A DNA stretch of 64,000 bases from NCBI RefSeq assembly GCF_025985425.1, contig NZ_CP094972.1, positions 2,963,540-3,027,539 of the forward strand. The letters run 5' to 3'. Positions 1 through 64,000 of the stretch are shown piece by piece. Under the pieces are notes generated by a model. That model searched no databases. It was given only the letters and a program-made list of their open reading frames with translations, and was not told the DNA's origin. Within the stretch, counting starts at the first letter, position 1; every line of letters begins with the position of its first letter. This DNA is from Entomomonas sp. E2T0. GTDB lineage: Bacteria > Pseudomonadota > Gammaproteobacteria > Pseudomonadales > Pseudomonadaceae. The translations under genes were made by a program, and so were the position numbers.

Positions 1-277
1 TTTTAAATAACCCAAACAGTTTATGGATAACAGAGCCTTCCATTGCCATAAACTCTTCAAAAACCTGTTCTACTGGCTGAAAAATTTGACTCATTAATTC
101 ATTAATCAAATGGTCTTTATTTTTAAAGTGCCAATAAACGGCCCCTCTTGTCATACCTGTTGCGCGCGCTATTTCTTCTAAACTGGTTTTTGAGACCCCT
201 TTCTTTAAAAAAAGGGTTTCTGCTGCGTCTAAAATCGCAATTTTTGTTTTTTCAGCTTCTTCTTTAGTTCGACGCAT
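1..277 (-). CDS. TetR/AcrR-family transcriptional regulator (C-terminal part runs off the window start)
   Basis: Reverse-strand translation from the ATG complement at 275-277 gives MRRTKEEAEKTKIAILDAAETLFLKKGVSKTSLEEIARATGMTRGAVYWHFKNKDHL..., a canonical TetR N-terminal helix-turn-helix. The gene is divergent from an MFS pump. Confidence 0.85.
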   Translation of the reverse strand, partial: MRRTKEEAEKTKIAILDAAETLFLKKGVSKTSLEEIARATGMTRGAVYWHFKNKDHLINELMSQIFQPVEQVFEEFMAMEGSVIHKLFGLFK

Positions 278-397
278 AGTTAATCGTTGTTCCTCTATTT
301 ATTTTGAATGACTATTTTAATCTATTTACAAACAAGATGTATGTAATTTATATGATTTAGTACAGCACAGTTTTACATTTTATTATAAAATGCGTTA

Positions 398-1591
398 ATG
401 ACTTTACGAATTATCCTAATCCTAGCAGGTTTAAATGCTTTTGGACCACTAGCTATAGATTTATATCTACCCTCTTTTGATTTAATAGCTAATGATTTCA
501 ACACAGTAACAGACAATGTCCAACTTAGTCTTTCTGTTTACCTTATTGGTCTTGCAATAGGGCAAATATTATATGGCCCATTAACTGATAAACTAGGCCG
601 AAAGTCTCCTTTAATTGTTGGGGCATGTATATTTATTGTTGCCTCATTAGGCTGTGCATTAGCTTCTAGCCTTAACTGGCTAATCACTTTACGTTTTCTA
701 CAAGCATTGGGTGGCTGTGCTGGAATGGTTATTTCTAGGGCAGTAGTAAGAGATCTTTGTGATCCTAACACAGCTGCCAAAGTATTTTCGCAACTTATGT
801 TAGTTAACGGTATTACACCAATGGTTGCGCCTTTACTAGGTAGTTTACTATTAGTTTATTTTTCTTGGCATGCTAGTTTTTACTTTTGTTTTATTTTTGC
901 TATTAGTATTGGTATAACTGCGCTATTTTGGTTACCTGAAACACTACCACCTAATGCTCCTCGCCCACCACTCAGCAGTGCTTTCAAGCAATATCAACAT
1001 TTATTTAAAGAACGTAACTTTCTAGGTTATAGCATAGTCAGTGGTTTTATATTAGCAGGCTTATTTATCTATATTGGCAGCTCTCATTTTTTATTTGTTG
1101 AATTACACGGTCTTAGTAATACTCAATATGCTTGGATATTCGCACTTAACTCATTAAGTATTATGTTATCTGCACAACTTAACCATTTATTATTAGCTAA
1201 ACATAACTCTATTTATTGGATTCCTAAAGTACTTTGGGTATCACTTACTGCTGCGCTTTTATTGATACTCGCTCACTATCTACAAGCCCCTGTGTGGTTA
1301 TTTACCATTCCAATTATTATCTTTATGGGATCATTAGGTGTATTACTACCCAATATTACTGCTTGTGCTATGGCTGTGGACGCTCGTCAAGCAGGTAGTG
1401 CTTCAGCACTAATGGGTACGATACAATTTGCTATTGCCGCAAGCTTATCAGGTCTAACTGCTTGGTTACAAAATGGTACTGCCTATCCAGCAGCACTGAT
1501 GTTAGCTTGTAGTGTCACAATTGGTATGATCATTACTTACCTAACTGCAAAACACCAACAAGCCACATCAGTAAATGAAGGTATTGCTTAA
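398..1591 (+). CDS. MFS drug-efflux transporter, Bcr/CflA subfamily
   Basis: 397-aa polytopic membrane protein with the MFS signature GxLaDrxGrkxxl (LTDKLGRKSPLIVG) and about 12 predicted TM segments. It lies divergently adjacent to a TetR gene. Confidence 0.85.
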   Translation: MTLRIILILAGLNAFGPLAIDLYLPSFDLIANDFNTVTDNVQLSLSVYLIGLAIGQILYGPLTDKLGRKSPLIVGACIFIVASLGCALASSLNWLITLRFLQALGGCAGMVISRAVVRDLCDPNTAAKVFSQLMLVNGITPMVAPLLGSLLLVYFSWHASFYFCFIFAISIGITALFWLPETLPPNAPRPPLSSAFKQYQHLFKERNFLGYSIVSGFILAGLFIYIGSSHFLFVELHGLSNTQYAWIFALNSLSIMLSAQLNHLLLAKHNSIYWIPKVLWVSLTAALLLILAHYLQAPVWLFTIPIIIFMGSLGVLLPNITACAMAVDARQAGSASALMGTIQFAIAASLSGLTAWLQNGTAYPAALMLACSVTIGMIITYLTAKHQQATSVNEGIA

Positions 1592-1595
1592 AGAT

Positions 1596-2180
1596 TTACA
1601 CTTTTCCAAAAACTTTTGTCAAATGCGCTTTATAAGCAGCAGTAGTTGCCTCTACATTTGGCTCTTTTATCACATCATTCGCCATAAAGGTAGGTAACGC
1701 TGATAGGCTTAAAAATTGCTGGGATTTATGGAAGGCAAAATACACGCCATCTACCCCTCTGCCATCGAAAAAGTTTCCAAACTCTTCAAACGCTTCTACA
1801 GGCGCATTCCATGTTACTGACAACATGTAACAACGACCTTCTAACATACCACCTGTACCATATTGTTTGGTGGGATCACTACGTGTACGACCATCATTTT
1901 TATATAGCTTTCCATGACCAACAGTATAAACATCATCCATATATTTTTTTACTTTCCATGGTGTACCCATCCACCAACCTGCCATTTGATAAACAATGGT
2001 ATCAGCCCACAGTATTTTTTCTACCTCTTCTGCATCATCATAACCCTTTTCAATATGAGTTTCTTTAACTTGATGACCTAAATCAGACAAAGTTTTAACT
2101 GCCACTTCATGTAAAGTTGTGTTAAGTTGCCCACCAGAATGAGCAAATACTTGAGAACCATTAATTAATAATATTTTCAC
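1596..2180 (-). CDS. mdaB: NADPH:quinone oxidoreductase MdaB (flavodoxin-like fold), copy 1
   Basis: Start MKILLINGSQVFAHSGGQLNTTL and motifs WADTIVYQMAGWWMGTPW and YMLSVTWNAP closely match the MdaB family (E. coli MdaB: MSNILIINGAKKFAHSNGQLNDTL...WQMPGWWMGAPW). Confidence 0.8.
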   Translation of the reverse strand: MKILLINGSQVFAHSGGQLNTTLHEVAVKTLSDLGHQVKETHIEKGYDDAEEVEKILWADTIVYQMAGWWMGTPWKVKKYMDDVYTVGHGKLYKNDGRTRSDPTKQYGTGGMLEGRCYMLSVTWNAPVEAFEEFGNFFDGRGVDGVYFAFHKSQQFLSLSALPTFMANDVIKEPNVEATTAAYKAHLTKVFGKV

Positions 2181-2298
2181 AATTACCTCAAAAATAAATA
2201 CTTTAAAATATGATGTTAATTATAAATATTCTCTCGCTAAAAATCTGTTATCTATATGACTAAACATAAAATTTAGCCTTATAAATCAATACAGAATT

Positions 2299-2907
2299 TT
2301 ACAAATCATGGAGATTCTTTTTCGCCATCATCCAAATTACTCTAGATAAGCGTGTTTTATAAGCAGCTATTTGCTGCTCAACATGTGGGTCTTTATCAAC
2401 ATTAGCAGCTAAAAAAGTAGGTAATGCTTTTAAACCTAAGAACTGGTGAGCCTTATGGAAAGCTAAGTAAACTGCATCCACTCCTCGTCCATCAAAAAAA
2501 TGATCATACTCTAAAAAAGTTTCAGCTGGTGCATTCCACGTAACAGACAACATATAGTGACGTCCCTGCAATAAACCTGTTTTACCATAAGGTTTTAATT
2601 GATCTGGGGATATTTCTTTTTCATCTTCATAAAAAATACCATTACCGGCATTAAAAACTTCATCCATGTACTTTTTAACAATCCAAGGTGGCCCCATCCA
2701 CCATGCGGGCATTTGATAAATAATCATTTCTGCCCACAAAAACTTTTGCACTTCGGCATCTACATCATAACCATTATCAATACGCGTTTCTTGCATTTCA
2801 TGGCCGAATTCTTTTAATGTTGTTTTAGCAATTTCACACATAGTGTCATTCAATTTGCCTCGTGTGCCTGCAAATGCTTTTGCTCCATCAATTAACAATA
2901 CTTTCAT
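2299..2907 (-). CDS. mdaB: NADPH:quinone oxidoreductase MdaB, tandem paralog (copy 2)
   Basis: MKVLLIDGAKAFAGTRGKLNDT...WAEMIIYQMPAWWMGPPW...YMLSVTWNAPAE. Same family as the gene 118 bp upstream; roughly 55% identical by eye. Confidence 0.8.
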   Translation of the reverse strand: MKVLLIDGAKAFAGTRGKLNDTMCEIAKTTLKEFGHEMQETRIDNGYDVDAEVQKFLWAEMIIYQMPAWWMGPPWIVKKYMDEVFNAGNGIFYEDEKEISPDQLKPYGKTGLLQGRHYMLSVTWNAPAETFLEYDHFFDGRGVDAVYLAFHKAHQFLGLKALPTFLAANVDKDPHVEQQIAAYKTRLSRVIWMMAKKNLHDL

Positions 2908-3095
2908 AGTATATCCTCATCAATTTACAGCATGGTCAGAGCTACTTCCTGATGAGGTGTTATATACAAATTTCTAATAATATGTATTGTAATAAATCAA
3001 CTAGAATAAATACGCTAAACTTTTAATAGCATACTTAAAGAATGTAAAAGGAAAAATGGATTTGCCTCGTAAAAAGCAAATCCATACAAGAGATA

Positions 3096-3902
3096 CTATT
3101 TTTTAGGAAGATGTGGCTGAATGGTCTGTAAAACTGCTTTAAAACATTTAGGATTGCCTGTTACTACTTGGCCATTTTCTAAAAAGTCATGACCACCTTT
3201 AAAGTCACTAATTAATCCACCTGCTTCTTGAATTAATAATGCTCCTGCCGCCATATCCCACTGCGACAAACCAGATTCCCAGAATGCATCATAGCGGCCT
3301 GCTGCTACATAAGCCAAGTCTAAACTAGCCGCTCCAGCTCTACGTATACCTGCAGTAGCACCTATTAAGTCACGAAACATAGCTAAGTAACTATCTAAAC
3401 CATCTAATTGGTCTTGTTTAAATGGGAAACCTGTAGCCAATAAAGCACCCTCTAAACTTTTACGAGCACTTACTCTAATACGTTTGCCATTCATTGCTGC
3501 CCCACGACCACGAGAAGCAGTAAACTCCTCCTGACGCACAGGATCCAACACCACAGCGTGCTCTAAGCGCCCCTTATATTGGCAAGCAATACTCACTGCA
3601 TAGTGAGGAACACCACGTAAAAAATTAGTGGTTCCATCTAACGGATCAATAATCCATAAATAGTCAGCACCTTCTGCTGTTCCTTTTATCAAACCGCGCT
3701 CTTCAGCCAAAATACCATGATTAGGGTAAGCTTTTTGTAAAGCAGTAATAATAATTTCTTCAGCATTTCTATCGATTTCAGAAACATAATCATTCGTTTC
3801 TTTTTGCTGTGGGCTAAGACTATCTAAACGTTCTGTTGCTCTAAAAATATATTCGCCTGCACTACGGGCGGCACGTAATGCAATGGTTAACATAGGCTGC
3901 AT
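3096..3902 (-). CDS. suhB: inositol monophosphatase SuhB
   Basis: MQPMLTIALRAARSAGEYI...WIIDPLDGTTNF...; the IMPase motifs (DPLDGT, WDxAAG) are present. Confidence 0.85.
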   Translation of the reverse strand: MQPMLTIALRAARSAGEYIFRATERLDSLSPQQKETNDYVSEIDRNAEEIIITALQKAYPNHGILAEERGLIKGTAEGADYLWIIDPLDGTTNFLRGVPHYAVSIACQYKGRLEHAVVLDPVRQEEFTASRGRGAAMNGKRIRVSARKSLEGALLATGFPFKQDQLDGLDSYLAMFRDLIGATAGIRRAGAASLDLAYVAAGRYDAFWESGLSQWDMAAGALLIQEAGGLISDFKGGHDFLENGQVVTGNPKCFKAVLQTIQPHLPKK

Positions 3903-3986
3903 GAGGAAACTTCCAAGGGTTCTATCAAAACAATAATTATATCAGAAAGTTTAACGTTAGAGAAAATCTTCTAAGCTATAGCACAT

Positions 3987-4026
3987 TATAGCTGATGCTA
4001 TTTAATTTTAGATAAGGCAACTTGCC
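3987..4026. repeat. 40-bp intergenic repeat, copy 1
   Basis: TATAGCTGATGCTATTTAATTTTAGATAAGGCAACTTGCC, 37 of 40 identical to 18977-19016. Confidence 0.5.
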
Positions 4027-4094
4027 AAAGATTCTAAAGGCCCACCTTCGATACCTAACACCCCATCTTTAACAACAGCAAAACTGGCATAATC

Positions 4095-4697
4095 TTAAAT
4101 TATTTTACTAAGATTATCTCTGGCTTGTTGCTCTAATAAGTCAAATAGCTTTGCTGTTTGATAAATAGCTGGTCGTTTTATAAAAGACTTGAGTATAGCC
4201 TTACGTTTCATTTTATATAAAAAATAAGGAACCCAACTATATTCTTTTCTAATTTGTTGTTCATATTCTGCAAAACGTTGTGGTGTAGCTCCGAAAATAG
4301 CCAAATCTACGTCTACAATTATTTTCTCATCGATTGTTTGTGGCATTGTTTGATGAGCCGTTATCAGAATTAATTGCTGTACTTGATCTATAATACTTTG
4401 TTTAGCATTCAATGATCGCAAACACTCTGCCGCCCAATTAGCACTAAGCTGCTCATTATTATGACCTTTTACATTATAAATAGCATCATGAAACCATAAT
4501 GCCATTTCAATAGCTATAGGTATTTCAGTCTGATCTTTTACTAAATCAAAATAACTAAAACATTCTTGCAAATGCTGTAAAGTGTGATAATGACGGTCTG
4601 ACTGTGAATAATAATGAACTAATTTTATAAAAATAGTTTGATCTGCTACTACGCCTAGCTGCTGACAACTATCTATCCATCTAGTTTTTAGATCCAT
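4095..4697 (-). CDS. HD-domain-like hypothetical protein
   Basis: 200-aa ORF with an H...HD-type pattern (HYHTLQHLQE ... WFHDAIYN). No further assignment possible. Confidence 0.45.
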   Translation of the reverse strand: MDLKTRWIDSCQQLGVVADQTIFIKLVHYYSQSDRHYHTLQHLQECFSYFDLVKDQTEIPIAIEMALWFHDAIYNVKGHNNEQLSANWAAECLRSLNAKQSIIDQVQQLILITAHQTMPQTIDEKIIVDVDLAIFGATPQRFAEYEQQIRKEYSWVPYFLYKMKRKAILKSFIKRPAIYQTAKLFDLLEQQARDNLSKII

Positions 4698-5460
4698 TAT
4701 ATGTTATCCAATGCTTGGCTATTTGTTGTTGTGCTGTGTTAGCTAAGTGGCTTCGGCTAGTATATTGATGGCTATCTAATACTTCATTAAAAATAACTTT
4801 AATAGTTAATTGATAACAGGTTAATACATTCCAAACACTACGTAACAAAGATATATCCCCAACAAATGCTGGTCGTGTTGTGATATTTCTTTGGGCATCT
4901 AAATACTGTATAGCAATGGGTATTACCCAACCCTTTGAACAATAAACAGGTTTAAATAATGAAGGTTTAAACTTATTTACACTTAAACCTTCAGAAGTAG
5001 TTCCTTCAGGGAAAACGGCTATACAATTTCCTGTAGCTAACTCTTTTGATAACTGCTGGTTAACCTGCATAATATCGCGTTTATTTTCTCGCTCGAGAAA
5101 AACAGTATCACCTAATTTAGTCAATCTACCAATAATAGGCCAATGGCTAATTTCTTGTTTTGCTACAAAGCGTGGCTTTATTACAGTAAAAATAACTAAA
5201 ATATCTAGCCATGAAATATGGTTAGCTACAATCAAAGTATTATGTAATTGTTGTGGAAGATTACCTTCAATCACTAACCTGATATCCAGTATCTTCATTA
5301 ATTTAGATGACCATGCACGAAGCACTTTGGCAGTTTTGGCCTCATCATAGAATCTTATAAAAAAGAATATTCTTATGGCACCTACACTAAAATGTAAACA
5401 TAATTTAATAACACGCCATAATGCTATAAAAATATTAACGCTTTGTTTTACTGGTTGCAT
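4681..5460 (-). CDS. 1-acyl-sn-glycerol-3-phosphate acyltransferase family protein (PlsC-like)
   Basis: Acyltransferase motif I NHISWLD and motif III FPEGTTSEG. The ORF 3' end overlaps the downstream ORF by 17 nt. Confidence 0.75.
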   Translation of the reverse strand: MQPVKQSVNIFIALWRVIKLCLHFSVGAIRIFFFIRFYDEAKTAKVLRAWSSKLMKILDIRLVIEGNLPQQLHNTLIVANHISWLDILVIFTVIKPRFVAKQEISHWPIIGRLTKLGDTVFLERENKRDIMQVNQQLSKELATGNCIAVFPEGTTSEGLSVNKFKPSLFKPVYCSKGWVIPIAIQYLDAQRNITTRPAFVGDISLLRSVWNVLTCYQLTIKVIFNEVLDSHQYTSRSHLANTAQQQIAKHWITYNGSKN

Positions 5461-5547
5461 TGCTTAATGATGTTATGAGAAACAGCTCACTAGCTTAAAA
5501 CAACTAGTGAGCTATTAGCAACTTCCTAATATAAATAATATTGCTAT

Positions 5548-6093
5548 TTAGTAACCATTTAATTTTAATTTATTATTTTCGGCTGTAATCTGAATATTAC
5601 CAATGCAACTATCTAATCCCTTAGTTTCTTTATAAAAACACAATATAGTTGTTTGACTTGGCATTTTACTAGCAAATAGTGTTTGCTCTGAGGATGTACT
5701 TAACTCTTCTTTAATCACTTTCATTTTACTACAAACAGAAGAAACTGTTTCATAGATAGTTTTATTGCCTGCCCTCTCTTTAATATCTTGTTGCATTTCT
5801 TGAGAAAACTGATCCAATAAAGCATCTCCATCTTTTGCTTTACAAGCATTTTCTATATTTGTAAAAAGCTCAGTAACAATAACGCTAGGTAATGGAATTG
5901 GTGTTAGACCATTTGCTAGCTGAACAACTGTTCCATTGGGTGCCATAACGGTTTTTTTTACTTGTACTGGGGAAGTAACACAAGGTTTATCTGAATAGAG
6001 ATATTGCCCATTATTTTGCTTACATTTATATGCTTGAGCTTGAACTAAAGTACCTACACTACAAAGAATAAAAACAAATAAAAGTTTTTTCAT
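5548..6093 (-). CDS. secreted hypothetical protein with a DUF4124-like N-terminal motif
   Basis: Signal peptide MKKLLFVFILCSVGTLVQA followed by YKCKQNNGQYLYSDKPC, the DUF4124-type (Y-x-D-x-P) motif. Several Cys residues. Confidence 0.5.
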   Translation of the reverse strand: MKKLLFVFILCSVGTLVQAQAYKCKQNNGQYLYSDKPCVTSPVQVKKTVMAPNGTVVQLANGLTPIPLPSVIVTELFTNIENACKAKDGDALLDQFSQEMQQDIKERAGNKTIYETVSSVCSKMKVIKEELSTSSEQTLFASKMPSQTTILCFYKETKGLDSCIGNIQITAENNKLKLNGY

Positions 6094-6161
6094 ATTATAA
6101 TCCCTTATACATCAATAAATAATATTATGTGTTTTAAAAATCTTACAGCGGTTACTTAATA

Positions 6162-6530
6162 CTAATGTATCCTCCTATAATCCATTTTAGGTTGAAATAT
6201 ATCCGTTAATATATTTTGAACTTTATTAAGGTCATTAATATTTAACTCTATCTCTTGTAATTTACTATTATCAGTAAAAAAATGCAAAGGTGTTGCAGTG
6301 CTTAGTTGAAACTGTAAAACACTATCAATAAATTGATAAGAGAATTCATCTGCTGTTGTTTGTAAATAATAAAGTTTATCTAAACACTCCGTATACACAA
6401 TGGTATCAGGATCATCTAATACATCCCTGCAAATAATAATATAGTTAAGAAAACTATCTTTACTAAACCAAATACTTAAACTAAAGAAATTATCATCTTC
6501 ATTTTCAATCTGGATTTTTGAAGCTTTCAT
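6162..6530 (-). CDS. small acidic hypothetical protein
   Basis: 122-aa ORF with no recognisable motif. Codon usage is consistent with its neighbours. Confidence 0.35.
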   Translation of the reverse strand: MKASKIQIENEDDNFFSLSIWFSKDSFLNYIIICRDVLDDPDTIVYTECLDKLYYLQTTADEFSYQFIDSVLQFQLSTATPLHFFTDNSKLQEIELNINDLNKVQNILTDIFQPKMDYRRIH

Positions 6531-6636
6531 TTAAATAGTAGTAACTCAAATAACCAATATAATTACTGCTAGGTATAATAATATAAATTAATTTAACTAC
6601 CAAAAGGAGAATCACTTTGTTTAGAGCTATATCAAA

Positions 6637-7404
6637 TTAACATGCAATAACTAGTGGATATCCCTGTATTGGATGTTTCTGGACTAATACATCCAAACCA
6701 AATATCGTTTTAACGTTCTCTATAGTTAATACTTGCTGAGGTGTTCCTTTAGTAAAAATTCTACCTTCCTGTAAAAATATTAGTTGATCACAATAACAAG
6801 CAGCTAAATTTAAATCATGTAGAATTACCATTACTGTAGCACCTTGTTGTGCACAGTACTTAACAACTTTAAGTAAAGTATGTTGATGTAATGGATCTAG
6901 CATGGAGGTAGGTTCATCCAATAACAACACTGACTGATTATTAATAGGCCATAATTGTGCTAATACGCGTGCTAAGTGAACTCGTTGTCGCTCACCACCT
7001 GACAACTCCAAATAGTTACGTTTTGCTAAATAGCTAATGTTTGTTAAATCGAGTACTTCCTCAATAATAGCTTGGTCTTTTTTAAACCCTGTATTGTGAG
7101 GTAAACGACCAAAACCCACTACTTCATTGACCAAAAAGGCAAAACTCAGGTTAGCTGTTTGCGGTAATACAGCTAAACGACAGGCTCTCTCAGTGGCTTG
7201 CCAATCAGCTAACAGTCTATCATCTAAAGTCACTTGCCCTGCTACACTGGCAAGTTCGCCACATAACCCTGCTAGTAAAGTACTTTTACCTGCTCCATTA
7301 GTACCTAATACACCTAACAACTCACCACTCTGCAAAGTTAAATCAATATTATCAATAATTGTTTTGTCTGCTCGTTGGAGAGTTAAGTTTTCAGCCTTGA
7401 TCAC
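6637..7404 (-). CDS. hmuV: hemin/iron-siderophore ABC transporter ATP-binding protein
   Basis: Walker A GTNGAGKST, ABC signature LSGGERQR, Walker B LLLDEP. Last gene of the hmuSTUV-like operon. Confidence 0.85.
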   Translation of the reverse strand: MIKAENLTLQRADKTIIDNIDLTLQSGELLGVLGTNGAGKSTLLAGLCGELASVAGQVTLDDRLLADWQATERACRLAVLPQTANLSFAFLVNEVVGFGRLPHNTGFKKDQAIIEEVLDLTNISYLAKRNYLELSGGERQRVHLARVLAQLWPINNQSVLLLDEPTSMLDPLHQHTLLKVVKYCAQQGATVMVILHDLNLAACYCDQLIFLQEGRIFTKGTPQQVLTIENVKTIFGLDVLVQKHPIQGYPLVIAC

Positions 7405-8420
7405 TAAAACCTCCTACGCATCAGCAAATATAAAAAGAATGGTGCACCCAATAGCGCTGTTACAATACCTATCTGTAATTCTGCTGGTGCTAAAACTACT
7501 CTCGCCACAATATCTGCAAGTAAAAGCAAACAAGCACCTGCTATTGCCGAAGCAGGCAATAATATTCGATGATTAGGACCTACTAATAATCGTATAAGAT
7601 GAGGTACTACCAAACCAATAAAACCGATCATACCTGTTGCAGCAACTGCGGTACCTACACCTAATGCGGTACAAACAATCAATTCAATTTTTATTCGCTC
7701 TACATTAACGCCTAAATGACGAGCTTCAGACTCCCCTAGTAACAAAGCATTTAATCCATTAGCGCGAAAAGGTAAAAAAATACAAATAGCAATCGTCACT
7801 ATTAATAATGGCCACAAATTAGGGTATACAGCTCCATTTAAACTACCCATATTCCAGAAAGTTAGTTTACGTAACATACTATCATCGGCAATATAAGCTA
7901 ATAGGCCAATCCCTGCGCCTGATAAAGCAGTAATAGCAACCCCGGCTAAGAGCATTGTAGCAACATCCGTTCTACCATTACGTAATCCCAATCTATACAC
8001 TAACCACGTAACAACTATTCCACCTAAGAAAGCAAAAATAGATAATAGATAAGGTTCGATAATTAAAGGAATAGTTAAAGATGTACCAAAAACAATAGCA
8101 ATACCTGCCCCTAAAGCAGCACCACTCGATACACCTATTAGCCCTGGATCTGCTAAAGGATTTCGAAATAACCCTTGCATTGCTACCCCACAAATTGCTA
8201 GTACAGCACCAGCCATTACTCCTAACAAAGTACGTGGCATACGAATTTGCCAAATGACTAAACTGTTTTGAGAAGCCTCTGGTTGTGAAGTGAATAACAC
8301 ATACCAAAGCTCTTTAAAAGAAATAGGTATCGCACCAATACTTAGAGATAGCGCAAAAACAAGGATTAATAACAAAATTAATCCTATAAAAAGAGGCTTT
8401 ATAGCAACTCTACTAATCAT
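7404..8420 (-). CDS. hmuU: FecCD-family heme ABC permease
   Basis: 338-aa polytopic FecCD-type permease. Its start overlaps the hmuV stop by 1 nt. Confidence 0.85.
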   Translation of the reverse strand: MISRVAIKPLFIGLILLLILVFALSLSIGAIPISFKELWYVLFTSQPEASQNSLVIWQIRMPRTLLGVMAGAVLAICGVAMQGLFRNPLADPGLIGVSSGAALGAGIAIVFGTSLTIPLIIEPYLLSIFAFLGGIVVTWLVYRLGLRNGRTDVATMLLAGVAITALSGAGIGLLAYIADDSMLRKLTFWNMGSLNGAVYPNLWPLLIVTIAICIFLPFRANGLNALLLGESEARHLGVNVERIKIELIVCTALGVGTAVAATGMIGFIGLVVPHLIRLLVGPNHRILLPASAIAGACLLLLADIVARVVLAPAELQIGIVTALLGAPFFLYLLMRRRF

Positions 8421-8529
8421 GTGTTCATCATCAAATATATTAATTATCTTACGACAAAATAATGTTTAATCTGTTCTCAATAGTAACAGTTTAGCCATTT
8501 ATAATATCTTTGTATATTTTGTTAAATAA

Positions 8530-9429
8530 TTACAATTGTTTAATTACAGCAATGTCATAAGGAAAATTATAGAATATATGAGCTAACCTTGTTGCCTCTT
8601 CAGGGATTCTAGGACCTAATCCTGCCACTAATAATGAAGCATCTAATAAGACTATTTTATTATTCCTAGCAGCATTAGTAATAGTTAATGCAGGTGCAGT
8701 TTTACTAATATTGGTTATCAAGGCTTGTTGAGTGCTGCCACCTCTATCTGCCACAATAATAATATCAGGATTTAAAGCTGCTAATGCTTCATTAGAAACC
8801 ACTTTATAACCATTAAAATCCATTACATTATTACCACCTGCTTGTTCTACTAACCAATCACCAGATGTTTGTTTACCTGCAGCTAATAATCCTCCATGTA
8901 AACCTATTACTAGCAACACCTTTGGTGTAGCTTGAGTTTGTCGTGCAGTATCTATAGCTTGACTCAATTGATTAAGTTTATTTTGATAGTTTTGAAATAA
9001 CTCATTAGCTTTTGCTTGTCTATTAAGTAATTGGCCTAAAATAGATAAGTTATTTTGTAGTGTTTCTAAGTCAGGTTTATCAGATAATACCTTAACTTCT
9101 ATACCTAAATCTTTTATCTGTTGCAGCACAGTGTTAGGCCCCATTTCGGCACTACCTACTAATAAGTCAGGTTTTAATGAAGCAACACCTTCTGCACTCA
9201 ACTGCCTTTGATAACCAACCTTAGGTAGGCTGGTTACTTTTTTAGGATAAAGACTAGTAGTATCAATACCTACCAGCTTATCTTCAGCATCTAGTAACAC
9301 TACCCACTCTGTAATAGAACCTCCCACACTTACAATATGTTTAGGTTCTGAATGAGCATAACTTGTTAATACAATACCTAATAGAAATAATAATGCTAAA
9401 TACCAACGATACATTCTATTTATCCTCAA
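8530..9429 (-). CDS. hmuT: periplasmic hemin-binding protein (ABC substrate-binding)
   Basis: Signal peptide and a class III substrate-binding-protein layout. Overlaps hmuS by 14 nt. Confidence 0.8.
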   Translation of the reverse strand: MRINRMYRWYLALLFLLGIVLTSYAHSEPKHIVSVGGSITEWVVLLDAEDKLVGIDTTSLYPKKVTSLPKVGYQRQLSAEGVASLKPDLLVGSAEMGPNTVLQQIKDLGIEVKVLSDKPDLETLQNNLSILGQLLNRQAKANELFQNYQNKLNQLSQAIDTARQTQATPKVLLVIGLHGGLLAAGKQTSGDWLVEQAGGNNVMDFNGYKVVSNEALAALNPDIIIVADRGGSTQQALITNISKTAPALTITNAARNNKIVLLDASLLVAGLGPRIPEEATRLAHIFYNFPYDIAVIKQL

Positions 9430-10480
9430 GACTAGGAAATGATTCTGCTAACTCACGCCATCCTTTACGCTCTGGAATCCCAGGCCTACGTGGACCAAAC
9501 AGCTGTAATATAATACTGCCACTTGCATCATAAGCTTCTATACTAGTCACGATGCCCTCTGTAGTTGGCCTTCTTACTCGCCACAACTCAGCAACACCTT
9601 CCATTTTAAGGTGTAAATCAAACAGTGGATCTAATACATTAAACCAACCATTAACCCATTTAAGATTTTCCACTAAGCCCGTATGAATCTGCACACAATT
9701 ATCATTGCCCACAAACACCATAATTTTTTGCTTTAGCTTAGATGCTTTTTCAAATACTTCAGGTAATAAATCAATTGCTAGAGACTCAGCCCACTCTTTA
9801 CCTATTAATTTTAAAGCCTGCACCCTACCCAACTTATAATCTTTTAACATGGGTACAAAATGGTGAGTATCTTTTAACTCGGCCCAACTTTTTCGAAATG
9901 CCTCTACATCTAACTGTTGATCAGCAATAGTTGGCTCACTTAATGGTTTTGGTTCTAACTGTAATGTTTGACTTTGTTCTGGATCTTTAAACCTGTCAAT
10001 AAAGGGTGTCCATGCTTCAATATTACTGCCTTCTATCAAATAAACTTTATGAACAGCTACACCCTGTTTATCAAATATTTGAATACTACGCAAAATTCCA
10101 TCTTTAACTATTTTCTCAGGAACTTTATCAACAACTGCAAAGACACTTCCCCAATTACTCATGAGGAAACGTAAGTCAATATCAGGAGAAACAATTAACC
10201 CTACTTTGTTATCTTCTCCTATTGCCGTATCAATATAAGCCCCTTTACGTTCATGTACGCAATACTCATTACGAGTTAATGCCATAATCTGACCAAAGCT
10301 TTCAATAGCTGGCATTAACAATCCCCATTCGGGTAATAATTTGATTGTATCAATGCCAACCCTACTGGCAACAATTTCACCCTCACTAACACCTAGTTGG
10401 TTAGCTGCATCCAATATTCTGAGTTGAGGTTGCGTTTCTTTTAATGAAGACCATTGTTCATACAGTGTTGCAGTTTTCAT
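9416..10480 (-). CDS. hmuS: hemin degrading/transport protein, HemS/ChuS/HmuS family
   Basis: 354-aa protein with the two-repeat HemS/ChuS architecture. First gene of the operon, divergent from the TonB-dependent receptor. Confidence 0.8.
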   Translation of the reverse strand: MKTATLYEQWSSLKETQPQLRILDAANQLGVSEGEIVASRVGIDTIKLLPEWGLLMPAIESFGQIMALTRNEYCVHERKGAYIDTAIGEDNKVGLIVSPDIDLRFLMSNWGSVFAVVDKVPEKIVKDGILRSIQIFDKQGVAVHKVYLIEGSNIEAWTPFIDRFKDPEQSQTLQLEPKPLSEPTIADQQLDVEAFRKSWAELKDTHHFVPMLKDYKLGRVQALKLIGKEWAESLAIDLLPEVFEKASKLKQKIMVFVGNDNCVQIHTGLVENLKWVNGWFNVLDPLFDLHLKMEGVAELWRVRRPTTEGIVTSIEAYDASGSIILQLFGPRRPGIPERKGWRELAESFPSLEDK

Positions 10481-10550
10481 ACTGATATTTCCTAAAAGCT
10501 GTTTTGTTGTTTTAGAAAATACTACCTAAAAACCATTTAAATGTAAATCT

Positions 10551-10570
10551 AAATGATAACTATTTGCATT
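10551..10570. promoter_or_regulatory. candidate Fur box in the divergent hmuS / TonB-receptor promoter region
   Basis: AAATGATAACTATTTGCATT resembles the Fur consensus GATAATGATAATCATTATC (about 12 of 16 core positions). It is centred between the divergent heme uptake genes. Confidence 0.35.
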
Positions 10571-10637
10571 AAGTTTATTATTTATGTAAAGTTTGCCCTC
10601 CTAAAAATAATAGTTAATTTTTTATCAGGGAAAAAAT

Positions 10638-12884
10638 ATGTTCACTTTTAGCAGGTCCCAGTTTAAGAAACATCTATATGTAGCACTAGTTGTACCAAGT
10701 TTAGTAGTGGCAAAAGAATTACCAAAAGAGAACCATTTAACATTACCTACTTTACAAATCAGTGAAAAACTAGAAGACCAACCTCCCCCTAATGTCTCTT
10801 CTATTCAAAATAAAACCCTTGACCAACGTTTCATTAGAAACTTTGAAGATTTAGCTAAAAGAGCTGAACCAGGGATTAATTTCAATAGAACTAACCAAAG
10901 TATTAATATCCGCGGTTTAGAAAAAGACAGGGTTCTTACCACAGTTGATGGAATACGCCTTCCTTACTTAGATGATCGTATTCGTGGTGAAAAGGGTGGT
11001 GTTGATAGTATTGATTTTAATACTTTATCAAGATTAGATATTATTCGTGGTTCCAATGGCTCACAATCAGGCTCTGGTAGTTTAGGGGGCTCTGTTAATC
11101 TTTATACCCTAAGCCCTGAAGACTTACTTACCAAAGATAAAAATTATGGTGCCCTTTTTAAAACCGACTATGACTCTAGTGATCAAAGTTATGGACTTAA
11201 TATGGCCGTGGCAGGCCGCTTCTCAAATACTTCAGTACTTATTCAAGCAGGTAAGCGTCATGGTCATGAGCTTGATAACAAAGGCCATAGCAACTTATAT
11301 GGAAATCAACGCACTACTCCTGAACCTACAGATACTAAACAAGAGAACTTTCTACTAAAAGTAAAACAGGATTTAGGTTCTGGTCATCAAATTGGCCTTA
11401 CAGGTGAACAATTCACAAAAACTAAAGATATAGATTTACGTACCAGTCAAGGTACAACTTATGCAATAGATAATAATGACAGTAGAGAAATTGTTAAACG
11501 ACAACGAATTTCTGCTGATTATAAATATCGTACAACCTCCAATGATAGCTGGTTAGATGAAGCTGATGCTGTTCTTTATTGGCAACATGCAGAACGAGGT
11601 AATAAGCAACAAGCCTATCGTAACAGCAGACCTATTGGTAACTACATGCGCCATAACCAACTACAAAAAGAAATGTATGGTACTGCAGGTAGTATTAGTA
11701 AGATTTTCAACCAAGGAAATATTGATCAAAAAATAACCATAGGTGGCGAATGGTATCAGTTAAATGCTAAACAAACAGCTAGTGGTTACGATAACTGCCC
11801 TGTATTTACCTCTGTGCCATCACCTTGGGATCCTAATTTTGCTCTTTATATGGCCTGTAGCTCATTACATACCAATCAATCAGATATGCCTAAAACACAT
11901 GGTCAACAATGGGCTGTTTATTTAGCTGATGAAATTAGTTTTGCTAATGAAAAAATAACAGTAACGCCTGCTATTCGTTATGATTATTACAAACATACGC
12001 CACAAAATACTAAAGACTATGTGGCTGGTAATGTACTTAATCAAAACACCAGTAGTTCAAATAAAGATTCAAAAGTATCAGGTAGTCTTACCATTAAGTG
12101 GCAATTAGCTGATCAGCTAACAGCCTATGCTCGCTGGTCACAAGGATTTAAAGCGCCAGACCCTACAGAGTTGTATATGAACTATATCAACACAGGTGTA
12201 GGTTATGCCACATTAGGCAATGCTAAGTTAAAACCAGAAGAAAGTAACAATTTCGAATTAGGTGCAAATTTAGGTAATGAACAACTAGGTGGCTCAGTTA
12301 ATTTATTCTATTCCAAATATAAGAACTTCATTGATAGTATTACTGTTGATAATAGTACAATGCAAAGTTTAGGACTTGATCCAAGCACCTATCGTTATGG
12401 AGTCGATCGTTGGGAAAATCGCAGCAAAGTGCATATTTATGGTGCAGAAGCAACTGCCCACTGGCAATTTGCCAACAATTGGAAAGTTTGGAGTTCAGCA
12501 GCTTGGGCTGTAGGTAAAGATCAACAAACACATCAATATCTAAACTCTATTGCACCACTAACAGGAATCATAGGATTAAACTACCAACGTGATAATTGGG
12601 GTGGTGATATTATGATGACCAGTGCAGCAAGAAGAAACAAAGTCGAAAATGATGCTGACTTCAAAGCACCTGGTTATGGTGTTGTAGATTTAACAGCCTA
12701 CTGGCAACCATCAGCTGTTAAAGGACTGCGTTTACAAGCTGGCGTATTCAACTTAATGGATAAAAAATATTGGAATGCTTTAAATATTCCTGATTCAAGT
12801 GGTATGCCTACATCCCTACAACCTTATGACTACTATAGCGAACCAGGTAGAAACTTTAGGGTAGCAGCCACTTATCAATTCTAA
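10638..12884 (+). CDS. TonB-dependent outer-membrane heme/hemoglobin receptor
   Basis: 748 aa with a signal peptide, a plug and a 22-strand barrel. It ends with the terminal aromatic (…RVAATYQF). Divergent from hmuSTUV. Confidence 0.85.
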   Translation: MFTFSRSQFKKHLYVALVVPSLVVAKELPKENHLTLPTLQISEKLEDQPPPNVSSIQNKTLDQRFIRNFEDLAKRAEPGINFNRTNQSINIRGLEKDRVLTTVDGIRLPYLDDRIRGEKGGVDSIDFNTLSRLDIIRGSNGSQSGSGSLGGSVNLYTLSPEDLLTKDKNYGALFKTDYDSSDQSYGLNMAVAGRFSNTSVLIQAGKRHGHELDNKGHSNLYGNQRTTPEPTDTKQENFLLKVKQDLGSGHQIGLTGEQFTKTKDIDLRTSQGTTYAIDNNDSREIVKRQRISADYKYRTTSNDSWLDEADAVLYWQHAERGNKQQAYRNSRPIGNYMRHNQLQKEMYGTAGSISKIFNQGNIDQKITIGGEWYQLNAKQTASGYDNCPVFTSVPSPWDPNFALYMACSSLHTNQSDMPKTHGQQWAVYLADEISFANEKITVTPAIRYDYYKHTPQNTKDYVAGNVLNQNTSSSNKDSKVSGSLTIKWQLADQLTAYARWSQGFKAPDPTELYMNYINTGVGYATLGNAKLKPEESNNFELGANLGNEQLGGSVNLFYSKYKNFIDSITVDNSTMQSLGLDPSTYRYGVDRWENRSKVHIYGAEATAHWQFANNWKVWSSAAWAVGKDQQTHQYLNSIAPLTGIIGLNYQRDNWGGDIMMTSAARRNKVENDADFKAPGYGVVDLTAYWQPSAVKGLRLQAGVFNLMDKKYWNALNIPDSSGMPTSLQPYDYYSEPGRNFRVAATYQF

Positions 12885-12891
12885 GTTTTAA

Positions 12892-12918
12892 TAGATTCTG
12901 TTTTAAAAACAGAATCTA
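12892..12918 (+). terminator. intrinsic-terminator-like hairpin after the TonB receptor gene
   Basis: Perfect inverted repeat TAGATTCTG-ttttaaaaa-CAGAATCTA lying 8 nt after the stop codon. Confidence 0.5.
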
Positions 12919-13024
12919 TTACTTTATAGCTGTTGCTATATACTCATATTTCAATATAAAGCATAGAGTTAATAACGGCTCCTTGTTACAATATCACTTT
13001 TAATAGCTTAACGAGTTAACTACC

Positions 13025-13381
13025 TTGGAATTATTTAAAGAATTTACATTTGAAGCAGCCCACCGTTTACCCCACGTCCCAGAAGGGCATAAATGTGGAC
13101 GCTTACATGGACACTCTTTTAAAGTCATCCTCTATGTTCAAGGTGAGGTTGATCCTAAAATGGGTTGGATAAAAGACTTTGCTGAAATAAAGGCTATTTT
13201 TAAACCTATTTATGAACAACTGGATCATAATTATCTTAATGACATTGCAGGTTTAGAAAATCCTACCAGTGAAAATTTAGCCATTTGGATTTGGCAACAG
13301 CTAAAACCACTACTACCTGAACTCTCTAAAATTTGTATCAGAGAAACTTGCACCAGCGGCTGTGAATACATTGGTAATTAA
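13025..13381 (+). CDS. queD: 6-carboxy-5,6,7,8-tetrahydropterin synthase QueD
   Basis: (M)[31 protein letters not shown] matches the QueD Cys-His-His zinc motif. An apparent TTG start follows an in-frame TAA. Confidence 0.85.
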
Positions 13382-13534
13382 CTTATAGATAAAGGGTTTA
13401 GAATCGATTTAAATATTATCTATAACAGAACGTACTATATCTTTTGATATTATTTTTTGTTTTAATCCAACGCTTAAACATAGTTTTCTACAAATTATAA
13501 CTGCTTGTACTACTAATACTGGTCTAACTTCACT

Positions 13535-15250
13535 ATGCGTTTCCACAACACCCTACTTTTTACTTTAGTTAGCTACTCAACAGTATTAGTAGCTAACCAA
13601 ATTAGTGTAGAGGTTATACCAGAAAATAAAGCCATTAAAGATAATATTGAAGCCTACATTGGTACTTTTGAAGACCAAGATACACCTACTCTATTACGTC
13701 TGCAAACTGTTGTAAAAAAACAAGCGATAGAGGCTACTCAAGCACTTGGTTACTATGATACTCAAGTACATACAAGGGTAAGAGGCAAAAAAACTAATCA
13801 CCCTACCCTGAAAATAAAGGTTTTATTAGGTGATCCTGTTTATTTAAGAAATGTAAATATTGATATACAAGGCGATGCGGCTACGCTTAAAGAATTTAAA
13901 ATACCCAGTGGCCAAGACTTAACAACAGGCGCCATCTTAAATCATGGTGTCTATGAAGGTGCAAAATCACAAATCAAAGCACAAGCCTTACACTATGGTT
14001 TCTTTTTTGGTGAATTTACTCAACATCAACTATTGATTAATCCAGAAGAAAAAAGAGCTGATATCAATATTAAATACCAAAGTGGCCCTCGAGCAACACT
14101 AGGAAAAGTTACGTTCAGTAGAGAAGATAACCCCTTTGATGAAGACTTACTATACCGTTTTGTAAATTTTAAAGAAGGGACTCCTTACAATTCAAACCTA
14201 ATTGCTGAACTCAATAATAACCTACAATCTAGTGGTTATTTTGAAGATGTACGGATTGATGCCATCCCTACTGACAAAGAACATACTGAACTGCCTGTTA
14301 CTGCCCAAGTTAAAGCAACTAAATCAAGAGTATTAAGTATGGGACTCGGTTTTTCTACAGATATTGGACCGAGAACACAATTTGGCTGGGAACGCCCATG
14401 GATTAACAGCAGGGGCCATAAACTAGGTTTTAATACAGAAGTTTCAGGGCCTAGACAAAATATTACCACATGGTATCAAATCCCCATGGAAGACCCATTA
14501 ACTGACAATGTACGTTTTACTGCCGGTTTACAACATGAAGATATTGTAGACACTGAAAGTACCTTGTTAACCTTAGGAGTAGAACGTAACAAGAAACTTG
14601 ATAGCGGTTGGATGCGTACACTCTTTTTACGTTGGCAAAATGAAACCTATAAAGTAGGTGAAGAAGATGCTACTCGTATGTTTCTAATGCCTGGCTTTAA
14701 TTACTCTTATCTAAGATCTGATAATAGTATTGATCCATCTAAAGGTTATCGGTTGCAATTTGGTTTATCTGGTGGCAAAGAAGGTCTCTTATCTGCTGCC
14801 GATTTTATTCGTTACACTGGTTCAGCAAAAGGTCTTTACACCTTTGCTGATAAGCATCGTTTTTTAAGCCGTATTGAAGTAGGCGGAATCGATAGCCCAA
14901 ACTATGAAAAAATACCGCCCTCATTACGTTTCTATGCAGGTGGTGACCAGAGCGTTCGTGGTTATGACTATCAAACACTCTCACCCAGAGATGATGATCA
15001 CAAAAAGATAGGTGGCCGCTATATGATCGCTGGTAGCATGGAATATCAATATCAATTTGCTGAAAAATGGCGCGCAGCTACCTTTATTGATAAAGGTAAT
15101 GCTGGTGACTCATGGACAATGGGCCTAAAAACAGGGGTAGGTGTAGGTATACGTTGGGTATCGCCTGTTGGCCCTATTCGAGTGGATATTGCCCATGGTG
15201 TTGAAGATAACTCGGTTAGACTCCACTTTTCAATGGGGCCTGAATTATGA
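13535..15250 (+). CDS. tamA: translocation and assembly module outer-membrane protein TamA (Omp85 family)
   Basis: 571 aa with POTRA-like repeats and an Omp85 barrel. Immediately followed by tamB with a 4-nt overlap. Confidence 0.85.
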   Translation: MRFHNTLLFTLVSYSTVLVANQISVEVIPENKAIKDNIEAYIGTFEDQDTPTLLRLQTVVKKQAIEATQALGYYDTQVHTRVRGKKTNHPTLKIKVLLGDPVYLRNVNIDIQGDAATLKEFKIPSGQDLTTGAILNHGVYEGAKSQIKAQALHYGFFFGEFTQHQLLINPEEKRADINIKYQSGPRATLGKVTFSREDNPFDEDLLYRFVNFKEGTPYNSNLIAELNNNLQSSGYFEDVRIDAIPTDKEHTELPVTAQVKATKSRVLSMGLGFSTDIGPRTQFGWERPWINSRGHKLGFNTEVSGPRQNITTWYQIPMEDPLTDNVRFTAGLQHEDIVDTESTLLTLGVERNKKLDSGWMRTLFLRWQNETYKVGEEDATRMFLMPGFNYSYLRSDNSIDPSKGYRLQFGLSGGKEGLLSAADFIRYTGSAKGLYTFADKHRFLSRIEVGGIDSPNYEKIPPSLRFYAGGDQSVRGYDYQTLSPRDDDHKKIGGRYMIAGSMEYQYQFAEKWRAATFIDKGNAGDSWTMGLKTGVGVGIRWVSPVGPIRVDIAHGVEDNSVRLHFSMGPEL

Positions 15251-18200
15251 AGTTAACACGTAAAATAGCAAAATACTTTTTTATCATTTTACTTATTTTA
15301 ATCCTATTGCTTATTGCAGCCCTGTCATTTGCTGTAAAAACCGAGACAGGAAGTCGTTACTTACTTAATATTGTACCCGGTTTAACAATTACCAACCCTC
15401 AAGGTACATTGAGTGGAGGCTGGTCAGCAGAACAATTAGTTTGGCAAAATGATGGTATTAAAGTAACTATTAACCATCCTATCCTTGATTGGTATGCGAG
15501 CTGTCTGGTTAAAGCTAATGTGTGTATTGATAAACTTAGTGTTGAACAATTAAATATTAAACTACTAGATAATAAAGACACTGCCTCTAATGAGTCAGCC
15601 AGTGATGAACCTATACAATTACCTACCATCCATTTGCCTGTCAGCATTGATATTAAAACTATTCAACTGGATAAATTAATACTTGATAACCAAGAAATCA
15701 TTAGTCAAACCTTATTAACTAATACCCATTGGAGTAATGCTAGTGTAAGTTTTGAATCATTGACGTTATATAGTGCTCAAGCAAAAGCTAATATAGCTTT
15801 ACAAGGTAATATTCAATTAGCGGACAATTGGCCACTGAATATTGCAGGGCAGTTACAGTTGGATCAATTACTTGAAACACCTTGGCAAATTAAACTGAAT
15901 GCCCAAGGTGAACTACAAAAACAATTAAATTTAGCCATCGAAAGCAGTGGCTATCTACAAGCCAAGATCAATGGTTCTGCACATGTTTTAGAAAAAGATT
16001 TACCTGCTGATATAACTGTAAATATTAATGACTTCTTTCCTAGTAATGTTGCGGACTTACCCAAAAGCCTAACTATCAAGCAGTTAAACCTCAACGCGAA
16101 AGGTGATTTAGCGAAAGGATTTAGTATTACAAGCCATGCAACACTCGCAGGGCAAACAACCCCTGTAAACGTAACCTTACAAAGTTTAGTAACAGATAAA
16201 CAAGCAGAACTACAAACACTTACTCTCAATACCACAGAACAACAGTTTGTAAAAATCACTGGCCAAGCTAATTTTCAGCCTAGCCTACAAGCGAAAGCTA
16301 CTATTGATTACCAACATTTTCCTTGGCAACAGTTATATCCACTAGAATCCTCGCCTCCTGTTGATCTAAGTACATTACTAGCAAACCTACAATATCAAAA
16401 CAATAACTATCAAGCGGATATCAAAGCTGCCTTAACGGGGCCGGCTGGTAATTTTGCTGTCACCTCGAAATTACTAGGTGACTTAAAACAGATTACCCTT
16501 GAAACATTACAAGTAGATACACCAGATAATGGCAATATCACAGGCAAAGCAAAAGTAACATTTGATCCTACTATTACATGGCTAGCTGATCTTAATCTAA
16601 AAGCAATTAATCCAAACTATTGGGTACCAGATTTAATAGGACTATTAAATGGTAATATTCATAGTACAGGTACGATAGTAAATAGTGCCATAGAAACAGA
16701 TAGTAAAATTGATATTACAGGGACTTTACGTAATCAGCCTACTCAAATTAAAACTCAAGTTTTAGCCAAACAGCAAATATGGAAAATTCCTGAGCTACTG
16801 GTAAAAGTAGGAAATAATCAGATTACAGGACATGCTGAACTTAACAAAAATATCCAAGCTAACTTAGATATTAATATGCCTTCACTCAACCAACTTTTAC
16901 CAGAATTAGCGGGTAATTTAAGAGGCAAAGCCCAACTTGCAGGTAGCTTACAACAACCACAAGGCAGTGTTAACTTAACAGGACAAAAATTAGCTTATCA
17001 ACAACAACGCATTAACCAATTGCAACTAACTGCCAATTTAAATGCTCAACAACAAGCCACTGTCAAACTACAAGCAAATCATATTAGATCAGGTACTACC
17101 CAGTTAGGTAATTTAATTATAGAGGGTAATGGTAATATCAATAATCAACAACTAACATTACAGTTAACAGATGGACTGGTTAAACTAATAACTGCTATAA
17201 AAAGTCAGCAAGACAAACAACATAATTGGATTGTTGATATTAATAAATTACAGTTAGCCTCGCAAGGTCAAGACTGGCAGCTACAAAGCCCAACTAAACT
17301 ACATTATAGTGCCGTAGGCGCGCTTACTCTTGACAGTCATTGTCTACAAAATGGTCAGGCAACCCTTTGCGCCATTGAGCAACAAAAATTACTGCCAGAG
17401 ACACAAATTAACTATAAGTTAGCTAATTTCCCTTTAGACAGTTTAAAACCTTGGTATCCTGAAAATTTCAATTGGAAAGGTATTCTTGCAGCTAACATTG
17501 TATTAAAACTGCCACAATCTGGTCCTACTGGAAAAATTGAAATAAATGCTAATAGTGGTACTTTCCAACTGAGAGAAAACTCTGAAGAAAGTTGGCATGA
17601 CCTACCCTACCAAAAACTTTCATTATTAGCAGATTTAACACCAAGCAAAATCACCTCACATTTAGACTTTATAGGTGGCAACTTAGGTAGCTTAAAAAGC
17701 CAACTTACCATCAATCCATTAGCAGCTAATAAACCGATTGCTGGTGATTTCTCTATTAATGGCTTAGATATAAGTATCTTCCAACCCTTTGCTCCTGATA
17801 TTAATCAACTCGAAGGTAAAATTAATGGCCAAGGCAAAATCACAGGATTCTTAGAGAAACCCTATGTATCAGGTAAAGTAACACTAAATAATGGCACGGT
17901 ATTAGGTGATATACCTGTTAGCTTAGAACAACTGCAAGTAAATGCTCTAATTGAAGGCGAAAGCCTTAAACTTGATGGTTCGTGGCGTAGTGGTCAACAA
18001 GGTAATGCAAAACTTAATGGCAATGTTAATTGGGGTAATGGCCTTAATATCAATATGGCTGTGCAAGCCAATAATTTACCTGTCATTGTAGCGCCTTATG
18101 CTAATTTAGAAGCAGGCGCTAATCTAAAATTACAGATGGATACTGAAACCTTAAATGTTAGTGGTACTGTTCAAATTCCTAGAGGTGCTATTAAAGTTAG

Positions 18201-18972
18201 GGATCTCCCTCCCTCTACAGTAACCATTTCTTCTGATGCAGTCATTGTTAGTAGTACACAATCTACTGAAACTAAAGCACCTATTCGCTTAAATATGGAT
18301 GTTGAAGTGCTTATTGGAAGTGATCGCCTTAGTTTTCAAGGCTTTGGTCTAACATCTAATATTACAGGTAACTTAAAAATTACCAGAGACTTATTTACAC
18401 AAGGCTCTGTTAATCTCAATGATGGTATTTATCGTGCTTATGGACAACGTCTAAAAATTAGCAAAGCCAGAATTTTATTTACTGGTTCACTCACAGAACC
18501 CACTTTAGATATCGAAGCAATAAGAGAGGTTGGTGATGTAACAGCGGGTATACGTGTAACAGGCCCAACCAGTGAGCCTACAGCTAAAGTATTCTCCAAT
18601 CCACCGATGAATCAAGATCAAGCGTTATCTTATATTATATTTGGTCGCCCCATGTCATCAGGTGATAATAATGTACTCGCCCAAGCAGCACTTGCTATGG
18701 GGGTAGCAGGTTCTTCAGAATCAGTTGCAAATGTTGCAAGTAAAGTAGGTATTCAAGATTTCCAACTTGATACAGAAGGCTCTGGAGATGATACCAGCAT
18801 TACAGCAAGTGGTAAAATTACAGAAGACTTAAGTATTCACTATGGCGTTAATATTTTTAACTCGCTTAATACTTTAATGTTCCGTTATAAACTTACTAAA
18901 ACAGTTTATTTAGAAGCAGCTAGTGGTGCTGCAAGTTCATTAGATATTTTCTATAAGAAAAGTTTTAAATAA
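15247..18972 (+). CDS. tamB: translocation and assembly module inner-membrane protein TamB
   Basis: 1241 aa with an N-terminal signal-anchor, a long beta-rich repetitive body and a conserved C-terminal DUF490-like segment (…SPTAKVFSNPPMNQDQALSYIIFGRP…). Confidence 0.85.
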   Translation: MKLTRKIAKYFFIILLILILLLIAALSFAVKTETGSRYLLNIVPGLTITNPQGTLSGGWSAEQLVWQNDGIKVTINHPILDWYASCLVKANVCIDKLSVEQLNIKLLDNKDTASNESASDEPIQLPTIHLPVSIDIKTIQLDKLILDNQEIISQTLLTNTHWSNASVSFESLTLYSAQAKANIALQGNIQLADNWPLNIAGQLQLDQLLETPWQIKLNAQGELQKQLNLAIESSGYLQAKINGSAHVLEKDLPADITVNINDFFPSNVADLPKSLTIKQLNLNAKGDLAKGFSITSHATLAGQTTPVNVTLQSLVTDKQAELQTLTLNTTEQQFVKITGQANFQPSLQAKATIDYQHFPWQQLYPLESSPPVDLSTLLANLQYQNNNYQADIKAALTGPAGNFAVTSKLLGDLKQITLETLQVDTPDNGNITGKAKVTFDPTITWLADLNLKAINPNYWVPDLIGLLNGNIHSTGTIVNSAIETDSKIDITGTLRNQPTQIKTQVLAKQQIWKIPELLVKVGNNQITGHAELNKNIQANLDINMPSLNQLLPELAGNLRGKAQLAGSLQQPQGSVNLTGQKLAYQQQRINQLQLTANLNAQQQATVKLQANHIRSGTTQLGNLIIEGNGNINNQQLTLQLTDGLVKLITAIKSQQDKQHNWIVDINKLQLASQGQDWQLQSPTKLHYSAVGALTLDSHCLQNGQATLCAIEQQKLLPETQINYKLANFPLDSLKPWYPENFNWKGILAANIVLKLPQSGPTGKIEINANSGTFQLRENSEESWHDLPYQKLSLLADLTPSKITSHLDFIGGNLGSLKSQLTINPLAANKPIAGDFSINGLDISIFQPFAPDINQLEGKINGQGKITGFLEKPYVSGKVTLNNGTVLGDIPVSLEQLQVNALIEGESLKLDGSWRSGQQGNAKLNGNVNWGNGLNINMAVQANNLPVIVAPYANLEAGANLKLQMDTETLNVSGTVQIPRGAIKVRDLPPSTVTISSDAVIVSSTQSTETKAPIRLNMDVEVLIGSDRLSFQGFGLTSNITGNLKITRDLFTQGSVNLNDGIYRAYGQRLKISKARILFTGSLTEPTLDIEAIREVGDVTAGIRVTGPTSEPTAKVFSNPPMNQDQALSYIIFGRPMSSGDNNVLAQAALAMGVAGSSESVANVASKVGIQDFQLDTEGSGDDTSITASGKITEDLSIHYGVNIFNSLNTLMFRYKLTKTVYLEAASGAASSLDIFYKKSFK

Positions 18973-18976
18973 TTAT

Positions 18977-19016
18977 ATAGCTGTTACTATTTAATTTTAG
19001 ATAAAGCAACTTGCTG
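18977..19016. repeat. 40-bp intergenic repeat, copy 2 (between convergent tamB and glpK)
   Basis: TATAGCTGTTACTATTTAATTTTAGATAAAGCAACTTGCT. A shorter relative, TATAGCTGTTGCTATAT, occurs at 12917-12933 after the TonB-receptor terminator. Confidence 0.5.
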
Positions 19017-19072
19017 AATACAGTACAACCAGTACTGCAAAGTAAATCAACACAAAAGTTAAATGGTAATAG

Positions 19073-20560
19073 CTATACGCCCGTACGCACGCGTTTAATG
19101 GCCTCTAACCATCCATGATAGAGTTGTTGGCGTTTTTCAACAGGCATTACAGGATCAAAGCGACGTTGTAAATGCCAATAGCCAGCTATTTCATCTAAAC
19201 TCTTATAAAGTCCTGCTTGTAAACCCACTAACCAAGCCACACCTAAAGCAGTAGTTTCACTCACTTCAGGACGCTCTACGGTAATATCCAATATATCAGC
19301 TAAGAACTGCATTAACCAGTTATTAACTACCATACCACCATCTACACGTAAAGTAGTTAAGGGACTGGTGCTATCTTGTTGCATAGCCAATAATAAATCA
19401 CATGTTTGATAACACACCGATTCTAGGCCAGCTGTCACAATCTCTTGAATGCCTGTATCTCTGGTTAAACCAAAAATAGCTCCCCTAGCCTTTGGATCCC
19501 AATAAGGGGCACCTAACCCTGTAAAAGCAGGAACTAAATACACACCTCGTGTATCAAGGGTTGCTTGCGCTATTAATTCTGCATCTGCGGCATTATCAAA
19601 TAAACGTAAACCATCACGTAACCATTGCACTGTAGCGCCAGCCACAAAAATACTACCCTCTACTGCATAAGTTGGTTTACCTTGTAAACGGTAAGCAATG
19701 GTAGTCAGTAAACGATTAGTAGAAGCAACGGGGTCATCCCCCGTATTTTTAATCATAAAACAGCCAGTACCATAAGTACTTTTGACCATACCCTCTTTAA
19801 AGCAAGCTTGCCCAATTAAAGCAGCTTGTTGATCCCCTGCTATACCTAAAATTGGAATACTAGTAGCAAATAAATCTTGTTTTGTGTTACCAAACTCTGC
19901 GGCACAGTCTAATACTTTTGGTAGCAATGATTCAGGAATATTAAATAACTCTAATAACTGTTTATCCCATTGTTGGGTATGAATATTGAATAACATGGTA
20001 CGCGCGGCATTAGTAGCATCTGTATAGTGCGACTCTCCTCCCGTTAAATGCCATAACAGAAAACTATCTACTGTACCAAAACGTAATTCACCTTTATTAG
20101 CTTTTTCTCTAGCATCAGCAACATTATCTAGTATCCAACGTAACTTAGTTGCTGAAAAATAAGGATCTATTAATAAACCTGTGGCAGCCATTATTTGCTG
20201 TTCATAACCCTGCTCTTTTAACTCACTACAATAGTCAGCGGTACGGCGATCTTGCCAAACAATAGCAGGATAAATGGTCTTACCTGTTGCAGCATCCCAA
20301 ACAATGGTTGTTTCACGTTGGTTAGTAATACCAATACCAACAATAGCATCACTTGTTAGTTTTGCTTGCTCTAAAGCTTGTTTACACAGGGCTAATGTTG
20401 TTTGCCAGATTTCTTGTGGATCATGCTCAACCCAGCCATCATCAGGAAAGGATTGGGTAATATTCTGTTGCGCTGTAGTGACTGGCTGACCTAACTGATT
20501 AAAGATAATAACTCGGCTACTTGTCGTTCCCTGATCAATCGCTAAAATATAGCGGGACAT
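19073..20560 (-). CDS. glpK: glycerol kinase
   Basis: [20 protein letters not shown]… with FGGY-family motifs throughout. 495 aa. Confidence 0.9.
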
Positions 20561-21036
20561 TACTCTTTACCTTTACCAATAGGCGCAAATTGAGCTTTTA
20601 ATAACTCAGCCAAATCCTTTGGTGCTAAAGCTATATCTAACCCTCTACGACCACCACTTACATAGATCATATCTAACTTTTCTGCTGAATCATCTATAAC
20701 AGTTACTAAGCGTTTTTTTTGTCCCAATGGGCTAATACCACCTACTAAATAACCAGTTACTCTTTGTGCCACCTCAGGGTTCGCCATTTCTACTTTTTTA
20801 GCACCCACAGCATGCGCTATTTCTTTTAAATCAAGCTTCTTTAAAACAGGCACAACACCTACAAATAGTTCTTTTTTATCATTAGTCACCAACAATGTTT
20901 TAAAAATATTCTCTGCTGGTACACCTAATTTTTCAGCTGCTTCTAAACCATAAGACTCAGCCTGCGGATCATGTTCATAGGTAACCACTTGATGGTTTAC
21001 CTTTTGTTTCTTTAATAATGCAATAGCAGGTGTCAT
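20560..21036 (-). CDS. ybaK: Cys-tRNA(Pro)/Cys-tRNA(Cys) deacylase YbaK
   Basis: 158-aa YbaK/ProX-type deacylase fold (…[11 protein letters not shown]…). Overlaps the glpK start by 1 nt. Confidence 0.75.
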
Positions 21037-21038
21037 TA

Positions 21039-21599
21039 TTAACGTCTTACTGGTCGTTTTTGTAGTTTACGTTGTAATGTACGACGATGCATACCTAATG
21101 CTCTAGCAGTAGCAGAAATATTACCATCATACTCACTAAGCACACGTTGGATATGCTCCCATTCCAAACGATCAACTGACATTGGACTATCTGGAATCAG
21201 CTTATCAACATCCACATGCTTAGCCAATAGTGCTGCTAGTACATCATCTACATCTGCTGGTTTACATAGGTAATTACAAGCACCCCTTTTAATGGCCTCA
21301 ACTGCGGTAGCAATGCTAGAATAGCCTGTCAAAATCACAACACGCATTTCAGCATCAACTTCTAGTAACTTAGGTAATAATACTAGACCAGATTCACCAT
21401 TCATTTTTAAATCAACAACAGCATATTCTGGTGTATCTTCATTAGCTATTTTTAATGCTTCATCAGAAGTACTAGCAATTGAAACACGCAAACCTTTTCG
21501 AGCCAATACACGCGCCATAATATGAGTAAAGGTTTCGTCATCATCCACTAATAATAAATGTGGTTGCTCATCCCCATCAAATAAGACTTCTTCTGTCAT
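21039..21599 (-). CDS. RegA/PrrA/ActR (RoxR)-family response regulator with Fis-type HTH
   Basis: Receiver domain ([10 protein letters not shown]…D-loop…KPADVD) plus a C-terminal [21 protein letters not shown] helix-turn-helix, which is typical of RegA/RoxR. Confidence 0.8.
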
Positions 21600-21609
21600 A
21601 ATAACTCTC

Positions 21610-22911
21610 TTATGATTGATTTTTTATGCGTGGTAATTGCAATATTGCTATTGTCCCTTTTTCTTTATGATTATACAACTTCAAACTACCACCTGCACGA
21701 ATAACACTCACCTGACTTAAATATAAACCTAAACCAAAACCTTTTTCTTTAGAAGAAACAAAAGGCTTAGCCATGCCATCTTCCATAAACGAAGGTATAC
21801 CTGATCCTTTATCATGAATACTAATAGTAAAATCATTTTTAGTCCATGCTAACTCAATGTCTATCTCTTCTGGGCAAGCATCAGCGGCATTATTTAAAAT
21901 ATTTAATAGTGCCTGACTAAGAATAGTATGAGGTTTAAATATAGGCTCATCACTCTTACCTAGTAGCTGATAGTGGTAACTTACCTCTGGACGCATCAAA
22001 TGCCAACGTTGCAAAATGGTATGTAACCAACTAGTAACCGTTTGCAGTTTTATATCATGTAGTCGTTCAGCTTCCGCAGCTCGGACTAACTGTTGCAAAC
22101 TACCTTTACATAGCTGAACTTGGCTTTGCAATAATGCTAAATCATCCTGTAATGCTTTATCAGTATAAGTATCCTGTAAATCCTTTAATAATACATTCAT
22201 GGTAGATAGTGGAGTACCTAGCTCATGTGCAGCGCCTGCTGCTTGTGCTGCTACCGCTAGTAACTGTTGATCATGCAAACCTTCTTCACGCCATTCTGCT
22301 ATTTTCTGGTCTTGTTGTCGTAAAGCAATCGCCATTTGACTTACAAAAAAACCAATCAATACAGTAGAAAATGTAAAACTTAACCACATTCCTACTAAAT
22401 GCAAATTAATTAACAATGTTTCGGTATCGCCCGCCCAAACACTCTGGATTTGCAAAGGAATATTCCATATCCATAATAAGCTATAACCTAAAATAGCATA
22501 CCCCACTAAACACAGTGTATAGAACCAAGGTAAGGTGGCAGCGGCAATAGTAATAGGCACTAAAAAGTAAGATACAAAAGGATTAGTCGCCCCTCCTGTA
22601 CAATATAAAAGTAAACAATGGATGGTTAGGTCATAAGAGAGCTGTATAGTGTATTCAATATCAGAAACAGGCCATGAAATATAAGTTAATCGAACTACGG
22701 TTAAAATACATAAAATAGCTGACCCAACAAAAGAAAAAATAAGCACATCCCAAGGCAAATCAAATAGCTTATAAATATAACAAATAGCTACTGAAATAAT
22801 CTGTAAAGACAATACTAATACTCGTATTGAAACTAGTCCCCATAAATTAAGCCGACTAGCAAAAAACCATTTAGCTGGAACTAACATAAATTCTCTTATT
22901 AATCCTAACAA
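21610..22911 (-). CDS. RegB/PrrB/ActS (RoxS)-family redox-sensing histidine kinase
   Basis: Six TM segments contain the RegB-specific GGxxNPF motif (GGATNPF). H-box AAHELGTPLS and a conserved redox-box cysteine (QVQLCKGSLQQL) are present, followed by a C-terminal HATPase. Confidence 0.75.
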   Translation of the reverse strand: MLGLIREFMLVPAKWFFASRLNLWGLVSIRVLVLSLQIISVAICYIYKLFDLPWDVLIFSFVGSAILCILTVVRLTYISWPVSDIEYTIQLSYDLTIHCLLLYCTGGATNPFVSYFLVPITIAAATLPWFYTLCLVGYAILGYSLLWIWNIPLQIQSVWAGDTETLLINLHLVGMWLSFTFSTVLIGFFVSQMAIALRQQDQKIAEWREEGLHDQQLLAVAAQAAGAAHELGTPLSTMNVLLKDLQDTYTDKALQDDLALLQSQVQLCKGSLQQLVRAAEAERLHDIKLQTVTSWLHTILQRWHLMRPEVSYHYQLLGKSDEPIFKPHTILSQALLNILNNAADACPEEIDIELAWTKNDFTISIHDKGSGIPSFMEDGMAKPFVSSKEKGFGLGLYLSQVSVIRAGGSLKLYNHKEKGTIAILQLPRIKNQS

Positions 22912-23049
22912 CTACCAAACTACTTCTATTCTGGTAACTTAATTTAACTAATTTCTAATATATTTATACGACCATCGTAATAGATAATCGAACCAATCAT
23001 CCTACTACTTATCAATATTAAAGATGTCCTATTATACGGAGAAATATTA

Positions 23050-24771
23050 ATGAGTACTAAGCAAGTTGCACAAATTGTCATAGAAACTCTACAAGAAGCT
23101 GGCGTAAAGCACTGTTATGGAATTGTAGGAGATACACTTAACTATGTTACTGATGCTATTCATAAAAGCCAGATTGATTGGATTCATGTTCGCCATGAAG
23201 AAGTAGGTGCTTTTGCCGCAGGTGCAGAGGCTTATTTAACAGGACACCTTACAGCTTGTGCTGGCTCATGTGGCCCAGGCAGTTTACATTTTATTAATGG
23301 TTTATTTGAGGCGCATCGTAATGGTGCACCTGTGGTACTAATAGCCAGTCAAATTGTTACTGCTCAACAAAATACTGATTTCCCACAAGAAGTAGACTTT
23401 AAAGCAGTTTATAGTACTTGCTCGGTTTTCTGCGAACAGATTATTAATCCCAAAGAAGCTAGAAAAATAACAACAATGGCTGCACAAACTGCACTAAACA
23501 AAAAAGGGGTTGCTGTTATTATTTTACCTGCTGATATCAGCCAAGCAGAAGTAGTTGATATACCTGCTATTAAAACTTATCATCCTAATCCTATTACTAT
23601 ACCTAATAATGATGAGTTACAGCAAATAGTTAGTCTTATAAAACAAGGTAAAAAAATAGGTATTTACGCCGGCCTTGGTTGTCAATATGCTCATGATGAA
23701 CTCATTGCCTTAGCCGCAAAACTCAAAGCACCTATTGCACATACCTCACGTGCTAAAGATTTTGTAGAGTATAATAACCCCTATAACGTAGGTCTAACAG
23801 GTATGTTTGGTATGGAGTCTGGTTTTCACATGGTAAAAAACTGTGACACCTTACTACTACTAGGTGCAGACTTTGCTTGGTCACAATTCTATCCAGATAA
23901 AGCCAATATTATTCAAATTGATAAAGATGCTTCTCACTTAGGTAGACGTCACCCTATTGCTTTTGGTGCAGTAGGTGATATTAAAGCAACCTTAACTGCA
24001 TTATTGCCATTAATCAGTGAAAGAGAAGATACTAGCTTTTTAGAACAACATCAAAAAATGCACATTAATGCAACCACTAAACTAGATAAAAAAGCACAAA
24101 GTACTAAAAGTGGCCAAATTCATCCTCAATATCTAGTAGAACTACTAGATCAATATGCTACAGATGATGCTCTATTTACAGCCGATGGTGGCTCTCCCAT
24201 GGTATGGCTAATGCGTCACATTAATACTAATGGTAAACGCCGTACCCTTACTAGCTTAAAGCATGGCACAATGGCTAATGCGATGCCACAAGCTTTGGGT
24301 TTACAAAAAGCCTTTCCTAATCGCCAAGTTATCTCTATTTCAGGGGATGGTGGTTTAGCTATGTTACTAGGTGATTTATTAACAGCTATTCAAGAAAACC
24401 TACCTATTAAAATAGTAGTACTTAATAATGGTTCACTGAACTTCGTAGAACTAGAGCAAAAAGTTGAAGGTTTAGTAGATAACTATACTGATTTAAAAAA
24501 TCCAGATTTTGCAAAACTGGCAGAAGTAATAGGGTTTTATGGACGTAAAGTTACAGAGTCACAAGACTTAGAAGTAGCTGTTAAAGAATTCTTAGCACAA
24601 TCAGGCCCTGCCCTCTTGGATGTACATACCAGTCCCTATGAACTAGTTATGCCACCTCAAATAGAAATGGGGCAAGTTATGGGCATGGCTTTATATGGAG
24701 CAAAGGCAACTCTGGCAGGTCGAGGTAAAGAAGTAGTTAGTTTATTAGTAGATAACTTTTTGAAAAAATAA
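23050..24771 (+). CDS. poxB: pyruvate dehydrogenase (quinone) / pyruvate oxidase PoxB (ThDP/FAD enzyme)
   Basis: Collinear with E. coli PoxB along its whole length (VRHEEVGAFAAGAEA…CAGSCGPG…GDGGLAMLLGD…). 573 aa. Confidence 0.85.
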   Translation: MSTKQVAQIVIETLQEAGVKHCYGIVGDTLNYVTDAIHKSQIDWIHVRHEEVGAFAAGAEAYLTGHLTACAGSCGPGSLHFINGLFEAHRNGAPVVLIASQIVTAQQNTDFPQEVDFKAVYSTCSVFCEQIINPKEARKITTMAAQTALNKKGVAVIILPADISQAEVVDIPAIKTYHPNPITIPNNDELQQIVSLIKQGKKIGIYAGLGCQYAHDELIALAAKLKAPIAHTSRAKDFVEYNNPYNVGLTGMFGMESGFHMVKNCDTLLLLGADFAWSQFYPDKANIIQIDKDASHLGRRHPIAFGAVGDIKATLTALLPLISEREDTSFLEQHQKMHINATTKLDKKAQSTKSGQIHPQYLVELLDQYATDDALFTADGGSPMVWLMRHINTNGKRRTLTSLKHGTMANAMPQALGLQKAFPNRQVISISGDGGLAMLLGDLLTAIQENLPIKIVVLNNGSLNFVELEQKVEGLVDNYTDLKNPDFAKLAEVIGFYGRKVTESQDLEVAVKEFLAQSGPALLDVHTSPYELVMPPQIEMGQVMGMALYGAKATLAGRGKEVVSLLVDNFLKK

Positions 24772-24772
24772 A

Positions 24773-25342
24773 CTAGCTTTCATTTCTAAGGGCTAATGCC
24801 CTTAGAGATTGATTATTTACTGTTAGCCAAGCAAACAAAATACCACTCAACATTCCTGTGATATGCCCCTCAAAGGATACCTCTGCACTTGGTAATAAAC
24901 CAAAAACAAAACCACCATATAACATTATTACTATAATGCAGATTAGGAAATTTTTTATAGTCCTATCAAAATAAGCATTACCCAACAGTAATCCCCATAA
25001 ACCAAATATCCAACCACTAGCACCAATATGGGAGGCTGCTCGCCCTACCAACCATAATAATAAGCCACCCACAACAATTATAAAAATACTAGCGACAATA
25101 AAATAGCGTATGGAACGCAACATACAAAGCCATGCTAAAACCACAAAACAAGATAAATTGCCTAGTAAGTGCAATACTCCACTATGAATCCAAGGAGAAG
25201 TAAAAATTCCCCATAATCCATCTAACCTACGAGGAATAACACCATAATTTGCTAAGCCGCCAGCTAAAACCATATTAATAATCTGAACACCTACCATTAA
25301 TAGGGTAATAGCCAGTACTATCCGTACTTGTTTACTCAGCAT
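24773..25342 (-). CDS. rhomboid-family intramembrane serine protease
   Basis: Six TM helices. Rhomboid catalytic GxSG motif (HIGASGWIFG) and a downstream His in a TM helix. The start overlaps the stop of the upstream 1819-aa gene by 11 nt. Confidence 0.75.
   Translation of the reverse strand: MLSKQVRIVLAITLLMVGVQIINMVLAGGLANYGVIPRRLDGLWGIFTSPWIHSGVLHLLGNLSCFVVLAWLCMLRSIRYFIVASIFIIVVGGLLLWLVGRAASHIGASGWIFGLWGLLLGNAYFDRTIKNFLICIIVIMLYGGFVFGLLPSAEVSFEGHITGMLSGILFAWLTVNNQSLRALALRNES
24786..24805. terminator. bidirectional hairpin between convergent poxB and the rhomboid gene
   Basis: CTAAGGGC-taat-GCCCTTAG. The hairpin lies inside the last codons of the minus-strand rhomboid ORF and 15 nt after the poxB stop. 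Confidence 0.45.
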
Positions 25343-28300
25343 CTTCTTGATAAGAACTTTCTGTAGGTTTACCTGCTTTTACTTTCGTATCAATCGATTG
25401 TTTAGGGTGCATACCTACATGCTGTCCTAATAGCTTCAGCTCTGTAATAATATCTTGCATACGCTGATGATTACGTAAATCTAAATCTAGCTTTTTATCC
25501 ATGGTTTTTAACATAGGCATAAAGCTATATTCTAGTGTTTCAGCTAATGTAGTTAATACTGCGTCTAAACCAGGCACAGGTTGATTTACCACTTGAATAT
25601 TAGTTTCTGGCTTATCTTGTAAAGCCTCACTAATATGAGCTAATGGTTTTATCACTTTATCCCATGGGGCTGGCTCTGGCTCTTTATCCATTACGTCGGC
25701 TATATGGGCTATACCAGAAAGCATTTTATCCCAAGGCGCTGGTTCTGGTTTTTGTTTTAAAGCAGCTATCATTTCAGCAAACTGCCCTATTACACTTTCC
25801 CATGGTGCACGCTCAGGCTCAGGTCGTGTTGCAATATTTTTAACTCCCTCAGAAAGATCAACTAACTGAGCTACCACACGGTTACCAATATTGTCGTCAC
25901 CACCCATCGACTTATTACGCAAGAAATCACGTTTAATTTGTTCCCAACGCTCTTGTTGCTGCTCAGTCATATTACCGCGTATTTCAGCCAGTTTAAGTAG
26001 ATTCTCTTCAGCACCTGTCGTTAATAGCTGTGCTTCACCTTGATAATGGTCTTCAAGCAATTGCATCAACTCTTGCTCATTCATTACCGCCGTAATTTTT
26101 TCCGCCAGCTTATTCATATTACGATAACTACCTTGTAACTTGAATGGCGGTTCAACCCGATATTTATCAGCTTGGGCGGCACTAGCAATATATTGTAAAT
26201 TTACTCTGTATACTAAATCACGAGCTCTCATTAAGTGTTGTAAGGTAGCAACAATTTCATTAACTTCAGCTGTACTGTAATCATAACTTAATTCATTACT
26301 TGAGAAAGGCTTACCTTCAGCTTTATCAATAAAACGGTAAAGGTCTGCCATATCACGAGTAGCTAAAGGCGCTAGTATAGGATTAGAAGTTAAACAGTTT
26401 TCAAGATAGCTAAGACGGAATACATCTTCCATGCCGCCTAATACATCACCTAGATTATAGATATCCGCACGGTTAGCTAACATATCAGGAATCTTAAAGA
26501 CTTCACCAGACTCTGTATAAGGGTTACCTGCCATGATGACACAGAACTTTTTACCACGCATATCGTAGGTTTTAGTTTGGCCTTTCCAAACACCTTCAAT
26601 ACGACGAGTACCATCACAAAGCGAAATAAATTTTTGTAAAAACTCAGGGTTAGTATGTTGAATATCATCCACATACAGCATTACATTATTACCCATTTCC
26701 AATGCTAGATTAAGTTTTTCCAACTCTTGTCTAGCAGTAGCATTAGGTGCTTGTGCTGGATCGACTGAAGTAACTTCATGACCAATTGCAGGGCCATTAA
26801 TCTTCATAAAGATTAAACCTAAACGATTAGCCACATACTCCATCAAGGTTGTTTTACCATAACCGGGTGGAGAAATAAGCATTAATAACCCCATAAGGTC
26901 AGTACGTTTGTTCTCCCCCACTGTACCCATTTGTTTGGCTAAGTTATCGCCAATCACACCTAAGTAAATGTCATTGATTAAGCGGTTACGAACAAATGAA
27001 CTCAATGGCTTTGGCTTAAACTCTTCTAAACGCAGGGCATTTCTTTCCCGATTAATAACTTCTTGACGGTATTCTTGATAACGTTTGAAATTAGGTACAA
27101 ACACTTGTTGCTGATAACCAAAGCGCTCATAAAAATCATCAATCCCTAGAATCATTTTGGTATTTTGAATGCGCGAATGTTCTCCCATCAAACCTTCAAC
27201 AGAGAAACGCAAATCCATTTCTGTAAAACGCCAAATTACACTACTATCCAATAAGCTAAGTGCTACTGCTTCTGGAATATAGCTTTGTAAAGCAGTTAAG
27301 TCATCATCGGTTTCAATCACTACATCATTATCATTAGCCTGACAAAGTGCAGTAAACCATCTTTCCGCTAACTCCCAACGAGCTAAAGTACGGCCTTGTA
27401 AGTTAGCTAATGACTGTTGAAAACCAAGCCACATTTGTGCTGCTTCTAAACGTTTCTGCAGTGTTTCCATTAATTGTTTAGCATAACGAGTAAAGGTAAA
27501 CTCAACATTTACACCAGCAGAAAGCACAGCTACTAAATATTCAGCTGCCATCGAACGCTCTTGCTTATCAACAGGTAAGCCATGAACTTCTAAATAGCTA
27601 TCCATTGCTTGTGCAATTTCTATTTGTAAATCTTTTAATGCTTGTTGGCTTCCAAATAACTTAGCCATATTCATTGCAGTATGAGCACGTTCAGGCCATT
27701 TTTCAGCTTCAATATTTTCTTTCCAACGTCCCCAAAATAGCGTTGCAAAACCACGTGCTAATGGTGGGTAACGTAATAAACCAACACTACGATGTAATGG
27801 AATTAATTTACCTAACAATAAACAAGCATCATGATCATGAATGCCTCGCTCATAGCCATCACGATAACGAGGAGCTGCAAAATCACGTACCGTTTTTTCT
27901 AATTGAGCAGGATCTTTTAACTGTTGCTCTAACAGATCAATGCTTAAACCATCTTTATTTTGTTCTGCTGTTTGTAAAATAAGTCCAGCTAAATATTCAC
28001 CACGATATAAATCAGGTGATTCTGAGTCTGTAGTATATTGCCAATAGTCCCGTAGCTCATCTAACTCCGTAGCCCCTAATGATTCAAAATAATCAGTACC
28101 TGTTAAGTGAGTATAAAGTTGCTCACCTCGTGGCATAATGGTTAAATCAAGCTCTTGCGTATTAACACTAAAGCGATGGCGAGGGCCTAATTTAATAACA
28201 TTACCACCCGCTTCAAAGATTTCTGACTTATCTCTTAAACTACGAATAGCCTGATCTTTAGTTGATTTTAAACGGGCATCAAGATCATCTGCCCTTACGC

Positions 28301-30791
28301 TATCTTTTAACTCTCTTAATTTGTCTGATAATTCACGTAACTTTAAAGCTAAAGGGTCACCTGCAAAGAATGCATTTAACTCTTCTTGATTAGTGAAACG
28401 TTCTGTACGACGTTTCATACTCTCTAAAATACGTAGTGCAGCATCTTGTAGAGATTGTGCTTTACGTTGTCTTTCATCCAATAAAGCTTGTTTATGAGTA
28501 TCAAATGTCTCTAATAATTCTTCACGTTTAGCTAGAATATCAGTCAAAAATTCTTCATTATCACTAAACTGACTTTCTAACTCTTCCAACTGTACTAATA
28601 AACGAGATAATTGATCATCACAACGCTCAGGGTCAGTTGCTAAAGACAACGCATTAGTAATTGATTGTGTGAACAGTGTAAATTGAGCACCAAATTGGGC
28701 AACTGACTCATTACTTCGTAATGACTTACGACGTTGTTCAGACCTCGCTCTAGCTTGATTTAAGCGGCCATAAATGGCTGAAATAGCCTCTACAATTAAA
28801 GTACGTTGATTCGCATCATCAATTTTTAATGTACTCATCAATTGCGAAAGTGTGTCAAGATCATCGCCTAGCCCTTTTAAGCCAGTCAACGGTTCTTCTA
28901 ATTGCACAACTGTTGTAGCAGCTTGCGCTTCAGCATCTAAAGCTTCTAACTTTTCTGAGAATGGTTCTAATGCTTCTGGTGTTGATAAAAATACACCTGT
29001 TGCTTCTGAAATATGCAACTGTGATTTTTTTAACTGTTCTTCTAAAAAATCAACACGTGCCACATCCATATAACGGTAGTCACGTATTGTTAGTAAGTAT
29101 CCTAATTGCTTAGTGATAGCATGCAATGCATCTACATACTCCTGAATAGTTTCCCAACTATCTGGACGTAATGAAGTAATTAATGTTTTTTGTTGTTCTT
29201 CTGCTTGTACTAGTGTTTCGGCAGATTGGCGACGAATACTTTCTACTTTTTCATATTCATCTAACACCGCTTCACTAGTTGCAGCAATTTCTCGAACTGA
29301 TTGAACAATATCGCCGCAATGATTATCAGTCAACCAACTATAACTATCTAATAATTTACGAATATTTTCACGAATCAAGTTATAGTGATTAACTGATACA
29401 GATTTACTATCAATGTCTCGACCTAAACTATAAAGATCAGAAATACCTCTTACTAATTCTGGATTGCCAATACGCCCCCAAAATGTATTACGGGTAGGTT
29501 GTCTGGCAGCAAACTCTTCTGAAAGATAAGGTGTTTGCCATATTTGCATTGGATGAACACGAATAGGTTCACTACCTTCACTGGCAAAAATAACCATTTT
29601 GCCATCATCAAAACGCGCATAACCATGCCCCAAAATAGGATTTTGGAGGCGTCTTTCAATCATATTATAGGTAAATAACGCACTACGCCCTTCACTTGGT
29701 TCATAAAAGATATAAAGTACATCTTCACCATTAGGAGATTTTACAGAACGCTTGAATCGCATCCCCTCCATAGACTGATCAAACTTTTTATGCTCACCAT
29801 TTTGCAAATAATATCCACCAGGGAAAATAATGCCATGATCCTCTGGTAATTGAACACAAGACTGACCAATAGCATCTATTCGCTCTACATTTTGTGTAAT
29901 GGTGTTATAAACTAGATAACGCCATATATCTTCTCTATAAGGTAATATTTTTAATAAAACTAAACTACCTAATTGAGCATATTCGATGATCGCGTCATCT
30001 ACTGACTGTGTTTTATCCGTTACAGGTTCGCTATAGATACCTAAACCTGTTGTTGTATTATTCTCTACTTTAATGGTTAGATCACCACCTGTAGTTTCTA
30101 CAAACACAGTATCTAAAATATTAATATGAGGAAACTTACCATTTACCCGCATATCGCGGTTAGCTTTTTGCCACTCAAAATCATAAGGAGCAGGCAGAGC
30201 AATATCACGCTCGCCACGATTATCAATATAACTAATTTGCTTATGATCTGCAGACAGTGCCCAACGGAAAACACGGATATCCGTTATCTTGTCACCCATC
30301 TGGAAGCTAGCTAATAACTTACCATTATTTTGGGTCAGTTGTAATAAACGTGCATCCTTATAGTATGCATAAAGCTCTGTATAATCTCGTACAAAATTAG
30401 GGTCTTTTAAAAAAGTGCCCTCTAGCTCTACGTGCTCTACATCAAAGCCTTCTTCTACCTCAATTAATTTATACAGTGAAAAAACATCTTCAACTCGAGT
30501 TTCTTTTTTAAGGCCTAAAAATACATTGTATCCAAACAGTAACCAATCACCTGCGCGCACAATATCACGAGCAACACTATTATTTTCAGTACGAATACGA
30601 ATTCGCCCAATCACTTCCATGTCACTACGTTTAAACTCATCTAAACGCTTTTGATTAATAATTTCTATTTGCTTGCGTAATTGCTGACCTTGATCTTGTA
30701 AACGCTTATTTAACACTTCATAAGCGCCACCTTCAGCAACTGCTTTATCTAGTAATTCTTGCTCTTGTGCTACTGCTTGGGAATCAACCAT
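25332..30791 (-). CDS. giant (1819 aa) AAA+ ATPase-domain protein of unknown family
   Basis: A single P-loop core sits near residues 1300-1460: Walker A ISPPGYGKTT (nt 26847-26864), Walker B NVMLYVDD about 60 aa later, sensor-1-like CVIMAGNP, and Arg-rich LANRAD. This is the MoxR/dynein-type AAA+ order, not the split SMC/SbcC arrangement. A long coiled-coil-prone charged middle region spans roughly residues 500-870. Three tandem approximately 23-aa repeats ([KRE]PEP(ER)APW[ED]..) lie at residues 1656-1727. Confidence 0.6.
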   Translation of the reverse strand: MVDSQAVAQEQELLDKAVAEGGAYEVLNKRLQDQGQQLRKQIEIINQKRLDEFKRSDMEVIGRIRIRTENNSVARDIVRAGDWLLFGYNVFLGLKKETRVEDVFSLYKLIEVEEGFDVEHVELEGTFLKDPNFVRDYTELYAYYKDARLLQLTQNNGKLLASFQMGDKITDIRVFRWALSADHKQISYIDNRGERDIALPAPYDFEWQKANRDMRVNGKFPHINILDTVFVETTGGDLTIKVENNTTTGLGIYSEPVTDKTQSVDDAIIEYAQLGSLVLLKILPYREDIWRYLVYNTITQNVERIDAIGQSCVQLPEDHGIIFPGGYYLQNGEHKKFDQSMEGMRFKRSVKSPNGEDVLYIFYEPSEGRSALFTYNMIERRLQNPILGHGYARFDDGKMVIFASEGSEPIRVHPMQIWQTPYLSEEFAARQPTRNTFWGRIGNPELVRGISDLYSLGRDIDSKSVSVNHYNLIRENIRKLLDSYSWLTDNHCGDIVQSVREIAATSEAVLDEYEKVESIRRQSAETLVQAEEQQKTLITSLRPDSWETIQEYVDALHAITKQLGYLLTIRDYRYMDVARVDFLEEQLKKSQLHISEATGVFLSTPEALEPFSEKLEALDAEAQAATTVVQLEEPLTGLKGLGDDLDTLSQLMSTLKIDDANQRTLIVEAISAIYGRLNQARARSEQRRKSLRSNESVAQFGAQFTLFTQSITNALSLATDPERCDDQLSRLLVQLEELESQFSDNEEFLTDILAKREELLETFDTHKQALLDERQRKAQSLQDAALRILESMKRRTERFTNQEELNAFFAGDPLALKLRELSDKLRELKDSVRADDLDARLKSTKDQAIRSLRDKSEIFEAGGNVIKLGPRHRFSVNTQELDLTIMPRGEQLYTHLTGTDYFESLGATELDELRDYWQYTTDSESPDLYRGEYLAGLILQTAEQNKDGLSIDLLEQQLKDPAQLEKTVRDFAAPRYRDGYERGIHDHDACLLLGKLIPLHRSVGLLRYPPLARGFATLFWGRWKENIEAEKWPERAHTAMNMAKLFGSQQALKDLQIEIAQAMDSYLEVHGLPVDKQERSMAAEYLVAVLSAGVNVEFTFTRYAKQLMETLQKRLEAAQMWLGFQQSLANLQGRTLARWELAERWFTALCQANDNDVVIETDDDLTALQSYIPEAVALSLLDSSVIWRFTEMDLRFSVEGLMGEHSRIQNTKMILGIDDFYERFGYQQQVFVPNFKRYQEYRQEVINRERNALRLEEFKPKPLSSFVRNRLINDIYLGVIGDNLAKQMGTVGENKRTDLMGLLMLISPPGYGKTTLMEYVANRLGLIFMKINGPAIGHEVTSVDPAQAPNATARQELEKLNLALEMGNNVMLYVDDIQHTNPEFLQKFISLCDGTRRIEGVWKGQTKTYDMRGKKFCVIMAGNPYTESGEVFKIPDMLANRADIYNLGDVLGGMEDVFRLSYLENCLTSNPILAPLATRDMADLYRFIDKAEGKPFSSNELSYDYSTAEVNEIVATLQHLMRARDLVYRVNLQYIASAAQADKYRVEPPFKLQGSYRNMNKLAEKITAVMNEQELMQLLEDHYQGEAQLLTTGAEENLLKLAEIRGNMTEQQQERWEQIKRDFLRNKSMGGDDNIGNRVVAQLVDLSEGVKNIATRPEPERAPWESVIGQFAEMIAALKQKPEPAPWDKMLSGIAHIADVMDKEPEPAPWDKVIKPLAHISEALQDKPETNIQVVNQPVPGLDAVLTTLAETLEYSFMPMLKTMDKKLDLDLRNHQRMQDIITELKLLGQHVGMHPKQSIDTKVKAGKPTESSYQEDAE

Positions 30792-30914
30792 TTAATGCCC
30801 CATTTAATTAACAAGGCGACCTAGGCCGCCTTAATTATTACTACAATGGCCTGTTAAATATAAAGTCAGCCAGATTATTTAAGCCTACTCCATCCTTGGA
30901 GTTAATTTAATCCA

Positions 30915-33086
30915 TTAATCATCAGTTTTTGGTGTGTCTTTTTTACCACTACTCGCTACTCGCTCAGCAGTTGCTGATAACAACTGTTGAATTGCTCCTT
31001 GAGCAACAGAGCTGCTATTTACAAAGCCATCAAGTGACTTGCCCACAGCCAATGCTTTAGAGAATTTCTCAAAGAATTCGCCTTCACCACCCACAACATC
31101 AATCTTCGTCTTAGCCAGACCAGCCGCCAATACTTCTGCTTGATCTTTAGCAATTTCTTTATTAGCAGCAATTGCAGTGATTGCTTGTTCGAAGGTTTTT
31201 TCCAATTGTAAACGGAACTCTTCATGGGCACGCGCACTATCAGAAAGAGCATTAAGTGAAGTAAATTTCTCAGCAAGACCCGTTGCTTCTGCTCTCATAC
31301 GTTTTAATAGTACTTCCGCTTCAGCATCACCTACATCACGGCTTACTTTGGCCTTCACGATACCTACTTGTTCTTCACCACGTGCTTGAGCAGATAGCTT
31401 TTCTTCCATCACTTTAGCTTCTACCAAGCCTTCTTTTTCCTTGGCAACAGCAGCAGCTTCAGTCACACGAGCTTCAACAAAACCTTGCTCTTCCTTACCT
31501 TTTGCTTCAGATAGCATAAGCTCCATTTGTACTTTAGCTTCAGCAAGACCTTGCTTCTCATTAGCATCTGCTTTAAATTCAATAACACGCGCCTCTGCTA
31601 AACCTTTTTCTTCAACAGCCTTAGCTTCTGCTATACCTCTTTCAGCCGTTAATTTTGCTTCTACTAAGCCTTCTTTTTCACGTACAGAAGCTTGTACTTC
31701 ACGAACTCTTGCATCCGCCAAACCAGGTGCCGCACGCTCTGCTTGAACACCTTCTGCCAAACGTTTTTGTGACTCCGCTTTTTTCGCAGCCGCCTCTAGT
31801 TCAGCCTGTGCCATATTATTAATTTCAACTGCTTTATGTTTAGATGTCTCTGCATCAGCTTCTGCTTGCTTCACTTGGCGAACTAAATCACGTTCTGCTT
31901 CTGCTTGTGCATCAATAATACTTACTTGTTTAGAGCGGTCAGCTTCTGAAACTTGACGTACTTCTTTAATAGCTTCTTCTTCCTTAGCTACCGTACGTTC
32001 AACAGCCACACGATCACGAATAATATTAGCAATCGCTGTACGCTCTGCTTCTAAGGCTTTTTCTTTATCAATACGTTGTAATTCAACTTCACGCTCACGC
32101 TTAACAATGGCTTCTTGTTGAGCTTGAGTTACACCTTCCTCTTGTTCAACTAACACACGCTTTTTATTTAACTCGGTAACTTCCAACTCACGTTGAGTAT
32201 TAATATCTGCTTTACCAATTTCTTGTTCAGCTTGTTTTTGAGCCACTTCTGCTTTAGTACGCTCTTCAGCTTGAACCTTCTGAGTTTCAGCTTCTTCACG
32301 TGCTTTAGTAGTCTCAATTTCACGTTTTTGTCTATTTTCAGCATCAGCTCTTTGACGCTCTAAAGCTAAAGTAGCCTCTTGAGTTTCAACATTTTTCTTA
32401 GTAATCGCTAAATCTTTATCGCGATCCAATTCATTCGTTTTAACAATTTCAGAAGAAGTTCTTTCAACAATCTTACGGATACCTTCTGCATCCATAATAT
32501 TAGTATTCTTTAAATGCTCAATTGGTGTTTGATCTAAGTAGTCAATCGCAGCATCTTCTAGTGAATAACCATTAAGATCTTCACCGATTGCTTGCATAAT
32601 TTCATCACGAAAACGCTTACGATCAGCAAATAACTCTTCAAAATTAAATTTCTTACCTACTGTTTTTAATGCTTCAGAAAATTTAGCATTAAATAAAGTA
32701 GCTACTGCTGTATGATCTGAGGCACGGTCAGCGCCTACTGATTTAGCTACTTTCAACACATCCTCTTGAGTGGCATTTACTTTAAGATAAAAAGCTACTG
32801 TAATATCAGCACGAATATTATCTTTACAGATTAAACCCTCTGTACCACGGCGATCAATATCCAAAGTAATCAAAGAAATTTTCATAAATTCCTTTTTATA
32901 AATCACTGGATAAACTAATGCACCAGTAAAAGTTACTTTAGGTATTGAAGATAAGGTATTAACAATCAATGCTGTACCTTGTGGCACTTTAATATAAAAA
33001 GACTTTACTATAAGTACACTAACTATAATAAGCCCTACAACAGCCGCAGCTATTATGCCAACAACAGCTAAAATTGACGAAAACAT
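30915..33086 (-). CDS. flotillin/SPFH (band-7) family protein, YqiK-like, with a long repetitive Glu/Ala/Lys tail
   Basis: N-terminal TM helix, then an SPFH domain (…TLDIDRRGTEGLICKDNIRADITVAFYLKV…). Roughly 350 aa of heptad-like EA-rich repeats follow (EKEGLVEAKLTAERGIAEAKAVEEKGLAEARV…). 723 aa. Confidence 0.8.
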   Translation of the reverse strand: MFSSILAVVGIIAAAVVGLIIVSVLIVKSFYIKVPQGTALIVNTLSSIPKVTFTGALVYPVIYKKEFMKISLITLDIDRRGTEGLICKDNIRADITVAFYLKVNATQEDVLKVAKSVGADRASDHTAVATLFNAKFSEALKTVGKKFNFEELFADRKRFRDEIMQAIGEDLNGYSLEDAAIDYLDQTPIEHLKNTNIMDAEGIRKIVERTSSEIVKTNELDRDKDLAITKKNVETQEATLALERQRADAENRQKREIETTKAREEAETQKVQAEERTKAEVAQKQAEQEIGKADINTQRELEVTELNKKRVLVEQEEGVTQAQQEAIVKREREVELQRIDKEKALEAERTAIANIIRDRVAVERTVAKEEEAIKEVRQVSEADRSKQVSIIDAQAEAERDLVRQVKQAEADAETSKHKAVEINNMAQAELEAAAKKAESQKRLAEGVQAERAAPGLADARVREVQASVREKEGLVEAKLTAERGIAEAKAVEEKGLAEARVIEFKADANEKQGLAEAKVQMELMLSEAKGKEEQGFVEARVTEAAAVAKEKEGLVEAKVMEEKLSAQARGEEQVGIVKAKVSRDVGDAEAEVLLKRMRAEATGLAEKFTSLNALSDSARAHEEFRLQLEKTFEQAITAIAANKEIAKDQAEVLAAGLAKTKIDVVGGEGEFFEKFSKALAVGKSLDGFVNSSSVAQGAIQQLLSATAERVASSGKKDTPKTDD

Positions 33087-33364
33087 TATAATGACTCTCC
33101 TACTCCAAATATAACAATGTTAAAACTTGTTTTAGTTTAAATAAGTAACTTTAATTATTTCTTAATAACTCATTAAGAAATAATTTTTTCTTTCTTTAGG
33201 ATATTTATTGTTTCAGAAAACCTATAGCTATCTCTTCTATTAGATAGCCATTTAAATCCTCTCCAACTAATATAAGAACCCCAACCCTAAACCTCAAAGA
33301 ACTCTCTAAATCTTGTACATCAACCAACTATAACAATCAATTTAAAAACTCAGCAATATACTAA

Positions 33365-34123
33365 TTATTCAAGTAATTCTCTATTCAAAAAGAATTTAAT
33401 TTTCTTTCTAATAATTGCTTGATAACTCTCTATCATTTGTTTGATTTTTCTAGACAAATCTTGCTGCTGCTCAATAATTAATTTTAACCGTCTTTCCAAT
33501 ACTTTTTTCTGTTCCACATCCCACATATGTCGGGCTTCTTGTTGCTGTTCAAATAACTTTGGATTAGTTTGTTCTAACTTATCCAATGAGGTTAGTTCTA
33601 CTTTATCAATATTCATATACTCCAGATTATAACCGTCTAATTGATTAGCTAATTGTGCAATGATTGCTTTACGCACCTTTCCCTGATCTTTCTCCAACAT
33701 CTCTAAAGGAAGTTGTTCTACTAGCTTTCTCACAATATTAGTTACGATAGGAGTCAGCGCCTTACTTACCGCTGACGCATTTGCCACATCAGCCACACCC
33801 ACTCTTTTAGCAGCCATTAATACTGATTCAGGAGAAAAATTAACACACAAGTTATAACTAATAACAATATCTAATAACAATTTTTCCTTACAAAACAGTC
33901 CATTACTATCCAAATAGGCTGTTTTAATCTGTACTGGTAAAATCTCCATTAACTGCTTTTTATCGGTAGGAAATGTCACTACATTTGAAAAATACACTTT
34001 TTGATCATTTACAATCAATGCAAAGTTTTGTGGCACTTGGGTATAAAATAGTTTAAAGAAAACAATAATACCCACTACTAATAGAATTATAGATATGAAT
34101 ATGGTTATAACTAAAGCAGTCAC
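33365..34123 (-). CDS. short SPFH/flotillin-like membrane protein (paralog of the downstream flotillin)
   Basis: 252 aa. The N-terminal TM and the start of the SPFH domain parallel the 723-aa flotillin (FYTQVPQNFALIVNDQ… versus FYIKVPQGTALIVNT…), but the repeat tail is absent. Confidence 0.55.
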   Translation of the reverse strand: MTALVITIFISIILLVVGIIVFFKLFYTQVPQNFALIVNDQKVYFSNVVTFPTDKKQLMEILPVQIKTAYLDSNGLFCKEKLLLDIVISYNLCVNFSPESVLMAAKRVGVADVANASAVSKALTPIVTNIVRKLVEQLPLEMLEKDQGKVRKAIIAQLANQLDGYNLEYMNIDKVELTSLDKLEQTNPKLFEQQQEARHMWDVEQKKVLERRLKLIIEQQQDLSRKIKQMIESYQAIIRKKIKFFLNRELLE

Positions 34124-34135
34124 TCTATTCCCCTA

Positions 34136-34828
34136 CTATAAGCCATTAAACTCATCTTCACTAACCACTCTATAAGCACCATCTTCTAGATATTCAATCA
34201 ATACAACTCTATCATTTCTTTGTAAAGTTAATGATTCATCTGCTCTAATTCTTAAATGAAGTCCAGCTCCTTTATCATCATAAATAGCCTCCCCAAATGT
34301 TTCTGTTACCTTACCCGATCTAACAATGGCAACTTGTCCAATGAGTGATGCTGCTGAAGTTGCGTTTTGCTCTTCATTTAATTTTTTAAAGATTCTACGT
34401 AAAGGCTTACATGTCCATCCGGTTAAATAGGCAGCAGGAAAGATAGAGGCTAAAAAAATAACGATACCAACTGGAATTTGTAATATCCCAAGCGGTATAC
34501 TAAAAAGCAGTAACTGAGCAAAATAACAAAGCGCCCAACCAATAAAAAAGAATACAGTCAAAATAATGGTTAAAGGGACTGAGTCCAAACCTAACTTCAT
34601 TAAAAAGCCAGCGAACCATCCACCTTGAATATCACCCGTATGAGTAACATCTAAATGACCATCTGAGCCATCTACCCCACCAATATCTGTATCTACACCA
34701 CCAAAATCTAAGACATCAATATCTAATAGACCTAAGGCAGCAACTCCCCAGAAAATAACAGCTACAAATATCAGAAAAGTATAAATAATTGTAGGAAAAG
34801 AAGAGATAGTACTAAAAAAAAGTTCCAT
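34136..34828 (-). CDS. YqiJ/NfeD-like inner-membrane protein (DUF1449-type; flotillin operon partner)
   Basis: Multi-TM N-terminal half plus a C-terminal soluble beta-rich domain (…GQVAIVRSGKVTETFGEAIY…RVVLIEYLEDGAYRV). This is the layout of YqiJ, the partner of YqiK in E. coli. Confidence 0.6.
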   Translation of the reverse strand: MELFFSTISSFPTIIYTFLIFVAVIFWGVAALGLLDIDVLDFGGVDTDIGGVDGSDGHLDVTHTGDIQGGWFAGFLMKLGLDSVPLTIILTVFFFIGWALCYFAQLLLFSIPLGILQIPVGIVIFLASIFPAAYLTGWTCKPLRRIFKKLNEEQNATSAASLIGQVAIVRSGKVTETFGEAIYDDKGAGLHLRIRADESLTLQRNDRVVLIEYLEDGAYRVVSEDEFNGL

Positions 34829-34927
34829 TATTATCTGAGCCTCCCCAATAAATAGCTCAACTATTCTATCCTAGCAATAGCCACTTACATAGATTTAATT
34901 CATGTAAGTGGCTTCTTTTTCCATAAA

Positions 34928-35632
34928 TTAAGATGAAGTTTTAGCTTGCTGCTTTTTCTTCAATCTTTCTAACACATCATTGGCACTACCTTCTTTAGCT
35001 AAGAAACCTGCCTCACGAAGTTTGCTATCTAATGCATCATCTGTTTCCATACTTTCTATTTCACTAGCAGCTTCCATTCTAGCACTACGCTCAGCTTGTT
35101 TCTTTTTAATACGCTCTAAAGACTCCAATGCAGTATGCATTTTATTTTGTGAGCCTGAATAACGACTAGCTACAGTGGCTTGTGCTTTTTGTACGCTTTC
35201 TGTCGCTTTAACGGTATCTACTTGCTGTTTCAAACGTTTAATATTAGCCTCTGATTGAGTAATTGCTTTACGTAAATCAGCTGCACTCTTAGAATATGCA
35301 CTTTCAGCTTCACGTTCAGACTCAAAAGCAGCTTCTAAATTAGCAATTTTCTCTGCTACTTCATGAGCTAGTTTTTCATCTTCCGCTTCTAACGCTTTAA
35401 ATGCATAACCTTCATACTCATCAATCTTAGCTTGTGTTTTCTTAACACGTTCTGCTGCTAATTTTTGTTTAGCCATAATTTCAGCTAAAGCTTCTTTAGA
35501 TTTGCGTAACTCAGCATCTGCATCACGGATTTCTTGGTCTAAAATACGTAATGCCTGTGTGTCAATAATTGCTTCACCTGCTTCGTGAGCACCGCCGCGT
35601 AACGCAGTAATTAATTTGCTCCACACACCCAT
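34928..35632 (-). CDS. PspA/IM30 (phage-shock protein A/Vipp1) family protein, YjfJ-like
   Basis: 234-aa all-helical coiled-coil protein beginning MGVWSKLITALRGGAHEAGEAIIDTQALRILDQEIRDADAELRKSKEALAEIMAKQKLAAERV…, with the PspA-family heptad register. It is preceded by a DUF2170 gene, as in E. coli yjfI-yjfJ. Confidence 0.75.
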   Translation of the reverse strand: MGVWSKLITALRGGAHEAGEAIIDTQALRILDQEIRDADAELRKSKEALAEIMAKQKLAAERVKKTQAKIDEYEGYAFKALEAEDEKLAHEVAEKIANLEAAFESEREAESAYSKSAADLRKAITQSEANIKRLKQQVDTVKATESVQKAQATVASRYSGSQNKMHTALESLERIKKKQAERSARMEAASEIESMETDDALDSKLREAGFLAKEGSANDVLERLKKKQQAKTSS

Positions 35633-35649
35633 CTCTCATTCCTCCTCAA

Positions 35650-36264
35650 TTAAACTTTTAAGTAATTTTCAAAAGCTTCCGTTGCTTTAATTACGTTATC
35701 TGACAATATTTCAATTTCAAACATTATATTTGAAAGACTTGATTCAGAACTTAGTGCTCCAAACATAATATAAAAATCATTTTCAGCAAGTTTTTCGATA
35801 CCTATAGTCGATAAGGGGAAAAACTTATGTGTTCTTAATACTTCTTCATTAAATGTATTAACATCTTTTACTGCATCTGTTGGCCACAAAATACTTTCTA
35901 CAATGATTTGTTCACCAACAACACTAATAAATACGGGTAAATCACCGAACTCGTGCATGATAATGTGTAAACTTGGGTCTGTCCCCTGTACCAATTCAAC
36001 ACTAGCACCGCCATTTTTAAATAGTTCAACGGCAGATAAAGCATCGAATAATTTATTACTAGTCCACATTGAAACAGCTGCTGTCATATTACTCTCCTGT
36101 GATAATGATTGAGTCATTCCTGCTGGTTGACGTAACTGTTTTTCAACGTTCAGTAACATGCGAGCATGCTCTGGCAGTATCCAAACTTCTTTTTTTATCA
36201 ACCCCTGCTCTCGCAAACGTTGACGGTATAGTCGTTGATAATGTGCTGATGTTTTTGTATCCAT
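35650..36264 (-). CDS. DUF2170 (YjfI-like) protein, first gene of the PspA-like operon
   Basis: 204 aa, soluble. Its position upstream of a PspA-family gene mirrors the E. coli yjfIJ arrangement. The family call rests on this synteny plus general similarity. Confidence 0.5.
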   Translation of the reverse strand: MDTKTSAHYQRLYRQRLREQGLIKKEVWILPEHARMLLNVEKQLRQPAGMTQSLSQESNMTAAVSMWTSNKLFDALSAVELFKNGGASVELVQGTDPSLHIIMHEFGDLPVFISVVGEQIIVESILWPTDAVKDVNTFNEEVLRTHKFFPLSTIGIEKLAENDFYIMFGALSSESSLSNIMFEIEILSDNVIKATEAFENYLKV

Positions 36265-36282
36265 GGCGTTACTATATCACTC

Positions 36283-36312
36283 ACATGTAATATTTTCAAT
36301 ATCATTACATGT
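36283..36312. promoter_or_regulatory. imperfect palindrome in the divergent promoter region of the PspA-like operon and the PPTase gene
   Basis: ACATGTAATAttttcaaTATCATTACATGT (arms ACATGTAAT / ATTACATGT). It lies 19 bp upstream of the YjfI-like start. Confidence 0.35.
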
Positions 36313-36362
36313 AAAAATTTATAAAATAATTTAAAAGATAAAATACTAATACAATTAATAAA

Positions 36363-37130
36363 TTGGATAATAAAAACCAAGATGGGCTAGTAAAGTTTTT
36401 ATTAACACTGCAAAATAATACAATGAATCCAGATAATATTCCTACCTTTTATTCATCTTTTTCTAAACAATGGGTTTTTCCTTTTGTAATGGAAAATGTT
36501 TGTTTATATCACTGCCGATTTAATCAACAACACTTTTCAGATATAGCTTATAAACAGCATGATATTAAACAGCCATCAGCTTTATATCATGCCGCCCAAA
36601 AACGTAATGCTGAATATTTAATTGGTCGGCTGTGTGCAAGAGAAGCCTTAAAAAATTTAAACATTAATGGCTATCCTTTATCAAGTGAAGATAAAAGCCC
36701 ACAGTGGCCCCTTCTAAGCTGTGGCAGTATCACTCACAGTCACCATGTAGCTGCTGCAATCGTAGCTCTAAAAACACATTGGCAATGTTTAGGATTAGAT
36801 ATTGAATTTTTGATTTCTGAGCAACGCAGTAAAAAACTATTAACTACTATTGTTAACCAAAATGAACAAAAACTAATAGGCAAAGATATTAGTCTATTTA
36901 CTACGCTTGCATTTTCAATTAAAGAAAGCCTATTTAAGGCATTGTATCCCATTACACTCAAGCGTTTTTATTTTGAGCATGCCGAAATCATTGATTGGAA
37001 TACTAGCGGGCAAGTTACCCTTAAATTACTGATTGATCTATCTGATAAGTGGCAAAAGGGAACATTAATTACAGGCCAATACTGTATAAAAGACAACTAT
37101 ATTTGGAGCTTAATAGGAATAGACAGCTAG
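36363..37130 (+). CDS. 4'-phosphopantetheinyl transferase, EntD/Sfp-type
   Basis: PPTase motifs: GLDIEF (metal-binding GxD), FSIKESLFKALYP ((F/W)SxKE(S/A)xxK) and an upstream SCGSITHSHH. The true start may be an internal Met. Confidence 0.7.
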   Translation: MDNKNQDGLVKFLLTLQNNTMNPDNIPTFYSSFSKQWVFPFVMENVCLYHCRFNQQHFSDIAYKQHDIKQPSALYHAAQKRNAEYLIGRLCAREALKNLNINGYPLSSEDKSPQWPLLSCGSITHSHHVAAAIVALKTHWQCLGLDIEFLISEQRSKKLLTTIVNQNEQKLIGKDISLFTTLAFSIKESLFKALYPITLKRFYFEHAEIIDWNTSGQVTLKLLIDLSDKWQKGTLITGQYCIKDNYIWSLIGIDS

Positions 37131-37135
37131 GCGCG

Positions 37136-37564
37136 TTAAAAACCAATTATTTTAACAGTTGCCCAATAGCCAAGGCCACCACTTATTAATAGAATTAAAG
37201 TCATTGGTATAATAGTAGAAACATGGTATTGCTCCATTAATCCCATTTGCCAATTAATTAAACGAATAATAAACCAACAATAGACACAAAAGAATGCAAA
37301 AAAAGCCCAATCATACAAAGCACTAGATAATAATGCGACAACAATAAATAAACCTACTCCAAGCTCTTCAGCAATAGAAGTTTTCCAATATTTTAATAAA
37401 GAGATGGCTACTATATTAGTTATACTTACTACTGCACAAGCCCAAACAAATTTACTATCAAACGATATAAAAGACACTAACCATAGCAATGCGAAAACTA
37501 TTGCAAGTAACAATAAAGCAAAAGCCATAAAGTTTAAAATCTTCAAAGACCTTATATTGTTCAT
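37136..37564 (-). CDS. small hypothetical 4-TM membrane protein
   Basis: 142-aa hydrophobic ORF with no family signature. Confidence 0.4.
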   Translation of the reverse strand: MNNIRSLKILNFMAFALLLLAIVFALLWLVSFISFDSKFVWACAVVSITNIVAISLLKYWKTSIAEELGVGLFIVVALLSSALYDWAFFAFFCVYCWFIIRLINWQMGLMEQYHVSTIIPMTLILLISGGLGYWATVKIIGF

Positions 37565-37698
37565 TTATTACCCCCAATAAAGCTTTATATATATTACTAA
37601 TAATATGTTACTTTTTATAACAAACATATTAAACAATAGGAGAATAAAATTAATTGCCTTTAGCTGAAGAAAAAAATAACTAGAAAATCACAAATAAT

Positions 37699-38388
37699 TC
37701 ATTTGATTACCAACTCAGCCAAACTATATAAAAATCCAGTACCCGCAATAGCTAATAATACGATACCAGATATTAGCACGATGATATTCTTAATATTATT
37801 TGAGGCTAATTTCCTTATAAATAATATATAGATACCCAAAATCACAAAATCTAACAGAATCCATAATAATGTTAATAAAAAGATACTTTTATTGAATGAA
37901 TCCGTTATCTTTATAAATTGCGGGAAAAAAGACACAAAGAAAATAATATCTTTAGGATTAGAGAGTCCTACTAAAAAACCACTTAGCAAGCCTCCCTTCT
38001 TAAAAGATTTACTTGTTGTACTGGTTATATTATCTTCAGATGTCAATTCAGTTGTAGCAAGTGACTTTATTTCTAAAGCTTCTTTAATTGACGAAATAGC
38101 AATATAACCAATAAACAAGCAACCGAATAGACTAATCGTATGAAATAATTTTGGACTAATAACAAGACTAGTTGAAATAATAAAGACAGCAACAAAAATT
38201 AATACTAAAGAAGCCCAATTGGTACCAAGTATTGTACCAAAAGCTTTATATGGCCCTGATTTTAATGCAGTATTAACCACTAAAAAAACAACAGGGCCAG
38301 GCGTTGCAATTAACATTAATGTTGTAATTACGTAAATCGTTAACAAACTCATATCCATTACTGCTATTTCCTTATATGTAATGGACAC
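37699..38388 (-). CDS. LysE/RhtB-family amino-acid/homoserine-lactone exporter
   Basis: About six TM helices. N-terminal ATPGPVVFLVVNTALKSG is the LysE-type (PGP) motif. The ORF's 5' end overlaps the upstream gene by 25 nt, so the real start is probably the internal Met. Confidence 0.65.
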   Translation of the reverse strand: MSITYKEIAVMDMSLLTIYVITTLMLIATPGPVVFLVVNTALKSGPYKAFGTILGTNWASLVLIFVAVFIISTSLVISPKLFHTISLFGCLFIGYIAISSIKEALEIKSLATTELTSEDNITSTTSKSFKKGGLLSGFLVGLSNPKDIIFFVSFFPQFIKITDSFNKSIFLLTLLWILLDFVILGIYILFIRKLASNNIKNIIVLISGIVLLAIAGTGFLYSLAELVIK

Positions 38389-39143
38389 TTCTTAAGCTCA
38401 AGTCCGCCCTGCTCTTCTAATTGATATTGACGCCACTCGTAATTCTCTTTCTCGCCATAGAATCCTAATGTTGAGGGAGTTACACCATTATTATAGACAC
38501 TGATTCTTTTTCTTATTTTTTCTCTAACTGTCTTTCCACCTCTAGAAGCAGCACTAGCAACTTCATCAAAGTTTTCTCTGGGATTAATTACTAAAACAAT
38601 ATGCTCACCTAAATTTCTACTTTTCATCACTTCATGTTTAGGACAGCTTATATTCACAAATAAAGGAACGCCATTAAAACAAAATGACCAATTTTCATCT
38701 TCAGTATTATGAGACACATCTAACGGCCATGGCGCTTCATCTTGATCATGCAGTTCCTGCAAAACATTCCATGCATAATTGTGCTCATCAGATAAACTGC
38801 TAAAAGCATTTCTTTCAAAGAAGATAACTAAAGGACTATATATTCTATCCCTAGCAGGAATATTTTTTACAAACTCTGTATATTCATGAAAACAGTTAGT
38901 TAAATCTTCACTAGGTCTATTAATAGAAGAGAAAAACAAATAGAACTGTTTTAACTTAATAGATTTTTTACCAAATAAACATGGAAAATTATCATTTTCC
39001 ATTGCATCTTCAAATTGTCCTAATGCTCTAAGCATCCAAACCCTAAAAAAGGGACTTTGTAAAAAGCTATCACCACATAACTCATTACGTTTAATCATGT
39101 ATTTGTAAATAGAATCCACGATTTTCACCTCACGCAAAAGCAA
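38364..39143 (-). CDS. YqcI/YcgG-family protein
   Basis: 259 aa with a …FPCLFGKK… segment resembling the conserved FPCxFG region of the YqcI/YcgG family. Assignment from memory only. Confidence 0.45.
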   Translation of the reverse strand: MLLREVKIVDSIYKYMIKRNELCGDSFLQSPFFRVWMLRALGQFEDAMENDNFPCLFGKKSIKLKQFYLFFSSINRPSEDLTNCFHEYTEFVKNIPARDRIYSPLVIFFERNAFSSLSDEHNYAWNVLQELHDQDEAPWPLDVSHNTEDENWSFCFNGVPLFVNISCPKHEVMKSRNLGEHIVLVINPRENFDEVASAASRGGKTVREKIRKRISVYNNGVTPSTLGFYGEKENYEWRQYQLEEQGGLELKKCPLHIRK

Positions 39144-39247
39144 TTAGACTTTTTTCCTATTCGCGTAAGATAATGCTGATTTATTTGCCTATTGAAAAAC
39201 GCAAAAATTTATGGCTTACTATGACTTTTAATCATGATCATTAAAAT

Positions 39248-40177
39248 ATGACTAAATCTATTCCCCCACTTTATGCTCTTCGTGCATTTGAAGCTGCTGC
39301 TAGATATTGCTCTTTTACTCAAGCTGCTAATGAACTATCTTTAACACAAAGTGCTATTAGTAGACATATAAGAACTCTTGAGGATATTCTTGGCTACAAT
39401 TTATTTGAAAGAAATGGTCCTAAGCTAACGCTAACAGACCAAGGAAAGACCTTAGCACAAGAGTTAAAGCTTGGTTTTGCTATTATTGAACGTGCTTGTC
39501 TATTATTTAGAGATAATCCTAATACCATTAGGCTTAAAGTACCCTCAACACTAACTGCACGTTGGTTATTAAAAGCAGTTAATATATTCAAAAAAGAATA
39601 CCCTACTTACCCTGTGCAGCTATCCAGCATATGGATGGATATTGATACTGTTGACTTTTACTCTGAACCTTATGATTGTGCAATATTATTAACAGATGGT
39701 AACTTTGGACCCAGCTATAACTGCTTTAAATTATTTGATGAATGGCTAATTCCTATTTGCTCTCCTTCTTACCATCCTCAGGAAAAAAAGTTAACAATTA
39801 ATGACTTAGATCAACTGGAATTATTACACCCCTCTTTTGATCGTAGAGATTGGAAAAGATGGCTTAATCGCTTAAATTTACTGGATAAAGTTGATATTAG
39901 ACGAGGCCAAGTATTTGATACTTTAGATCAAGGAATTTCAGCTGCATTACAAGGTATTGGAATATCCACCAATGATTTAATGCTTGTTTCACAAGAACTT
40001 TTTCAACAACACTTATATCTTCCATTCCCAAAAGCTGTTTCTACAGGTGATGGTTATTACATGGTTTGGCCTAAAGGCAATCCAAAAGAAAAAGCATTAT
40101 GTTTATTAAAAGATTTTCTTATAAATGAACTTCCTCCACTTTACACAGAGGGAGTAACCTTCTTTGAACTATCTTAA
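39248..40177 (+). CDS. LysR-family transcriptional regulator (GcvA-like)
   Basis: N-terminal PPLYALRAFEAAARYCSFTQAANELSLTQSAISRHIRTLE helix-turn-helix. Confidence 0.8.
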   Translation: MTKSIPPLYALRAFEAAARYCSFTQAANELSLTQSAISRHIRTLEDILGYNLFERNGPKLTLTDQGKTLAQELKLGFAIIERACLLFRDNPNTIRLKVPSTLTARWLLKAVNIFKKEYPTYPVQLSSIWMDIDTVDFYSEPYDCAILLTDGNFGPSYNCFKLFDEWLIPICSPSYHPQEKKLTINDLDQLELLHPSFDRRDWKRWLNRLNLLDKVDIRRGQVFDTLDQGISAALQGIGISTNDLMLVSQELFQQHLYLPFPKAVSTGDGYYMVWPKGNPKEKALCLLKDFLINELPPLYTEGVTFFELS

Positions 40178-40262
40178 AGATGCTTACAACGTTTCATCTT
40201 TATATCTTATAAATAAAGCCTAAGCTATCCACGTAGGTTACTTAGGCTTGTATTTATAATTA

Positions 40263-41024
40263 CTATTTATTTTTACGACTAGCTAATACTTTATTTAATA
40301 CCTCAAGACCTGCCTCAGCTTCTTGCTTACCAACAGATGTTCCAATAATTGATAAGATTTCTTTTATCTGTGCTTCTGTCAAACCTACATTCATTCCCAT
40401 ATTCATATGAGACTGTAACATAGGCTCCAAACCCTTTAAGCTAGAAAGAGCAGCAATAGTTGCAAGCTCCCTATCTTTATAGCTAAGCACATCCCGCTCA
40501 AAGATATCTGCAAATAAATGTTCCTTTAAAAAAGTTTCAATCTCTGGAGCAAATGCACCAAAACCAGATGTTTTACCAGGATCTTGCCGACCTGTTAAAC
40601 TTTCCAGTACTTTCTTACCTCTTTCATATTTACTACCTTCAGCCGTAATAGGAGATGCTTCACGGCCCTGGTTATCTTTAATACCTTGTGCCTTTCTTTC
40701 ATCAACTACTGATATAAAAGTATTAATACCATTTAAACTTCTTGGAAAACCTGCATAAGCATACATCTGTACTAAAACTTCTTTAATTTCATTAATAGTT
40801 AAGCCTGCATCTAAGCCTTCAGCTAGTGCCACCTTTAACTGTGGCAAATCACCTGTAGCTGTTAATGCGGCAATAAGCGCAAGCTTTTGCTGTTTAACTG
40901 TCAAACTATAATTATTATCCTGCACAGTATTCGCCTCAATAATATTTATAAAACCAAATATCGAGATAAAAACTATTGTTAGCAAAGAAATAAGTTTTTT
41001 CATTATTCCTCCTACCATAATCAA
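40263..41024 (-). CDS. secreted carboxymuconolactone-decarboxylase/AhpD-like family protein (two CMD repeats)
   Basis: Signal peptide followed by two CMD-like repeats (…LTINEIKEVLVQMYAYAGFPRSLNG… and …LTEAQIKEILSIIGTSVGK…). Confidence 0.55.
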   Translation of the reverse strand: MIMVGGIMKKLISLLTIVFISIFGFINIIEANTVQDNNYSLTVKQQKLALIAALTATGDLPQLKVALAEGLDAGLTINEIKEVLVQMYAYAGFPRSLNGINTFISVVDERKAQGIKDNQGREASPITAEGSKYERGKKVLESLTGRQDPGKTSGFGAFAPEIETFLKEHLFADIFERDVLSYKDRELATIAALSSLKGLEPMLQSHMNMGMNVGLTEAQIKEILSIIGTSVGKQEAEAGLEVLNKVLASRKNK

Positions 41025-41045
41025 TAGAACAAAAATAAAACTCAG

Positions 41046-42113
41046 TTAGCTATTTTTTAGAGAAGCCATATCAATAACAAAACGATATTTAACATCACTT
41101 TTTAACATTCGTTTAAAAGCTTTATCGATATCTTGCATAGTAATTAATTCAATATCAGCAGTAATTCCATGTTTACCACAGAAATCCAACATCTCTTGAG
41201 TTTCTGCTATACCACCAATTACCGAACCAGCCACTGCTTTACGTCCCATAACTAGAGGAGCAGTATTTAAAGTTGGTTGTATATCGCCTAAAAAACCTAC
41301 CAATACAATGGTGCCACTCAATGATAAAGTTGGAATATATAGATTAATATCATGTACATAAGGAACAGTATCAATAATTAAATCAAACTGACCATTAGCC
41401 GCTGCCATTTGTGTTTCATCTGTAGAAATAACAATGTTATCTGCACCTAAACGCTTCGCATCCTCCTCTTTACCTGGAGAACGTGTAAATAAGGTAACAT
41501 TAGCGCCCAATCCTTTAGCTAGCTTTAATGCCATATGACCAAGACCACCAAGGCCTACTACAGCTACTCTGCTACCTTTCTTAACTTGCCAATGCCTTAA
41601 TGGCGACCATGTAGTAATACCAGCACATAAAAGTGGTGCTGCTCCTGCTAAATCTATTCCCTCAGGAACTTTTAAAACAAACTTATCTGAAACAACAATT
41701 TTTTCAGAATATCCACCATATGTAGGCATATGATCATGTCGATCAAAACTATTATAAGTAAGCGTGTTGCCTTCCTCACAATATTGTTCTAAACCTGCTT
41801 GACAAGGGTTACAATGCTGACAAGAATCAACCATGCAACCAACGCCCACATGATCTCCTACTTTAAAACGTGTAACCTCTTTTCCAACACTAAGCACTCG
41901 ACCAATAATCTCGTGTCCAGGTACTACAGGATAATTTGTAGTCCAATCTTCATTTACATGGTGTAAATCAGAATGACAAACTCCACAATAAAGAATTTCA
42001 ATGACTACATCATCTGAACGTGGCTCACGACGCTCAAAGTTATAAGGTGCTAAAGGCGATTTAGCAGTTTGCGCTGCATAGCCAAGAACTTTCATTGTCA
42101 TTATTTTCTCCAC
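41046..42113 (-). CDS. NADP-dependent zinc alcohol dehydrogenase / aldehyde reductase (YahK/cinnamyl-ADH type)
   Basis: Catalytic Zn motif GVCHSDLH, structural-Zn Cys cluster (C…C..C…C) and a Rossmann GLGGLGH. Confidence 0.85.
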   Translation of the reverse strand: MEKIMTMKVLGYAAQTAKSPLAPYNFERREPRSDDVVIEILYCGVCHSDLHHVNEDWTTNYPVVPGHEIIGRVLSVGKEVTRFKVGDHVGVGCMVDSCQHCNPCQAGLEQYCEEGNTLTYNSFDRHDHMPTYGGYSEKIVVSDKFVLKVPEGIDLAGAAPLLCAGITTWSPLRHWQVKKGSRVAVVGLGGLGHMALKLAKGLGANVTLFTRSPGKEEDAKRLGADNIVISTDETQMAAANGQFDLIIDTVPYVHDINLYIPTLSLSGTIVLVGFLGDIQPTLNTAPLVMGRKAVAGSVIGGIAETQEMLDFCGKHGITADIELITMQDIDKAFKRMLKSDVKYRFVIDMASLKNS

Positions 42114-42315
42114 ATGAATAACTTTTATGAAATACGAAAAATCAATACTAGATAAATGAAATTAATAGGTATGCTATTGATCTGTATTCATTTCTTTTAC
42201 ATTTAACAATTTAACAGATTTATTTTTATTTTATTAGATAGCATTTCGTATATAGAGTTATGAAATAAATTCATAAATAAGATTTAAAAAGCTAGATTAT
42301 GCTAATTAATTATTT

Positions 42316-43212
42316 TTACTCCCCCTTATATCGTAAAGCTTCTACTAACAATTTAAATGCGGGTGATGACTGACGACGATTTGGATAATACAAATAGTAT
42401 CCAGGAAAATATGAACACCAATCATCCAACACACTTATAAGCTCACCTGTAGCAATATAAGGACGGGCTAAATCTTCTGGCACATAAGCTAAACCTAAGC
42501 CAGCCAAAGCTGCCTCTAACCGTTGTGAGGTTAAATTAAATGTTAACTGTCCTTGCACACGTATTTTTTGCTCATAGCCCTCTTTTTCAAACTCCCATGC
42601 ATAGATACTGTCATAGGTAGGAAGACGTAAATTAATGCAATTATGGTTGATTAAATCTTGTGGTGTGTTTGGTATAGGGTACTCTTTAAAATAGTCAGGT
42701 GTTGCAACCACAGCCATACGCATATCTGGGCCTATACGCACTGCAATCATATCATTTGCTATTAACTCACCTGTTCTAACCCCTGCATCATATCGCTGTT
42801 TTACAATATCGATCATTCCATAATCCACTGTAAGCTCAACATTAATATCAGGATAGTGTCGTAAAAATTCCTTTAACTTTGGCCAAACAGCTATATTAGC
42901 TGGATGCTCTGCAGCACTAATACGAATAGTTCCAGCAGGTTTATCACGCAATTCGCTTAAAGCTGCTACTTGAGCTTCAATTTCTGCATAATGCGGCCCT
43001 ACTGTTTGTAACAAACGCTCCCCTGCTTCAGTAGGTGAAACACTACGCGTTGTCCTAGTTAACAACCTTAAATTAAGCCTAGACTCTAAGCCTCTGATAG
43101 TATGACTTAAAGCAGACTGAGAAACACCAAGCTGAGCTGCCGCTCGGGTAAAACTACGCTCCCTTGCGACCACTAAAAAAACCAAAATATCATTAAAGTT
43201 TTCACGTTGCAT
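42316..43212 (-). CDS. LysR-family transcriptional regulator
   Basis: N-terminal FNDILVFLVVARERSFTRAAAQLGVSQSALSHTIRGLE. Divergent from the cupin pair. Confidence 0.8.
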   Translation of the reverse strand: MQRENFNDILVFLVVARERSFTRAAAQLGVSQSALSHTIRGLESRLNLRLLTRTTRSVSPTEAGERLLQTVGPHYAEIEAQVAALSELRDKPAGTIRISAAEHPANIAVWPKLKEFLRHYPDINVELTVDYGMIDIVKQRYDAGVRTGELIANDMIAVRIGPDMRMAVVATPDYFKEYPIPNTPQDLINHNCINLRLPTYDSIYAWEFEKEGYEQKIRVQGQLTFNLTSQRLEAALAGLGLAYVPEDLARPYIATGELISVLDDWCSYFPGYYLYYPNRRQSSPAFKLLVEALRYKGE

Positions 43213-43325
43213 TGATGAATTTTCCTCATAAGTCTATGCTAATTATACCATCTAATAATAGGCAATTATATCTGCTAAATTTATGATCAATACTGTAAGA
43301 AATAATAGATAAAAGGTTTAGTCAT

Positions 43326-43724
43326 ATGAAAATTATACAAAACGGCTCACAAGCCTCTACCGTAGGTTCATCCGATTACTTTACTGGCACTGTACGTATT
43401 GATCCACTTTTTCAACCTGAAGGTCATGCTCGCGCTAGCGGAGCTACTGTCACTTTCGAACCAGGTGCTAGAACAGCATGGCATACTCATCCCATAGGTC
43501 AAACTTTAATAGTTACTGCTGGCTCAGGTTTAATACAACTTTGGGGAGAACCTATTCAAAAAATTCAGCCTGGTGATGTAGTTTGGATTCCTGCTGGGGA
43601 AAAACATTGGCATGGTGCCACCCCTACTACGGCTATGACGCATATCGCTATTCAAGAACAAATAGATGGCAAAGCAGTAGACTGGCTAGAACAGGTTAGT
43701 GATAGACAATACCAAACAGAATAA
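43326..43724 (+). CDS. cupin-domain protein (cytoplasmic)
   Basis: Cupin His motifs AWHTHPIGQ…HWHGA. 132 aa. Confidence 0.65.
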
Positions 43725-43754
43725 CTAAAAGCAAAATCTAATGAGGAAGAAAAA

Positions 43755-44243
43755 ATGAAACTTTGGCTAGTAACACTTACATCCATTACCATAGCAACCT
43801 CAGTTAATAGTTATGCCGAATTAGTAAATAAAAATATAACTGAACAGCAACAGATTATTACAAACCTAAAGTCACAATCCGCTATAAAAGGCTCTGAACA
43901 GTACTTTACAGGCAATGCATATATTGATCCTCTATTTAACCTAGATAATCCTTCACGATCTGTTGCTTATGTTACTTTTGAAGCAAACGCCCGTTCTGCA
44001 TGGCATACCCACCCTAAGGGGCAGTTACTGGTTGTAACTGCTGGAAAAGGCCTAACTCAACAATGGGGCGGCACTGTACATGAAATAAAACAGGGTGATG
44101 TTATCTGGTGTCCACCAAATATTAAACACTGGCATGGCGCCACACCCAACAGCTCAATGACTCATCTTTCTGTTGTAGAAGATATCAATGGTAATAATGT
44201 GAAATGGATGGAAAAAGTAACTGATGAGCAGTATAAAAAATAA
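43755..44243 (+). CDS. cupin-domain protein, signal-peptide-bearing paralog
   Basis: Same motifs (AWHTHPKGQ…HWHGA) as the upstream gene, plus an N-terminal signal peptide MKLWLVTLTSITIATSVNSYA. Confidence 0.65.
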   Translation: MKLWLVTLTSITIATSVNSYAELVNKNITEQQQIITNLKSQSAIKGSEQYFTGNAYIDPLFNLDNPSRSVAYVTFEANARSAWHTHPKGQLLVVTAGKGLTQQWGGTVHEIKQGDVIWCPPNIKHWHGATPNSSMTHLSVVEDINGNNVKWMEKVTDEQYKK

Positions 44244-44304
44244 ATCATCTAATCAGCTATAGATGATTTATTTTTAAAAAGCAGATAGTAATTTGGAATT
44301 AAAA

Positions 44305-44730
44305 TTATTGAATTAATTCACAGTCTAATAGAATGTTAGTTTTTAGAAGCTTACTTATTGGACAGATATTTTTTGCTAAAGTAGCTAACTCAAAAAATTG
44401 TTCTTTAGAAATATTAGGAATTTTTGCTTTAACATATATATGTGAGCTTGTGACTTCATGTGTAGTATCATCAATTGTTACCTCTACACGAGTCTCTAAT
44501 TGTTTGAAATCAAATCCTTCTTTTTCAAATACTATTTTAAACATTGAAGAGTAACAATCAGCATGTGCAGCAGCAATAAGCTCTTCTGGGCTTGTTTCTT
44601 TGGATACATTTTCTATATAACGAGTTTTATAAGTATGATGTAATTTATTAAGAGCATTACTGCCAGTAGTTATAACGCCCTCCCCTTCATTTAAAGAGCC
44701 ATTCCATTCACTAGTTGCAAAACGCTTCAT
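44305..44730 (-). CDS. OsmC/Ohr-family peroxiredoxin
   Basis: 141 aa with the two conserved Cys (…HADCYS… and …NICPIS…) of the OsmC fold. Confidence 0.75.
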   Translation of the reverse strand: MKRFATSEWNGSLNEGEGVITTGSNALNKLHHTYKTRYIENVSKETSPEELIAAAHADCYSSMFKIVFEKEGFDFKQLETRVEVTIDDTTHEVTSSHIYVKAKIPNISKEQFFELATLAKNICPISKLLKTNILLDCELIQ

Positions 44731-44920
44731 ATGACACCTTTAGAAAATATAGTTTTAGATACTGTATACAATTTTTCATTTACATTCAATATAGACAAGT
44801 AGATTATGATTGGAAACTTATAGATACAGCAGATAAATATGTATAAGCTAGATTTTTTAATAAAAATGCTCAAATTCATATAGGGATGAAAAGATAATTT
44901 TTTCAACATATATTATACAG

Positions 44921-44958
44921 AAAAAAGCCTAGTTAATTAATTTAACTAGGCTTTATAT
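44921..44958 (-). terminator. rho-independent terminator downstream of the autotransporter gene
   Basis: On the minus strand, a 10-bp stem GCCTAGTTAA/TTAACTAGGC followed by TTTTTTCTG. Confidence 0.5.
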
Positions 44959-44977
44959 GTAATGCATAAGATGAACC
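44921..44977. repeat. direct repeat: terminator hairpin plus a degenerate copy of the tRNA-Leu 3' end (att-like; distal boundary of the autotransporter islet)
   Basis: AAAAAAGCCTAGTTAATTAATTTAACTAGGCTTTATAT + gtaaTGCAtAAGATGaaC matches 48261-48317 (AAAAAAGCCTAGTTAAATTAATTAACTAGGCTTTATAT + ttggTGCAgAAGATGggaC). Confidence 0.55.
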
Positions 44978-45029
44978 TCATACTTATTTTCATAAAACGC
45001 ATTAATACAATTTTATTAACACATAAATA

Positions 45030-47558
45030 TTAAAAGCGATAGCTGTAGCCTAAGTTGAGTTGTCGTTGTTGAAATCTACTACCTTTAGTATATTCTGCAT
45101 CTAGGTAGATATTATGATTTTTATTAAGGTTAATGCTTCCACCTATACCACCACTTCTCCAATTACCTTTAAGCTTATAGTTATGCTTGCTTCCATTCAA
45201 TCTATAGGCTGCAAGGCCATCCATTTCTCGAAAGAAGTTGGTTTTTAGGTAAATATTAAAAGGTGTTAGGCCTGTTGATTGATAACCCAGATTTAGCCCG
45301 AGCCTACCTTGAGTAGTATGGTAATCACTTAAGTATATTTTAAGGCCATTACTAGCATTGATATGAACACTACTTTGATAACCATATGTAAGTTGCGCTT
45401 GTGGCTCAATATAAACTCCCTCTTTTTGTTGATTAAAGATTATTCGCTTACCTATTTCTAAAGAGGCGGTATAACCTTGAGTTTTGCCATTACCTTTAAT
45501 TTCCATCCCAGTTGTATCTTTGACATTAAAATGGTTATGGATATAGTTGTATTTGAGTAGGGTATCTAGATAGATACCATTATTATTATAATAAGTGGCA
45601 TAGAAACCCACATGGTAGTTTTTTACTGTACCATTTCCTTCTTGATAATTAGGATTACCTTGCGTATAACCTACGACACCACCAACTATTAAATCAGACT
45701 TGTTAAAGTCAAGTTTGGTATCTATACCACCTTGAGTGCCTATATAGGGCATATCGAAACCAGCAACCCCTTGCCCACTAAATAAATTTAATTTACCACC
45801 ATAGCTTCTTAACCAGAAACCTGTATTAGTGTTTTCAGGTTGATTTCGAAGATCACCTAATCGTTGTAGTAGGGTTTGGTTTTCTATATAGTTAGAAAAG
45901 TAACCTGTATTAAAGAAACTAACGCCTGCATTGGCGGTGCTTGTTAATGCTTTACCAGTCGCATAAAGTTTCCAATTTGTGCCATCTTTAATAAGTCTAT
46001 ATTGGTAACCACCTGCTTCAACCGCATTTGTTAGAGAAAAATCACTTATTCCATCCTCTGTTTTTACAACAATTAATTCTTCAGTACCATTAGTTGGACT
46101 TGAAGCATTATTATTAATAGATAATTTATGAGAGCCAGAACTATTATCCGTAATATTTAATAAGTCACCAGTTAAGTTACCAACATCTGCTTTCATTGCA
46201 AAAGTACCTGCACCTGAAAGGTCTTTGGTTGTAAGGGTAATGGGTGTAGAGAATGAGCTGGAGTTAAATTGCACAATACCGCCTGTATTTTCCATAGACT
46301 GTATGCTATTATCGGTAGTAAATATCCATTTACCTGATTTGCTTAGATTAAGTTCATTAACATTGGTTGTATTACCATTAAGTTCAGAATTAGTATTAAT
46401 TGATAAATTAAGTATTCCACCTGTAACTGAAGTAGCTGTACCATTGGCTACAGTATTATTGTTAAGCGTGATATTGGCTTCACCGCTCCTAGAAACCGCT
46501 ATTGCTCTACCAATTCCGCTATTTAAGATGGTTGAGTCAAGATCTATATTAGTCTTTCCACTTAAAACCGCTATTCCTACTGAAGATTTAGATGATAAGC
46601 TGGTATTAGAAACCGTTACAGTCCCAGTATTTGCTTGAGTCATTAAAGCATAAGCATCTTGTCCTAATACTTCAATTATGGAATTTTTTACATTAGCATT
46701 ACCTAAAACTCCCACTGAAACCCCATTAGATTGTGTACCTATAGTTTTAATCGTTGTTCTATCCAATGAAATTGTTGCATTGTTTACAGCAGAGCCAAAT
46801 GCAAAGGTGCCGCTGGTTTCTATGGTTGTATCGGTTACATTAATACCCCCCCCTTCTGTCGCATATATTCCAAAAGCATCATCACCAATAGTGTTAATTT
46901 GTGAATTAGTTAGGTCTATTGCTCCTGAAGCTCTAGTGTGAACACCATAACCTTGTATTCCTGTTGTATTAATAATTACATTATTAGCTGAAACTAATGA
47001 GCTATTATTAGAGTATTGACCTACACCCATACTAAACAAAGCCGCTGAGTCGTAACCTGTCGTTTTAATAATAGTCCCGTTTTTTAAATCTACTTTACCT
47101 CCTTGATAAGCCAATACACCATGATTTTGATTATTTTGAACTGTTATAGAACCTCCATCCATAGTAATTGAAGATCTCTTAGTCGTTGATTCACCATTAG
47201 CCAAAATACCATATCCTGATCCTGATCCTGCGGGAGCAGTTAAAGTAATGGTTGTATCCTTTAAATTAATTTCTCCACCACTAGCAGTGTAAGCTCCAGA
47301 AGTTTGTTGTAAACTAGAACTTAAATTTAAATCAAGACCATTAATGACAGAATTAGAGGAAGAAACAAGAGCAGAATTATTCAACCCTGTAGTAGTTGAT
47401 TCATAAGTCTTTGACGATAAATTATGTGCTCTTCCGTCATTTGCTACATAGTTGGCTGAATAACTAGGATTGTTAATTAATAAATAGCTGATAAACAAAG
47501 GGGCATAATTAAATTTTTTATTTATTTGTTTCATAATAATTATCCTTATAATAAGCAA
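45030..47558 (-). CDS. autotransporter (type Va) with a beta-helical, pectate-lyase-like passenger
   Basis: 842 aa with an extended signal peptide and a Thr/Ser/Gly/Asn-rich repetitive passenger. The C-terminal beta-barrel ends …LNLGYSYRF. Confidence 0.8.
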   Translation of the reverse strand: MLIIRIIIMKQINKKFNYAPLFISYLLINNPSYSANYVANDGRAHNLSSKTYESTTTGLNNSALVSSSNSVINGLDLNLSSSLQQTSGAYTASGGEINLKDTTITLTAPAGSGSGYGILANGESTTKRSSITMDGGSITVQNNQNHGVLAYQGGKVDLKNGTIIKTTGYDSAALFSMGVGQYSNNSSLVSANNVIINTTGIQGYGVHTRASGAIDLTNSQINTIGDDAFGIYATEGGGINVTDTTIETSGTFAFGSAVNNATISLDRTTIKTIGTQSNGVSVGVLGNANVKNSIIEVLGQDAYALMTQANTGTVTVSNTSLSSKSSVGIAVLSGKTNIDLDSTILNSGIGRAIAVSRSGEANITLNNNTVANGTATSVTGGILNLSINTNSELNGNTTNVNELNLSKSGKWIFTTDNSIQSMENTGGIVQFNSSSFSTPITLTTKDLSGAGTFAMKADVGNLTGDLLNITDNSSGSHKLSINNNASSPTNGTEELIVVKTEDGISDFSLTNAVEAGGYQYRLIKDGTNWKLYATGKALTSTANAGVSFFNTGYFSNYIENQTLLQRLGDLRNQPENTNTGFWLRSYGGKLNLFSGQGVAGFDMPYIGTQGGIDTKLDFNKSDLIVGGVVGYTQGNPNYQEGNGTVKNYHVGFYATYYNNNGIYLDTLLKYNYIHNHFNVKDTTGMEIKGNGKTQGYTASLEIGKRIIFNQQKEGVYIEPQAQLTYGYQSSVHINASNGLKIYLSDYHTTQGRLGLNLGYQSTGLTPFNIYLKTNFFREMDGLAAYRLNGSKHNYKLKGNWRSGGIGGSINLNKNHNIYLDAEYTKGSRFQQRQLNLGYSYRF

Positions 47559-48260
47559 AAAATCACCAGCAATGTATCAATCACATTGCCAATAACAAAT
47601 CCTCTCTTAACTTAAATTTACTCATCTAAATCAGTAGAATATTTCAAATAAAACTAAAAGATTTAGAATCTATAAAATATTACAAAGAGAATGAAAAACA
47701 TTTCCTATTACAGAATTAGCCTAATAAGCCAATTAACTTTCTTAGTTATTGTTATATAAAATCAATTACTTAAAGCTTTATAAAATAATATTTAAGATAA
47801 AAAACTTATGTTGTTTTTTAAAGTTAGATATTTTCGCAGGGCACATATTAAATTATTTTTTTAAATAAACTTAATAACTCATATTAAATCGAATTAATTA
47901 TACTTTTGTCTATAAAAGTAAACAACAGTTAATAAGTTTATTTTGATAAAAAGGGAGGGAGATTTTAACAATAGGCCTATACAAAACATCTAAACTATGC
48001 CTTGTTGAGTTAATAGAATCTAATAGATAATATAAACATGTTATTAGTTAGTTTTTTCCCTATTCATCTTCTTATGAGCAGTTTGTAGAAGAAACTAAAA
48101 ATAGCCACAACCACCATTATAAAATTATTAACTAGGTAGAGGGGAATAATTAAAAGTTATCCCCTTTTTTATGTTGGCCGCCCCTATAGGCTTTTTTTAT
48201 ACCCGCGAAATTAAAAATTAAAATAGAGTTTAAATTGGGGGTTAAGTAAATCTTTAAAAG

Positions 48261-48298
48261 AAAAAAGCCTAGTTAAATTAATTAACTAGGCTTTATAT
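48261..48298 (-). terminator. rho-independent terminator of tRNA-Leu (secG-leuU transcript)
   Basis: Minus strand: GCCTAGTTAATTAATTTAACTAGGC hairpin followed by TTTTTTCTTTT, located immediately 3' of the tRNA CCA end. Confidence 0.6.
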
Positions 48299-48299
48299 T

Positions 48300-48387
48300 T
48301 GGTGCAGAAGATGGGACTCGAACCCACACGACCTACGGTCACTACCACCTCAAGGTAGCGCGTCTACCAATTCCGCCACCTCTGCAC
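48300..48387 (-). tRNA. leuU: tRNA-Leu(GAG)
   Basis: The reverse complement GTGCAGAGGTGGCGGAATTGGTAGACGCGCTACCTTGAGGTGGTAG…GGGTTCGAGTCCCATCTTCTGCACCA shows a class-II tRNA with a long variable arm, anticodon loop cTTGAGGt (anticodon GAG) and an encoded CCA. It sits directly downstream of secG, as in E. coli. Confidence 0.85.
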
Positions 48388-48412
48388 TATCTGGTTTAAT
48401 TAATAATGTACC

Positions 48413-48871
48413 TTAGCTACCTTCTGTAGGTTTTGCTGGTTCATGATTAATTTGATTATCTGTTTCTGTTTGATCTACTGTTACATTAGGTGCCGAGTTT
48501 AACTCTACTGCTCCATTTGCACTAGGTGCAGGTGCATGATCTACTGCTGGAACTTCATCTACAACTGGCTGTTGTGGTTGAGTAACTGGCTGAGTAACAG
48601 CAGGAGCAACTTTATCAAATAAACTAGCTGAGGATTTAGATTTAGCATAGTAAGCTAAACCAATACTGGTAATAAAGAAAACAGCAACTAAAACAGCTGT
48701 TGTTCTACTTAGAAAATTAGCAGAACCTTGGCTACCAAAAACTGTATTTGAAGCACCACTACCAAAAGATGCTCCCATATCAGCACCTTTACCATGTTGT
48801 AGTAATACTAAAACAATAACACCTATAGCAACTAATAAATGAACAATAACAATAACTGACTCTAATAACAT
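48413..48871 (-). CDS. secG: preprotein translocase subunit SecG
   Basis: MLLESVIVIVHLLVAIGVIVLVLLQHGKGADMGASFGSGASNTVFGSQGSANFLSRTTAVLVAVFF… plus a longer Pro/Gln-rich C-terminal tail. Confidence 0.85.
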   Translation of the reverse strand: MLLESVIVIVHLLVAIGVIVLVLLQHGKGADMGASFGSGASNTVFGSQGSANFLSRTTAVLVAVFFITSIGLAYYAKSKSSASLFDKVAPAVTQPVTQPQQPVVDEVPAVDHAPAPSANGAVELNSAPNVTVDQTETDNQINHEPAKPTEGS

Positions 48872-49629
48872 TATTTATTTCCTGCTATGCGATAAATCGC
48901 ACCAAATTCATCTGCGTTGAGAGAAGCGCCACCAATTAGGCCCCCGTCAATATCAGGCATTGCAAATAATGCTTGTGCATTATCTGCTTTAACACTACCG
49001 CCATACAAAATCTGTATTTTTTGGGCAATAGCTTCATTCTTTTCAGCAATTAGTGATCTTATAAAACTATGCACTTCTTGCGCTTGTTCAGGCGTTGCCG
49101 TTAAACCAGTACCAATCGCCCAAACAGGCTCATAGGCAATAATAGCATTAGCCAAAACATCAATACTTAAAGTATCCATTATACTATTAAGTTGCGAAGT
49201 AATCACGGCAAATGTTTGATTATTTTCTCGCTGTTGCTGGGTTTCCCCAATACATAATACTGGCTTTAACTGTTGCGCTTGGGCAGCCTTAAACTTTTCA
49301 ATCAATATTGAATCTGTATCACCCAATAATAAACGACGCTCAGAATGACCTATTAATACTAATTGGCACCCTACATCAACTAGCTGACTAGCTGCAATTT
49401 CACCTGTTAAAGCTGCTTCTTTGGACTCTATTGCACAATCTTGAGCACCTATTATAATCGGTGTATCTTTTAGTGATTGTACTGCCTCAACAATAAATAA
49501 TGCTGGAGGAAACACAGCAATATCTACTTGCTGTTGCCATGTAAGATTTACTAATCCTGCTAACAATGCTTTAACACTAGCACTGTTACCATGCATCTTC
49601 CAATTACCTGCTACTAGTAGGCGACGCAT
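48871..49629 (-). CDS. tpiA: triose-phosphate isomerase
   Basis: MRRLLVAGNWKMHGN…IGHSERR…AYEPVWAIGTG. All catalytic motifs are present. Confidence 0.85.
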   Translation of the reverse strand: MRRLLVAGNWKMHGNSASVKALLAGLVNLTWQQQVDIAVFPPALFIVEAVQSLKDTPIIIGAQDCAIESKEAALTGEIAASQLVDVGCQLVLIGHSERRLLLGDTDSILIEKFKAAQAQQLKPVLCIGETQQQRENNQTFAVITSQLNSIMDTLSIDVLANAIIAYEPVWAIGTGLTATPEQAQEVHSFIRSLIAEKNEAIAQKIQILYGGSVKADNAQALFAMPDIDGGLIGGASLNADEFGAIYRIAGNK

Positions 49630-49710
49630 ACTTAACCTCGTCTATTAAGTTGGGCGCAAATATTACCCAAGCTAGCCCAAAGTAGCAAGTAAAAACTGTC
49701 GGATAATAAT

Positions 49711-50490
49711 TTATTTTTCAACAAACGCACGTTCTATTAGGTAATCAGCAGGGTCGCCCATACGTGGTGAAATTTTCATTCCAAAACTATCAAGCACTTG
49801 ACAGGTTTCTTCTAGCATGGAGGGACTACCGCACACCATAGCACGATCATGTTCTGGATTAATTGGTGGTAAGCCAATATCTTTAAATAATTTACCAATA
49901 CGCATTAAGTCAGTAAGACGACCATTATTTTCAAACGGTTCACGAGTCACTGTTGGATAGTAAATTAACTTTTCTTTCACCATCTCACCAAAAAATTCAT
50001 TTTCTGGTAATTGTTTAGTGATAAAGTCATAGTAACCCAATTCACTGATATAACGTACCCCATGAACTAAGATGACTTTTTCAAAGCGCTCATAAACTTC
50101 AGGATCTTGAATAAGGCTCATAAAAGGTGCTAAGCCAGTACCTGTGCTTAAAAAATATACATTTTTACCTGGTAATAAATCACCTGTAATTAATGTACCT
50201 GTTGGTTTACGGCTAACCAATAATTCATCACCCACTTTTAAATGTTGCAAACGAGAAGTGAGTGGACCGTCTTGTACTTTAATACTATAGAACTCTAAAT
50301 GATCTTCATAATTTGGGCTAGCGACACTATAAGCACGCGTCAACGGCTTACCATCTACCTGTAAACCGATCATTACAAATTGGCCATTTTGGAAACGCAA
50401 TCCTGGGTCACGTGTAGTCTTAAAACTAAATAAGGTGTCATTCCAATGATGAACGCTTAGCACACGCTCTGTGGCCATTTTACTCATCAA
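49711..50490 (-). CDS. fpr: ferredoxin/flavodoxin--NADP+ reductase
   Basis: FAD-binding RAYSVAS and NADP-binding LSTGTGLAPF motifs. 259 aa. Confidence 0.85.
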   Translation of the reverse strand: MMSKMATERVLSVHHWNDTLFSFKTTRDPGLRFQNGQFVMIGLQVDGKPLTRAYSVASPNYEDHLEFYSIKVQDGPLTSRLQHLKVGDELLVSRKPTGTLITGDLLPGKNVYFLSTGTGLAPFMSLIQDPEVYERFEKVILVHGVRYISELGYYDFITKQLPENEFFGEMVKEKLIYYPTVTREPFENNGRLTDLMRIGKLFKDIGLPPINPEHDRAMVCGSPSMLEETCQVLDSFGMKISPRMGDPADYLIERAFVEK

Positions 50491-50738
50491 AAACTCCTAA
50501 CAATTAACAGAAAAATAATGAAAATTAGTTTATTGATAACAATTATCGTTAACAATACTATAACAAATTAATTATGGTGGCACACTATAAGTGAGTTCTG
50601 TAATGAAGAAAAGCACTTATATAGTATAATTTGATCTTAGCTTATTAGTTGCTCTTATAACCAATTAATCTTTAGAGGTATTTTATTGTTATTTTTGGTT
50701 ATGAGTAACCAACCGGAATAGCTAGTTACTCAATACGA

Positions 50739-51833
50739 TTATTTACCTTTACGACGTTTACCCTCTTCATCCGCTGCACAAATTGCTGCTAGCACAGTTT
50801 GTGGATTGATCTCAGTGGCAATGTTAAAGATGGTCTCACCTTCTGCACAAGCTAACTGCGCTACTTTTAACAACTCTTCTTGAGTTACATTAGTTAAGCC
50901 AATATCAGCTAAAGTAGTAGGTAATCCTACTGCTTCACAAAAAGAATATGCTTCATCAATTACGTCAGGCGATCTATCTGTTAACATCAATAAACTTAAC
51001 GTACCAAAAGCAACCTTCTCACCATGCCAGTAATGATGGGTAGGTTCAAGTGCTGTAAATCCATTATGAATAGCGTGAGCTCCTGATAATCCACCACTTT
51101 CAAAACCAAGTCCTGATAATAAGGTATTGGCTTCTATTACTCTTTCTAATGCAGGTGTCACTACTTGCCTTTTAACTGCTTGTACTGCTAATACCCCATA
51201 TTCTAATAAGGTTTCATAACAAAAATTAGCTAAGTTATAAGCTGTAAACGAACCTTTACGGCCAGTCATATTAGGTGAATTACTAATATAACAATCTTCT
51301 GCTTCAAACCAAGTTGCTAATGCATCCCCCATACCCGACACAAGGAAACGAGCAGGTGCTTGTGCAACAATTTGGCTATCAACTAAAACTAATCGTGGAT
51401 TTTCTTTAAATGTTACAGCGCGCTTATACTCACCTGTAGTGGTGTAAACCACAGCTAAACCACTACAAGGCGCATCGGTAGAAGCCAATGTAGGTACAAC
51501 AACAACAGGACGATTAATGCTATCTGCTAAATATTTGGCTGTGTCTATTGTTTTACCACCACCCATTCCAACCACAACATCAGGAATATTATCTTTAGAC
51601 TGTGCTATTAAACGATTAATTTCTTCGTCACAACATTCACCAGCAAATCGCTCAAATACACAGCTCACATGAGATGCACAAGCCTTTTCAACCTGTTGAT
51701 GAAAGTTATCGTCTACAAATGGATCTAACAAAAGAAGTGCTTTTTTACCAAACCTTGCAAGCTCTTCACCTAATAAGTTTAGAGCCCCTCTACCTTGTAC
51801 ATAACGTGAAGGAAAAACTGAAGTAGAAATCAT
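50739..51833 (-). CDS. gldA: glycerol dehydrogenase (iron-containing ADH family)
   Basis: GGGKTIDTAK nucleotide-binding motif plus metal ligands (…HAIHNG…, …HGEKVAFG…). Collinear with GldA. Confidence 0.85.
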   Translation of the reverse strand: MISTSVFPSRYVQGRGALNLLGEELARFGKKALLLLDPFVDDNFHQQVEKACASHVSCVFERFAGECCDEEINRLIAQSKDNIPDVVVGMGGGKTIDTAKYLADSINRPVVVVPTLASTDAPCSGLAVVYTTTGEYKRAVTFKENPRLVLVDSQIVAQAPARFLVSGMGDALATWFEAEDCYISNSPNMTGRKGSFTAYNLANFCYETLLEYGVLAVQAVKRQVVTPALERVIEANTLLSGLGFESGGLSGAHAIHNGFTALEPTHHYWHGEKVAFGTLSLLMLTDRSPDVIDEAYSFCEAVGLPTTLADIGLTNVTQEELLKVAQLACAEGETIFNIATEINPQTVLAAICAADEEGKRRKGK

Positions 51834-51932
51834 AATACCCTCTTAGACCTTTATTGGTGTTAATGTTAGTAACATAACACCAATTATTAGAGAGTATATT
51901 GTTAATAATCAGTAAATTAACAGTAATATTAA

Positions 51933-52952
51933 CTATTTATAGCCATTTGGATTATTCGATTGCCAATACCAAGTATCCTTGCACATATCTTCTAGGCTGT
52001 ATTGAGTTTGCCAATTTAATAGCTCTTTAGCTAAGCTTGAATCAGAGTAGCAAATAGCTACATCGCCCGCTCTACGCTCTATGATCTTATAGTCTAGCTT
52101 TTTCCCACACGCTTTTTCAAATGCATGCAACATATCTAAAACACTATAACCTACCCCAGTTCCCAAATTAATAGGTCTGATACCCGGTTTAGTTTGTAGC
52201 CATTGCAATGCATTAACATGACCTTTAGCTAAATCCATCACATGAATGTAGTCTCTTACTCCTGTGCCATCATGGGTAGCATAATCATCACCATAAATAT
52301 TAAGATAAGGCCGCAAGCCAACTGCTACTTGTGCAATATAAGGCATAAGATTATTAGGGATACCTGTTGGATCTTCACCAATTAAACCACTAGGATGAGC
52401 GCCAACAGGGTTAAAATAGCGTAACAGTGCAATATTCCAACTATTATCAGCTTGATAAATATCCGTTAATATCTGCTCCAACATTAATTTGGATGTACCA
52501 TAGGGGTTAGTTGTTCCCCCTACAGGAAAATCTTCTTTAGCTGGTTTACCTTGAGGATCACCATACACGGTAGCGGACGAACTAAATACCAAATTCTTTA
52601 CTTGTGCCTTTCGCATTGCTTGGCACAATACTAGGGTACTGTTTATATTATTATCATAGTATTCAATGGGTTTTTGAATAGACTCAGATACTGACTTTAA
52701 CCCAGCAAAATGAATAACTGCATCAACAGTATATTGTGCAAATATTTTGTCTAAAATACTTCTATCTCTAACATCACCTTCTATAAAGTGAATGGTTTTG
52801 CCCGTGATTTTTTGCACTCGGCTAATAGCTTCATAATTACTATTACTCAGATTATCTATTACTATCACAGAATAACCTGCTTCTAGTAGCAATACACAAG
52901 TATGTGAGCCTATATAACCTGCGCCTCCAGTTACTAATACTGTTGATATCAT
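51933..52952 (-). CDS. galE: UDP-glucose 4-epimerase
   Basis: VLVTGGAGYIGSH Rossmann motif, catalytic YGTSK and a 339-aa length typical of GalE. Confidence 0.9.
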   Translation of the reverse strand: MISTVLVTGGAGYIGSHTCVLLLEAGYSVIVIDNLSNSNYEAISRVQKITGKTIHFIEGDVRDRSILDKIFAQYTVDAVIHFAGLKSVSESIQKPIEYYDNNINSTLVLCQAMRKAQVKNLVFSSSATVYGDPQGKPAKEDFPVGGTTNPYGTSKLMLEQILTDIYQADNSWNIALLRYFNPVGAHPSGLIGEDPTGIPNNLMPYIAQVAVGLRPYLNIYGDDYATHDGTGVRDYIHVMDLAKGHVNALQWLQTKPGIRPINLGTGVGYSVLDMLHAFEKACGKKLDYKIIERRAGDVAICYSDSSLAKELLNWQTQYSLEDMCKDTWYWQSNNPNGYK

Positions 52953-52955
52953 TAC

Positions 52956-53882
52956 TTAATTATCCTGCTTAACCATACTGACCCCTTCTAGTGTCGAAAA
53001 AGAGGTATCTTTTGCTGTTAATAAAAAATCCTGCATAAAGGGTGCATCAAACATATCTTCTCTAATGCCTGCATAAAGTGTTGCCTGTAATCCCTTTTCA
53101 CCTAAACGCTTAGCTTTTACGTAACCACGGCTACTATATTCATGTAAAGCCCAATTAGGTAAACAACATACCCCTCGATTAGAAGCAACTAACTGCACCA
53201 TCATCACGGTCATTTCACTCACTCTTACAGATAATGGCTCTATATCAGCAGGATCTAAAAATTGAGTAAAGATATCCAACTTATCATGTTCTACTGGATA
53301 AGTAATTAATATCTCACTTTTTAAATCTTCTGGTTCAATAAATGTTTTATTCGCTAATGGATGTTGATTAGCTACTGCTAACATTGCTTCATAGGTAAAG
53401 AGAGGCACATACATAATTCCTGATAACTGCATAGGATTTGCTGTAATCACTAAATCTAGATCCCCTCTTGCCAATGCTGGCAAAGGAGCAAAAGCAAATC
53501 CTGAAGCTAAATCAAGTTCGACTTCTGGCCATGCATCTCTAAATTGATCTATGGTAGGCATTAGCCACTGAAAACAGCTATGGCACTCAATAGCCATATG
53601 TAGACGACCCGCTGTGCCACCAGAAAGTCTTGCTATATCACGTTCAGCACTTCGCAATTGAGGTAAGACCTCATCTGCTAATGATAGCAACCTTAGTCCT
53701 GCGCTGGTAAAACGTACAGGTTTCGATTTTCTAACAAATAATTGTAAGCCTAAACGCTCTTCTAATTCTTTAAATTGATGTGATAATGCTGATTGTGTTA
53801 AGTGTAAGCGCTCTGCTGCTTCTACTAAACTATCCGTTTCTCGTAAAGCATAGAGGCTTTTTAAATGACGGACTTCTAACAT
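52956..53882 (-). CDS. metR: LysR-family regulator MetR
   Basis: [59 protein letters not shown] aligns residue-for-residue with E. coli MetR (MIEVKHLKTLQALRNCGSL…[31 protein letters not shown]). Confidence 0.8.
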   Translation of the reverse strand: [308 protein letters not shown]

Positions 53883-53915
53883 AACTTTAGTCCTAATTCT
53901 TAAAATAAAATAAGG

Positions 53916-54587
53916 TTAGCAACCACAAATTGCCCTATCAATCACCTGTTGTAGCTCTGCAACAGTATTGACAACAGCACCTGCTCCCCAATTATGAGGA
54001 TTATCCTGCGGATGGACATAACCATAACAAACAGCTAATGTTTTACAACCTGCTGCATTACCTGAATCAATATCGCGCTTATCATCTCCCACATACAAGA
54101 TAGTGCGTGGATCAATCGCCAATTGCTCAGCTGCCAATAATAAAGGTTCAGGACTAGGTTTACAGCAGTCTACATGTTCAGGACATACTAAGACTGCACA
54201 CCGTTTGGTTAAACCTAAACGTTCTAAAATAGGTTCAGCAAACCTTATAGGCTTATTAGTAACAATTCCCCATTTTATGCCCGCTTTCTCAATATCAGTT
54301 AATAACTTATCAATTCCTTTATATAAGTGAGAATGTACTGCACAGGAATGTAAATAGAGATCTAAGAACTCCAAACGCAATGATTCAAACTGTGGATCAT
54401 CTTCTGTAATATCAAAAGCTGCCACAACCATTGCTTTGGCGCCACCTGATACCACCTGCCTAATTTTTTCATCATCTACTGCTGCTAAGCCATGCTTATT
54501 CAACATCTGTTGGCTAATAGCTATAAAGTCTGGAGCAGAATCTAATACTGTACCATCCATATCAAATAATATAGCCTCAAACTTCAT
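53916..54587 (-). CDS. gph: HAD-family phosphoglycolate phosphatase
   Basis: DMDGTVLDS motif I, …VTNKP… motif II and …GDDKRD… motif IV. Confidence 0.7.
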   Translation of the reverse strand: MKFEAILFDMDGTVLDSAPDFIAISQQMLNKHGLAAVDDEKIRQVVSGGAKAMVVAAFDITEDDPQFESLRLEFLDLYLHSCAVHSHLYKGIDKLLTDIEKAGIKWGIVTNKPIRFAEPILERLGLTKRCAVLVCPEHVDCCKPSPEPLLLAAEQLAIDPRTILYVGDDKRDIDSGNAAGCKTLAVCYGYVHPQDNPHNWGAGAVVNTVAELQQVIDRAICGC

Positions 54588-54600
54588 AAACTCTTATCCG

Positions 54601-55305
54601 TTAATCAACACGCTGTGTTTGAATCATATAATTTACACTGACATCTCCAGCTAATTTATATGTCTTAGATAGTGGGTTATAAACTAGACCAATCATATCT
54701 TGCACATCTAAACCTGCTTCACGACACCATAAACCTAACTCAGAAGGCTTAACAAACTTCTGATAATCATGTGTACCCCTTGGTAATAAGCGAAGTACAT
54801 ATTCAGCGCCCACTATTGCGAATAAATAAGATTTTGGATTACGATTAATGGTAGACAAGAATATATAACCATTAGGTTTCACAAGTTTACGACAAGCTCT
54901 AATCACAGAGGATGGATCAGGAACATGTTCTATCATTTCTAAACAAGTGACAATATCATATTCCCCAGCATGCTCTTCAGCAAAAGCTTCTGCTGTACTT
55001 TTAAAATATTCAACAGCAACTTGAGATTCTAACTGGTGTAACTTTGCTACTGATAAAGGAGCATCACCCATATCAATACCTGTTACTATGGCGCCACGCT
55101 TAGCCATACCTTCGCTAAGAATACCACCACCACAGCCAACATCTAACACTTTTTTACCTGCTAAACTAATATGTTCTTCAATCCAATTAATACGTAACGG
55201 ATTAATATCATGCAATGGTTTAAATTCGCTCTCACGATCCCACCAACGACTAGCTAATGCCTCAAACTTAGCTATTTCTGCATTATCTACATTATTATTA
55301 CTCAT
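54601..55305 (-). CDS. ubiG: bifunctional 3-demethylubiquinone-9 3-O-methyltransferase/2-polyprenyl-6-hydroxyphenol methylase
   Basis: [33 protein letters not shown]… [16 protein letters not shown] motif. 234 aa. Confidence 0.9.
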
Positions 55306-55395
55306 AATACTCCCTCACAAAGGAGCCCTATAAAGAGGACACTATTCTAAAAATTGAAATATTATCCTTTATACAAGTCATAACATCCACTGTTT

Positions 55396-55845
55396 TTAAT
55401 AATTACTACAATTTTGGCTATATTCTAATTCACGTTTTTGAACAAAAGCCTGAATTTCTTCATCACTATAATAATGTCTAGAGCCATCACTATTAATATC
55501 TACCATTCTTGGAGGATCTTTCTTAATATTCTGTAAGCGATTATATTCCTTTTCACATTGCTCTCGAATCCTCTCACGTTGATCAGACAGCTCTCTTTGC
55601 TGTTGAAGCATATATGCTTCTTGTTGACGACGATAAGATATGTCTTCCGTAGAACTTTGTGCAGGAATCATATTTATTTTCTTAAGTTGATCTTTTTCGA
55701 TAATACTAGCTTGTTTTTGTTTAGCTTCTACTGGATTATCTGTGTAATGCACTTTATCTTGAGCGTCTCGCCATTGGTACATTTGCTGTGCGCACACTGT
55801 ACTAACAGCTACTAACAACACACTCACTAGTGTTATCTTTTTCAT
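55396..55845 (-). CDS. secreted DUF4124-domain protein
   Basis: Signal peptide followed by MYQWRDAQDKVHYTDNP (DUF4124 Y-x-D-x-P motif). Then a Gln/Arg/Glu-rich helix. Confidence 0.5.
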   Translation of the reverse strand: MKKITLVSVLLVAVSTVCAQQMYQWRDAQDKVHYTDNPVEAKQKQASIIEKDQLKKINMIPAQSSTEDISYRRQQEAYMLQQQRELSDQRERIREQCEKEYNRLQNIKKDPPRMVDINSDGSRHYYSDEEIQAFVQKRELEYSQNCSNY

Positions 55846-55890
55846 TACTTACCTGCACTCAATAAATTTATTGACTACTGTATAACATTA

Positions 55891-57324
55891 TTAAAAGGCT
55901 TTTTGGGTAACTAACTTTGTTTGTAAATAACAATTAATTGCTTCACTACCACCTTCAGTACCATAGCCTGAATCTTTAATTCCACCGAAGTGCACTTCTG
56001 GATAAGCTAAGCCTAGATGGTTAATAGTCAACATACCAGATTGTATTTTTTTAGCCAATAATGTAGCTGTCGCTAAGCTTTGTGTATAAGCATATGCCGC
56101 TAGACCATAAGGCAAACGATTCGCTTCTTTTATGGCTTCATCAATCGTATCAAAACTACACATTAATGCAATAGGACCAAATGGTTCTTCAGACATAATA
56201 TCAGCTGCAAGTGGTACATTGCCCAATACCGTTGGTTCAAAGAAATATCCTTTACCTGCAATGGGTTTACCTCCTAATAATAATTTAGCGCCCTTATCTG
56301 TAGCATCTTTAATTAAACGTTCTAAAGTTGGTATACGACGCTCATTCGCCAAAGGTCCCATTTTAGTATCTTGTTCACTTCCCTTACCTACTTTAATCTT
56401 ACGAGCTCCATCAACAAAACGCTCTACAAACTGATCATAAATACTAGAATGAATTAAAAAACGAGTGGGAGATATACATACCTGTCCCGCATTACTATAT
56501 TTATAAATACACATTTGTTTAACTGCTATATCTAAATCAGCATCCTCACAAACGATAACAGGTGCATGCCCTCCCAGCTCCATTGTTGCTAATTTCATAT
56601 GTTGTCCAGCCATAGCGGCTAATTGTTTACCCACTGCTGTTGATCCTGTGAATGAAATTTTACGTACTAATGGATGAGGTATCAGATAATTAGAAATATC
56701 GGCAGGAACACCATACACTAAATTAATAACACCCTCTGGAATACCAGCATCAGCAAATGCCTTTATTAACTCCGCTGGCGAGATAGGCGTTTCCTCTGGT
56801 GCTTTTACAATAATAGAACAACCTGCGGCCAATGCTGCTGAAAGCTTACGCACCACTTGATTAATAGGAAAATTCCACGGTGTAAAAGCGGCTACAATAC
56901 CTACAGGCTCTTTTATTTGTAATTGGCAAACACCCTCTTCACGTGCAGGAACTATCTGCCCATAAGCACGGCGACCTTCCTCGGCAAACCAATCAATTAC
57001 ATCAGCACCCGATAATACCTCACCTTTTGCTTGGGCTGATGGTTTACCTTGCTCTTCTGTCATTTTTGCTGCTATATCTGTTGCTCTTTCTCGTAATAAA
57101 TTAGCGGCTTTACGCATTAACTTATAACGTTCAAAAGCAGATATTTCACTCCACACCTGTAAACCTTTTTCTGCTGCACTTAATGCTAAATCTAAGTCTT
57201 CTTGTTCTGCGTGCGCTAGCTGACCAATAACTTCTTCTGTTGCTGGATTAATAATATCAATTTTTTTGCCTGACTTAGCATCACACCATTTACCATCTAT
57301 AAATAACTGTACAGCTATACTCAT
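55891..57324 (-). CDS. NAD(P)-dependent aldehyde dehydrogenase (succinate-semialdehyde dehydrogenase-like)
   Basis: ALDH family: …FTPWNFP…, catalytic Cys in …[11 protein letters not shown]…, and Glu in …ELGGHAP…. Confidence 0.85.
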
Positions 57325-57524
57325 TATATTTCTCCAAACTAGTTGTTAATTATAATTATTTTGTGCATATAAACTTTTCAATGATTTAATCAAATACTTA
57401 AATCTTGTTGTTAATTTTTTAAGATATAAGAAATAAATCACTAGTTCTACTATATATTAGTGGAAGATTATTAAATAACTAAAGAAAACTGCTACACTAT
57501 ATTACATAGCTATATAGGAAAATA

Positions 57525-58073
57525 ATGATGGCAAAATATTGGGTACTCTTACTTAGTTTTATTACTTTACTAAGCTGTGAACAAAAAAATACGCCTACAG
57601 ATACCAATAAAATGTCACCAAAAACTAACAGTCCTAGTTATAAAACAAATGCCACCAACAGTGCATGGACTACAAAAACTCAAAATACAAATAAAGGTAT
57701 GATTTATTCAGCCTCTCTACCTGCCTCAATGATCGATACTAGCTTTGGCAATCCTATAACACTAAATATTCTCTGCAATCAAGGAGCTACTGAACTTACT
57801 ATTAACTGGGGACAACATGTACCCCGTGGCAGTAAAATGTCTGTTTACTTACAAACAGACACCCAACAATTTGCTAACACTGAATGGCGATATCTTAAAG
57901 ACACTGCAACAGCTTATGCTTATCAACCATACGATATTCTACCTTCACTCATTAAATCGAATAAACTAACTGTACGCACTACTTTCTTTCAAGGTAGTAT
58001 TGCTACAGCAAAATTTGATCTATCTGGCGTTACTCAAGCAGTTAAAGATATCCGCAAAGCTTGTTATTGGTAA
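57525..58073 (+). CDS. hypothetical lipoprotein
   Basis: Lipobox …TLLSC at the end of the signal peptide. Thr/Asn-rich linker, then a beta-rich domain ending in a Cys (…KACYW). Confidence 0.4.
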   Translation: MMAKYWVLLLSFITLLSCEQKNTPTDTNKMSPKTNSPSYKTNATNSAWTTKTQNTNKGMIYSASLPASMIDTSFGNPITLNILCNQGATELTINWGQHVPRGSKMSVYLQTDTQQFANTEWRYLKDTATAYAYQPYDILPSLIKSNKLTVRTTFFQGSIATAKFDLSGVTQAVKDIRKACYW

Positions 58074-58288
58074 CTGCTTAAGCAATTAAATAAGCTATTA
58101 TTTGTAACAACTGATACATACAAAGCTGTACAAAATTACTATCTATCACTTAGTAGTACTATATTTGCTTAACTAAACATAATAACTATTTACTTTTTGC
58201 CTGCATAGATCATCATTGATCTTGGCTAAGATTATAGTTTATTTATTAAAATATAATGATTTACAGAATAAATTTAAATTGTAATTGA

Positions 58289-61200
58289 GTGACTATGAAT
58301 TCGAAATTAAATATTTCTAAGCTTCCCTTGGCAACCTTATATATAGGCATAGATATAGGTTCTACTACTGTTAAAGTATTGGTTATGGATGAGCAGCATA
58401 AAATACTTTATAAAACCTATACTCGCCATTTCTCCGAAGTTAGAGATACTGTAATTCGTTGTATAAATGAGCTAGCTGAAACTAACTTATTTAACTTAGC
58501 TTCCCCAGCCACATTAGTTGTAACGGGCTCAGGTGGTATAGATGTAGCTGAAATTATTGGTTACCCCTTTGTGCAAGAAGTCATTGCCTGTGCTAAAGCA
58601 GTAGAAACGTTTATTCCAGAAACAGATGTGTCTATTGAGCTAGGTGGTGAAGACGCCAAAATAACATTCTTTAGCAATGGCATAGAACAACGCATGAATG
58701 GTTCATGTGCAGGTGGTACAGGTGCATTTATTGACCAAATGGCAAGTTTACTAAAAACAGATGCTATTGGTTTAAACGAATTAGCCGAAAATGCTACCAA
58801 TATTTACCCCATTGCAGCGCGTTGTGGTGTATTTGCTAAAACAGATGTACAGCCCTTACTCAATGAAGGCGTCGCCAAAAAGGATATTGCTCTTTCTATT
58901 TTTCAAGCAGTAGCACAGCAAACCATTAGCGGCCTTGCTTGTGGTCGTAAAATTAAGGGGCAAGTAGTATTTTTAGGTGGTCCCCTTAATTTTTTACCTG
59001 AACTTAAAAAACGCTTTATTGAAGTGCTTCAGCTTACTGAGCAAGATATTGTTAAACCAAAAGACAGTGAATTGTTTGTAGCAATGGGCGCAGCATTACA
59101 TGGCGATAGCAGTAAAGCAACACCACTAAAACAAATTTTTAATTCTTTTCAAAATCTTAGTAATCAACAACAGCGAGAAATTAATACATTACGCCCACTA
59201 TTTCTCAATCAACAAGAACGACAAGCATTTGAACAACGCCACAATAACTCTAATGTAGTACGTGGTGATTTACAAACTTACCAAGGACCTCTATTTCTTG
59301 GCCTAGACTGTGGATCGACGACTACTAAAGCAACATTAATAGGTGAAAACTGTGAATTACTTTATAGCTATTATGGTAGTAATGAAGGTGATCCTTTAAA
59401 AATAGTCAGTAATATTTTACAAGAAATCTACGCACAATTACCTGCCACAGCTTCTATTGCTGCTTCTTCGGTGACAGGCTATGGCGAGGCACTTATTCGA
59501 GAAGCTTACAAACTAGATACCTCAGAAGTAGAAACTATTGCTCACTATAAAGCAGCCAATCATTTTCTACCTGGTGTTGATTGTATCCTTGATATTGGTG
59601 GGCAAGATATGAAATGCCTACGTGTTAAAGATGGCATTATTGATAACATCCTACTAAATGAAGCCTGCTCATCTGGCTGTGGCTCTTTTATTGAAACCTT
59701 TGCCCAAGCAGTGGAAACACCTATTAATGAGTTTGCTAAAATTGCCTTGGATTCAGCAGCACCTGCTGATTTAGGTTCTCGCTGCACAGTCTTTATGAAC
59801 TCCAGTGTTAAACAGGCTCAAAAAGAGGGGGCAACGGCTGCTGATATTTCAGCAGGGCTGTCCTATGCTGTTATTAAAAATGCGCTTATTAAAGTCATGA
59901 AAGTTAAAAATCCCCAAGACTTAGGGGAAAAAATTATTGTACAAGGTGGTACTTTCTATAATGACTCCGTACTGAGGGCATTCGAACTTATTTCAGGACG
60001 AGAACCTATTCGTCCAGATATTGCGGGATTAATGGGTGCATTTGGTTCAGCTATCATTGCCAAAGAACGTTGGCAAGGAATTGAAAACTCCACCATGCTT
60101 AACCAACGAAGTATCGCCAACTTTTCTGTTAAACATAATATGGTGCGCTGTAAGGTCTGTACTAACAATTGCTCAATGACACTGAATCGTTTTTCAGATG
60201 GTCGTAAATTTATTACCGGCAATCGTTGTGAACGTGGCTTAGGAAAAAAACAAGCAGCCAACGCTATCCCAGACCTCTACACCTATAAATATGAACGTAT
60301 TTTCAACTACATTCCTCTAGAAAAAGAACAGGCTAAATATGGCACTATTGGTATTCCAAGAGTGCTTAATATGTATGAAAACTATCCGCTATGGTTTACG
60401 TTTTTAACAGAATTAGGATTTAGAGTAGAACTTTCAGCAGAATCCTCTAAACCACTTATGGAAAAAGGGTTAGATACCCTCCCCTCAGATTCAATTTGCT
60501 ATCCAGCTAAATTAGTTCATGGTCATATTATTGATTTAATAGAAAAAGATATAAAAACAATTTTTTATCCTTGTGTACCTTTTGAAAACAAAGAGTATGC
60601 AGATAGCCATAACCATTTTAATTGCCCTATAGTAACCTCTTATCCTGAACTAATTCGTAACAATATAGATTTACTTAAAGAACAAAATATTAATTTTATG
60701 CAGCCTTTCTTATCACTAGAAGATAAGAAAAAACTAGCTAAACGCCTAGTGGATATATTTACGCCCTTTAATATCAACTCCTCTATTATTCGCAAAGCAT
60801 TAGATAAAGCATGGCACGAGCAAGAACAGTTTAAACAAGATATTCAAGAAAAAGGCTTAGAAGTTCTCGAATATATGGAGGAAACAGGAACACATGGTAT
60901 TGTTTTATCAGGACGGCCTTATCATATAGACCCTGAAATTCATCATGGTATTCCTCAAGTTATTACTACTCTGGGTATGGCCGTTTTAACAGAAGATTCT
61001 ATTGCTTTTTTAGGCAAACTAAATGAACCTTTACGTGTAGTAGACCAGTGGACATACCATGCTCGTCTCTATAGAGCTGCCGCTACAGTCGCTAACAAGA
61101 AGAATCTTGATCTTATTCAACTAAACTCTTTTGGCTGTGGATTGGATTCTGTAGTAACTGATCAAGTACAAGAAATTCTAGAACAACATGGCAAAATTTA

Positions 61201-62602
61201 TACAGGAATTAAAATCGATGAAGTTAATAGTTTAGGAGCAGCTCGTATTAGAATACGCTCTCTTAAAGCAGCTTTACAAGAACGTGAAAAAAATCAAGCG
61301 ATAACCCAAGCTGTACGTATTTATGAAAAACCAAAATATAAACGTTCTAGCTTTACTGAAAAAATGCGAGAAGACTATACTATCCTTGCACCACAAATGT
61401 CCCCTATGCATTTTCAATTCTTTACTCCAGCTTTTGAAGCATGTGGTTATAATTTTAAGGTATTGGAAGAAGTACCTACTAATGCTATTGATGAAGGATT
61501 ACGTTTTGTAAATAATGACGCTTGTTATCCCTCTATTATCGTTATAGGACAATTAATTAATGCCCTCAAATCAGGCAAATATGACATTAACAAAACAGCT
61601 GTAATGATCTCCCAAACAGGTGGAGGATGTCGAGCTACCAACTATATCAGCTATTTACGTAAAGCATTATATGATGCAGGTTTCGCAGATGTACCTATAC
61701 TTTCATTTAATACTTTAGGTATGGAAAAACATCAAGGATTTAAACTATCACTCCCCCTTATTAATCGGTTAATGATGTCTGTTGTTTATGGTGATGTGTT
61801 AATGCAAACGTTATTCGCTACACGTCCCTATGAATTAACAAAAGGTTCAGCTGAAGCATTGTATTTTAAGTGGGTAAATTGTTGCAAAGAATCACTTAAC
61901 AAAGCTGATTTTAAAACTTTTAAACAAAACATCTATGATATTGTTAAGGAGTTTGATCAGTTACCTTTATTAGATATCAAAAAACCACGTGTCGGCCTAG
62001 TTGGAGAAATTCTTGTTAAATATCATCCAACAGCTAATAATGATCTAGTAAGAATTATTGAACAAGAAGGCTGTGAAGCTGTTATGCCTGGCCTTATGGA
62101 CTTTTTACTGTACTGTGCCTATGATTATGACTTTAACCATAAATTCTTATCTAAAAGTAAACTAGCGGCTTTAGCCGCTCAAGCCGCTATTATAGGTATG
62201 GAATACTATCGTAAAGATATGCGTAAAGCCTTACAAAATAGTAAACGTTTCCATGCACCTCATACCATTGATGAACTAGCTTTTGGTGCAGCACCTATTC
62301 TCTCTCGTGGTAATCAAACGGGTGAAGGCTGGTTCTTAACAGCTGAAATGATTGGCCTAATTAATGAGGGCGCAAGCAATATTATTTGTATGCAACCTTT
62401 TGCCTGCTTACCTAATCATATTACAGGAAAAGGTGTTATCAAAGCACTCAAAGAGCGTTATCCGCAGGCTAATATTACAGCTGTAGACTATGACCCTGGA
62501 GCCTCTGAAGTAAACCAACTAAATCGCATTAAATTGATGCTTTCTGTTGCCTTTAAAAATATGGAAAATCAACAGCAACTCTTTCAAGCAACTGTAATAT
62601 AA
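58289..62602 (+). CDS. fused BadF/BadG/BcrA/BcrD-type double activase + 2-hydroxyacyl-CoA-dehydratase-like protein (YjiL/YjiM-type fusion)
   Basis: Two tandem acetate/sugar-kinase-fold ATPase modules with the activase N-terminal motif (GIDIGSTTVKVLV at residues ~20-32 and GLDCGSTTTKATL at ~338-350). Each has the expected distal Cys: …ARCGVFAKTDV and …SRCTVFMNSSV. Next comes a Cys cluster, CKVCTNNCSMTLN…GNRCERG (nt 60144-60238), then a C-terminal region with conserved cysteines (CYPAKLVHGH, FGCGLDSV, CMQPFACLPNH) typical of dehydratase HgdA/B-like components. Confidence 0.7.
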   Translation: MTMNSKLNISKLPLATLYIGIDIGSTTVKVLVMDEQHKILYKTYTRHFSEVRDTVIRCINELAETNLFNLASPATLVVTGSGGIDVAEIIGYPFVQEVIACAKAVETFIPETDVSIELGGEDAKITFFSNGIEQRMNGSCAGGTGAFIDQMASLLKTDAIGLNELAENATNIYPIAARCGVFAKTDVQPLLNEGVAKKDIALSIFQAVAQQTISGLACGRKIKGQVVFLGGPLNFLPELKKRFIEVLQLTEQDIVKPKDSELFVAMGAALHGDSSKATPLKQIFNSFQNLSNQQQREINTLRPLFLNQQERQAFEQRHNNSNVVRGDLQTYQGPLFLGLDCGSTTTKATLIGENCELLYSYYGSNEGDPLKIVSNILQEIYAQLPATASIAASSVTGYGEALIREAYKLDTSEVETIAHYKAANHFLPGVDCILDIGGQDMKCLRVKDGIIDNILLNEACSSGCGSFIETFAQAVETPINEFAKIALDSAAPADLGSRCTVFMNSSVKQAQKEGATAADISAGLSYAVIKNALIKVMKVKNPQDLGEKIIVQGGTFYNDSVLRAFELISGREPIRPDIAGLMGAFGSAIIAKERWQGIENSTMLNQRSIANFSVKHNMVRCKVCTNNCSMTLNRFSDGRKFITGNRCERGLGKKQAANAIPDLYTYKYERIFNYIPLEKEQAKYGTIGIPRVLNMYENYPLWFTFLTELGFRVELSAESSKPLMEKGLDTLPSDSICYPAKLVHGHIIDLIEKDIKTIFYPCVPFENKEYADSHNHFNCPIVTSYPELIRNNIDLLKEQNINFMQPFLSLEDKKKLAKRLVDIFTPFNINSSIIRKALDKAWHEQEQFKQDIQEKGLEVLEYMEETGTHGIVLSGRPYHIDPEIHHGIPQVITTLGMAVLTEDSIAFLGKLNEPLRVVDQWTYHARLYRAAATVANKKNLDLIQLNSFGCGLDSVVTDQVQEILEQHGKIYTGIKIDEVNSLGAARIRIRSLKAALQEREKNQAITQAVRIYEKPKYKRSSFTEKMREDYTILAPQMSPMHFQFFTPAFEACGYNFKVLEEVPTNAIDEGLRFVNNDACYPSIIVIGQLINALKSGKYDINKTAVMISQTGGGCRATNYISYLRKALYDAGFADVPILSFNTLGMEKHQGFKLSLPLINRLMMSVVYGDVLMQTLFATRPYELTKGSAEALYFKWVNCCKESLNKADFKTFKQNIYDIVKEFDQLPLLDIKKPRVGLVGEILVKYHPTANNDLVRIIEQEGCEAVMPGLMDFLLYCAYDYDFNHKFLSKSKLAALAAQAAIIGMEYYRKDMRKALQNSKRFHAPHTIDELAFGAAPILSRGNQTGEGWFLTAEMIGLINEGASNIICMQPFACLPNHITGKGVIKALKERYPQANITAVDYDPGASEVNQLNRIKLMLSVAFKNMENQQQLFQATVI

Positions 62603-62620
62603 ATGGATAAAATAATACAT

Positions 62621-62665
62621 AAGACTAATACAGCTTCATCAATTAAGTATTAGTCTTATTTTTTG
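62621..62665 (+). terminator. rho-independent terminator after the 1437-aa gene
   Basis: AAGACTAATA…TATTAGTCTT 10-bp stem followed by ATTTTTTGTATTT. Confidence 0.55.
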
Positions 62666-62819
62666 TATTTACTCGCAAAAAAATTATTAACGCATAGTAT
62701 TTTTTAATGTATAGTTAAACCAGATGCATTAAAGGAGCTGTTTAACCATTCTGCATCGAATGAATTATATAGTCGTTTTATAAAAAAATTAATTTCAAAA
62801 ATAATAAAAGATAATATCT

Positions 62820-64000
62820 ATGAAACTATATGTAACGTTCTGGAATATACGTATCTTGCATTTATTAATAAGTGTAGTTGTGACTATTTTGCCTATTATT
62901 TTTATTATAATTTTGTTGTATTTTCATACAGTCTCTAAATTACAAAATAAAGCTATCACCTCTTCAAAACAATCGATAAAAACCATCAATAACTTACTAA
63001 CAGAAATAGATCATTCTGCTACAAAATTACTTAATATATCTAATCCAGCCTGTGAAATTATTGAACCTGCCTTAATAAAATACACAGTTACCCATACTTA
63101 TATTCGAACACTTAACCTGACTAAAGATAGTATAATTTATTGTTCATCTTTTGCTGATGCTAATTACAGATCTACATTTTTAGCTAAAGGCGAATTAATG
63201 CACCTCTTTAGTAATAACGATATAACTCCTGATAGATCTTTTGTGTATTATCATAAAACTAAAGGGGCATGGGGAGTATTAATAGCAATTGATGGCAGTT
63301 ACTTAGCTTATCTATTAAATAATGAAAAGAACTCATTTTTAGTTATAAATGAAAACTGGCTAGATATTAAAGGCCTGGCTCAATCTTCTCGTTCTTTTAA
63401 AGGAAATCCAGATCAAATAGAAGTTAGTTCTAATCAATATCCTTTTAAAATTATTACGGTTTTATCTTTAACTACCTATTTAGAATATATGCTTGAACAT
63501 TATTTGCTATTTCTACTGATATTGTCACTTGTCATGATTCCTATTGGAATAAAAGTTTATATCCAATTACCCATTCATGATATTGTAAAAGCAATGCGCC
63601 ACAAGCAGTTTATTCCTTACTATCAATTAATAAAAATTTCTAACAGTGACCAATGGTCTGGTGTTGAAGTGTTAATTCGTTGGCAACATCCCAAAAAAGG
63701 GTTAATCATGCCTAATGAATTTATTTCTGCCATAGAAAGGTCAAAACATATTATCCCATTTACACTCAACCTCATGGAACATGTAAAAAATGACTTTATT
63801 AAAAATCTAGAGATTATTCCTAAAGGCTTCCATATTAGTATAAATATCAGCCCTAAACACTTGCAAACTACTAAATTAGCCTTAGACTGTGAAAAATTTT
63901 TACAACACTTTCCAAAAGAACATATACAACTCACTTTAGAAATTACAGAGCGTGAAATAGCGCAACCCACAGAAACAGCAAAAAAACTTTTTAATCTATT
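62820..64000 (+). CDS. CSS-motif + EAL domain cyclic-di-GMP phosphodiesterase (PdeC/YjcC-like), 3' end beyond the window
   Basis: An ORF open to the window end that is not in the supplied track. N-terminal TM MKLYVTFWNIRILHLLISVVVTILPIIFIIILLYF. Periplasmic CSS-motif domain with …IIYCSSFADANY. Second TM, then the start of an EAL domain (…QLIKISNSDQWSGVEVLIRWQHPKKGLIMPNEFISAIERS…), matching the EALLRW…P.EFI..AE pattern of E. coli PdeC. Confidence 0.7.
   Translation, partial: MKLYVTFWNIRILHLLISVVVTILPIIFIIILLYFHTVSKLQNKAITSSKQSIKTINNLLTEIDHSATKLLNISNPACEIIEPALIKYTVTHTYIRTLNLTKDSIIYCSSFADANYRSTFLAKGELMHLFSNNDITPDRSFVYYHKTKGAWGVLIAIDGSYLAYLLNNEKNSFLVINENWLDIKGLAQSSRSFKGNPDQIEVSSNQYPFKIITVLSLTTYLEYMLEHYLLFLLILSLVMIPIGIKVYIQLPIHDIVKAMRHKQFIPYYQLIKISNSDQWSGVEVLIRWQHPKKGLIMPNEFISAIERSKHIIPFTLNLMEHVKNDFIKNLEIIPKGFHISINISPKHLQTTKLALDCEKFLQHFPKEHIQLTLEITEREIAQPTETAKKLFNL

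Follow-up and report, generated by a model that had tools for sequence, protein, structure and literature searches.

A gene for a predicted rhomboid protease is the last gene of the bac operon of Entomomonas and is co-inherited with bac-type operons in several gammaproteobacterial families

The bacABCDEF operon of Pseudomonas aeruginosa (PA3732-PA3727; PA14_16140-16200) encodes, in this order, the DUF2170 protein BacA, the PspA-like BacB, the YqiJ-like BacC, the flotillin-like BacD and a giant protein (PMC2587700, PMC10948618). Its genes, down to the last, are transcribed together and co-regulated (PMC10948618), and for bacA a sigma-54 promoter has been proposed. A class of operons combining a CesT/Tir (DUF2170)-PspA pair with a band-7/flotillin protein, a novel AAA+ protein and a YqiJ/YuaF protein was described by Ravi et al. 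2024 (PMC11237479), who noted a PLD (HKD) hydrolase as an optional member. The locus of Entomomonas sp. E2T0 described here has the same gene order as the P. aeruginosa operon, and its core components match those of the class, with a putative YqiJ/YuaF protein among them. It carries in addition a gene for a rhomboid. The word "rhomboid" is absent from Ravi et al. 2024 (text and one text supplement) and from the BacA paper, and our literature search found no rhomboid in any PspA or SPFH operon, which fits the novelty that the initial annotation of this DNA had claimed for such an arrangement.

Pairings of an SPFH cage or scaffold with a membrane protease are known from HflK/C with FtsH and from stomatin with NfeD/STOPP proteins, the latter including PH1510/PH1511 of Pyrococcus. 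The Entomomonas locus resembles both as far as its genes go, and it also encodes a putative NfeD-type (YqiJ/YuaF-like) partner; the predicted protease is a polypeptide of its own and of the intramembrane serine type, as opposed to a ClpP-like NfeD domain or a Zn/AAA protease. In mitochondria the SPY complex, composed of SLP2 (SPFH), PARL (rhomboid) and YME1L (AAA+ protease), unites the same three kinds of components in membrane proteostasis (PMC10818064). SPY is a demonstrated physical complex, whereas the triad of the bac-type operon is known from gene linkage and co-inheritance; furthermore, the giant AAA+ protein has an architecture unrelated to YME1L/FtsH and no protease domain, and PspA has no counterpart in SPY. 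PARL is of the 1+6 type with an extra N-terminal helix, whereas the rhomboid described here has the minimal form of six transmembrane (TM) helices.

Among bacterial rhomboids, YqgP (GluP) of Bacillus subtilis, which works with the AAA+ machine FtsH (PMC7231995), and GlpG and Rhom7 of Shigella (PMC7232013) make a first cut in membrane-protein quality control which licenses degradation, as is proposed below for the Entomomonas protein. In contrast to the bare six-helix core found here, YqgP and GlpG carry additional cytoplasmic domains and Rhom7 has seven TM helices; none of the three is encoded with its partners. Rhombosortase (TIGR03902) and AarA, the latter with seven TM helices and TatA as its substrate, are short bacterial rhomboids with dedicated substrates, but for neither is a link to PspA, flotillin or AAA+ genes known. 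The initial annotation had named a flotillin-GluP association in Bacillus; no such association was found in the literature searched, and YqgP-FtsH and mitochondrial SLP2-PARL-YME1L are the nearer precedents.

The window, i.e. the whole stretch of DNA analysed, comprises 64,000 nucleotides of contig NZ_CP094972.1. The rhomboid gene is the last gene of the bac operon of Entomomonas, which further comprises the genes for BacA/DUF2170, PspA, a YqiJ-like protein, flotillin and the giant AAA+ ATPase (Table 1).

Table 1. Features of the Entomomonas bac operon, with positions counted from the first nucleotide of the window
Feature	Position	Strand	Description
Hairpin, 12 bp	24782..24809		Within the final codons of the rhomboid ORF, just past the converging poxB-like gene; from a terminator-like scan
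Rhomboid ORF	24773..25342	-	189 aa, ATG start; predicted minimal six-TM intramembrane serine protease
Codon of His160 (catalytic)	24863-24865	-	In FEGHITGMLSG
Codon of Ser109 (catalytic)	25016-25018	-	In HIGASGWIFG (translation)
Stop/start overlap	25332..25342	-	11 nt, ATGCTGAGTAA; rhomboid ATG within the last codons and TAA stop of the ATPase gene
Giant ATPase (BacE equivalent)	25332..30791	-	1819 aa; DUF3686 N-terminal region, DUF7902, coiled coil, one AAA+ module
Flotillin/YqiK-type SPFH protein (BacD equivalent)	30915..33086	-	723 aa; N-terminal TM helix, SPFH domain, long Glu/Ala-rich coiled coil
Extra short SPFH paralogue	33365..34123	-	252 aa; TM helix and Band_7
YqiJ/YuaF-like multi-pass membrane protein (BacC equivalent)	34136..34828	-	230 aa; assigned by position and architecture
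PspA/IM30 family protein (BacB equivalent)	34928..35632	-	234 aa; Pfam PF04012, E 7.5e-48
DUF2170/CesT-Tir-like protein (BacA equivalent)	35650..36264	-	204 aa; first gene of the operon; Pfam DUF2170, E 5e-52
Candidate sigma-70-type promoter	36271..36299	-	TTGAAA-17-TATAGT with TG, upstream of the BacA-like gene; best site in the scan (10 of 12); consensus match only

The first gene product matches the NCBIfam model "biofilm formation regulator BacA" with 320 bits (cutoff 300). The YqiJ-like protein has no Pfam match (even at E up to 5) or NCBIfam match and no protease domain; in most of 80 loci phmmer places an orthologue at this position. It is a candidate for the YqiJ/YuaF-type protein with three TM helices, and its architecture agrees with the description in PMC11237479. 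The extra SPFH paralogue matches Pfam Band_7 (E 2.4e-5; 24.9 bits, the cutoff being 23.6) and is 31% identical to residues 28-196 of the flotillin; it is lineage-specific and missing from most orthologous operons. Since the flotillin itself gave no direct Pfam match, even at E up to 5, it was assigned through its homologues and its fold. Homologues of its N-terminal 240 amino acids carry PF01145 and are named flotillin family/YqiK, and its AlphaFold2 (AF2) model (pLDDT 75) has as top PDB matches flotillin, prohibitin, erlin, stomatin and HflK/C (E 9e-9), so that annotation and fold both bear out a flotillin as the SPFH partner.

The giant ATPase, BacE equivalent by synteny, matches DUF3686 (E 2.8e-198), DUF7902 and AAA/AAA_5 (E around 1e-6). 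It has a Walker A motif GYGKTT, invariant among the orthologues compared, and a Walker B motif LYVDD; it is 59-62% identical to the orthologues of Providencia and Teredinibacter, and relatives are encoded in 563 stretches of the genome collection. DUF3686 did not occur in the literature searched. In Pfam searches no PspB or PspC was found in the operon, and Pfam and NCBIfam revealed no membrane-tethered transcription factor, anti-sigma factor or similar protein encoded in it. A reading of the locus as a defence system was dropped, PADLOC giving no meaningful matches. In comparison with the bac operon of P. aeruginosa the window has the rhomboid and the extra SPFH paralogue, and it lacks a PLD gene and a match to the sigma-54 promoter: no TGGCAC-N5-TTGC site with up to two mismatches is present upstream of 36264.

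The rhomboid matches the rhomboid protease family (Pfam PF01694, MEROPS S54) over residues 43-175, with E 2.2e-21 and a score of 77 bits where the cutoff is 22.6. Beside the catalytic serine in the GxSG of TM4 it has the catalytic histidine of TM6 in the pattern H160-x2-G-x3-G, and the HLLGN motif of TM2 provides the oxyanion residues His58-x3-Asn62. The best NCBIfam match is rhombosortase, but with 32 bits against a cutoff of 84 the protein is not a member of that family. Fold comparison was needed because a PDB sequence search, by phmmer with the single sequence or with a profile of 40 sequences, returned no match. The AF2 model (pLDDT 94.6, pTM 0.91) has six TM helices, the first beginning at residue 4, and a short amphipathic helix at the C-terminus (residues 178-185); it has neither the N-terminal cytoplasmic domain of the GlpG/YqgP type, the whole protein being only 189 residues long, nor the seventh helix of the AarA/Rhom7 (6+1) type. 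In a Foldseek search of the PDB the top 33 matches were all GlpG (TM-score 0.60-0.73, probability 1.00), the best being GlpG structures with 0.68-0.71, at a sequence identity of about 20%. The nearest homologue is 93% identical. Ser109, His58/Asn62 and G107-x-S-G do not vary among the 117 relatives, and His160 with the GxxxG of TM6 is kept in all 115 that are complete at the C-terminus.

As judged from sequence and model, the ORF encodes an active-type minimal six-helix rhomboid for which proteolysis is predicted, with an active site predicted to face the periplasm. The identity and the intact GASGW and TM histidine named in the initial annotation are thus borne out by Pfam, model, fold search and the motifs of the relatives, and no inactive catalytic dyad, which would have spoken against it, was met among the relatives aligned. 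This bears on the possibility that the protein acts without proteolysis, like derlins and iRhoms, by thinning or distorting the bilayer or by serving PspA or the ATPase as a membrane anchor or receptor. PspA systems depend on a partner in the membrane, the operon has no PspB/PspC, and the rhomboid is found beside PspA or DUF2170 in three arrangements. An invariant set of catalytic and oxyanion residues in 117 relatives is however not expected of a pseudoprotease, and a protein of 189 residues with loops only has no extra-membrane domain for docking; we regard this explanation as very improbable.

The two ORFs share the 11 nucleotides given in Table 1, and coordinates and sequence, including the TAA, agree with the earlier statement that the rhomboid ATG lies 11 nt inside the 1819-aa ORF. 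No canonical Shine-Dalgarno sequence directly precedes this ATG (..CTTATCAAGAAG ATG), which is compatible with translational coupling. The same -11 junction is present in an Entomomonas metagenome-assembled genome (L009). At 59 of 63 ATPase-rhomboid junctions the gap is 31 nt or less, and a 4-nt NTGA overlap is found at 21 of them. Translational coupling of the rhomboid to the ATPase gene can be inferred from these junctions. The assertion that no promoter can intervene was too strong, since it ignored promoters inside the upstream coding sequence, even though none stands out in the scan. The suggestion that orthologues might be overlapping or fused held in its first part, most junctions being overlapping or within 31 nt, but no in-frame fusion was seen. 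At the distal end the stop codons of the rhomboid and the converging poxB-like gene are 1 nt apart, and the hairpin in the last codons of the rhomboid is probably a terminator shared at the end of the operon.

Using the ATPase as query, the rhomboid was found directly 3' of it in 29 of 72 species-level loci (about 40%) and elsewhere in the operon in two more, while 41 loci, including those of P. paraeruginosa, Xanthomonadales and Orbaceae, have the operon without rhomboid. With the rhomboid as query, the ATPase is immediately upstream in 32 of 54 informative metagenomic loci. These counts support the idea of the rhomboid as a genuine partner of the PspA/flotillin/giant-ATPase operon. Unlinked orthologues in related genomes, named beforehand as a sign against this idea, do exist, about 40% of the relatives sampled from the rhomboid side being unlinked to the operon, but the linkage recurs in dozens of genomes; together with the 93% identical homologue this adjacency places the pairing far above chance. 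Pairwise distances of rhomboid and ATPase are correlated (Mantel r 0.91, reached by none of 999 permutations), as is expected for any two vertically inherited genes. The adjacency is kept in Pseudomonadaceae, Morganellaceae, Budviciaceae, Cellvibrionaceae, Hahella and Oleiphilaceae, and the rhomboid is co-inherited with the bac-type operon across several gammaproteobacterial families.

A Peptidase_M90/SEC-C protein and a Zn-ribbon protein often accompany the rhomboid, and the order ATPase, rhomboid, PLD occurs in 21 of the 72 species-level loci, which refutes the notion that rhomboid and PLD are mutually exclusive occupants of one slot. In P. paraeruginosa (L016), representing the P. aeruginosa-type operon, there is no rhomboid and a PLD-like (HKD) gene directly follows the ATPase, starting 1 nt past its stop. 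BacF of P. aeruginosa is therefore inferred to be the PLD, and the idea that it is the rhomboid was rejected. The rhomboid is facultative in the operon and has apparently been lost by P. aeruginosa. Its place within the operon has changed at least three times, and it has still been retained: it lies between PspA and YqiJ in one locus (L079), divergent from DUF2170 in another (L078) and after an M90 peptidase in a third (L139).

The same family of rhomboids is also found after DUF2170-PspA in yjfIJ-type operons without flotillin and ATPase, another clade lies 60-70 nt downstream of groEL, and related rhomboids occur in unrelated contexts. The rhomboid thus tracks the DUF2170-PspA pair, including the loci L078 and L079, as well as the ATPase. 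The gene could be a neutral passenger that joined the operon a single time at its 3' end, was passed on with it and has no functional bond to its other products. Its clean loss in several lineages, as in the P. paraeruginosa locus, and the presence of relatives in unrelated contexts would agree with this. But adjacency kept from Pseudomonadaceae to Hahella and Oleiphilaceae, retention through the repeated re-positionings, the independent placement beside DUF2170-PspA in another type of operon and the conserved stop/start overlaps all speak against a passenger, and we consider this explanation improbable.

The reading which we prefer, with a probability of roughly 0.45 and thus tentatively, is that the rhomboid is a stress-coupled protease which clips TM helices for a membrane-repair module; beside the identity and linkage of the gene it draws on the co-transcription and co-regulation of the operon in P. 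aeruginosa and on quality control by other rhomboids. The gene would be transcribed together with the operon, and ribosomes ending on the ATPase gene would restart 8 nt upstream to translate it, so that there would be no rhomboid without synthesis of the ATPase, and less of it than of the ATPase. It would then form the intramembrane proteolytic arm of a membrane-stress and repair module. At a stressed membrane, where PspA and the flotillin scaffold gather, it may cut unstable or orphaned TM helices, and the fragments could be cleared, with the giant AAA+ protein or other proteases as plausible agents. The whole would amount to quality control of the licensing type, with GlpG/Rhom7, YqgP-FtsH and SLP2-PARL-YME1L as precedents. 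Unfolding or extraction of membrane proteins by the giant AAA+ protein is conjectural, and its Walker B motif is Asp-Asp and not Asp-Glu, which weighs against this reading, as do the many operons without the gene and the relatives of the rhomboid that are unlinked to the operon.

Alternatively, the rhomboid could be the dedicated processor of the anchors of the module, cutting either a helix of the YqiJ-like protein or the N-terminal TM helix of the flotillin and of the SPFH paralogue, so that the scaffold is released, matured or turned over; it would then correspond in function to the serine-protease domain with which long NfeD/STOPP proteins cut the stomatin they are paired with. With its short N-terminus, single TM helix and cytoplasmic body, the flotillin has the N-out/C-in topology known from TatA, which AarA cleaves; a Pro and a Gly lie near the outer end of this helix in most orthologues, and flotillin, YqiJ-like protein and rhomboid are co-encoded in more than 60 loci. 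Yet Pro and Gly are equally common in operons without a rhomboid, the flotillin helix of the window has no Pro, and the P4/P1/P2' rhomboid motif is so loose that a match to it says little. No feature of the flotillin N-terminal TM helices differed between operons with and without rhomboid, and the suggestion of the initial annotation that this helix may be the substrate found no support; the search for a substrate signal in it was dropped. The family is moreover present in PspA operons without flotillin and YqiJ and beside groEL. The processing explanation is rated as unlikely, and the distribution of the family together with the lack of difference among the flotillin helices favours a general role in stress and quality control over one substrate encoded in the operon.

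Rhomboids serve as signalling proteases elsewhere, AarA-TatA of Providencia quorum sensing being the example, and the protein could, by regulated intramembrane proteolysis, cut a membrane-tethered factor and so turn on or off the PspA response or a downstream programme, biofilm formation for instance. Regulation of the bac operon is tight, with BacA as a negative factor (PMC10948618). Against this, the operon encodes no candidate for such a factor, the rhomboid gene is at the distal, least-expressed end, and many lineages keep the regulator BacA and lose the rhomboid; a regulatory protease is in our view an improbable explanation.

A stronger version of the repair-module reading is possible, though distinctly less probable than the general one: the rhomboid may be an ancestral dedicated subunit of a repair machine of PspA (ESCRT-III-like), flotillin and giant AAA+ protein, the prokaryotic counterpart of SLP2-PARL-YME1L. 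It would cut TM anchors in a patch delimited by flotillin so that the AAA+ protein can pull them out. Together with PLD and M90 peptidase it would make up a distal cassette of hydrolases acting on the membrane, variable in that each lineage combines them differently.

To our knowledge few physiological roles of bacterial rhomboids are established, and few substrates (TatA, MgtE, HybA, FdoH and FdnH). A clade of rhomboids recurrent in PspA-flotillin-AAA+ operons, and elsewhere beside PspA or groEL, points to a defined stress pathway and a short list of partners. In P. aeruginosa the bac operon affects biofilm formation as well as virulence, and the rhomboid is a component missing from the published descriptions of bac/PspA-flotillin operons. 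If SPFH protein, rhomboid and AAA+ protein form a physical unit, they would parallel mitochondrial SPY, and this layout of proteostasis would be either ancient or convergent. If the rhomboid is indeed an ancestral subunit, the operon would give a widespread clade of bacterial rhomboids its first operon-defined physiological context and a hunting ground for substrates.

The rhomboid gene encodes a 189 amino acid product which matches Pfam Rhomboid (E 2.2e-21) and carries the motifs GASGW (Ser109), FEGH (His160) followed by GxxxG, and HLLGN, in agreement with the initial annotation, which had described the catalytic GASGW and the downstream transmembrane histidine as intact. Identification as a rhombosortase was rejected, the NCBIfam match being weak and below cutoff. 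The rhomboid start lies, as had also been stated, inside the 3' end of the giant ATPase ORF: the two ORFs share 11 nt (minus strand ATGCTGAGTAA), which places the rhomboid ATG 8 nt ahead of the ATPase TAA. No canonical Shine-Dalgarno sequence precedes this ATG in the window. The further claim that no promoter can intervene was too strong, since intergenic space is indeed absent but a promoter within the ATPase ORF is possible on sequence. At the other end a poxB-like gene converges on the rhomboid gene, with stop codons 1 nt apart, and a 12-bp hairpin falls within the codons of the non-conserved C-terminal tail of the rhomboid; this hairpin may terminate both genes, as a bidirectional terminator sited in coding sequence.

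Features of the rhomboid locus (window coordinates; operon genes numbered outward from the rhomboid)
Feature	Position	Strand	Description
poxB-like gene	23050..24771	+	
Hairpin	24782..24809		12 bp
Rhomboid ORF	24773..25342	-	189 aa; ORF listing, Pfam Rhomboid
Operon gene 1 (giant ATPase)	25332..30791	-	1819 aa; DUF3686, DUF7902 and a single AAA+ module; directly upstream of rhomboid; ORF listing
Operon gene 2		-	723 aa; N-terminal TM helix
Relic	33208..33294	-	29 aa
Operon gene 3	33365..34123	-	252 aa; Band_7
Operon gene 4		-	230 aa; multi-pass membrane protein
Operon gene 5		-	PspA/IM30
Operon gene 6		-	DUF2170; passes NCBIfam equivalog 'biofilm formation regulator BacA'
Promoter match	36299..36271	-	sigma-70-like, extended -10

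The six same-strand genes upstream of the rhomboid have the arrangement of the bac operon of P. aeruginosa, originally described as PA3732-PA3729 and widened by RT-PCR and proteomics to six co-transcribed genes, bacA-F, with a proposed sigma-54 promoter and with BacA as a negative regulator of the operon (PMC10948618). In contrast to P. aeruginosa bacA, the BacA-like gene of the window has no sigma-54 -24/-12 element upstream (36265..36420, minus strand), where the best promoter match is sigma-70-like. Ravi et al. 2024 described the same class as a CesT/Tir (DUF2170)-PspA pair plus four other components, among them a novel AAA+ ATPase containing coiled-coil and beta-propeller regions, a protein resembling YqiJ/YuaF and, in some Proteobacteria, a PLD (HKD) hydrolase (PMC11237479). 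The ATPase has an LYVDD Walker B (Asp-Asp, not Asp-Glu), invariant across three distant orthologues, and near its C-terminus a PEPxAPW(D/E)K-type repeat of about 24 aa in three tandem copies; the Pfam DUF3686 label 'ATPase involved in DNA repair' is at odds with the membrane-stress context.

The 723-aa protein has no direct Pfam match. We assign it to the SPFH/flotillin family, as the initial annotation had done, because hundreds of homologues of its first 240 residues carry PF01145 and are named 'flotillin family protein' or 'YqiK', because its residues 28-196 share 31% identity with the 252-aa paralogue, and because its model, of moderate pLDDT (75), best matches flotillin, prohibitin, erlin, stomatin and HflK/C. 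The relic occupies part of the 278 nt that precede the flotillin gene and has 52% identity to residues 158-186 of flotillin; together with the paralogue it looks like a tandem duplication in decay; in most orthologous operons YqiJ is followed directly by flotillin.

To follow the linkage from the ATPase side, genomes, one per species, were scanned with an alignment of three giant ATPases, and the resulting 80 loci were annotated by profiles from the window proteins and 120 rhomboid homologues. Among the 72 loci whose sequence extends at least 1.5 kb past the ATPase gene, the rhomboid directly follows the ATPase in 29, stands at another position of the operon in two and is absent from the operon in 41. 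The 29 comprise Entomomonas, many Pseudomonas, Ectopseudomonas, Stutzerimonas, Aquipseudomonas, Phytopseudomonas, Limnobaculum, Pragia, Xenorhabdus, Cellvibrio, Exilibacterium, Agarilytica, Hahella, Oleiphilaceae and Saccharospirillaceae, and separate per-protein look-ups added Providencia and Teredinibacter. The nearest relatives of the window's rhomboid and ATPase are from Entomomonas (Pseudomonadaceae; 86-97% identity). In the two displaced cases, both confirmed as rhomboids by Pfam, the rhomboid lies between PspA and YqiJ (Aliikangiella, locus L079) or is divergent from the DUF2170 gene (locus L078). Rhomboid-less loci include P. paraeruginosa, Halopseudomonas, Xanthomonadales, Orbaceae, Burkholderiales and Longimicrobium. 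P. paraeruginosa has a PLD-like gene beginning 1 nt past the ATPase stop, and on this synteny P. aeruginosa BacE and BacF, unannotated in the paper, would be the giant ATPase and the PLD-like protein, respectively; the model organism thus probably lacks the rhomboid in its bac operon. Rhomboid and PLD are not alternatives, since 21/72 loci have the order ATPase, rhomboid, PLD. Elsewhere (loci L010-L058 and L089-L161) the distal end is a variable cassette of rhomboid, Peptidase_M90 with SEC-C, a Zn-ribbon protein (about 177 aa) and PLD-like HKD hydrolase in differing combinations, whereas the window has the rhomboid only and lacks homologues of PLD, M90 and the Zn-ribbon protein. In several Xanthomonadales and related MAGs (L036, L040, L043, L049, L051, L056, L064, L067) a 204-258 aa protein without Pfam match comes right after the giant ATPase, often with the same 4-nt overlap.

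From the rhomboid side, metagenome contigs scanned with the rhomboid alignment gave 80 relatives of 40-49% identity. Fifty-four loci were informative, i.e. carried the ATPase or enough upstream sequence to exclude it, and in 32 of these the giant ATPase is immediately upstream. Genes for a Peptidase_M90/SEC-C protein, a Zn-ribbon protein and PLD often come after the rhomboid. One metagenomic operon (L116) has, further downstream than PLD, another rhomboid-like ORF (11601..12662, plus strand), larger than the first at about 353 aa. At the 63 ATPase-rhomboid junctions outside the window an NTGA 4-nt overlap occurs in 21 and a distance of at most 31 nt in 59, distances being approximate because starts are first-in-ORF calls. 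The initial annotation had raised the possibility that orthologues elsewhere overlap or are fused; overlap and adjacency are common, and no in-frame fusion was seen. Pairwise distances of rhomboid and ATPase from the same loci are strongly correlated (Mantel r 0.91, reached in 0/999 permutations) and in a neighbour-joining tree the rhomboids group by host lineage, which fits co-inheritance with several losses rather than repeated capture. That the rhomboid is a passenger gene appears less likely.

Over 117 family members (window and loci), Ser109 in G-x-S-G, His58, Asn62, His160 and the TM6 GxxxG are invariant wherever the sequence is complete, and no inactive dyad, named beforehand as evidence against the proposal, was seen. 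Equally invariant are the family-specific polar residues His53, Arg101, His105, Ser156 and Glu158, several of which flank Ser109 and His160 in the sequence. This conservation speaks for a functional protease, maintained by purifying selection, rather than a pseudoprotease; a non-catalytic role is considered less likely. The AlphaFold2 model, built on 40 homologues, is of very high confidence (pLDDT 94.6) and has six TM helices and no extra domain; its top PDB fold matches are the GlpG proteins of E. coli and H. influenzae (TM about 0.7, about 20% identity), while sequence-only PDB searches gave zero matches. The distribution of positive charge in the loops fits an N-in/C-in topology, with the active site presumably opening to the periplasm as in GlpG. 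By these comparisons of sequence, an active-type rhomboid gene is shown to be a tight, conserved and co-inherited yet dispensable distal member of the operon.

The rhomboid is not tied strictly to the ATPase. In a P. putida-related lineage (L001, L169, L170) the rhomboid comes directly after DUF2170-PspA and before DUF2491 in a yjfIJKLMC-type operon (DUF2491, DUF350, DUF1190 and GSP synthetase, sometimes also a K+ channel) which has neither flotillin nor giant ATPase. In a high-GC clade (L101, L108, L110, L113, L115, L123) it is a same-strand gene 60-70 nt downstream of groEL, followed after 1-13 nt by an RluE/RsuA-type pseudouridine synthase, and some relatives are solitary or adjoin an M90 peptidase. 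What recurs in these settings is envelope or protein stress, through PspA in two of them and GroEL in one. The proposed association with the giant-ATPase operon is supported, with the corrections that the gene is facultative and that it goes with the PspA module in a wider sense, not with the ATPase only.

The rhomboid is probably co-transcribed with the operon, as there is no intergenic space and transcription of the P. aeruginosa operon extends as far as its last gene; the hairpin and the converging poxB-like gene would place the end of the unit at the rhomboid. Translation would occur by termination-reinitiation on the ATPase gene, tying rhomboid synthesis to the ATPase at a lower level. 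The role we favour is that of a stress-coupled quality-control protease, which would clip unstable or orphaned TM helices where PspA and flotillin assemble and so license removal of these helices. It is favoured because of the bacterial precedents GlpG/Rhom7 (PMC7232013) and YqgP-FtsH (PMC7231995) and the mitochondrial SPFH-rhomboid-AAA hub SLP2-PARL-YME1L (PMC10818064). Its main rival, a rhomboid dedicated to cleaving the flotillin or YqiJ anchors of its own module, resembles the NfeD-protease/stomatin arrangement and is topologically possible, the flotillin having an N-out terminus that is short and, in most orthologues, Pro and Gly in its TM helix. However, these features are the same in rhomboid-less operons, the TM helix of the window flotillin has no Pro, and the rhomboid family also occurs at loci with no flotillin gene close by. 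Regulatory proteolysis is likewise considered less likely.

A flotillin-GluP association in Bacillus, mentioned in the initial annotation, was not found in the searchable literature, nor was any report joining a rhomboid with phage shock protein, with an SPFH operon or with flotillin; the documented partner of YqgP/GluP is FtsH (PMC7231995). The two descriptions of the operon do not mention a rhomboid (PMC10948618; PMC11237479, including one supplement). Both the rhomboid family and the class of operon are known; their conserved combination is absent from the searchable literature. For the rhomboid and the PspA/flotillin fields, it makes the question of bacterial rhomboid function concretely testable.

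Follow-up and report, generated by a model that had tools for sequence, protein, structure and literature searches.

The 64,000-nt stretch of Entomomonas sp. E2T0 DNA analysed here (the window) encodes a giant ATPase, whose C-terminal tail carries a Pro-Trp motif and an amphipathic helix three times in succession. A preliminary description of the DNA had proposed that this is a repeated membrane- or partner-docking element. The question raised by the locus is what such a repeat does: whether it binds a protein, packs within the ATPase itself, binds the membrane, or only lengthens the tail. It is concluded that the three units are an old, lineage-specific triplication, found in Entomomonas and Ventosimonas, of one 'PW helix', namely a strongly amphipathic, acidic helix, 15-16 residues long and capped by Trp, that follows a Pro/Glu-rich linker. 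In this insect-associated lineage it probably serves to dock a protein, not to anchor lipid, and it is dispensable.

The ATPase and its operon

The ATPase is a DUF3686/DUF7902 AAA+ protein and the orthologue of P. aeruginosa PA3728. Pfam places DUF3686 (PF12458) at the N-terminus, at residues 38-484 with full profile coverage (E = 2.8e-198), and DUF7902 (PF25472) at residues 606-690 (E = 6.7e-26), with one AAA+ P-loop module C-terminal to it. The PA3728 family is widespread (more than 7000 homologues in a first search) and has the same domain architecture; Pseudomonas orthologues are 63-65% identical to the window protein across 99% of its length. The genes discussed below are as follows, with positions numbered within the window.

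35650-36264, minus strand: DUF2170/YjfI (CesT/Tir-like) gene, counterpart of BacA/PA3732 (Pfam PF09938, E = 5.2e-52; PMC11237479)
34928-35632, minus strand: PspA/IM30 homologue, counterpart of BacB/PA3731 (Pfam PF04012, E = 7.5e-48; PMC10948618)
34136-34828, minus strand: short NfeD/YqiJ-like membrane protein, 230 aa, hydrophobic in its N-terminal part and with a C-terminal domain that is soluble (PMC13086221)
33365-34123, minus strand: extra SPFH paralogue, 252 aa, about 30% identical to the flotillin N-terminus
30915-33086, minus strand: flotillin-like protein, 723 aa, counterpart of PaFlo3/PA3729 (PMC13086221)
25332-30791, minus strand: giant ATPase, 1819 aa plus stop, identical to WP_264746115.1 of Entomomonas sp. 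E2T0
26502-26885, minus strand: AAA+ P-loop core of the ATPase, aa 1303-1430 (Pfam AAA_5 and AAA matches; Walker A PPGYGKT at 1307-1313)
24773-25342, minus strand: rhomboid-family membrane protease, its first 11 nt shared with the end of the ATPase gene

The order DUF2170, PspA, short NfeD, flotillin, ATPase is that of a 'bac'-type operon and matches the order in P. aeruginosa. The PA3728-family ATPase has been described in this bac, or PspA-NfeD-flotillin, operon (Mace 2008, PMC2587700; Wallart 2024, PMC10948618; Ravi 2024, PMC11237479; PMC13086221), and the P. aeruginosa operon has been linked to biofilm formation and virulence. PA3728 is also among the genes mutated recurrently in cystic-fibrosis isolates (PMC8190622), and the N-terminal DUF3686 region has been described as beta-propeller repeats (Ravi 2024, PMC11237479). 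The flotillin-like protein has an N-terminal TM segment, an SPFH domain and a long coiled coil rich in E/A/K. The ATPase gene lies directly downstream of the short-NfeD and flotillin genes, and flotillin is upstream in 49 of 50 related loci. Among the loci compared, the extra SPFH paralogue is limited to Entomomonas and Ventosimonas, and a downstream rhomboid gene is present in only about 30% of related loci. The clade of the window differs from the rest of the PA3728 family in having three PW helices instead of one, the 252-aa SPFH paralogue, and the translationally overlapping rhomboid gene. No sigma-54 site was found upstream of the DUF2170 gene.

Structural comparison of the AAA+ core using Foldseek gave only weak resemblance to MCM, NorQ, CbbQ, BchI and dynein, and the protein lies nearer the MoxR/MCM/dynein branch than Vps4. 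A search of the PDB returned no relative of the ATPase outside the P-loop, and PADLOC no match to a defence system. The database name 'DNA repair ATPase' appears to be inherited from the Pfam description; neither the Pfam domains nor the gene neighbourhood revealed any DNA-repair domain or context, and the context is one of membrane stress.

Three PW helices in the ATPase tail

The C-terminal tail and its PW helix are not described in the searchable literature on the PA3728 family and the bac operon, and none of the ATPase's Pfam domains extends into the tail. From the end of the conserved core onwards it consists of the following parts.

25830-25892, minus strand: helix that closes the conserved core, aa 1634-1654, NRVVAQLVDLSEGVKNIA; orthologues without a tail stop just past it
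25752-25826, minus strand: Repeat 1 (R1), aa 1656-1680, RPEPERAPWESVIGQFAEMIAALKQ; helix predicted at 1664-1679
25683-25751, minus strand: Repeat 2 (R2), aa 1681-1703, KPEPAPWDKMLSGIAHIADVMDK; helix predicted at 1687-1701; the most variable copy
25614-25682, minus strand: Repeat 3 (R3), aa 1704-1726, EPEPAPWDKVIKPLAHISEALQD; helix predicted at 1710-1725; adjoins the terminal module
25419-25613, minus strand: terminal tail module, aa 1727-1791, KPETNIQVVNQPVPG and then a long AlphaFold2 helix at 1742-1791 (LDAVLTTLAETLEYSFMPMLKTMDKKLDLDLRNHQRM...)
25335-25418, minus strand: variable C-terminal end, aa 1792-1819; pLDDT 32-44, and 57% aa identity to the Ventosimonas orthologue

The three tandem PEPAPW units of about 23 residues were located exactly by the preliminary description (aa 1656-1727, nt 25611-25826), and its translation was correct. 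Each unit consists of a Pro-rich linker, the PW dipeptide and an amphipathic helix, and the tandem units are separated by PEPAP hinges. PW occurs nowhere else in the ATPase than at P1663, P1686 and P1709, and the Trp-to-Trp spacing is 23 aa. BLOSUM62 local scores between the repeats are 41 (R1-R2), 55 (R1-R3) and 77 (R2-R3), against a maximum of 26-27 for 5000 random segments of the same protein; none of 5000 shuffles reached the repeat scores. When the window was scanned in six frames for PW[DENQ]x[LIVM][LIVMT], only the three repeat sites and one unrelated site came up. A stretch that might be read as a degenerate fourth unit, KPETNIQVVNQPVPGLDAVLTTLAETLE, shows no significant similarity to the three repeats and is part of the separately conserved terminal module.

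The repetition had also been said to be visible in the DNA. This holds for three plus-strand 18-mers at 25662, 25731 and 25800, exactly 69 nt apart, but outside these PEPAPW-coding 18-mers it is weak: the units are only 45-62% identical to each other in nucleotide sequence, and Tandem Repeats Finder (TRF) reported no repeat, because the repeat is visible at the protein level only.

The amphipathic helix after each PW was borne out. The hydrophobic moments μH on the Fauchere-Pliska scale are 0.56-0.64, within the top 0.1-0.6% of all 18-mers in the ATPase. AlphaFold2 predictions were made for two constructs (aa 1251-1819 and aa 1625-1819), and their helix boundaries agree. In both, the repeats form three separate helices with pLDDT of 42-67 and no confident tertiary packing, and the model of the tail alone has pTM 0.24 and mean pLDDT 57; confidence is low along the whole tail. 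In such models, separate helices of low confidence would be typical of motifs that fold on binding.

The repeats were looked for beyond the family. With the 180-aa tail alone as query, a word-indexed homology search returned only three fragments and was uninformative; phmmer against 1.84 billion representatives gave 59 matches, mainly over query positions 90-150. All but one of these are tails or fragments of the same family, matched chiefly through the terminal module, which is more widely conserved than the rest of the tail. The exception, P0175, was the sole multi-stretch match to the repeat region and was rejected as an unrelated low-complexity Pro/Ser protein. The phmmer search therefore gave no evidence of a PW repeat outside the PA3728 family.

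Distribution, age and loss of the PW helix

Most Pseudomonadales and Xanthomonadales relatives have one PW helix, located between the last core helix and the conserved terminal module, while Entomomonas and Ventosimonas have three. Among 121 full-length homologues, 110 are tail-bearing or unclassified, and here the count of PW helices is one in 96, three in 8, two in 2 and none in 3; about 97% of close relatives with a tail keep a single PW helix. Across the family the helix has the consensus [AIVL]-P-W-x-[EQ]-[LIV]-L-A-x-L-[ED]-[RK]-[LIV]. R3 aligns with the single helix of the other lineages, P1709 and W1710 falling in nearly invariant columns of alignment A2.

The expectation that repeat number would prove to differ among orthologues was met at the level of deeper lineages, which have 0, 1, 2 or 3 copies. 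One relative (P0088/L019) has two PW copies and another (P0012/L020) has three copies of a larger unit of about 70 aa; these expansions occurred independently. Variation between strains, which had also been anticipated, was not seen: in Entomomonas and Ventosimonas all 43 sequences, drawn from four clusters at 90% identity, are 1818-1819 aa long. This fixed length, the low nucleotide identity between units and the negative TRF result do not fit a hypervariable repeat of the contingency type.

All three PW copies are under purifying selection, with dN/dS of 0.033 against L001 and 0.137 against L008. Every clade member, down to 75% overall identity, retains PW and the hydrophobic face in each of its three copies. 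At the same time the repeats are the fastest-evolving part of the ATPase, with 58% aa identity to L008 compared with 79-97% elsewhere. Mean pairwise identity within the clade is 70% for R3, 49% for R1 and 36% for R2, and the extra copies may be under weak constraint, given the low figure for R2. The low nucleotide identity between units indicates that the copies have been maintained for a long time; the triplication is old, and in the 43 sequences of Entomomonas and Ventosimonas it is fixed.

In at least four independent lineages (L015, L016, L017 and L003) the whole tail has been lost and the operon kept, and tblastn found neither a tail remnant nor a separately encoded tail in the tail-less loci. 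It had been suggested that orthologues of this kind would mark the repeats as a dispensable, low-complexity expansion. The first half is correct, since tail-less orthologues retain the full operon: the PW element is dispensable, and repeated loss of the tail means that its function is not essential. The second half is not, because purifying selection and the retention of a single PW helix in nearly all tailed close relatives show that this is no low-complexity expansion.

The losses were compared with changes elsewhere. Of the core columns conserved among tail-bearing ATPases, only three are changed in two of the four tail-less lineages and none in three or more, so the ATPase itself carries no trace of a binding site that was lost. 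PW state does not co-vary with the PspA-DUF2170 dyad (present in 15 of 21 loci with one PW helix, 13 of 23 with none and 2 of 3 tail-less loci), nor with the rhomboid gene (9 of 30 and 9 of 32 loci with one and no PW helix, respectively). The NfeD and flotillin genes are present in every locus compared and are therefore uninformative for association with a partner gene.

Possible roles of the PW helix

Docking to a partner remains the most plausible reading of the repeats. At somewhat less than an even chance, we infer that the triplicated tail helices are an accessory, multivalent protein-docking element. Such helices would fold conditionally, each offering a single hydrophobic face (W0, +3/+4, +7, +10 and +14) to a helical groove of the partner. 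The likeliest partners would be the coiled-coil-rich components that are always co-encoded, either flotillin or the ATPase's own coiled coil or terminal helix, or else PspA in the loci that have it. With three copies joined by flexible hinges, the tail could gain avidity for an oligomeric lattice or extend further towards it; this would tune recruitment or regulation of the motor and not the activity of its core.

There are parallels among other ATPases. The C-terminal tail of p97/Cdc48 is bound by PUB/PUL cofactors, and proteasomal ATPases carry HbYX tails. In the AAA+ protein PspF, a loop containing Trp (W56) is the docking site of PspA (PMC6003685, PMC3791423). All of these, like the PW helix, are short elements centred on Trp or other hydrophobic residues and located outside the ATPase core, and the PspF-PspA precedent is matched in the window by a PspA homologue in the ATPase's own operon. 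The PW element differs in being a helix of 15-16 residues, on a long flexible tail and in three copies, and its occurrence does not follow that of the PspA gene.

A second parallel is with ESCRT. MIM1 is a helix at the C-terminus of ESCRT-III proteins, (D/E)xxLxxRLxxL(K/R), with the spacing L-x3-L-x2-L-[KR], and is bound by the MIT domain of Vps4. The PW helix (W-x-[EQ]-L-L-A-x-L-[ED]-[RK]-L) resembles it in general hydrophobic spacing and in lying on a flexible tail, and both systems pair an ESCRT-III-like protein with an AAA+ ATPase. The polarity is however reversed, the PW helix being internal and on the ATPase instead of on the ESCRT-III-like protein. MIM1/MIT recognition as such was rejected, as only the spacing matches, a pattern generic for amphipathic helices. 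Pfam found no MIT domain in any operon product. An ESCRT analogy has been drawn before for PspA-AAA+ operons (PMC11237479).

The clathrin W-box was also considered and rejected. The PW helix shares with it a Pro-Trp start in a flexible region, and the ATPase too has a propeller-like N-terminal region (DUF3686). The W-box, PWxxW, binds to the beta-propeller in the terminal domain of clathrin, and its second Trp is absent here (PWESV, PWDKM and PWDKV; PWx[EQ][LIV] in the family), where the PW motif runs on into a helix.

It is a rather improbable, more specific proposal that the PW helix tethers the giant AAA+ motor to a lattice of flotillin or of the ESCRT-III-like PspA, as a polarity-reversed bacterial counterpart of MIM-MIT in which copy number tunes avidity. 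If this were true, the number of PW copies (0, 1, 2 or 3) would set how easily the motor is recruited to a stressed membrane. The triplication in Entomomonas taken alone is a lineage-specific elaboration of modest general interest, while a conserved Trp-capped helix, independently expanded in several lineages, provides a handle for finding the docking partner of the motor.

An unlikely alternative is a structural role, in which the PW helices pack on the terminal helix (aa 1742-1791), on the protein's own coiled-coil region or on the AAA+ ring, and fold with it into a small domain of the tail or act as an autoinhibitory latch, with the extra copies as redundant or alternative latches. A short amphipathic helix occurs directly upstream of the VxV[IV]NxP strand and long terminal helix in every tailed lineage, including those without PW; in marine relatives a non-PW helix takes the place of the PW helix. 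Conservation is much the highest in R3, the copy beside the terminal module, and the spacing of the hydrophobic residues is heptad-like. Against this, AlphaFold2 gave no compact fold with either construct, the tail-less lineages show no decayed core column, and the PW helix is kept beside two strongly differing types of distal module, a Pseudomonas type and a Xanthomonadales/Burkholderiales type.

We consider membrane docking, one of the two options in the preliminary description, to have a low probability. Trp-capped helices would sit in the inner-membrane interface, three copies giving multivalent lipid binding, in the manner of the targeting helices of MinD and FtsA, helix alpha0 of PspA/Vipp1, or the apolipoproteins. 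Exchangeable apolipoproteins contain Pro-punctuated amphipathic 22-mer repeats, and alpha-synuclein and the perilipins contain 11-mer repeats. The very high hydrophobic moment, the Trp that opens each helix, and the tandem units of about 22-23 residues with prolines between them fit this, and the operon partners (flotillin, NfeD, PspA and rhomboid) are all membrane-associated. The charge does not. Bacterial inner membranes are anionic, whereas the net charge z is -1 for each PW helix and -4 for the 72-aa repeat block, and the linkers are acidic and rich in Glu and Pro. Acidic residues are conserved on the polar face in the family consensus (E/Q at +2, E/D at +8), with no flanking basic cluster. 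Compared with apolipoproteins there are only three units, which are acidic and lack the class-A Lys/Arg at the polar-nonpolar interface, so that of the features of lipid-binding repeats the high moment is present and the net positive or interfacial basic charge is not. Possible lipid binding is indicated from 0.68 upwards by the HeliQuest-type discriminant, 0.944 x μH + 0.33 x z; the PW helices score 0.20-0.27. They are also internal, and not at the extreme C-terminus.

Finally, it is very unlikely that the triplication is a functionless expansion of an insertion-tolerant linker that only lengthens a flexible tether: the region between core and terminal module does vary greatly in length and composition across the family (with Q-rich or acidic inserts in some lineages), evolves fastest in its repeats and has been lost with the tail at least four times, but dN/dS is low (0.03-0.14), copy number is fixed in the 43 sequences, the divergence between units implies long retention of the copies, and each copy in every member of the clade has kept its PW and amphipathic pattern.

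The repeat units and the tails of relatives

The giant ATPase (window 25332–30791, minus strand, 1819 residues on translation) is identical to WP_264746115.1, a 'DNA repair ATPase' from Entomomonas sp. E2T0 (Pseudomonadaceae). Pfam places DUF3686 at residues 38–484 (E = 2.8e-198), DUF7902 at 606–690 and a single AAA+ core at 1303–1430, and finds no domain in the final ~180 residues. DUF3686 is not mentioned in the literature searched, and solved structures include no relative beyond the P-loop; Foldseek, run with the AlphaFold2 model, gave weak AAA+ matches alone (MCM, NorQ, CbbQ, BchI and dynein, E ~1e-3). The 'DNA repair' of the name appears to come from the Pfam description of DUF3686; the domains and neighbouring genes lend such a role no support and indicate membrane-stress machinery instead. 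In cystic-fibrosis isolates, the P. aeruginosa orthologue, PA3728, is listed among the recurrently mutated genes (PMC8190622).

The three PEPAPW repeats reported in the preliminary description read exactly as claimed:

25611–25826, minus strand: three repeat units (R1, R2, R3), residues 1656–1727, RPEPERAPWESVIGQFAEMIAALKQ / KPEPAPWDKMLSGIAHIADVMDK / EPEPAPWDKVIKPLAHISEALQD(K)

The PW dipeptide occurs at three sites in the whole ATPase, all within the repeats (Trp 1664, 1687 and 1710), and the plus-strand 18-mers picked out earlier lie at 25662, 25731 and 25800, a spacing of 69 nt. Pairwise BLOSUM62 local scores between units are 41, 55 and 77, against a top score of 26–27 among 5000 segments drawn at random from the ATPase; no shuffle scored as high as the units. 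A possible fourth copy after R3 (KPETNIQVVNQPVPGLDAVLTTLAETLE) was rejected, its similarity to the units not being significant. DNA identity between units is just 45–62%, and Tandem Repeats Finder reports nothing for them; the units are an old repeat at the protein level rather than a recent DNA tandem array.

Tails were compared in 121 full-length homologues, from the conserved GAEENLLKL anchor onwards. Most (96/121) carry one PW helix, that is, one Trp-capped helix after a Pro/Glu-rich linker. Three are found in 8/121 (seven from Entomomonas and Ventosimonas, plus homologue P0012) and two in 2/121 (P0088 clear, P0116 doubtful). A tail without PW is seen in 3/121, for example P0045, of a 455-member cluster; the tail is absent from 11/121, which end just past the helix VVAQLxDLVESV, and P0029 (1/121), where the anchor was not found, is unclassified. 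Across the family the unit reads [AIVL]-P-W-x-[EQ]-[LIV]-L-A-x-L-[ED]-[RK]-[LIV], and the linker before it, rich in Pro, Ala and Glu, differs in length. Searched with the tail by phmmer, a set of 1.84 billion representative proteins gave no true match outside the tails of this ATPase family; the single out-of-family match was spurious and low-complexity, and the PW element is therefore specific to the family.

A further 80 metagenome and 20 genome loci were inspected, in which the PW helix pairs with two types of distal module, one in Pseudomonas (...VEVxxPxQPG...SFLPLxxAMDKKIDIDLRTH...) and one in Xanthomonadales/Burkholderiales. Among marine gammaproteobacterial relatives, an amphipathic helix lacking PW takes its place and is followed by a strongly conserved VEVINQPVPG...MDKKLDIDLRTH module. 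In two marine loci (L012, 7423–12861, and L006, 9944–15349) the linker that elsewhere holds the PW helix is replaced by a long, coiled-coil-like Gln-rich segment, for example QQFEQEQQQFEQEQ, and the VEVVNQPVPG terminal module is nearly identical to that of the window. Multi-copy arrays are rare, being found just in the Entomomonas/Ventosimonas clade, in P0088 (locus L019, two) and in P0012 (1918 residues; locus L020, 9945–15701), where a ~70-residue unit of PW helix plus terminal helix module is present three times. These large copies are ~80% identical, and the expansion is independent of the one described here and apparently more recent.

It had been suggested that copy number could vary between strains. 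It does vary between lineages; within the clade it is fixed. Length is 1818–1819 residues in 43/43 sequences of the clade's four 90%-identity clusters, which span E. sp. E2T0, E. asaccharolytica, E. moraniae and Ventosimonas-like MAGs, and three copies are present even in the most distant member (P0006, 75% identity). In alignments with single-PW lineages, their PW coincides with that of R3, so that R3 probably keeps the ancestral role, with R1 and R2 as added copies. Conservation inside the clade is 70% for R3, 49% for R1 and 36% for R2.

On the best-supported reading, one conserved amphipathic helix, acidic and Trp-capped, has been triplicated in an accessory C-terminal tail, and the triplication is fixed and under selection. 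The PA3728-type family is already known, yet uncharacterised, and the three-PW tail is a new variant within it.

Predicted structure and probable mode of docking

The hydrophobic moment of each PW-starting 18-mer is 0.56–0.64, in the top 0.1–0.6% of the protein, with hydrophobic residues at positions 0, +3/+4, +7, +10/+11 and +14. AlphaFold2 was run on residues 1251–1819 (40-sequence alignment) and 1625–1819 (56 sequences). Both runs predict helices at 1634–1654, 1664–1679, 1687–1701, 1710–1725 and 1742–1791 (pLDDT 42–67), with non-helical PEPAP hinges between; pTM for the tail alone is 0.24. As modelled, the helices are separate, sit on flexible hinges and lack confident packing, the usual signature of fold-on-binding elements.

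Most likely, the PW helix docks on a protein surface, either of a partner or of the ATPase's own helical parts, and three hinged copies would then provide multivalency. A tail whose helices pack or latch intramolecularly is a possible but rather unlikely alternative; neither AlphaFold2 construct has confident packing among the tail helices. The preliminary description had proposed membrane or partner docking. Docking is plausible, but membrane binding is improbable, given the net charge of -1 per helix (-4 for the repeat block) and a HeliQuest-type discriminant of 0.20–0.27, under the cut-off of 0.68 above which a helix may bind lipid. A neutral spacer is less probable still: although the repeats are the fastest-evolving part of the ATPase (58% amino acid identity to L008 vs 79–97% elsewhere), the PW and hydrophobic positions are kept in all three units within the clade, and dN/dS over the 72 repeat codons is 0.033 against related locus L001 and 0.137 against L008. 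Analogies to MIM1–MIT and to the clathrin W-box are leads only, their defining features being absent here.

Operon context and candidate partners

The window operon corresponds to the P. aeruginosa 'bac' cluster (PA3732–PA3729) plus PA3728 (PMC2587700, PMC10948618, PMC13086221, PMC8190622). Genes for DUF2170/YjfI, PspA/IM30, an NfeD/YqiJ-like protein, an SPFH paralogue and a flotillin-like protein lie in that order 5' of the ATPase gene on the same strand, the last three being:

34136–34828, minus strand: short NfeD/YqiJ-like membrane protein, 230 residues (from paralogy, hydropathy and literature)
33365–34123, minus strand: extra SPFH/Band-7 paralogue, 252 residues, between the NfeD and flotillin genes
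30915–33086, minus strand: flotillin-like protein, 723 residues, with TM segment, SPFH domain and long coiled coil (from paralogy, hydropathy and literature)

The flotillin-like and NfeD/YqiJ-like proteins have no Pfam or NCBIfam match at E <= 0.01. Their family assignment seems clear despite this, and it seems that these subfamilies are not covered by present-day profile libraries.

Gene context was counted in about 50 loci with sufficient flank. The NfeD and flotillin genes precede the ATPase gene in 49/50. The PspA–DUF2170 dyad is present in 15/21 loci with one PW, 13/23 with none, 2/3 tail-less and 3/3 multi-PW loci, and a rhomboid gene in 9/30 with one PW and 9/32 with none; the tail is therefore independent of co-encoded PspA, DUF2170 and rhomboid. 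A contact between PW helix and PspA is conceivable because PspA binds the W56 loop of another AAA+ protein, PspF (PMC6003685, PMC3791423), but the co-occurrence data do not favour PspA. The always-present flotillin and NfeD, or the ATPase itself, remain candidate partners. General interest is modest, the PW helix serving mainly as an experimental handle on the link between PA3728-type motors and the PspA/flotillin machinery.

Tail-less orthologues occur in at least four independent lineages (P0048; P0054; P0078 with P0096; and seven Enterobacterales proteins), and P0054 is 89% identical to a protein with one PW. The operon is retained in tail-less loci, as DUF2170–PspA–NfeD–flotillin–ATPase in L016 and L017 and as NfeD–flotillin–ATPase–rhomboid in L015 (Leminorella) and L003, with no tail remnant found elsewhere in these loci. 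The repeats can thus be dispensed with, as the preliminary description had considered, but they are not low-complexity junk. No conserved column of the ATPase core is altered in at least three of the four lineages; the ATPase bears no footprint of a lost docking site.

The rhomboid gene lies 3' of the ATPase gene in just ~30% of related loci. In the window the two overlap by 11 nt (25332–25342, ATPase stop region and rhomboid start codon), which suggests translational coupling. Among the loci examined, the 252-residue paralogue, ~30% identical to the N-terminal 187 residues of the flotillin, is restricted to Entomomonas/Ventosimonas loci (L004, L008). This is also the clade of the triplicated PW helix, and the two may co-occur by shared ancestry alone.

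Some tail-less loci have a small PLD-related gene immediately 3' of the ATPase gene or of the rhomboid gene: a PLD-family gene (PLDc_2, 15787–16470) follows the rhomboid gene in L015, and a gene for a 96-residue PLDc_N protein (14956–15246) directly follows the ATPase gene in L016. This agrees with the phospholipase D-superfamily hydrolase that joins the operon in some Proteobacteria (Ravi et al., PMC11237479). In the window, the sequence just 3' of the operon holds first a PoxB-like pyruvate dehydrogenase gene in divergent orientation (23050–24771, plus strand) and, beyond it, genes for a redox sensor kinase of RegB/ActS type and a response regulator of Fis type (21039–22911, minus strand).

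Follow-up and report, generated by a model that had tools for sequence, protein, structure and literature searches.

The locus examined here raises the question of how a single surface protein gene came to lie behind a tRNA gene, between two copies of a repeat. In Entomomonas sp. E2T0, a beetle-gut bacterium, a 3.34-kb segment carrying one autotransporter gene is located directly 3' of leuU, with a repeat copy on either side. The window, the whole stretch of E2T0 DNA that was analysed, is 64,000 nt long. The tRNA-Leu(GAG) gene leuU (48300-48385, minus strand; ARAGORN; Rfam tRNA, 52.8 bits) is intact and lies downstream of tpiA and secG, whose products were identified by Pfam as TIM and SecG. 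The segment starts 41 nt past the 3' end of the tRNA and contains one intact classical autotransporter of 834 amino acids and 724 bp of non-coding DNA. The initial annotation had described it as an islet inserted at the 3' end of tRNA-Leu(GAG), and the segment is indeed a discrete insertion/deletion unit between the repeats. It is a genuine indel that varies between strains, lies between repeats and occupies a hotspot; because a close relative is cleanly without it, we class it as a small, ordinary genomic islet without an integrase.

The repeat finder returned 44910-44973 and 48250-48313 (83% identity over 64 nt, spacing 3340 nt). In the register used here, the unit is 61 nt long and its copies, 44919-44979 and 48259-48319, are in direct order and match at 51 of 61 positions. 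The repeat of tRNA end and terminator claimed earlier is real and has two copies, with its extent revised from about 57 bp (48261-48317 and 44921-44977) to 61 nt. Read on the tRNA strand, the unit opens with the final 20 nt of tRNA-Leu, followed by a spacer of 5 nt, the terminator hairpin of 31 nt and TTTCT. Both copies are on the minus strand and were defined by the repeat finder, a pattern scan and a junction alignment. The tRNA-proximal, attL-like copy has the spacer AATAT, while the distal, attR-like copy has a pseudo-tRNA 3' end (44960-44979), the ancestral spacer CATAT and a hairpin with a flipped loop. The tRNA sections match at 14 of 20 positions and the spacers at four of five. Each 31-nt hairpin is the exact reverse complement of the other, with identical 13-bp stems and a 5-nt loop that is flipped between the copies (TTAAT versus ATTAA). 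Since both hairpins share one canonical 31-mer, a short-read graph is ambiguous at the islet. The hairpin pattern, with up to three mismatches, was found at two sites only in the 64-kb window (0.00 expected), and the 61-nt unit was found nowhere else in it. In register, 19 of the 25 tRNA-side positions match the ancestral sequence, a level reached by 2 of the 127,950 25-mers of the window, which are the two copies themselves. Chance is excluded as the source of the repeat. The flanks beyond the U-run of the proximal and distal copies are unrelated (score 19, shuffle mean 21), so the duplication is confined to the site, as at attL and attR. A longer repeat running past the U-run was ruled out, as these flanks are no more alike than shuffles, and so was a tandem duplication, which would predict homologous flanks after both hairpins.

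Entomomonas relatives were reached through SecG homologues and exact-protein look-ups; a TpiA search of genome contigs returned distant Pseudomonadales (best 61% identity) and no Entomomonas. The metagenome contig L089 (SRR34828481; 1.4 kb), from a close relative, contains the tRNA, one hairpin and the osmC flank in this order, which is an exact empty site. The one-copy site that had been predicted is thus present in a related genome, and the autotransporter cargo is strain-variable, as had been suspected, with the islet absent from L089. The old flank in E2T0 is the osmC upstream region (44731-44918), which comes directly after the single hairpin in L089. The identity between E2T0 and L089 is 99.3% in osmC and 92.4% in 44731-44918. 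The leuU hairpin is also single copy in E. asaccharolytica, in GCA_964328925 and in a third assembly, with different genes after each, and the leuU site is therefore a hotspot. No distal repeat, even a decayed one, was detectable in the leuU loci L090, L091 and L093. The sequence of L095, a more distant relative by SecG, stops inside the tRNA. The distal flank of E2T0 and L089 shares a weak collinear identity of 14 nt with the end of lysR beside the E. asaccharolytica hairpin (3 of 500 shuffles). We ruled out that the distal flank contains a lysR pseudogene, since this identity stood alone and tblastn added nothing.

The native leuU terminator (48264-48294, minus strand) was found in the terminator scan as an intrinsic terminator with a 13-bp stem, a 5-nt loop and a U-run (RNA fold -16.9 kcal/mol, z = -4.6). 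The second hairpin (44924-44954, minus strand), found in the same scan, is located 75 nt past the stop codon of the autotransporter gene (-19.3 kcal/mol, z = -5.7). The cargo had been said to reuse a duplicated copy of the tRNA terminator; the distal hairpin is a strong intrinsic terminator, and we infer that it probably serves as the terminator of the autotransporter gene. No insertion would be needed if a common Entomomonas terminator family stood by coincidence after both leuU and the autotransporter gene. Stems resembling AAAGCCTA...TAGGCTTT do occur in other E. asaccharolytica terminators; their scores (31-37) are borderline, the shuffle maximum being 35-44. However, there are just two hairpins in the 64-kb window, one per approximately 20-kb leuU locus in the relatives (L090, L091) and one in the 1.4-kb L089 contig. 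The hairpin is single copy after leuU in L089, L090, L091 and L093, and none was found in the ilvA locus of E. asaccharolytica. The repeat also runs in register into the tRNA, at the level that only the two copies reach, and an exact empty site exists. The hairpin is not dispersed in the DNA examined, and a terminator family is a very improbable and largely refuted source of the repeat.

The tRNA part of the distal copy carries six differences in 20 nt (30%), of which four are G-to-A on the plus strand and five are GC-to-AT, and it does not contain the T-loop motif of any functional tRNA. Beside it, a block of approximately 40 nt (41 nt) is without substitution relative to the ancestral sequence, the flipped loop aside. 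Decay by G-to-A changes, as first proposed, agrees with the four changes of this kind but is not the sole reading. An arm carried by the element, at no time identical to the tRNA, fits at least as well, because six changes in 20 nt adjoin the unchanged block and the flanks of E2T0 and L089 have diverged by just 1-8%. The C in the distal spacer is the base found in L089 and L090, at a position that differs among species in the junction alignment, so a crossover at the hairpin or U-run would need one extra change only.

An integrase-type origin is likely, and the best explanation as a whole, to which we give about an even chance, is site-specific recombination at the leuU terminator with a small circular element. 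The chromosomal site would have recombined conservatively with a matching site on the element, and the reaction would have duplicated the site, leaving one copy on each side of the insert. The recombinase would have been supplied in trans or lost later. The crossover would most plausibly have been in the identical block of hairpin and U-run and not inside the tRNA, in which case the element would have supplied the imperfect pseudo-tRNA arm. The insert would have brought a leader rich in AT and a single autotransporter gene from the family native to the genus; transcripts of this gene would now end at the displaced leuU terminator copy. The opposite loop orientation of the two hairpin cores counts against site-specific recombination, as an extra event is needed.

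The autotransporter gene (45030-47534, minus strand) is intact, is the sole gene of the islet and encodes a classical (type Va) autotransporter (PF03797, E = 7.6e-39; PF03212, E = 6.6e-27; TIGR01414, E = 2e-84). Its start is the ATG at 47534, giving the 834 residues of NCBI WP_264746131.1, in place of the 842-aa reading frame with a TTG start that had been taken as the gene. The C-terminal 12-strand beta-barrel domain is full length (PF03797 positions 1-254 of 255). The passenger is beta-helical and has a pertactin-type junction, with matches to PF03212, pertactin and Vag8, and the N-terminal MKQINKKFNYAPLFISYLLINNPSYSA looks by eye like a Sec signal peptide. Among PDB relatives found by phmmer, the best was Vag8 (E = 7.7e-43), and BrkA (barrel structure) was also matched (E = 8e-27). 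The label of adhesin was dropped, the nearest solved relatives being Bordetella Vag8, BrkA and pertactin. The protein shares with these classical autotransporters the pertactin-type passenger end and the full barrel domain but is distant from them, and its N-terminal approximately 390 residues match Entomomonas-like sequences only. The composition of the gene is native-like and not foreign, with a GC content of 0.348 (against 0.365 +/- 0.025), a GC3 of 0.216 (against 0.225 +/- 0.036) and a codon log-likelihood z of about -1.2; only the non-coding part of the islet is unusually AT-rich. The nearest homologues, with 54-56% identity, are found at ilvA in other members of the genus: a tandem pair in E. 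asaccharolytica (P0001 and P0002, between ilvA and a DUF1289 gene) and P0003 in a metagenome contig. They are of the same family, length and genus, whereas the E2T0 gene is diverged and at another chromosomal locus. The leuU copy is therefore ectopic, and the ilvA-type genes are without flanking repeats. No relatives of the autotransporter were found in JGI metagenomes.

The non-coding DNA of the islet spans 47535-48258 (724 bp, 24.4% GC) and contains no stop-to-stop ORF of at least 46 codons. It had been given as about 740 bp at 47559-48260; it is very AT-rich as described, but its limits follow from the ATG at 47534 and it is not featureless. A 15-bp hairpin with a U-run (47562-47596, minus strand; terminator scan and centroid fold) ends 28 nt upstream of the ATG and may act as an attenuator in the leader or have terminated an upstream gene that is now lost. 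Converging on the tRNA are the last approximately 27 codons of a dead gene (48052-48132, plus strand; FFPYSSSYEQFVEETKNSHNHHYKIIN and a stop), recognised by blastn (74% over 89 nt) and by translations. L091 and L093 have a homologous remnant of 63 codons in the corresponding position, and no family or homologue of the dead-gene remnant was found in Pfam, PHROGs or a search of 5.8 billion proteins. The orphan terminator-like hairpin and T-run of this gene (48141-48170, plus strand) was read from the sequence and is conserved in the L091 alignment; its fold is no better than that of shuffles (z = -0.87). Dead gene end and orphan terminator make up the tRNA-proximal approximately 180 nt; homologous sequence flanks leuU in a more distant species of Entomomonas (L091). 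The alignment score of this end against the same junction in L091 and L093 was reached by 0 of 500 shuffles. The identity to L091 is 74-87%, about as diverged as vertically inherited DNA between those genomes. Such homology points to recurrent insertion of related elements or to old ancestry; it fits related elements at the same site, and the proximal 180 nt could also be ancestral and not element-borne.

Old ancestry leads to a reversed polarity, with precise loss in the relative in place of gain in E2T0. The segment would predate the split between E2T0 and its close relatives, perhaps also that of the L091 lineage, the empty site of L089 would result from precise deletion or excision, and the pseudo-tRNA would be the original tRNA end after long AT-biased decay. 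The 30% divergence of the pseudo-tRNA, far above the 1-8% of the flanks, argues for this (Poisson P of approximately 0.005 for at least six changes if the insertion postdates the split), as do its five GC-to-AT changes and a proximal end shared with L091 and L093 to a degree that vertical descent could explain. However, independent precise losses would be needed in L089 and E. asaccharolytica. The distal hairpin, spacer and U-run are without substitution beside six in the adjoining 20 nt, at (20/61)^6 or approximately 0.001 if changes were evenly spread. The weak 14-nt identity to the E. asaccharolytica lysR end also suggests that the junction of hairpin and old flank is ancestral. We consider reversed polarity doubtful.

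No integrase remnant was detected in 47535-48263 by the ORF list or by six-frame fragments against Pfam (E <= 10, nothing relevant), a translated search having been suggested in the initial annotation, and no recombinase gene or domain was found within 10 kb on either side of the islet. An integrase may have been lost, as the initial annotation held. A transposon or IS insertion was rejected: 2-15 bp of duplication are expected against the 61 nt found, no ORF encodes a transposase and, among the pairs listed, none places terminal inverted repeats at the ends of the insert. Neither IMG/VR nor the JGI metagenomes contained the hairpin pattern, islet DNA matched no plasmids or phages, and searches of PLSDB, INPHARED, IMG/VR and JGI metagenomes gave no copy of the element or of its site, whether free or borne by a phage or plasmid. 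The lack of an integrase or remnant and of a free element, the native composition, a proximal 180 nt that may be ancestral and the missing distal repeat in L091 and L093 count against site-specific recombination. An alternative is a RecA-dependent, Campbell-type insertion without an integrase, in which circular or transforming DNA from another Entomomonas with a diverged leuU 3' end and terminator beside the autotransporter gene recombined through the approximately 40-nt block and duplicated the homologous segment. No integrase anywhere near, cargo and composition from within the genus and an identical block beside a 70%-identical tRNA part, as expected of a diverged segment from another lineage, all agree with this. 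The mosaic divergence of E2T0 and L089 (99.3% in osmC, 92-93% beside it) shows frequent homologous exchange. However, the identical block is only approximately 40 nt, close to the shortest length on which RecA recombines efficiently. A donor with the autotransporter gene beside a leuU-like terminator is needed, while all homologues found are at ilvA, and a pseudo-tRNA without a functional T-loop motif is not simply the leuU of another species. We consider an insertion by RecA unlikely.

Site-specific recombination, our preferred reading, would take a particular form if the leuU terminator itself, with its two perfect 13-bp inverted arms and asymmetric 5-nt centre, were a lox- or dif-like site. 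A host- or element-encoded recombinase would then place one-gene cassettes that carry no integrase downstream of the Entomomonas leuU, and the flipped distal centre would turn the pair of cores from direct to inverted and lock the cassette in place. We regard this form as a long shot. IMEX elements at dif are without an integrase and exploit host XerCD at a palindromic chromosomal site. By analogy, the islet would resemble them in having no recombinase of its own, in lying between two copies of a host site and in the 13 + 5 + 13 arrangement of inverted arms and asymmetric centre. It differs in that its site is a tRNA terminator and not dif, no Xer-binding consensus was seen in it, and the repeat also includes sequence resembling a tRNA.

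Islands and islets inserted into tRNA genes by tyrosine integrases include the P4-type islands at leuX, pheV and selC in Enterobacteriaceae. Williams is said to have described, in 2002, sublocation classes of tRNA integration sites. Like such islands, the E2T0 islet is located at a tRNA 3' end between direct repeats with a tRNA 3' segment, is present or absent in close strains with a single-copy empty site, and carries surface- or virulence-type cargo at a hotspot that holds other cargo in each species. In contrast to them, it has neither an integrase nor a remnant of one, consists of 3.3 kb with one gene, and is native to the genus in composition and cargo; the part of its repeat that is identical is the terminator that follows the tRNA and not the tRNA itself. 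No report of leuU as an island site was found in the literature searched.

The islet leaves the current understanding of genomic islands unchanged. As a small test case, it bears on how islets without an integrase come about at tRNA terminators. In a genus of insect-gut bacteria that has received little study, it adds a gene for a surface protein whose presence or absence varies cleanly between strains and which lies between repeats. In Entomomonas, leuU stands out as a hotspot of gene content, the islet provides a simple strain marker, and its autotransporter is a candidate host-interaction factor.

On the minus strand, the gene order was tpiA, secG (48413–48871), tRNA-Leu(GAG) (leuU), the islet and osmC. 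The encoded SecG was 100% identical to that of Entomomonas sp. E2T0. Three Logan contigs of SRR22077681, the Illumina run of the published E2T0 genome (35.9% GC; PMC9872594), gave exact matches to the window; the strain was isolated from larvae of Zophobas morio. The islet was bounded by two direct-repeat copies, a proximal copy at the tRNA (48319–48259) and a distal copy on the osmC side (44979–44919), both read on the tRNA strand (minus). A repeat finder aligned 44910–44973 with 48250–48313 at 83% over 64 nt. In the repeat unit, read on the tRNA strand, 20 nt of tRNA 3' end and a spacer of 5 nt were followed by a 31-nt hairpin and TTTCT. The flanks past the U-run were unrelated between the copies, which limits the duplication to about 61 nt.

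Each 31-nt hairpin contained a 13-bp stem and a 5-nt loop. The hairpins at 44924–44954 and 48264–48294 were exact reverse complements, with the same stems and a flipped loop (TTAAT versus ATTAA); lying 3.3 kb from each other, they also make up an inverted repeat that is perfect over 31 bp. The loop difference is a flip, one event and not three substitutions; the ancestral orientation, seen in the close relative L089 and in the Entomomonas loci L090 (E. asaccharolytica) and L091 (GCA_964328925), was that of the tRNA-proximal hairpin. Both hairpins were predicted to be strong intrinsic terminators, with a U-run after each (−16.9 and −19.3 kcal/mol; z = −4.6 and −5.7). In the DNA examined, a common terminator family, considered in the initial annotation, did not explain the repeat: the 64-kb window contained two occurrences of the hairpin pattern against 0 expected, and the same hairpin was found directly 3' of leuU in single copy in L090, L091 and a third Entomomonas assembly (L093). 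In register, the tRNA-side 25 nt matched the ancestral sequence at 19 of 25 positions, a score reached only by both real copies among 127,950 window positions.

The empty site with one repeat copy, expected in a relative, was present in L089, a 1.4-kb metagenome contig from a separate run (SRR34828481). L089 encoded an OsmC identical to that of E2T0, with DNA identities of 99.3% for osmC and 92.4% for the adjoining intergenic region. Its intact tRNA-Leu 3' end was followed by one hairpin and then directly by the osmC flank. An ORF of 60 codons (44727–44909, minus), lying between osmC and the distal hairpin, had no match in a Pfam search and its L089 counterpart carried two single-base indels, so it is unlikely to be a gene. 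A 14-nt exact identity (TTTTCATCCCTATA, tRNA strand) was shared by window 44879–44892 and the 3' end of the E. asaccharolytica lysR (L090, about 10636–10650), at near-equal distance from the hairpin in the old flank of E2T0/L089 and in L090 (3 of 500 shuffles). This weakly hints that the hairpin-to-old-flank junction may be ancestral.

In E2T0-type strains, including other samples that carried the E2T0-type SecG, all Logan contigs ended exactly in the hairpin (L084–L088; window 48265 and 44953), and in three samples the islet assembled apart as a 3366-nt hairpin-to-hairpin contig. Such breaks are expected in Logan contigs, since one canonical 31-mer is present twice, and integrated, excised and inverted forms of the islet look the same in short reads alone. 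After the hairpin, L090 carried lysR, an SDR gene and a flavodoxin-like gene, and in L091 and L093 a hexapeptide acetyltransferase gene came after roughly 700 bp of dead DNA. In Pseudomonas, Halopseudomonas and Stutzerimonas (L001, L003, L007 and L022), the secG-linked tRNA-Leu(GAG) was followed, some 100 nt on, by tRNA-Met(CAT); in L090, L091 and L093 it was not. Given these varied downstream genes and the absence of tRNA-Met, synteny breaks at the 3' flank of leuU in Entomomonas, and this flank is a hotspot of gene content.

The sole gene of the islet encoded a classical autotransporter (45030–47534, minus; WP_264746131.1). Its true start was the ATG at 47534, with AGGA upstream, giving 834 aa instead of the 842 aa of the initial annotation. 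The protein contained a complete barrel domain and a pertactin-type junction, and its nearest solved relatives were Bordetella Vag8, BrkA and pertactin. The nearest homologues (54–56% identity) were an E. asaccharolytica tandem pair, with ilvA on one side and a DUF1289 gene on the other, and one metagenomic protein, which likewise adjoins an ilvA start. In GC, GC3 and codon usage the gene fell inside the range of the other 43 window genes, and the cargo is not compositionally foreign. In a 2537-nt contig from another run, the gene, otherwise 99–100% identical, was broken at a T6 homopolymer (45619–45624, codons ~639–641) into ORFs of 358 and 193 aa; either the allele is frameshifted or the assembly is in error. 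A 15-bp hairpin with a U-run (47562–47596, minus) ended 28 nt upstream of the start codon and may be an attenuator in the leader or a terminator left behind. TamA (Omp85/POTRA) and TamB, the translocation and assembly module aiding autotransporter biogenesis, were encoded at 13535–18972 (plus), about 26 kb from the islet. Elsewhere, at 25332–33086 (minus), an 1819-aa DUF3686/DUF7902/AAA ATPase adjoined a 723-aa protein with no Pfam match; the two could be a DNA-repair or defence-type pair.

The rest of the islet (47535–48258; 724 bp, 24% GC) contained no open frame of at least 46 codons. No integrase remnant was recovered: translated fragments matched neither integrases nor any other family, and no recombinase domain was found among genes up to 10 kb on either side. 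About 180 nt next to the tRNA (48082–48263) were homologous to the same position in L091 and L093, at 87% where the tRNA and hairpin were included and 74% over the next 89 nt, a score reached by 0 of 500 shuffles. On its opposite strand this piece contained a hairpin resembling a terminator, and it also included the final ~27 codons of a dead gene. Of this gene, L091 retains 63 codons and L093 carries a version with an internal stop; a search for its relatives detected none. Either two lineages received related elements at this site, or the piece predates the species. Backbone identity between these genomes was 71–88%, so vertical descent is compatible with it.

With its site-limited duplication, unrelated flanks and exact empty site, the islet has the architecture of attL/attR after conservative site-specific integration at a tRNA 3' end, and such integration is its most likely origin, with about even confidence. 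The recombinase would then have worked in trans or since disappeared. All six substitutions between the copies were in the 20-nt tRNA part, with none in the 41-nt hairpin block, loop flip aside. Divergence of the tRNA part was 30%, versus 1–8% between E2T0 and the empty-site strain. One spacer base (C in the distal copy, L089 and L090; A in the proximal copy; T in L091) is just a variable position. Together, these observations favour a crossover in the hairpin/U-run block, by which the element would have carried in an imperfect tRNA-like arm. Alternatively, the same divergence could reflect an insertion that long predates the separation of E2T0 and L089, and L089 would then have lost it precisely. 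The ~40-nt identical block may also have served a RecA-mediated Campbell-type insertion. The only less ordinary reading, that the palindrome of the terminator serves some recombinase as a lox/dif-like site, is very improbable.

Of the features of tRNA islands, position, repeat and polymorphism were found, and an integrase and atypical composition were absent; the literature searched yielded no account of an island at leuU. The segment is a small tRNA-associated genomic islet, and it carries, at an ectopic site, a divergent member of the autotransporter family native to the genus.

What the first reader, a model, noticed from the sequence alone, without database searches (positions are those of the whole stretch)
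58289..62602. 1437-aa single-polypeptide fusion of two radical-dehydratase activase ATPases with a dehydratase-like Cys-rich module, next to a c-di-GMP phosphodiesterase
In characterised systems (HgdC plus HgdAB, BcrAD plus BcrBC, YjiL plus YjiM) the [4Fe-4S]-bridged activase and the dehydratase or reductase are separate proteins. Here two activase modules appear fused in tandem and are followed by a CxxCxxxC…C cluster and a ~750-aa region with conserved cysteines. This predicts an ATP-driven, low-potential electron-injecting enzyme made of a single polypeptide whose substrate is unknown. I see no CoA-transferase or acyl-CoA genes beside it. The family exists in databases as uncharacterised 'CoA-substrate-specific enzyme activase' fusions. 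Its physiological reaction is, to my knowledge, undetermined. The CSS-EAL protein immediately downstream is separated from it by a terminator at 62621-62665.
Basis: partly seen in the sequence, partly recalled or inferred. Interest (0 to 1): 0.55.

Follow-up and report, generated by a model that had tools for sequence, protein, structure and literature searches.

The report
Fused PlsA–PlsR anaerobic ether-lipid (plasmalogen) synthase
This 1435-residue protein of an insect-gut Entomomonas is the single-gene form of the bacterial anaerobic plasmalogen synthase PlsA/PlsR, an ATP-driven iron-sulfur enzyme that turns an ordinary membrane-lipid ester bond into an ether bond; its reaction has been known since 2021, so the finding is real but is a new member of a known family.

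Summary
The ORF and its architecture are real. It has two tandem activase ATPase modules, a 4-Cys motif and two Cys-bearing catalytic modules, then a hairpin terminator and a CSS-EAL gene.

The claim that the reaction is undetermined is out of date. Using published cloning primers I recovered the Clostridium perfringens plsA-plsR amplicon (4199 bp, bounded by both primers). That amplicon makes E. coli produce plasmalogens.

- Window residues 17-997 are 50% identical to PlsA over its whole length.
- Residues 1020-1419 are 42% identical to PlsR without a gap.
- Pfam hits are the same in both.
- Size (1435 aa) matches the validated single-gene PlsA proteins of Enterococcus faecalis (1415 aa) and Lactococcus cremoris (1436 aa).

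Neighbouring genes are not conserved, so the EAL gene is incidental.

Most likely function is ATP-coupled reduction and dehydration of the sn-1 acyl ester of phospholipids to a vinyl ether. A saturated alkyl ether, as made by the homologue Ger, cannot be excluded by sequence.

Verdict: new member of a known kind, low to moderate interest.

The parts
58295..62602 (+). plsA (fused plsA-plsR) coding sequence, 1435 aa plus stop. An in-frame GTG at 58289 would give 1437 aa.
   Evidence: ORF. 97% identical to the 1435-aa Entomomonas sp. E2T0 protein. Collinear with C. perfringens PlsA then PlsR.
58343..59101 (+). Act1: first activase (ASKHA ATPase) module, aa 17-269. Phosphate motifs GIDIGSTT and ELGGEDAK. 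Cluster cysteines C138 and C177.
   Evidence: PF01869 at 6.4e-26. Aligned to HadI 4eht and HgdC 1hux, with C138 and C177 opposite HgdC C127 and C166.
59297..60067 (+). Act2: second activase module, aa 335-591. Motifs GLDCGSTT and DIGGQDMK. Cluster cysteines C458 and C497.
   Evidence: PF01869 and TIGR00241. Aligned to HadI, HgdC and MbdQ, with C458 and C497 opposite HgdC C127 and C166.
60149..60229 (+). Four-cysteine motif C619-x2-C622-x3-C626-x18-C645 at the head of the first catalytic module. Candidate relay Fe-S (or metal) site.
   Evidence: Sequence. Invariant in 34 close homologues. At least 90% conserved in 27-50%-identical relatives that lack the activase modules. Low model confidence here.
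60308..61285 (+). Red1: first reduction/dehydration module, aa 672-997 (DUF2229 at aa 684-903). Corresponds to the C-terminal third of C. perfringens PlsA. Invariant C735, C777 and C948.
61286..61351 (+). Linker, aa 998-1019. [quoted passage not shown]
   Evidence: The PlsA alignment ends at aa 997 and the PlsR alignment starts at aa 1020. The model is disordered at aa ~1002-1011.
61352..62551 (+). Red2: PlsR-like second reduction/dehydration module, aa 1020-1419. Invariant C1077, C1112 and C1371. Distant internal duplicate of Red1.
   Evidence: 42% identity to PlsR aa 12-411 with no gaps, 3e-118. Same weak N-terminal DUF2229 hit as PlsR. Red1/Red2 similarity around the D-x-CYP motif. Invariant cysteines.
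62619..62665 (+). Intrinsic terminator of plsA: 13-bp stem, 15-nt loop, U run.
   Evidence: RNA fold of -15.8 kcal/mol, z = -4.94, 0 of 200 shuffles as stable.
58074..58294 (+). Upstream intergenic region (221 bp, AT-rich), presumed promoter. No regulator site identified.
   Evidence: Sequence. Only a weak minus-strand promoter-like match lies here. No FNR/Anr-box match within 2 mismatches in this interval. No TetR gene upstream.

Best explanation
The gene encodes the single-polypeptide form of the anaerobic ether-lipid synthase PlsA-PlsR. It most likely converts the sn-1 acyl ester of already assembled membrane glycerophospholipids (PE, PG) into a 1Z-alkenyl (vinyl) ether, that is, plasmalogens, without O2.

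Proposed mechanism. Shown here:
- The domain order.
- All conserved ligand cysteines.
- The fold class.
- Collinearity with validated PlsA and PlsR.

Inferred by analogy with the HAD/BCR 'archerase' enzymes and the scheme proposed for PlsA/PlsR:
1. Act1 and Act2 fold as a covalently linked pseudo-heterodimer. It clamps one [4Fe-4S] cluster through C138/C177 and C458/C497.
2. After reduction by ferredoxin or flavodoxin, ATP binding and hydrolysis drive a conformational change. This delivers a very low-potential electron, possibly through the 4-Cys site (C619, C622, C626, C645).
3. The electron reaches the clusters held by three cysteines each in Red1 (C735, C777, C948) and Red2 (C1077, C1112, C1371).
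4. Two such electrons plus protons reduce the ester carbonyl to a hemiacetal-level intermediate, which is dehydrated to the vinyl ether.

The enzyme needs no dedicated partner gene. Single genes of this type suffice in E. coli.
For: (1) Identification of the reference. The 22-nt forward cloning primer for C. perfringens plsA-plsR (PMC12838417, Table S6) hit 11 metagenome contigs. In L004 the two ORFs span 6694-10892, which is 4199 bp, the size of the fragment Jackson et al. expressed. Both primers bound this span.

(2) Similarity to that reference.
- Window aa 17-997 against PlsA aa 5-975: 50% identity, 993 bits.
- Window aa 1020-1419 against PlsR aa 12-411: 42% identity, no gaps, 3e-118.

(3) Pfam pattern is identical in the reference and in the window protein: PF01869 twice, PF09989, and a weak second PF09989 hit at the start of PlsR/Red2.

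(4) Gene size. The 4308 bp here compares with 4248 bp and 4311 bp for the single-gene plsA of E. faecalis and L. cremoris, both shown to give plasmalogens in E. coli.

(5) Identity ranks among 60 full-length family representatives.
- The 15 sequences most similar to C. perfringens PlsA+PlsR (45-51%) are exactly the window protein and its group.
- Every other sequence compared is at or below 44%.
- Next to the window group, Bifidobacteriaceae (Parascardovia, 51%) and C. perfringens (47%) are the closest.

(6) Cofactor residues.
- Activase cluster cysteines and ATP motifs are present in both modules.
- Six cysteines are invariant and four nearly invariant down to 27% identity.

(8) Context.
- No conserved neighbours across six contexts, and no CoA-metabolism genes. 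This fits a self-sufficient enzyme acting on membrane lipid.
- A TetR gene sits upstream in Pleomorphomonas, as reported for facultative anaerobes (PMC9702350).
Against: - There are no lipid data for Entomomonas.
- Strain E2T0 was isolated and grown on plates with no mention of anaerobic incubation (PMC9872594), whereas this family is oxygen-sensitive and mostly active anaerobically (PMC12838417, PMC13159169).
- Workers in this field state that vinyl-ether (PlsA) and alkyl-ether (Ger) producers cannot be told apart by sequence (PMC11868695).
- I could not obtain a Ger sequence to compare.
- Only one experimentally validated sequence pair was compared directly.
- Deep nodes of my NJ tree are unresolved: bootstrap 5-25% for the grouping with C. 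perfringens.
- PF06050, reported for the E. faecalis architecture, is not detected here. It is not detected in C. perfringens PlsR either.
- No TetR regulator and no Anr/FNR box lie upstream, so anaerobic induction is unsupported.
- The number and type of Fe-S clusters and the electron path are inference.
Confidence: 0.75

Rival explanations
1. It is a Ger-type glycerol ester reductase. The machinery and substrate are the same, but the reaction goes on by two further electrons, so the product is a saturated sn-1 alkyl ether rather than a plasmalogen.
For: - Ger of T. maritima and D. alkenivorans are full-length homologues with the same BcrAD-BcrAD-DUF2229 core, and they give 1-O-alkylglycerols in E. 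coli only anaerobically (PMC13159169).
- Ger homologues are reported in Proteobacteria.
- Published statement that the two products cannot be predicted from sequence (PMC11868695).
Against: - The only validated sequences I could compare are plasmalogen synthases, and the match is full-length at 50% and 42%.
- The window group is the closest set to C. perfringens PlsA+PlsR among the family representatives.
- The small PF06050 hits used to describe Ger architectures are absent.
- Validated plasmalogen formers span Clostridia, Lactobacillales and Bifidobacteria. A Bifidobacteriaceae representative is 51% identical to the window protein.
Confidence: 0.17
2. One reading: an orphan fused activase-dehydratase/reductase. 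It would act on an unknown, non-lipid substrate such as an acyl-CoA, an aromatic compound, or a small molecule in the manner of the double-cubane cluster protein (DCCP).
For: - Database names such as '2-hydroxyacyl-CoA dehydratase' and 'CoA-substrate-specific enzyme activase'.
- Fold-level similarity to HadBC, BzdNO, MbdON and DCCP.
- Six invariant cysteines would also fit a DCCP-like double cubane.
Against: - Identity to those structures is only 8-12%.
- A family profile finds none of them by sequence.
- Identity to PlsA and PlsR is 50% and 42% over the full length.
- No CoA-transferase, CoA-ligase or aromatic-pathway genes appear in any of seven neighbourhoods.
- The database names are automatic transfers from the activase domain.
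Confidence: 0.06

Closest known systems
PlsA + PlsR of Clostridium perfringens (CPE1194/CPE1195; UniProt Q8XL48/Q8XL47), the anaerobic plasmalogen synthase
   Same: Same order of modules (Act1, Act2, 4-Cys motif, Red1, then Red2). 50% and 42% identity over the full length. Same Pfam hits. Same conserved cysteines.
   Different: There it is two genes separated by a stop codon and 8 nt. Here it is one polypeptide with a 22-residue linker. The host there is a strict anaerobic Gram-positive bacterium. Here it is a Gram-negative insect-gut member of the Pseudomonadaceae.
Single-gene PlsA of facultative anaerobes and bifidobacteria (E. faecalis EF1327/Q835P9, 1415 aa; L. cremoris, 1436 aa; B. longum subsp. 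suis, 1639 aa), validated in E. coli (PMC12838417)
   Same: Fused Act1-Act2-Red1-Red2 architecture and near-identical length. Stand-alone gene.
   Different: The TetR/AcrR gene described upstream in facultative anaerobes is absent here.
Ger, glycerol ester reductase (T. maritima Tmari_0479/AGL49404; D. alkenivorans SHJ90043)
   Same: Homologous full-length fusion with the BcrAD x2 + DUF2229 core. Acts on the sn-1 ester of membrane lipids. Active anaerobically.
   Different: The product is a saturated alkyl ether. The described architectures carry extra short PF06050/PF09989 hits, which are not seen here. No direct sequence comparison was possible.
2-Hydroxyacyl-CoA dehydratases with their activators (HadI-HadBC, HgdC-HgdAB)
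   Different: Those are separate proteins, with a homodimeric activator, a CoA-thioester substrate and a catalytic (recycled) electron. Here everything is fused, the two activase halves differ, the substrate is a lipid ester, and the reaction is a net two-electron reduction. Catalytic modules share only about 10% identity and give no PF06050 hit.
Class I benzoyl-CoA reductases (BcrABCD, BzdNOPQ, MbdONQP)
   Different: Four separate subunits, an aromatic CoA substrate and no DUF2229 signature.
Double-cubane cluster protein DCCP with DCCP-R (6eno, 7yyl/7yzm)
   Different: DCCP is a homodimer of one 420-aa subunit carrying an [8Fe-9S] cluster, and its physiological substrate is unknown. Here there are two divergent modules with three cysteines each. 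Cluster type was not determined.

Membership tests
PlsA/PlsR anaerobic plasmalogen synthase | Two tandem BcrAD_BadFG activase modules, each with the two [4Fe-4S]-bridging cysteines and the ATP motifs | tested here: met
   PF01869 twice. C138/C177 and C458/C497 align with HgdC C127/C166.
PlsA/PlsR anaerobic plasmalogen synthase | Full-length collinear similarity to an experimentally validated PlsA, including the 4-Cys motif and the DUF2229 module | tested here: met
   50% identity, aa 17-997 against PlsA 5-975, 993 bits. The reference locus was authenticated by both cloning primers and by the 4199-bp span.
PlsA/PlsR anaerobic plasmalogen synthase | Presence of the PlsR (second reduction/dehydration) module | tested here: met
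   42% identity, aa 1020-1419 against PlsR 12-411, ungapped, 3e-118.
PlsA/PlsR anaerobic plasmalogen synthase | Stand-alone gene or two-gene operon that needs no further dedicated partner | tested here: met
   Own terminator. Neighbours differ in 5 of 6 related contexts.
PlsA/PlsR anaerobic plasmalogen synthase | Formation of sn-1 alk-1-enyl (vinyl ether) phospholipids in the host or on heterologous expression | not testable with these tools
   Needs lipid analysis. No published lipid data for Entomomonas were found.
PlsA/PlsR anaerobic plasmalogen synthase | Accessory feature in facultative anaerobes: a TetR/AcrR regulator directly upstream (PMC9702350) | tested here: not met
   The upstream gene is a VasI-like lipoprotein. 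A TetR gene is present upstream in Pleomorphomonas. This feature is not defining.
Ger (glycerol ester reductase) | Conserved BcrAD-BcrAD-DUF2229 core | tested here: met
   This core is shared with PlsA, so it does not discriminate.
Ger (glycerol ester reductase) | C-terminal pattern of short PF06050 (HGD-D) and PF09989 hits (architectures BBDHDDH and BBDHDHDH) | tested here: not met
   No PF06050 hit at E<=10. Only one weak extra PF09989 hit, as in C. perfringens PlsR.
Ger (glycerol ester reductase) | Closer sequence relationship to T. maritima or D. alkenivorans Ger than to validated PlsA | not tested
   No Ger sequence could be retrieved.
Ger (glycerol ester reductase) | Saturated 1-O-alkyl ether product | not testable with these tools
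   Needs lipid analysis. The literature says sequence cannot decide.
2-hydroxyacyl-CoA dehydratase / class I benzoyl-CoA reductase (HAD/BCR) superfamily | Activase-type ATPase with a bridging-cluster cysteine pair | tested here: met
2-hydroxyacyl-CoA dehydratase / class I benzoyl-CoA reductase (HAD/BCR) superfamily | Catalytic subunits recognisable as HGD-D (PF06050) or by sequence similarity to solved HadBC, HgdAB or BzdNO | tested here: not met
   No PF06050 hit. A family profile against PDB sequences finds nothing.
2-hydroxyacyl-CoA dehydratase / class I benzoyl-CoA reductase (HAD/BCR) superfamily | Catalytic subunit fold | tested here: met
2-hydroxyacyl-CoA dehydratase / class I benzoyl-CoA reductase (HAD/BCR) superfamily | CoA-thioester substrate, shown by a CoA-transferase, CoA-ligase or pathway context | tested here: not met
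   None in the window or in six related loci.
Double-cubane cluster protein (DCCP) | Six-cysteine ligation of an [8Fe-9S] cluster in one subunit | tested here: inconclusive
   Six invariant cysteines exist, but they are split three and three between two divergent modules.

The most novel reading that the evidence does not exclude
The tightly conserved proteobacterial clade may have diverged from the Gram-positive PlsA enzymes in product or substrate. This clade is 67-86% identical across Gamma-, Beta-, Alpha- and Epsilonproteobacteria and myxobacterial MAGs, and it is monophyletic in 100 of 100 bootstraps. For example, it might make saturated ethers, or reduce another ester-linked envelope lipid of diderm bacteria. 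It might also work under micro-oxic conditions in a bacterium that can be grown on ordinary agar plates (no anaerobic incubation is mentioned for strain E2T0). A milder version is that Entomomonas makes plasmalogens. To my knowledge that would be the first case in Pseudomonadales.
Probability: 0.1. Interest if true: 0.55.

Novelty: new member of a known kind. Interest (0 to 1): 0.22.

Why it matters
The result corrects a database-level blind spot. Thousands of these ~1430-aa proteins are still labelled '2-hydroxyacyl-CoA dehydratase' or 'CoA-substrate-specific enzyme activase', although the family's reaction, ester to ether in membrane lipids, has been known since 2021.

For this genome it predicts that an insect-gut pseudomonad can make ether lipids, probably plasmalogens, when oxygen is low. 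That is a testable trait which could matter for gut colonisation and for acid or oxidative stress tolerance.

For enzymology, the single-chain form remains attractive because it is a complete 'archerase' in one polypeptide. No structure and no in vitro study of the catalytic modules exists: there is no sequence match in the PDB. This Entomomonas copy offers nothing over the already expressed Enterococcus and Lactococcus enzymes, unless it proves oxygen-tolerant.

Tried and rejected
Searches that failed or gave little:
- The E. faecalis plsA forward primer (20-mer) as an exact pattern in genome contigs gave 0 hits, so no direct comparison with the fused validated enzyme was possible.
- The Jackson et al. 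2021 paper (PMC7812594) is not held. Its content is taken from papers that describe it.
- Ger sequences could not be obtained. The Science Advances supplements are not held, the bioRxiv supplements contain no sequences, and cluster look-ups of 20 distant representatives gave almost no organism names.
It returned mainly Clostridia and Lachnospiraceae at 52-62% identity, with no validated species.

Analyses that were uninformative or negative:
- A family profile against PDB sequences found nothing.
- The NJ tree has unresolved deep nodes (bootstrap 5-25%), so I rely on identity ranks, not topology, for the link to C. perfringens.
- The search for an Anr/FNR box upstream found none in 58074-58294.
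- The consensus terminator scanner missed the real hairpin, which RNA folding confirmed.

Ideas considered and rejected:
- A functional link with the CSS-EAL gene. It is conserved only in the 86%-identical relative.
- A functional link with the upstream VasI-like lipoprotein. It is syntenic only within Entomomonas-like contigs.

Full report
**Observation.**

The + strand carries one uninterrupted ORF from 58289 (GTG) to 62602. An ATG two codons downstream (58295) gives 1435 aa. This is the length of the closest database protein, WP_264746143 of Entomomonas sp. E2T0, at 97% identity. I take 58295 as the start.

The window's G+C content (about 36%) matches that genome's 35.9% (PMC9872594). The window therefore comes from an Entomomonas, an insect-gut member of the Pseudomonadaceae.

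Domain searches give the following.
- Pfam finds BcrAD_BadFG twice (aa 17-269 and 335-582) and DUF2229 (aa 684-903, E 1e-91).
- NCBIfam finds the acyl-CoA dehydratase activase domain TIGR00241.
The last ~420 residues give only a weak second DUF2229 hit.

The other details of the finding also hold.
- The motifs ARCGVF and SRCTVF and the Cx2Cx3C...C motif are present.
- The terminator is real: a 13-bp stem, a 15-nt loop and a U run, z = -4.9.
- The next gene encodes a CSS-motif/EAL protein that is cut by the window end.

**What it is.**

A full-text search for DUF2229 led to the ether-lipid literature.
- In Clostridium perfringens the two-gene operon plsA-plsR converts diacyl phospholipids into plasmalogens (sn-1 vinyl ethers) without oxygen, and it is sufficient for this in E. 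coli (Jackson et al. 2021, as described in PMC9702350, PMC10191378, PMC8788747 and PMC12838417).
- In facultative anaerobes and bifidobacteria one gene encodes the whole enzyme. The Enterococcus faecalis (4248 bp), Lactococcus cremoris (4311 bp) and Bifidobacterium longum (4920 bp) genes each gave plasmalogens in E. coli (PMC12838417).
- A homologue named Ger, from Thermotoga maritima and Desulfatibacillum alkenivorans, gives saturated sn-1 alkyl ethers (PMC13159169).

To test membership I needed a validated sequence, and obtained one as follows.
- The 22-nt gene-specific part of the published C. perfringens forward primer matched 11 metagenome contigs exactly.
- In L004 the primer marks a TTG start at 6694. 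Two ORFs follow, of 975 and 420 aa.
- The span 6694-10892 is 4199 bp, the size of the fragment Jackson et al. expressed. It ends with the reverse primer.

Comparison with these two proteins gave the following.
- Window residues 17-997 are 50% identical to PlsA residues 5-975 (993 bits).
- Residues 1020-1419 are 42% identical to PlsR residues 12-411 with no gap (3e-118).
- The two alignments follow one another. They leave only a 22-residue linker where C. perfringens has a stop codon, 8 nt and a start codon.
- The Pfam hits of PlsA and PlsR are the same as those of the window protein.

The window ORF is therefore a PlsA-PlsR fusion of the kind already validated in other bacteria.

**Family and relatives.**

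The family is very large.
- More than 8000 hits appeared in the word-indexed search. All listed hits are about 1430 aa and 62-97% identical. They include Betaproteobacteria, Campylobacterota, a Pleomorphomonas and Clostridia.
- The C-terminal 836 residues alone find 1196 cluster representatives (50% identity clusters) at E<=1e-30.

I aligned 60 full-length sequences.
- The proteobacterial sequences form a clade in 100 of 100 NJ bootstraps. Deeper nodes are unresolved.
- By identity, the 15 sequences closest to C. perfringens PlsA+PlsR (45-51%) are exactly the window protein and its group. All other sequences compared are at or below 44%.
- Seen from the window protein, the next closest after its own group are a Bifidobacteriaceae representative (Parascardovia, 51%) and C. 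perfringens (47%).

In the crude tree the proteobacterial clade sits beside single-chain clostridial proteins. This suggests an old transfer between Firmicutes and Proteobacteria. I treat that as a suggestion only.

**Anatomy and likely mechanism.**

The two activase modules:
- Both carry the ASKHA phosphate motifs: GIDIGSTT and ELGGEDAK in the first, GLDCGSTT and DIGGQDMK in the second.
- In alignments to HgdC (1hux), C138 and C177 (Act1) and C458 and C497 (Act2) lie opposite Cys127 and Cys166. From my own knowledge of the HgdC structure (Locher et al. 2001), these are the ligands of the [4Fe-4S] cluster that bridges the two subunits of the activator dimer.
- The two fused modules can thus form a pseudo-dimer around one cluster, as the unlike ATPase subunits of benzoyl-CoA reductases do. 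Act1 scores best with MbdP and Act2 with MbdQ.

The catalytic part:
- It begins with a 4-Cys motif (C619, C622, C626, C645). This motif is also kept in relatives that lack activase modules, so it belongs to the catalytic part.
- Two modules follow, and they are distant duplicates of each other.
- Each module has three cysteines that are invariant down to 27% identity: C735, C777 and C948 in the first, and C1077, C1112 and C1371 in the second.

Structure:
- An AlphaFold2 model of residues 600-1435 has pLDDT 80.7 and pTM 0.80.
- Sequence identity to these is only 8-12%, and a family profile finds no PDB sequence.
- No structure of the catalytic modules of this family has therefore been solved.

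From this I infer the mechanism proposed for PlsA/PlsR, in the terms used for HAD and BCR enzymes.
1. Reduced ferredoxin or flavodoxin loads the activase cluster.
2. ATP hydrolysis drives injection of low-potential electrons into the catalytic clusters.
3. The sn-1 ester carbonyl of a phospholipid is reduced by two electrons and protonated.
4. Water is lost to give the vinyl ether.

The fold, the ligand residues and the collinearity are shown here. The cluster types, the electron path and the stoichiometry are inferred.

**Context.**

The gene has its own terminator. Its neighbours are not conserved.
- An 86%-identical relative keeps the whole neighbourhood, including the CSS-EAL gene.
- A 79% relative keeps only the upstream DUF4124 and VasI-like genes.
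- 75%, 73%, 67% and 62% relatives share nothing with the window.

None of the contexts has CoA-transferase or acyl-CoA genes. This fits an enzyme that works on membrane lipid and needs no partner.

Pleomorphomonas has a TetR gene directly upstream, as described for facultative anaerobes (PMC9702350). The window has none, and there is no Anr/FNR-like box in the 221-bp upstream region. Regulation is unknown.

**Plasmalogen or alkyl ether.**

The authors who defined Ger state that sequence homology cannot tell whether a homologue makes alkenyl or alkyl ethers (PMC11868695). I could not retrieve a Ger sequence.

In favour of plasmalogen:
- The full-length match to validated PlsA and PlsR.
- The identity ranking described above.
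- The lack of the PF06050 fragments used to describe Ger architectures.
- The wide taxonomic spread of validated plasmalogen formers.

I put about 0.75 on an ether-lipid synthase making plasmalogen. I put about 0.17 on a Ger-like saturated product and about 0.06 on a different substrate.

**Verdict.**

This is a new member of a known family in an unusual host. Plasmalogen synthesis has not, to my knowledge, been shown in Pseudomonadales. Interest is low to moderate.

Noticed in passing
window 25332-30791 (-) and 30915-33086 (-): An 1818-aa protein with DUF3686 ('ATPase involved in DNA repair', 3e-198), DUF7902 and a dynein-type AAA domain. Next to it lies a 722-aa protein with no Pfam hit at all. 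This could be a two-gene defence or repair module.
   Followed up: no
P0165 (homologue found; name): A full-length 1415-aa member of the PlsA family is annotated in the anaerobic protist Barthelona sp. PCE (KAL0229736.1, on a 2.17-Mb contig). This suggests a eukaryotic copy acquired by gene transfer.
   Followed up: no
window 57525-58073 (+): A small VasI-like protein with a lipoprotein signal (lipobox LLSC) lies directly upstream of plsA. It stays syntenic with plsA in two Entomomonas-like contigs (L012; L013 at 32% identity) but not in more distant relatives.
   Followed up: partly
L015 4055-4906 (Pleomorphomonas carboxyditropha): A TetR-family regulator sits directly upstream of the plsA homologue and in the same direction. 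This matches the arrangement reported for E. faecalis EF1326/EF1327. It is absent from the window.
   Followed up: partly
one search hit list (representatives P0138, P0158, P0170, P0174, P0185, P0186, P0198, P0224, P0230, P0249): Many family members are 810-850-aa proteins. They consist of the 4-Cys motif plus both catalytic modules, without any activase. The family therefore occurs in at least three gene arrangements: all fused, PlsA + PlsR, and activase separate from a fused Red1-Red2.
   Followed up: partly
window 13535-18972 (+) and 45030-47558 (-): A TamA/TamB translocation-assembly pair and a pertactin-type autotransporter are present. A pertactin autotransporter also lies near plsA in the related contig L013.
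   Followed up: no
window, whole: Matches to the FNR/Anr consensus TTGAT-N4-ATCAA with up to 2 mismatches number 91, against 67.5 +/- 7.5 in shuffles, and no shuffle reached 91. None lies upstream of plsA. The excess was not examined.
   Followed up: no
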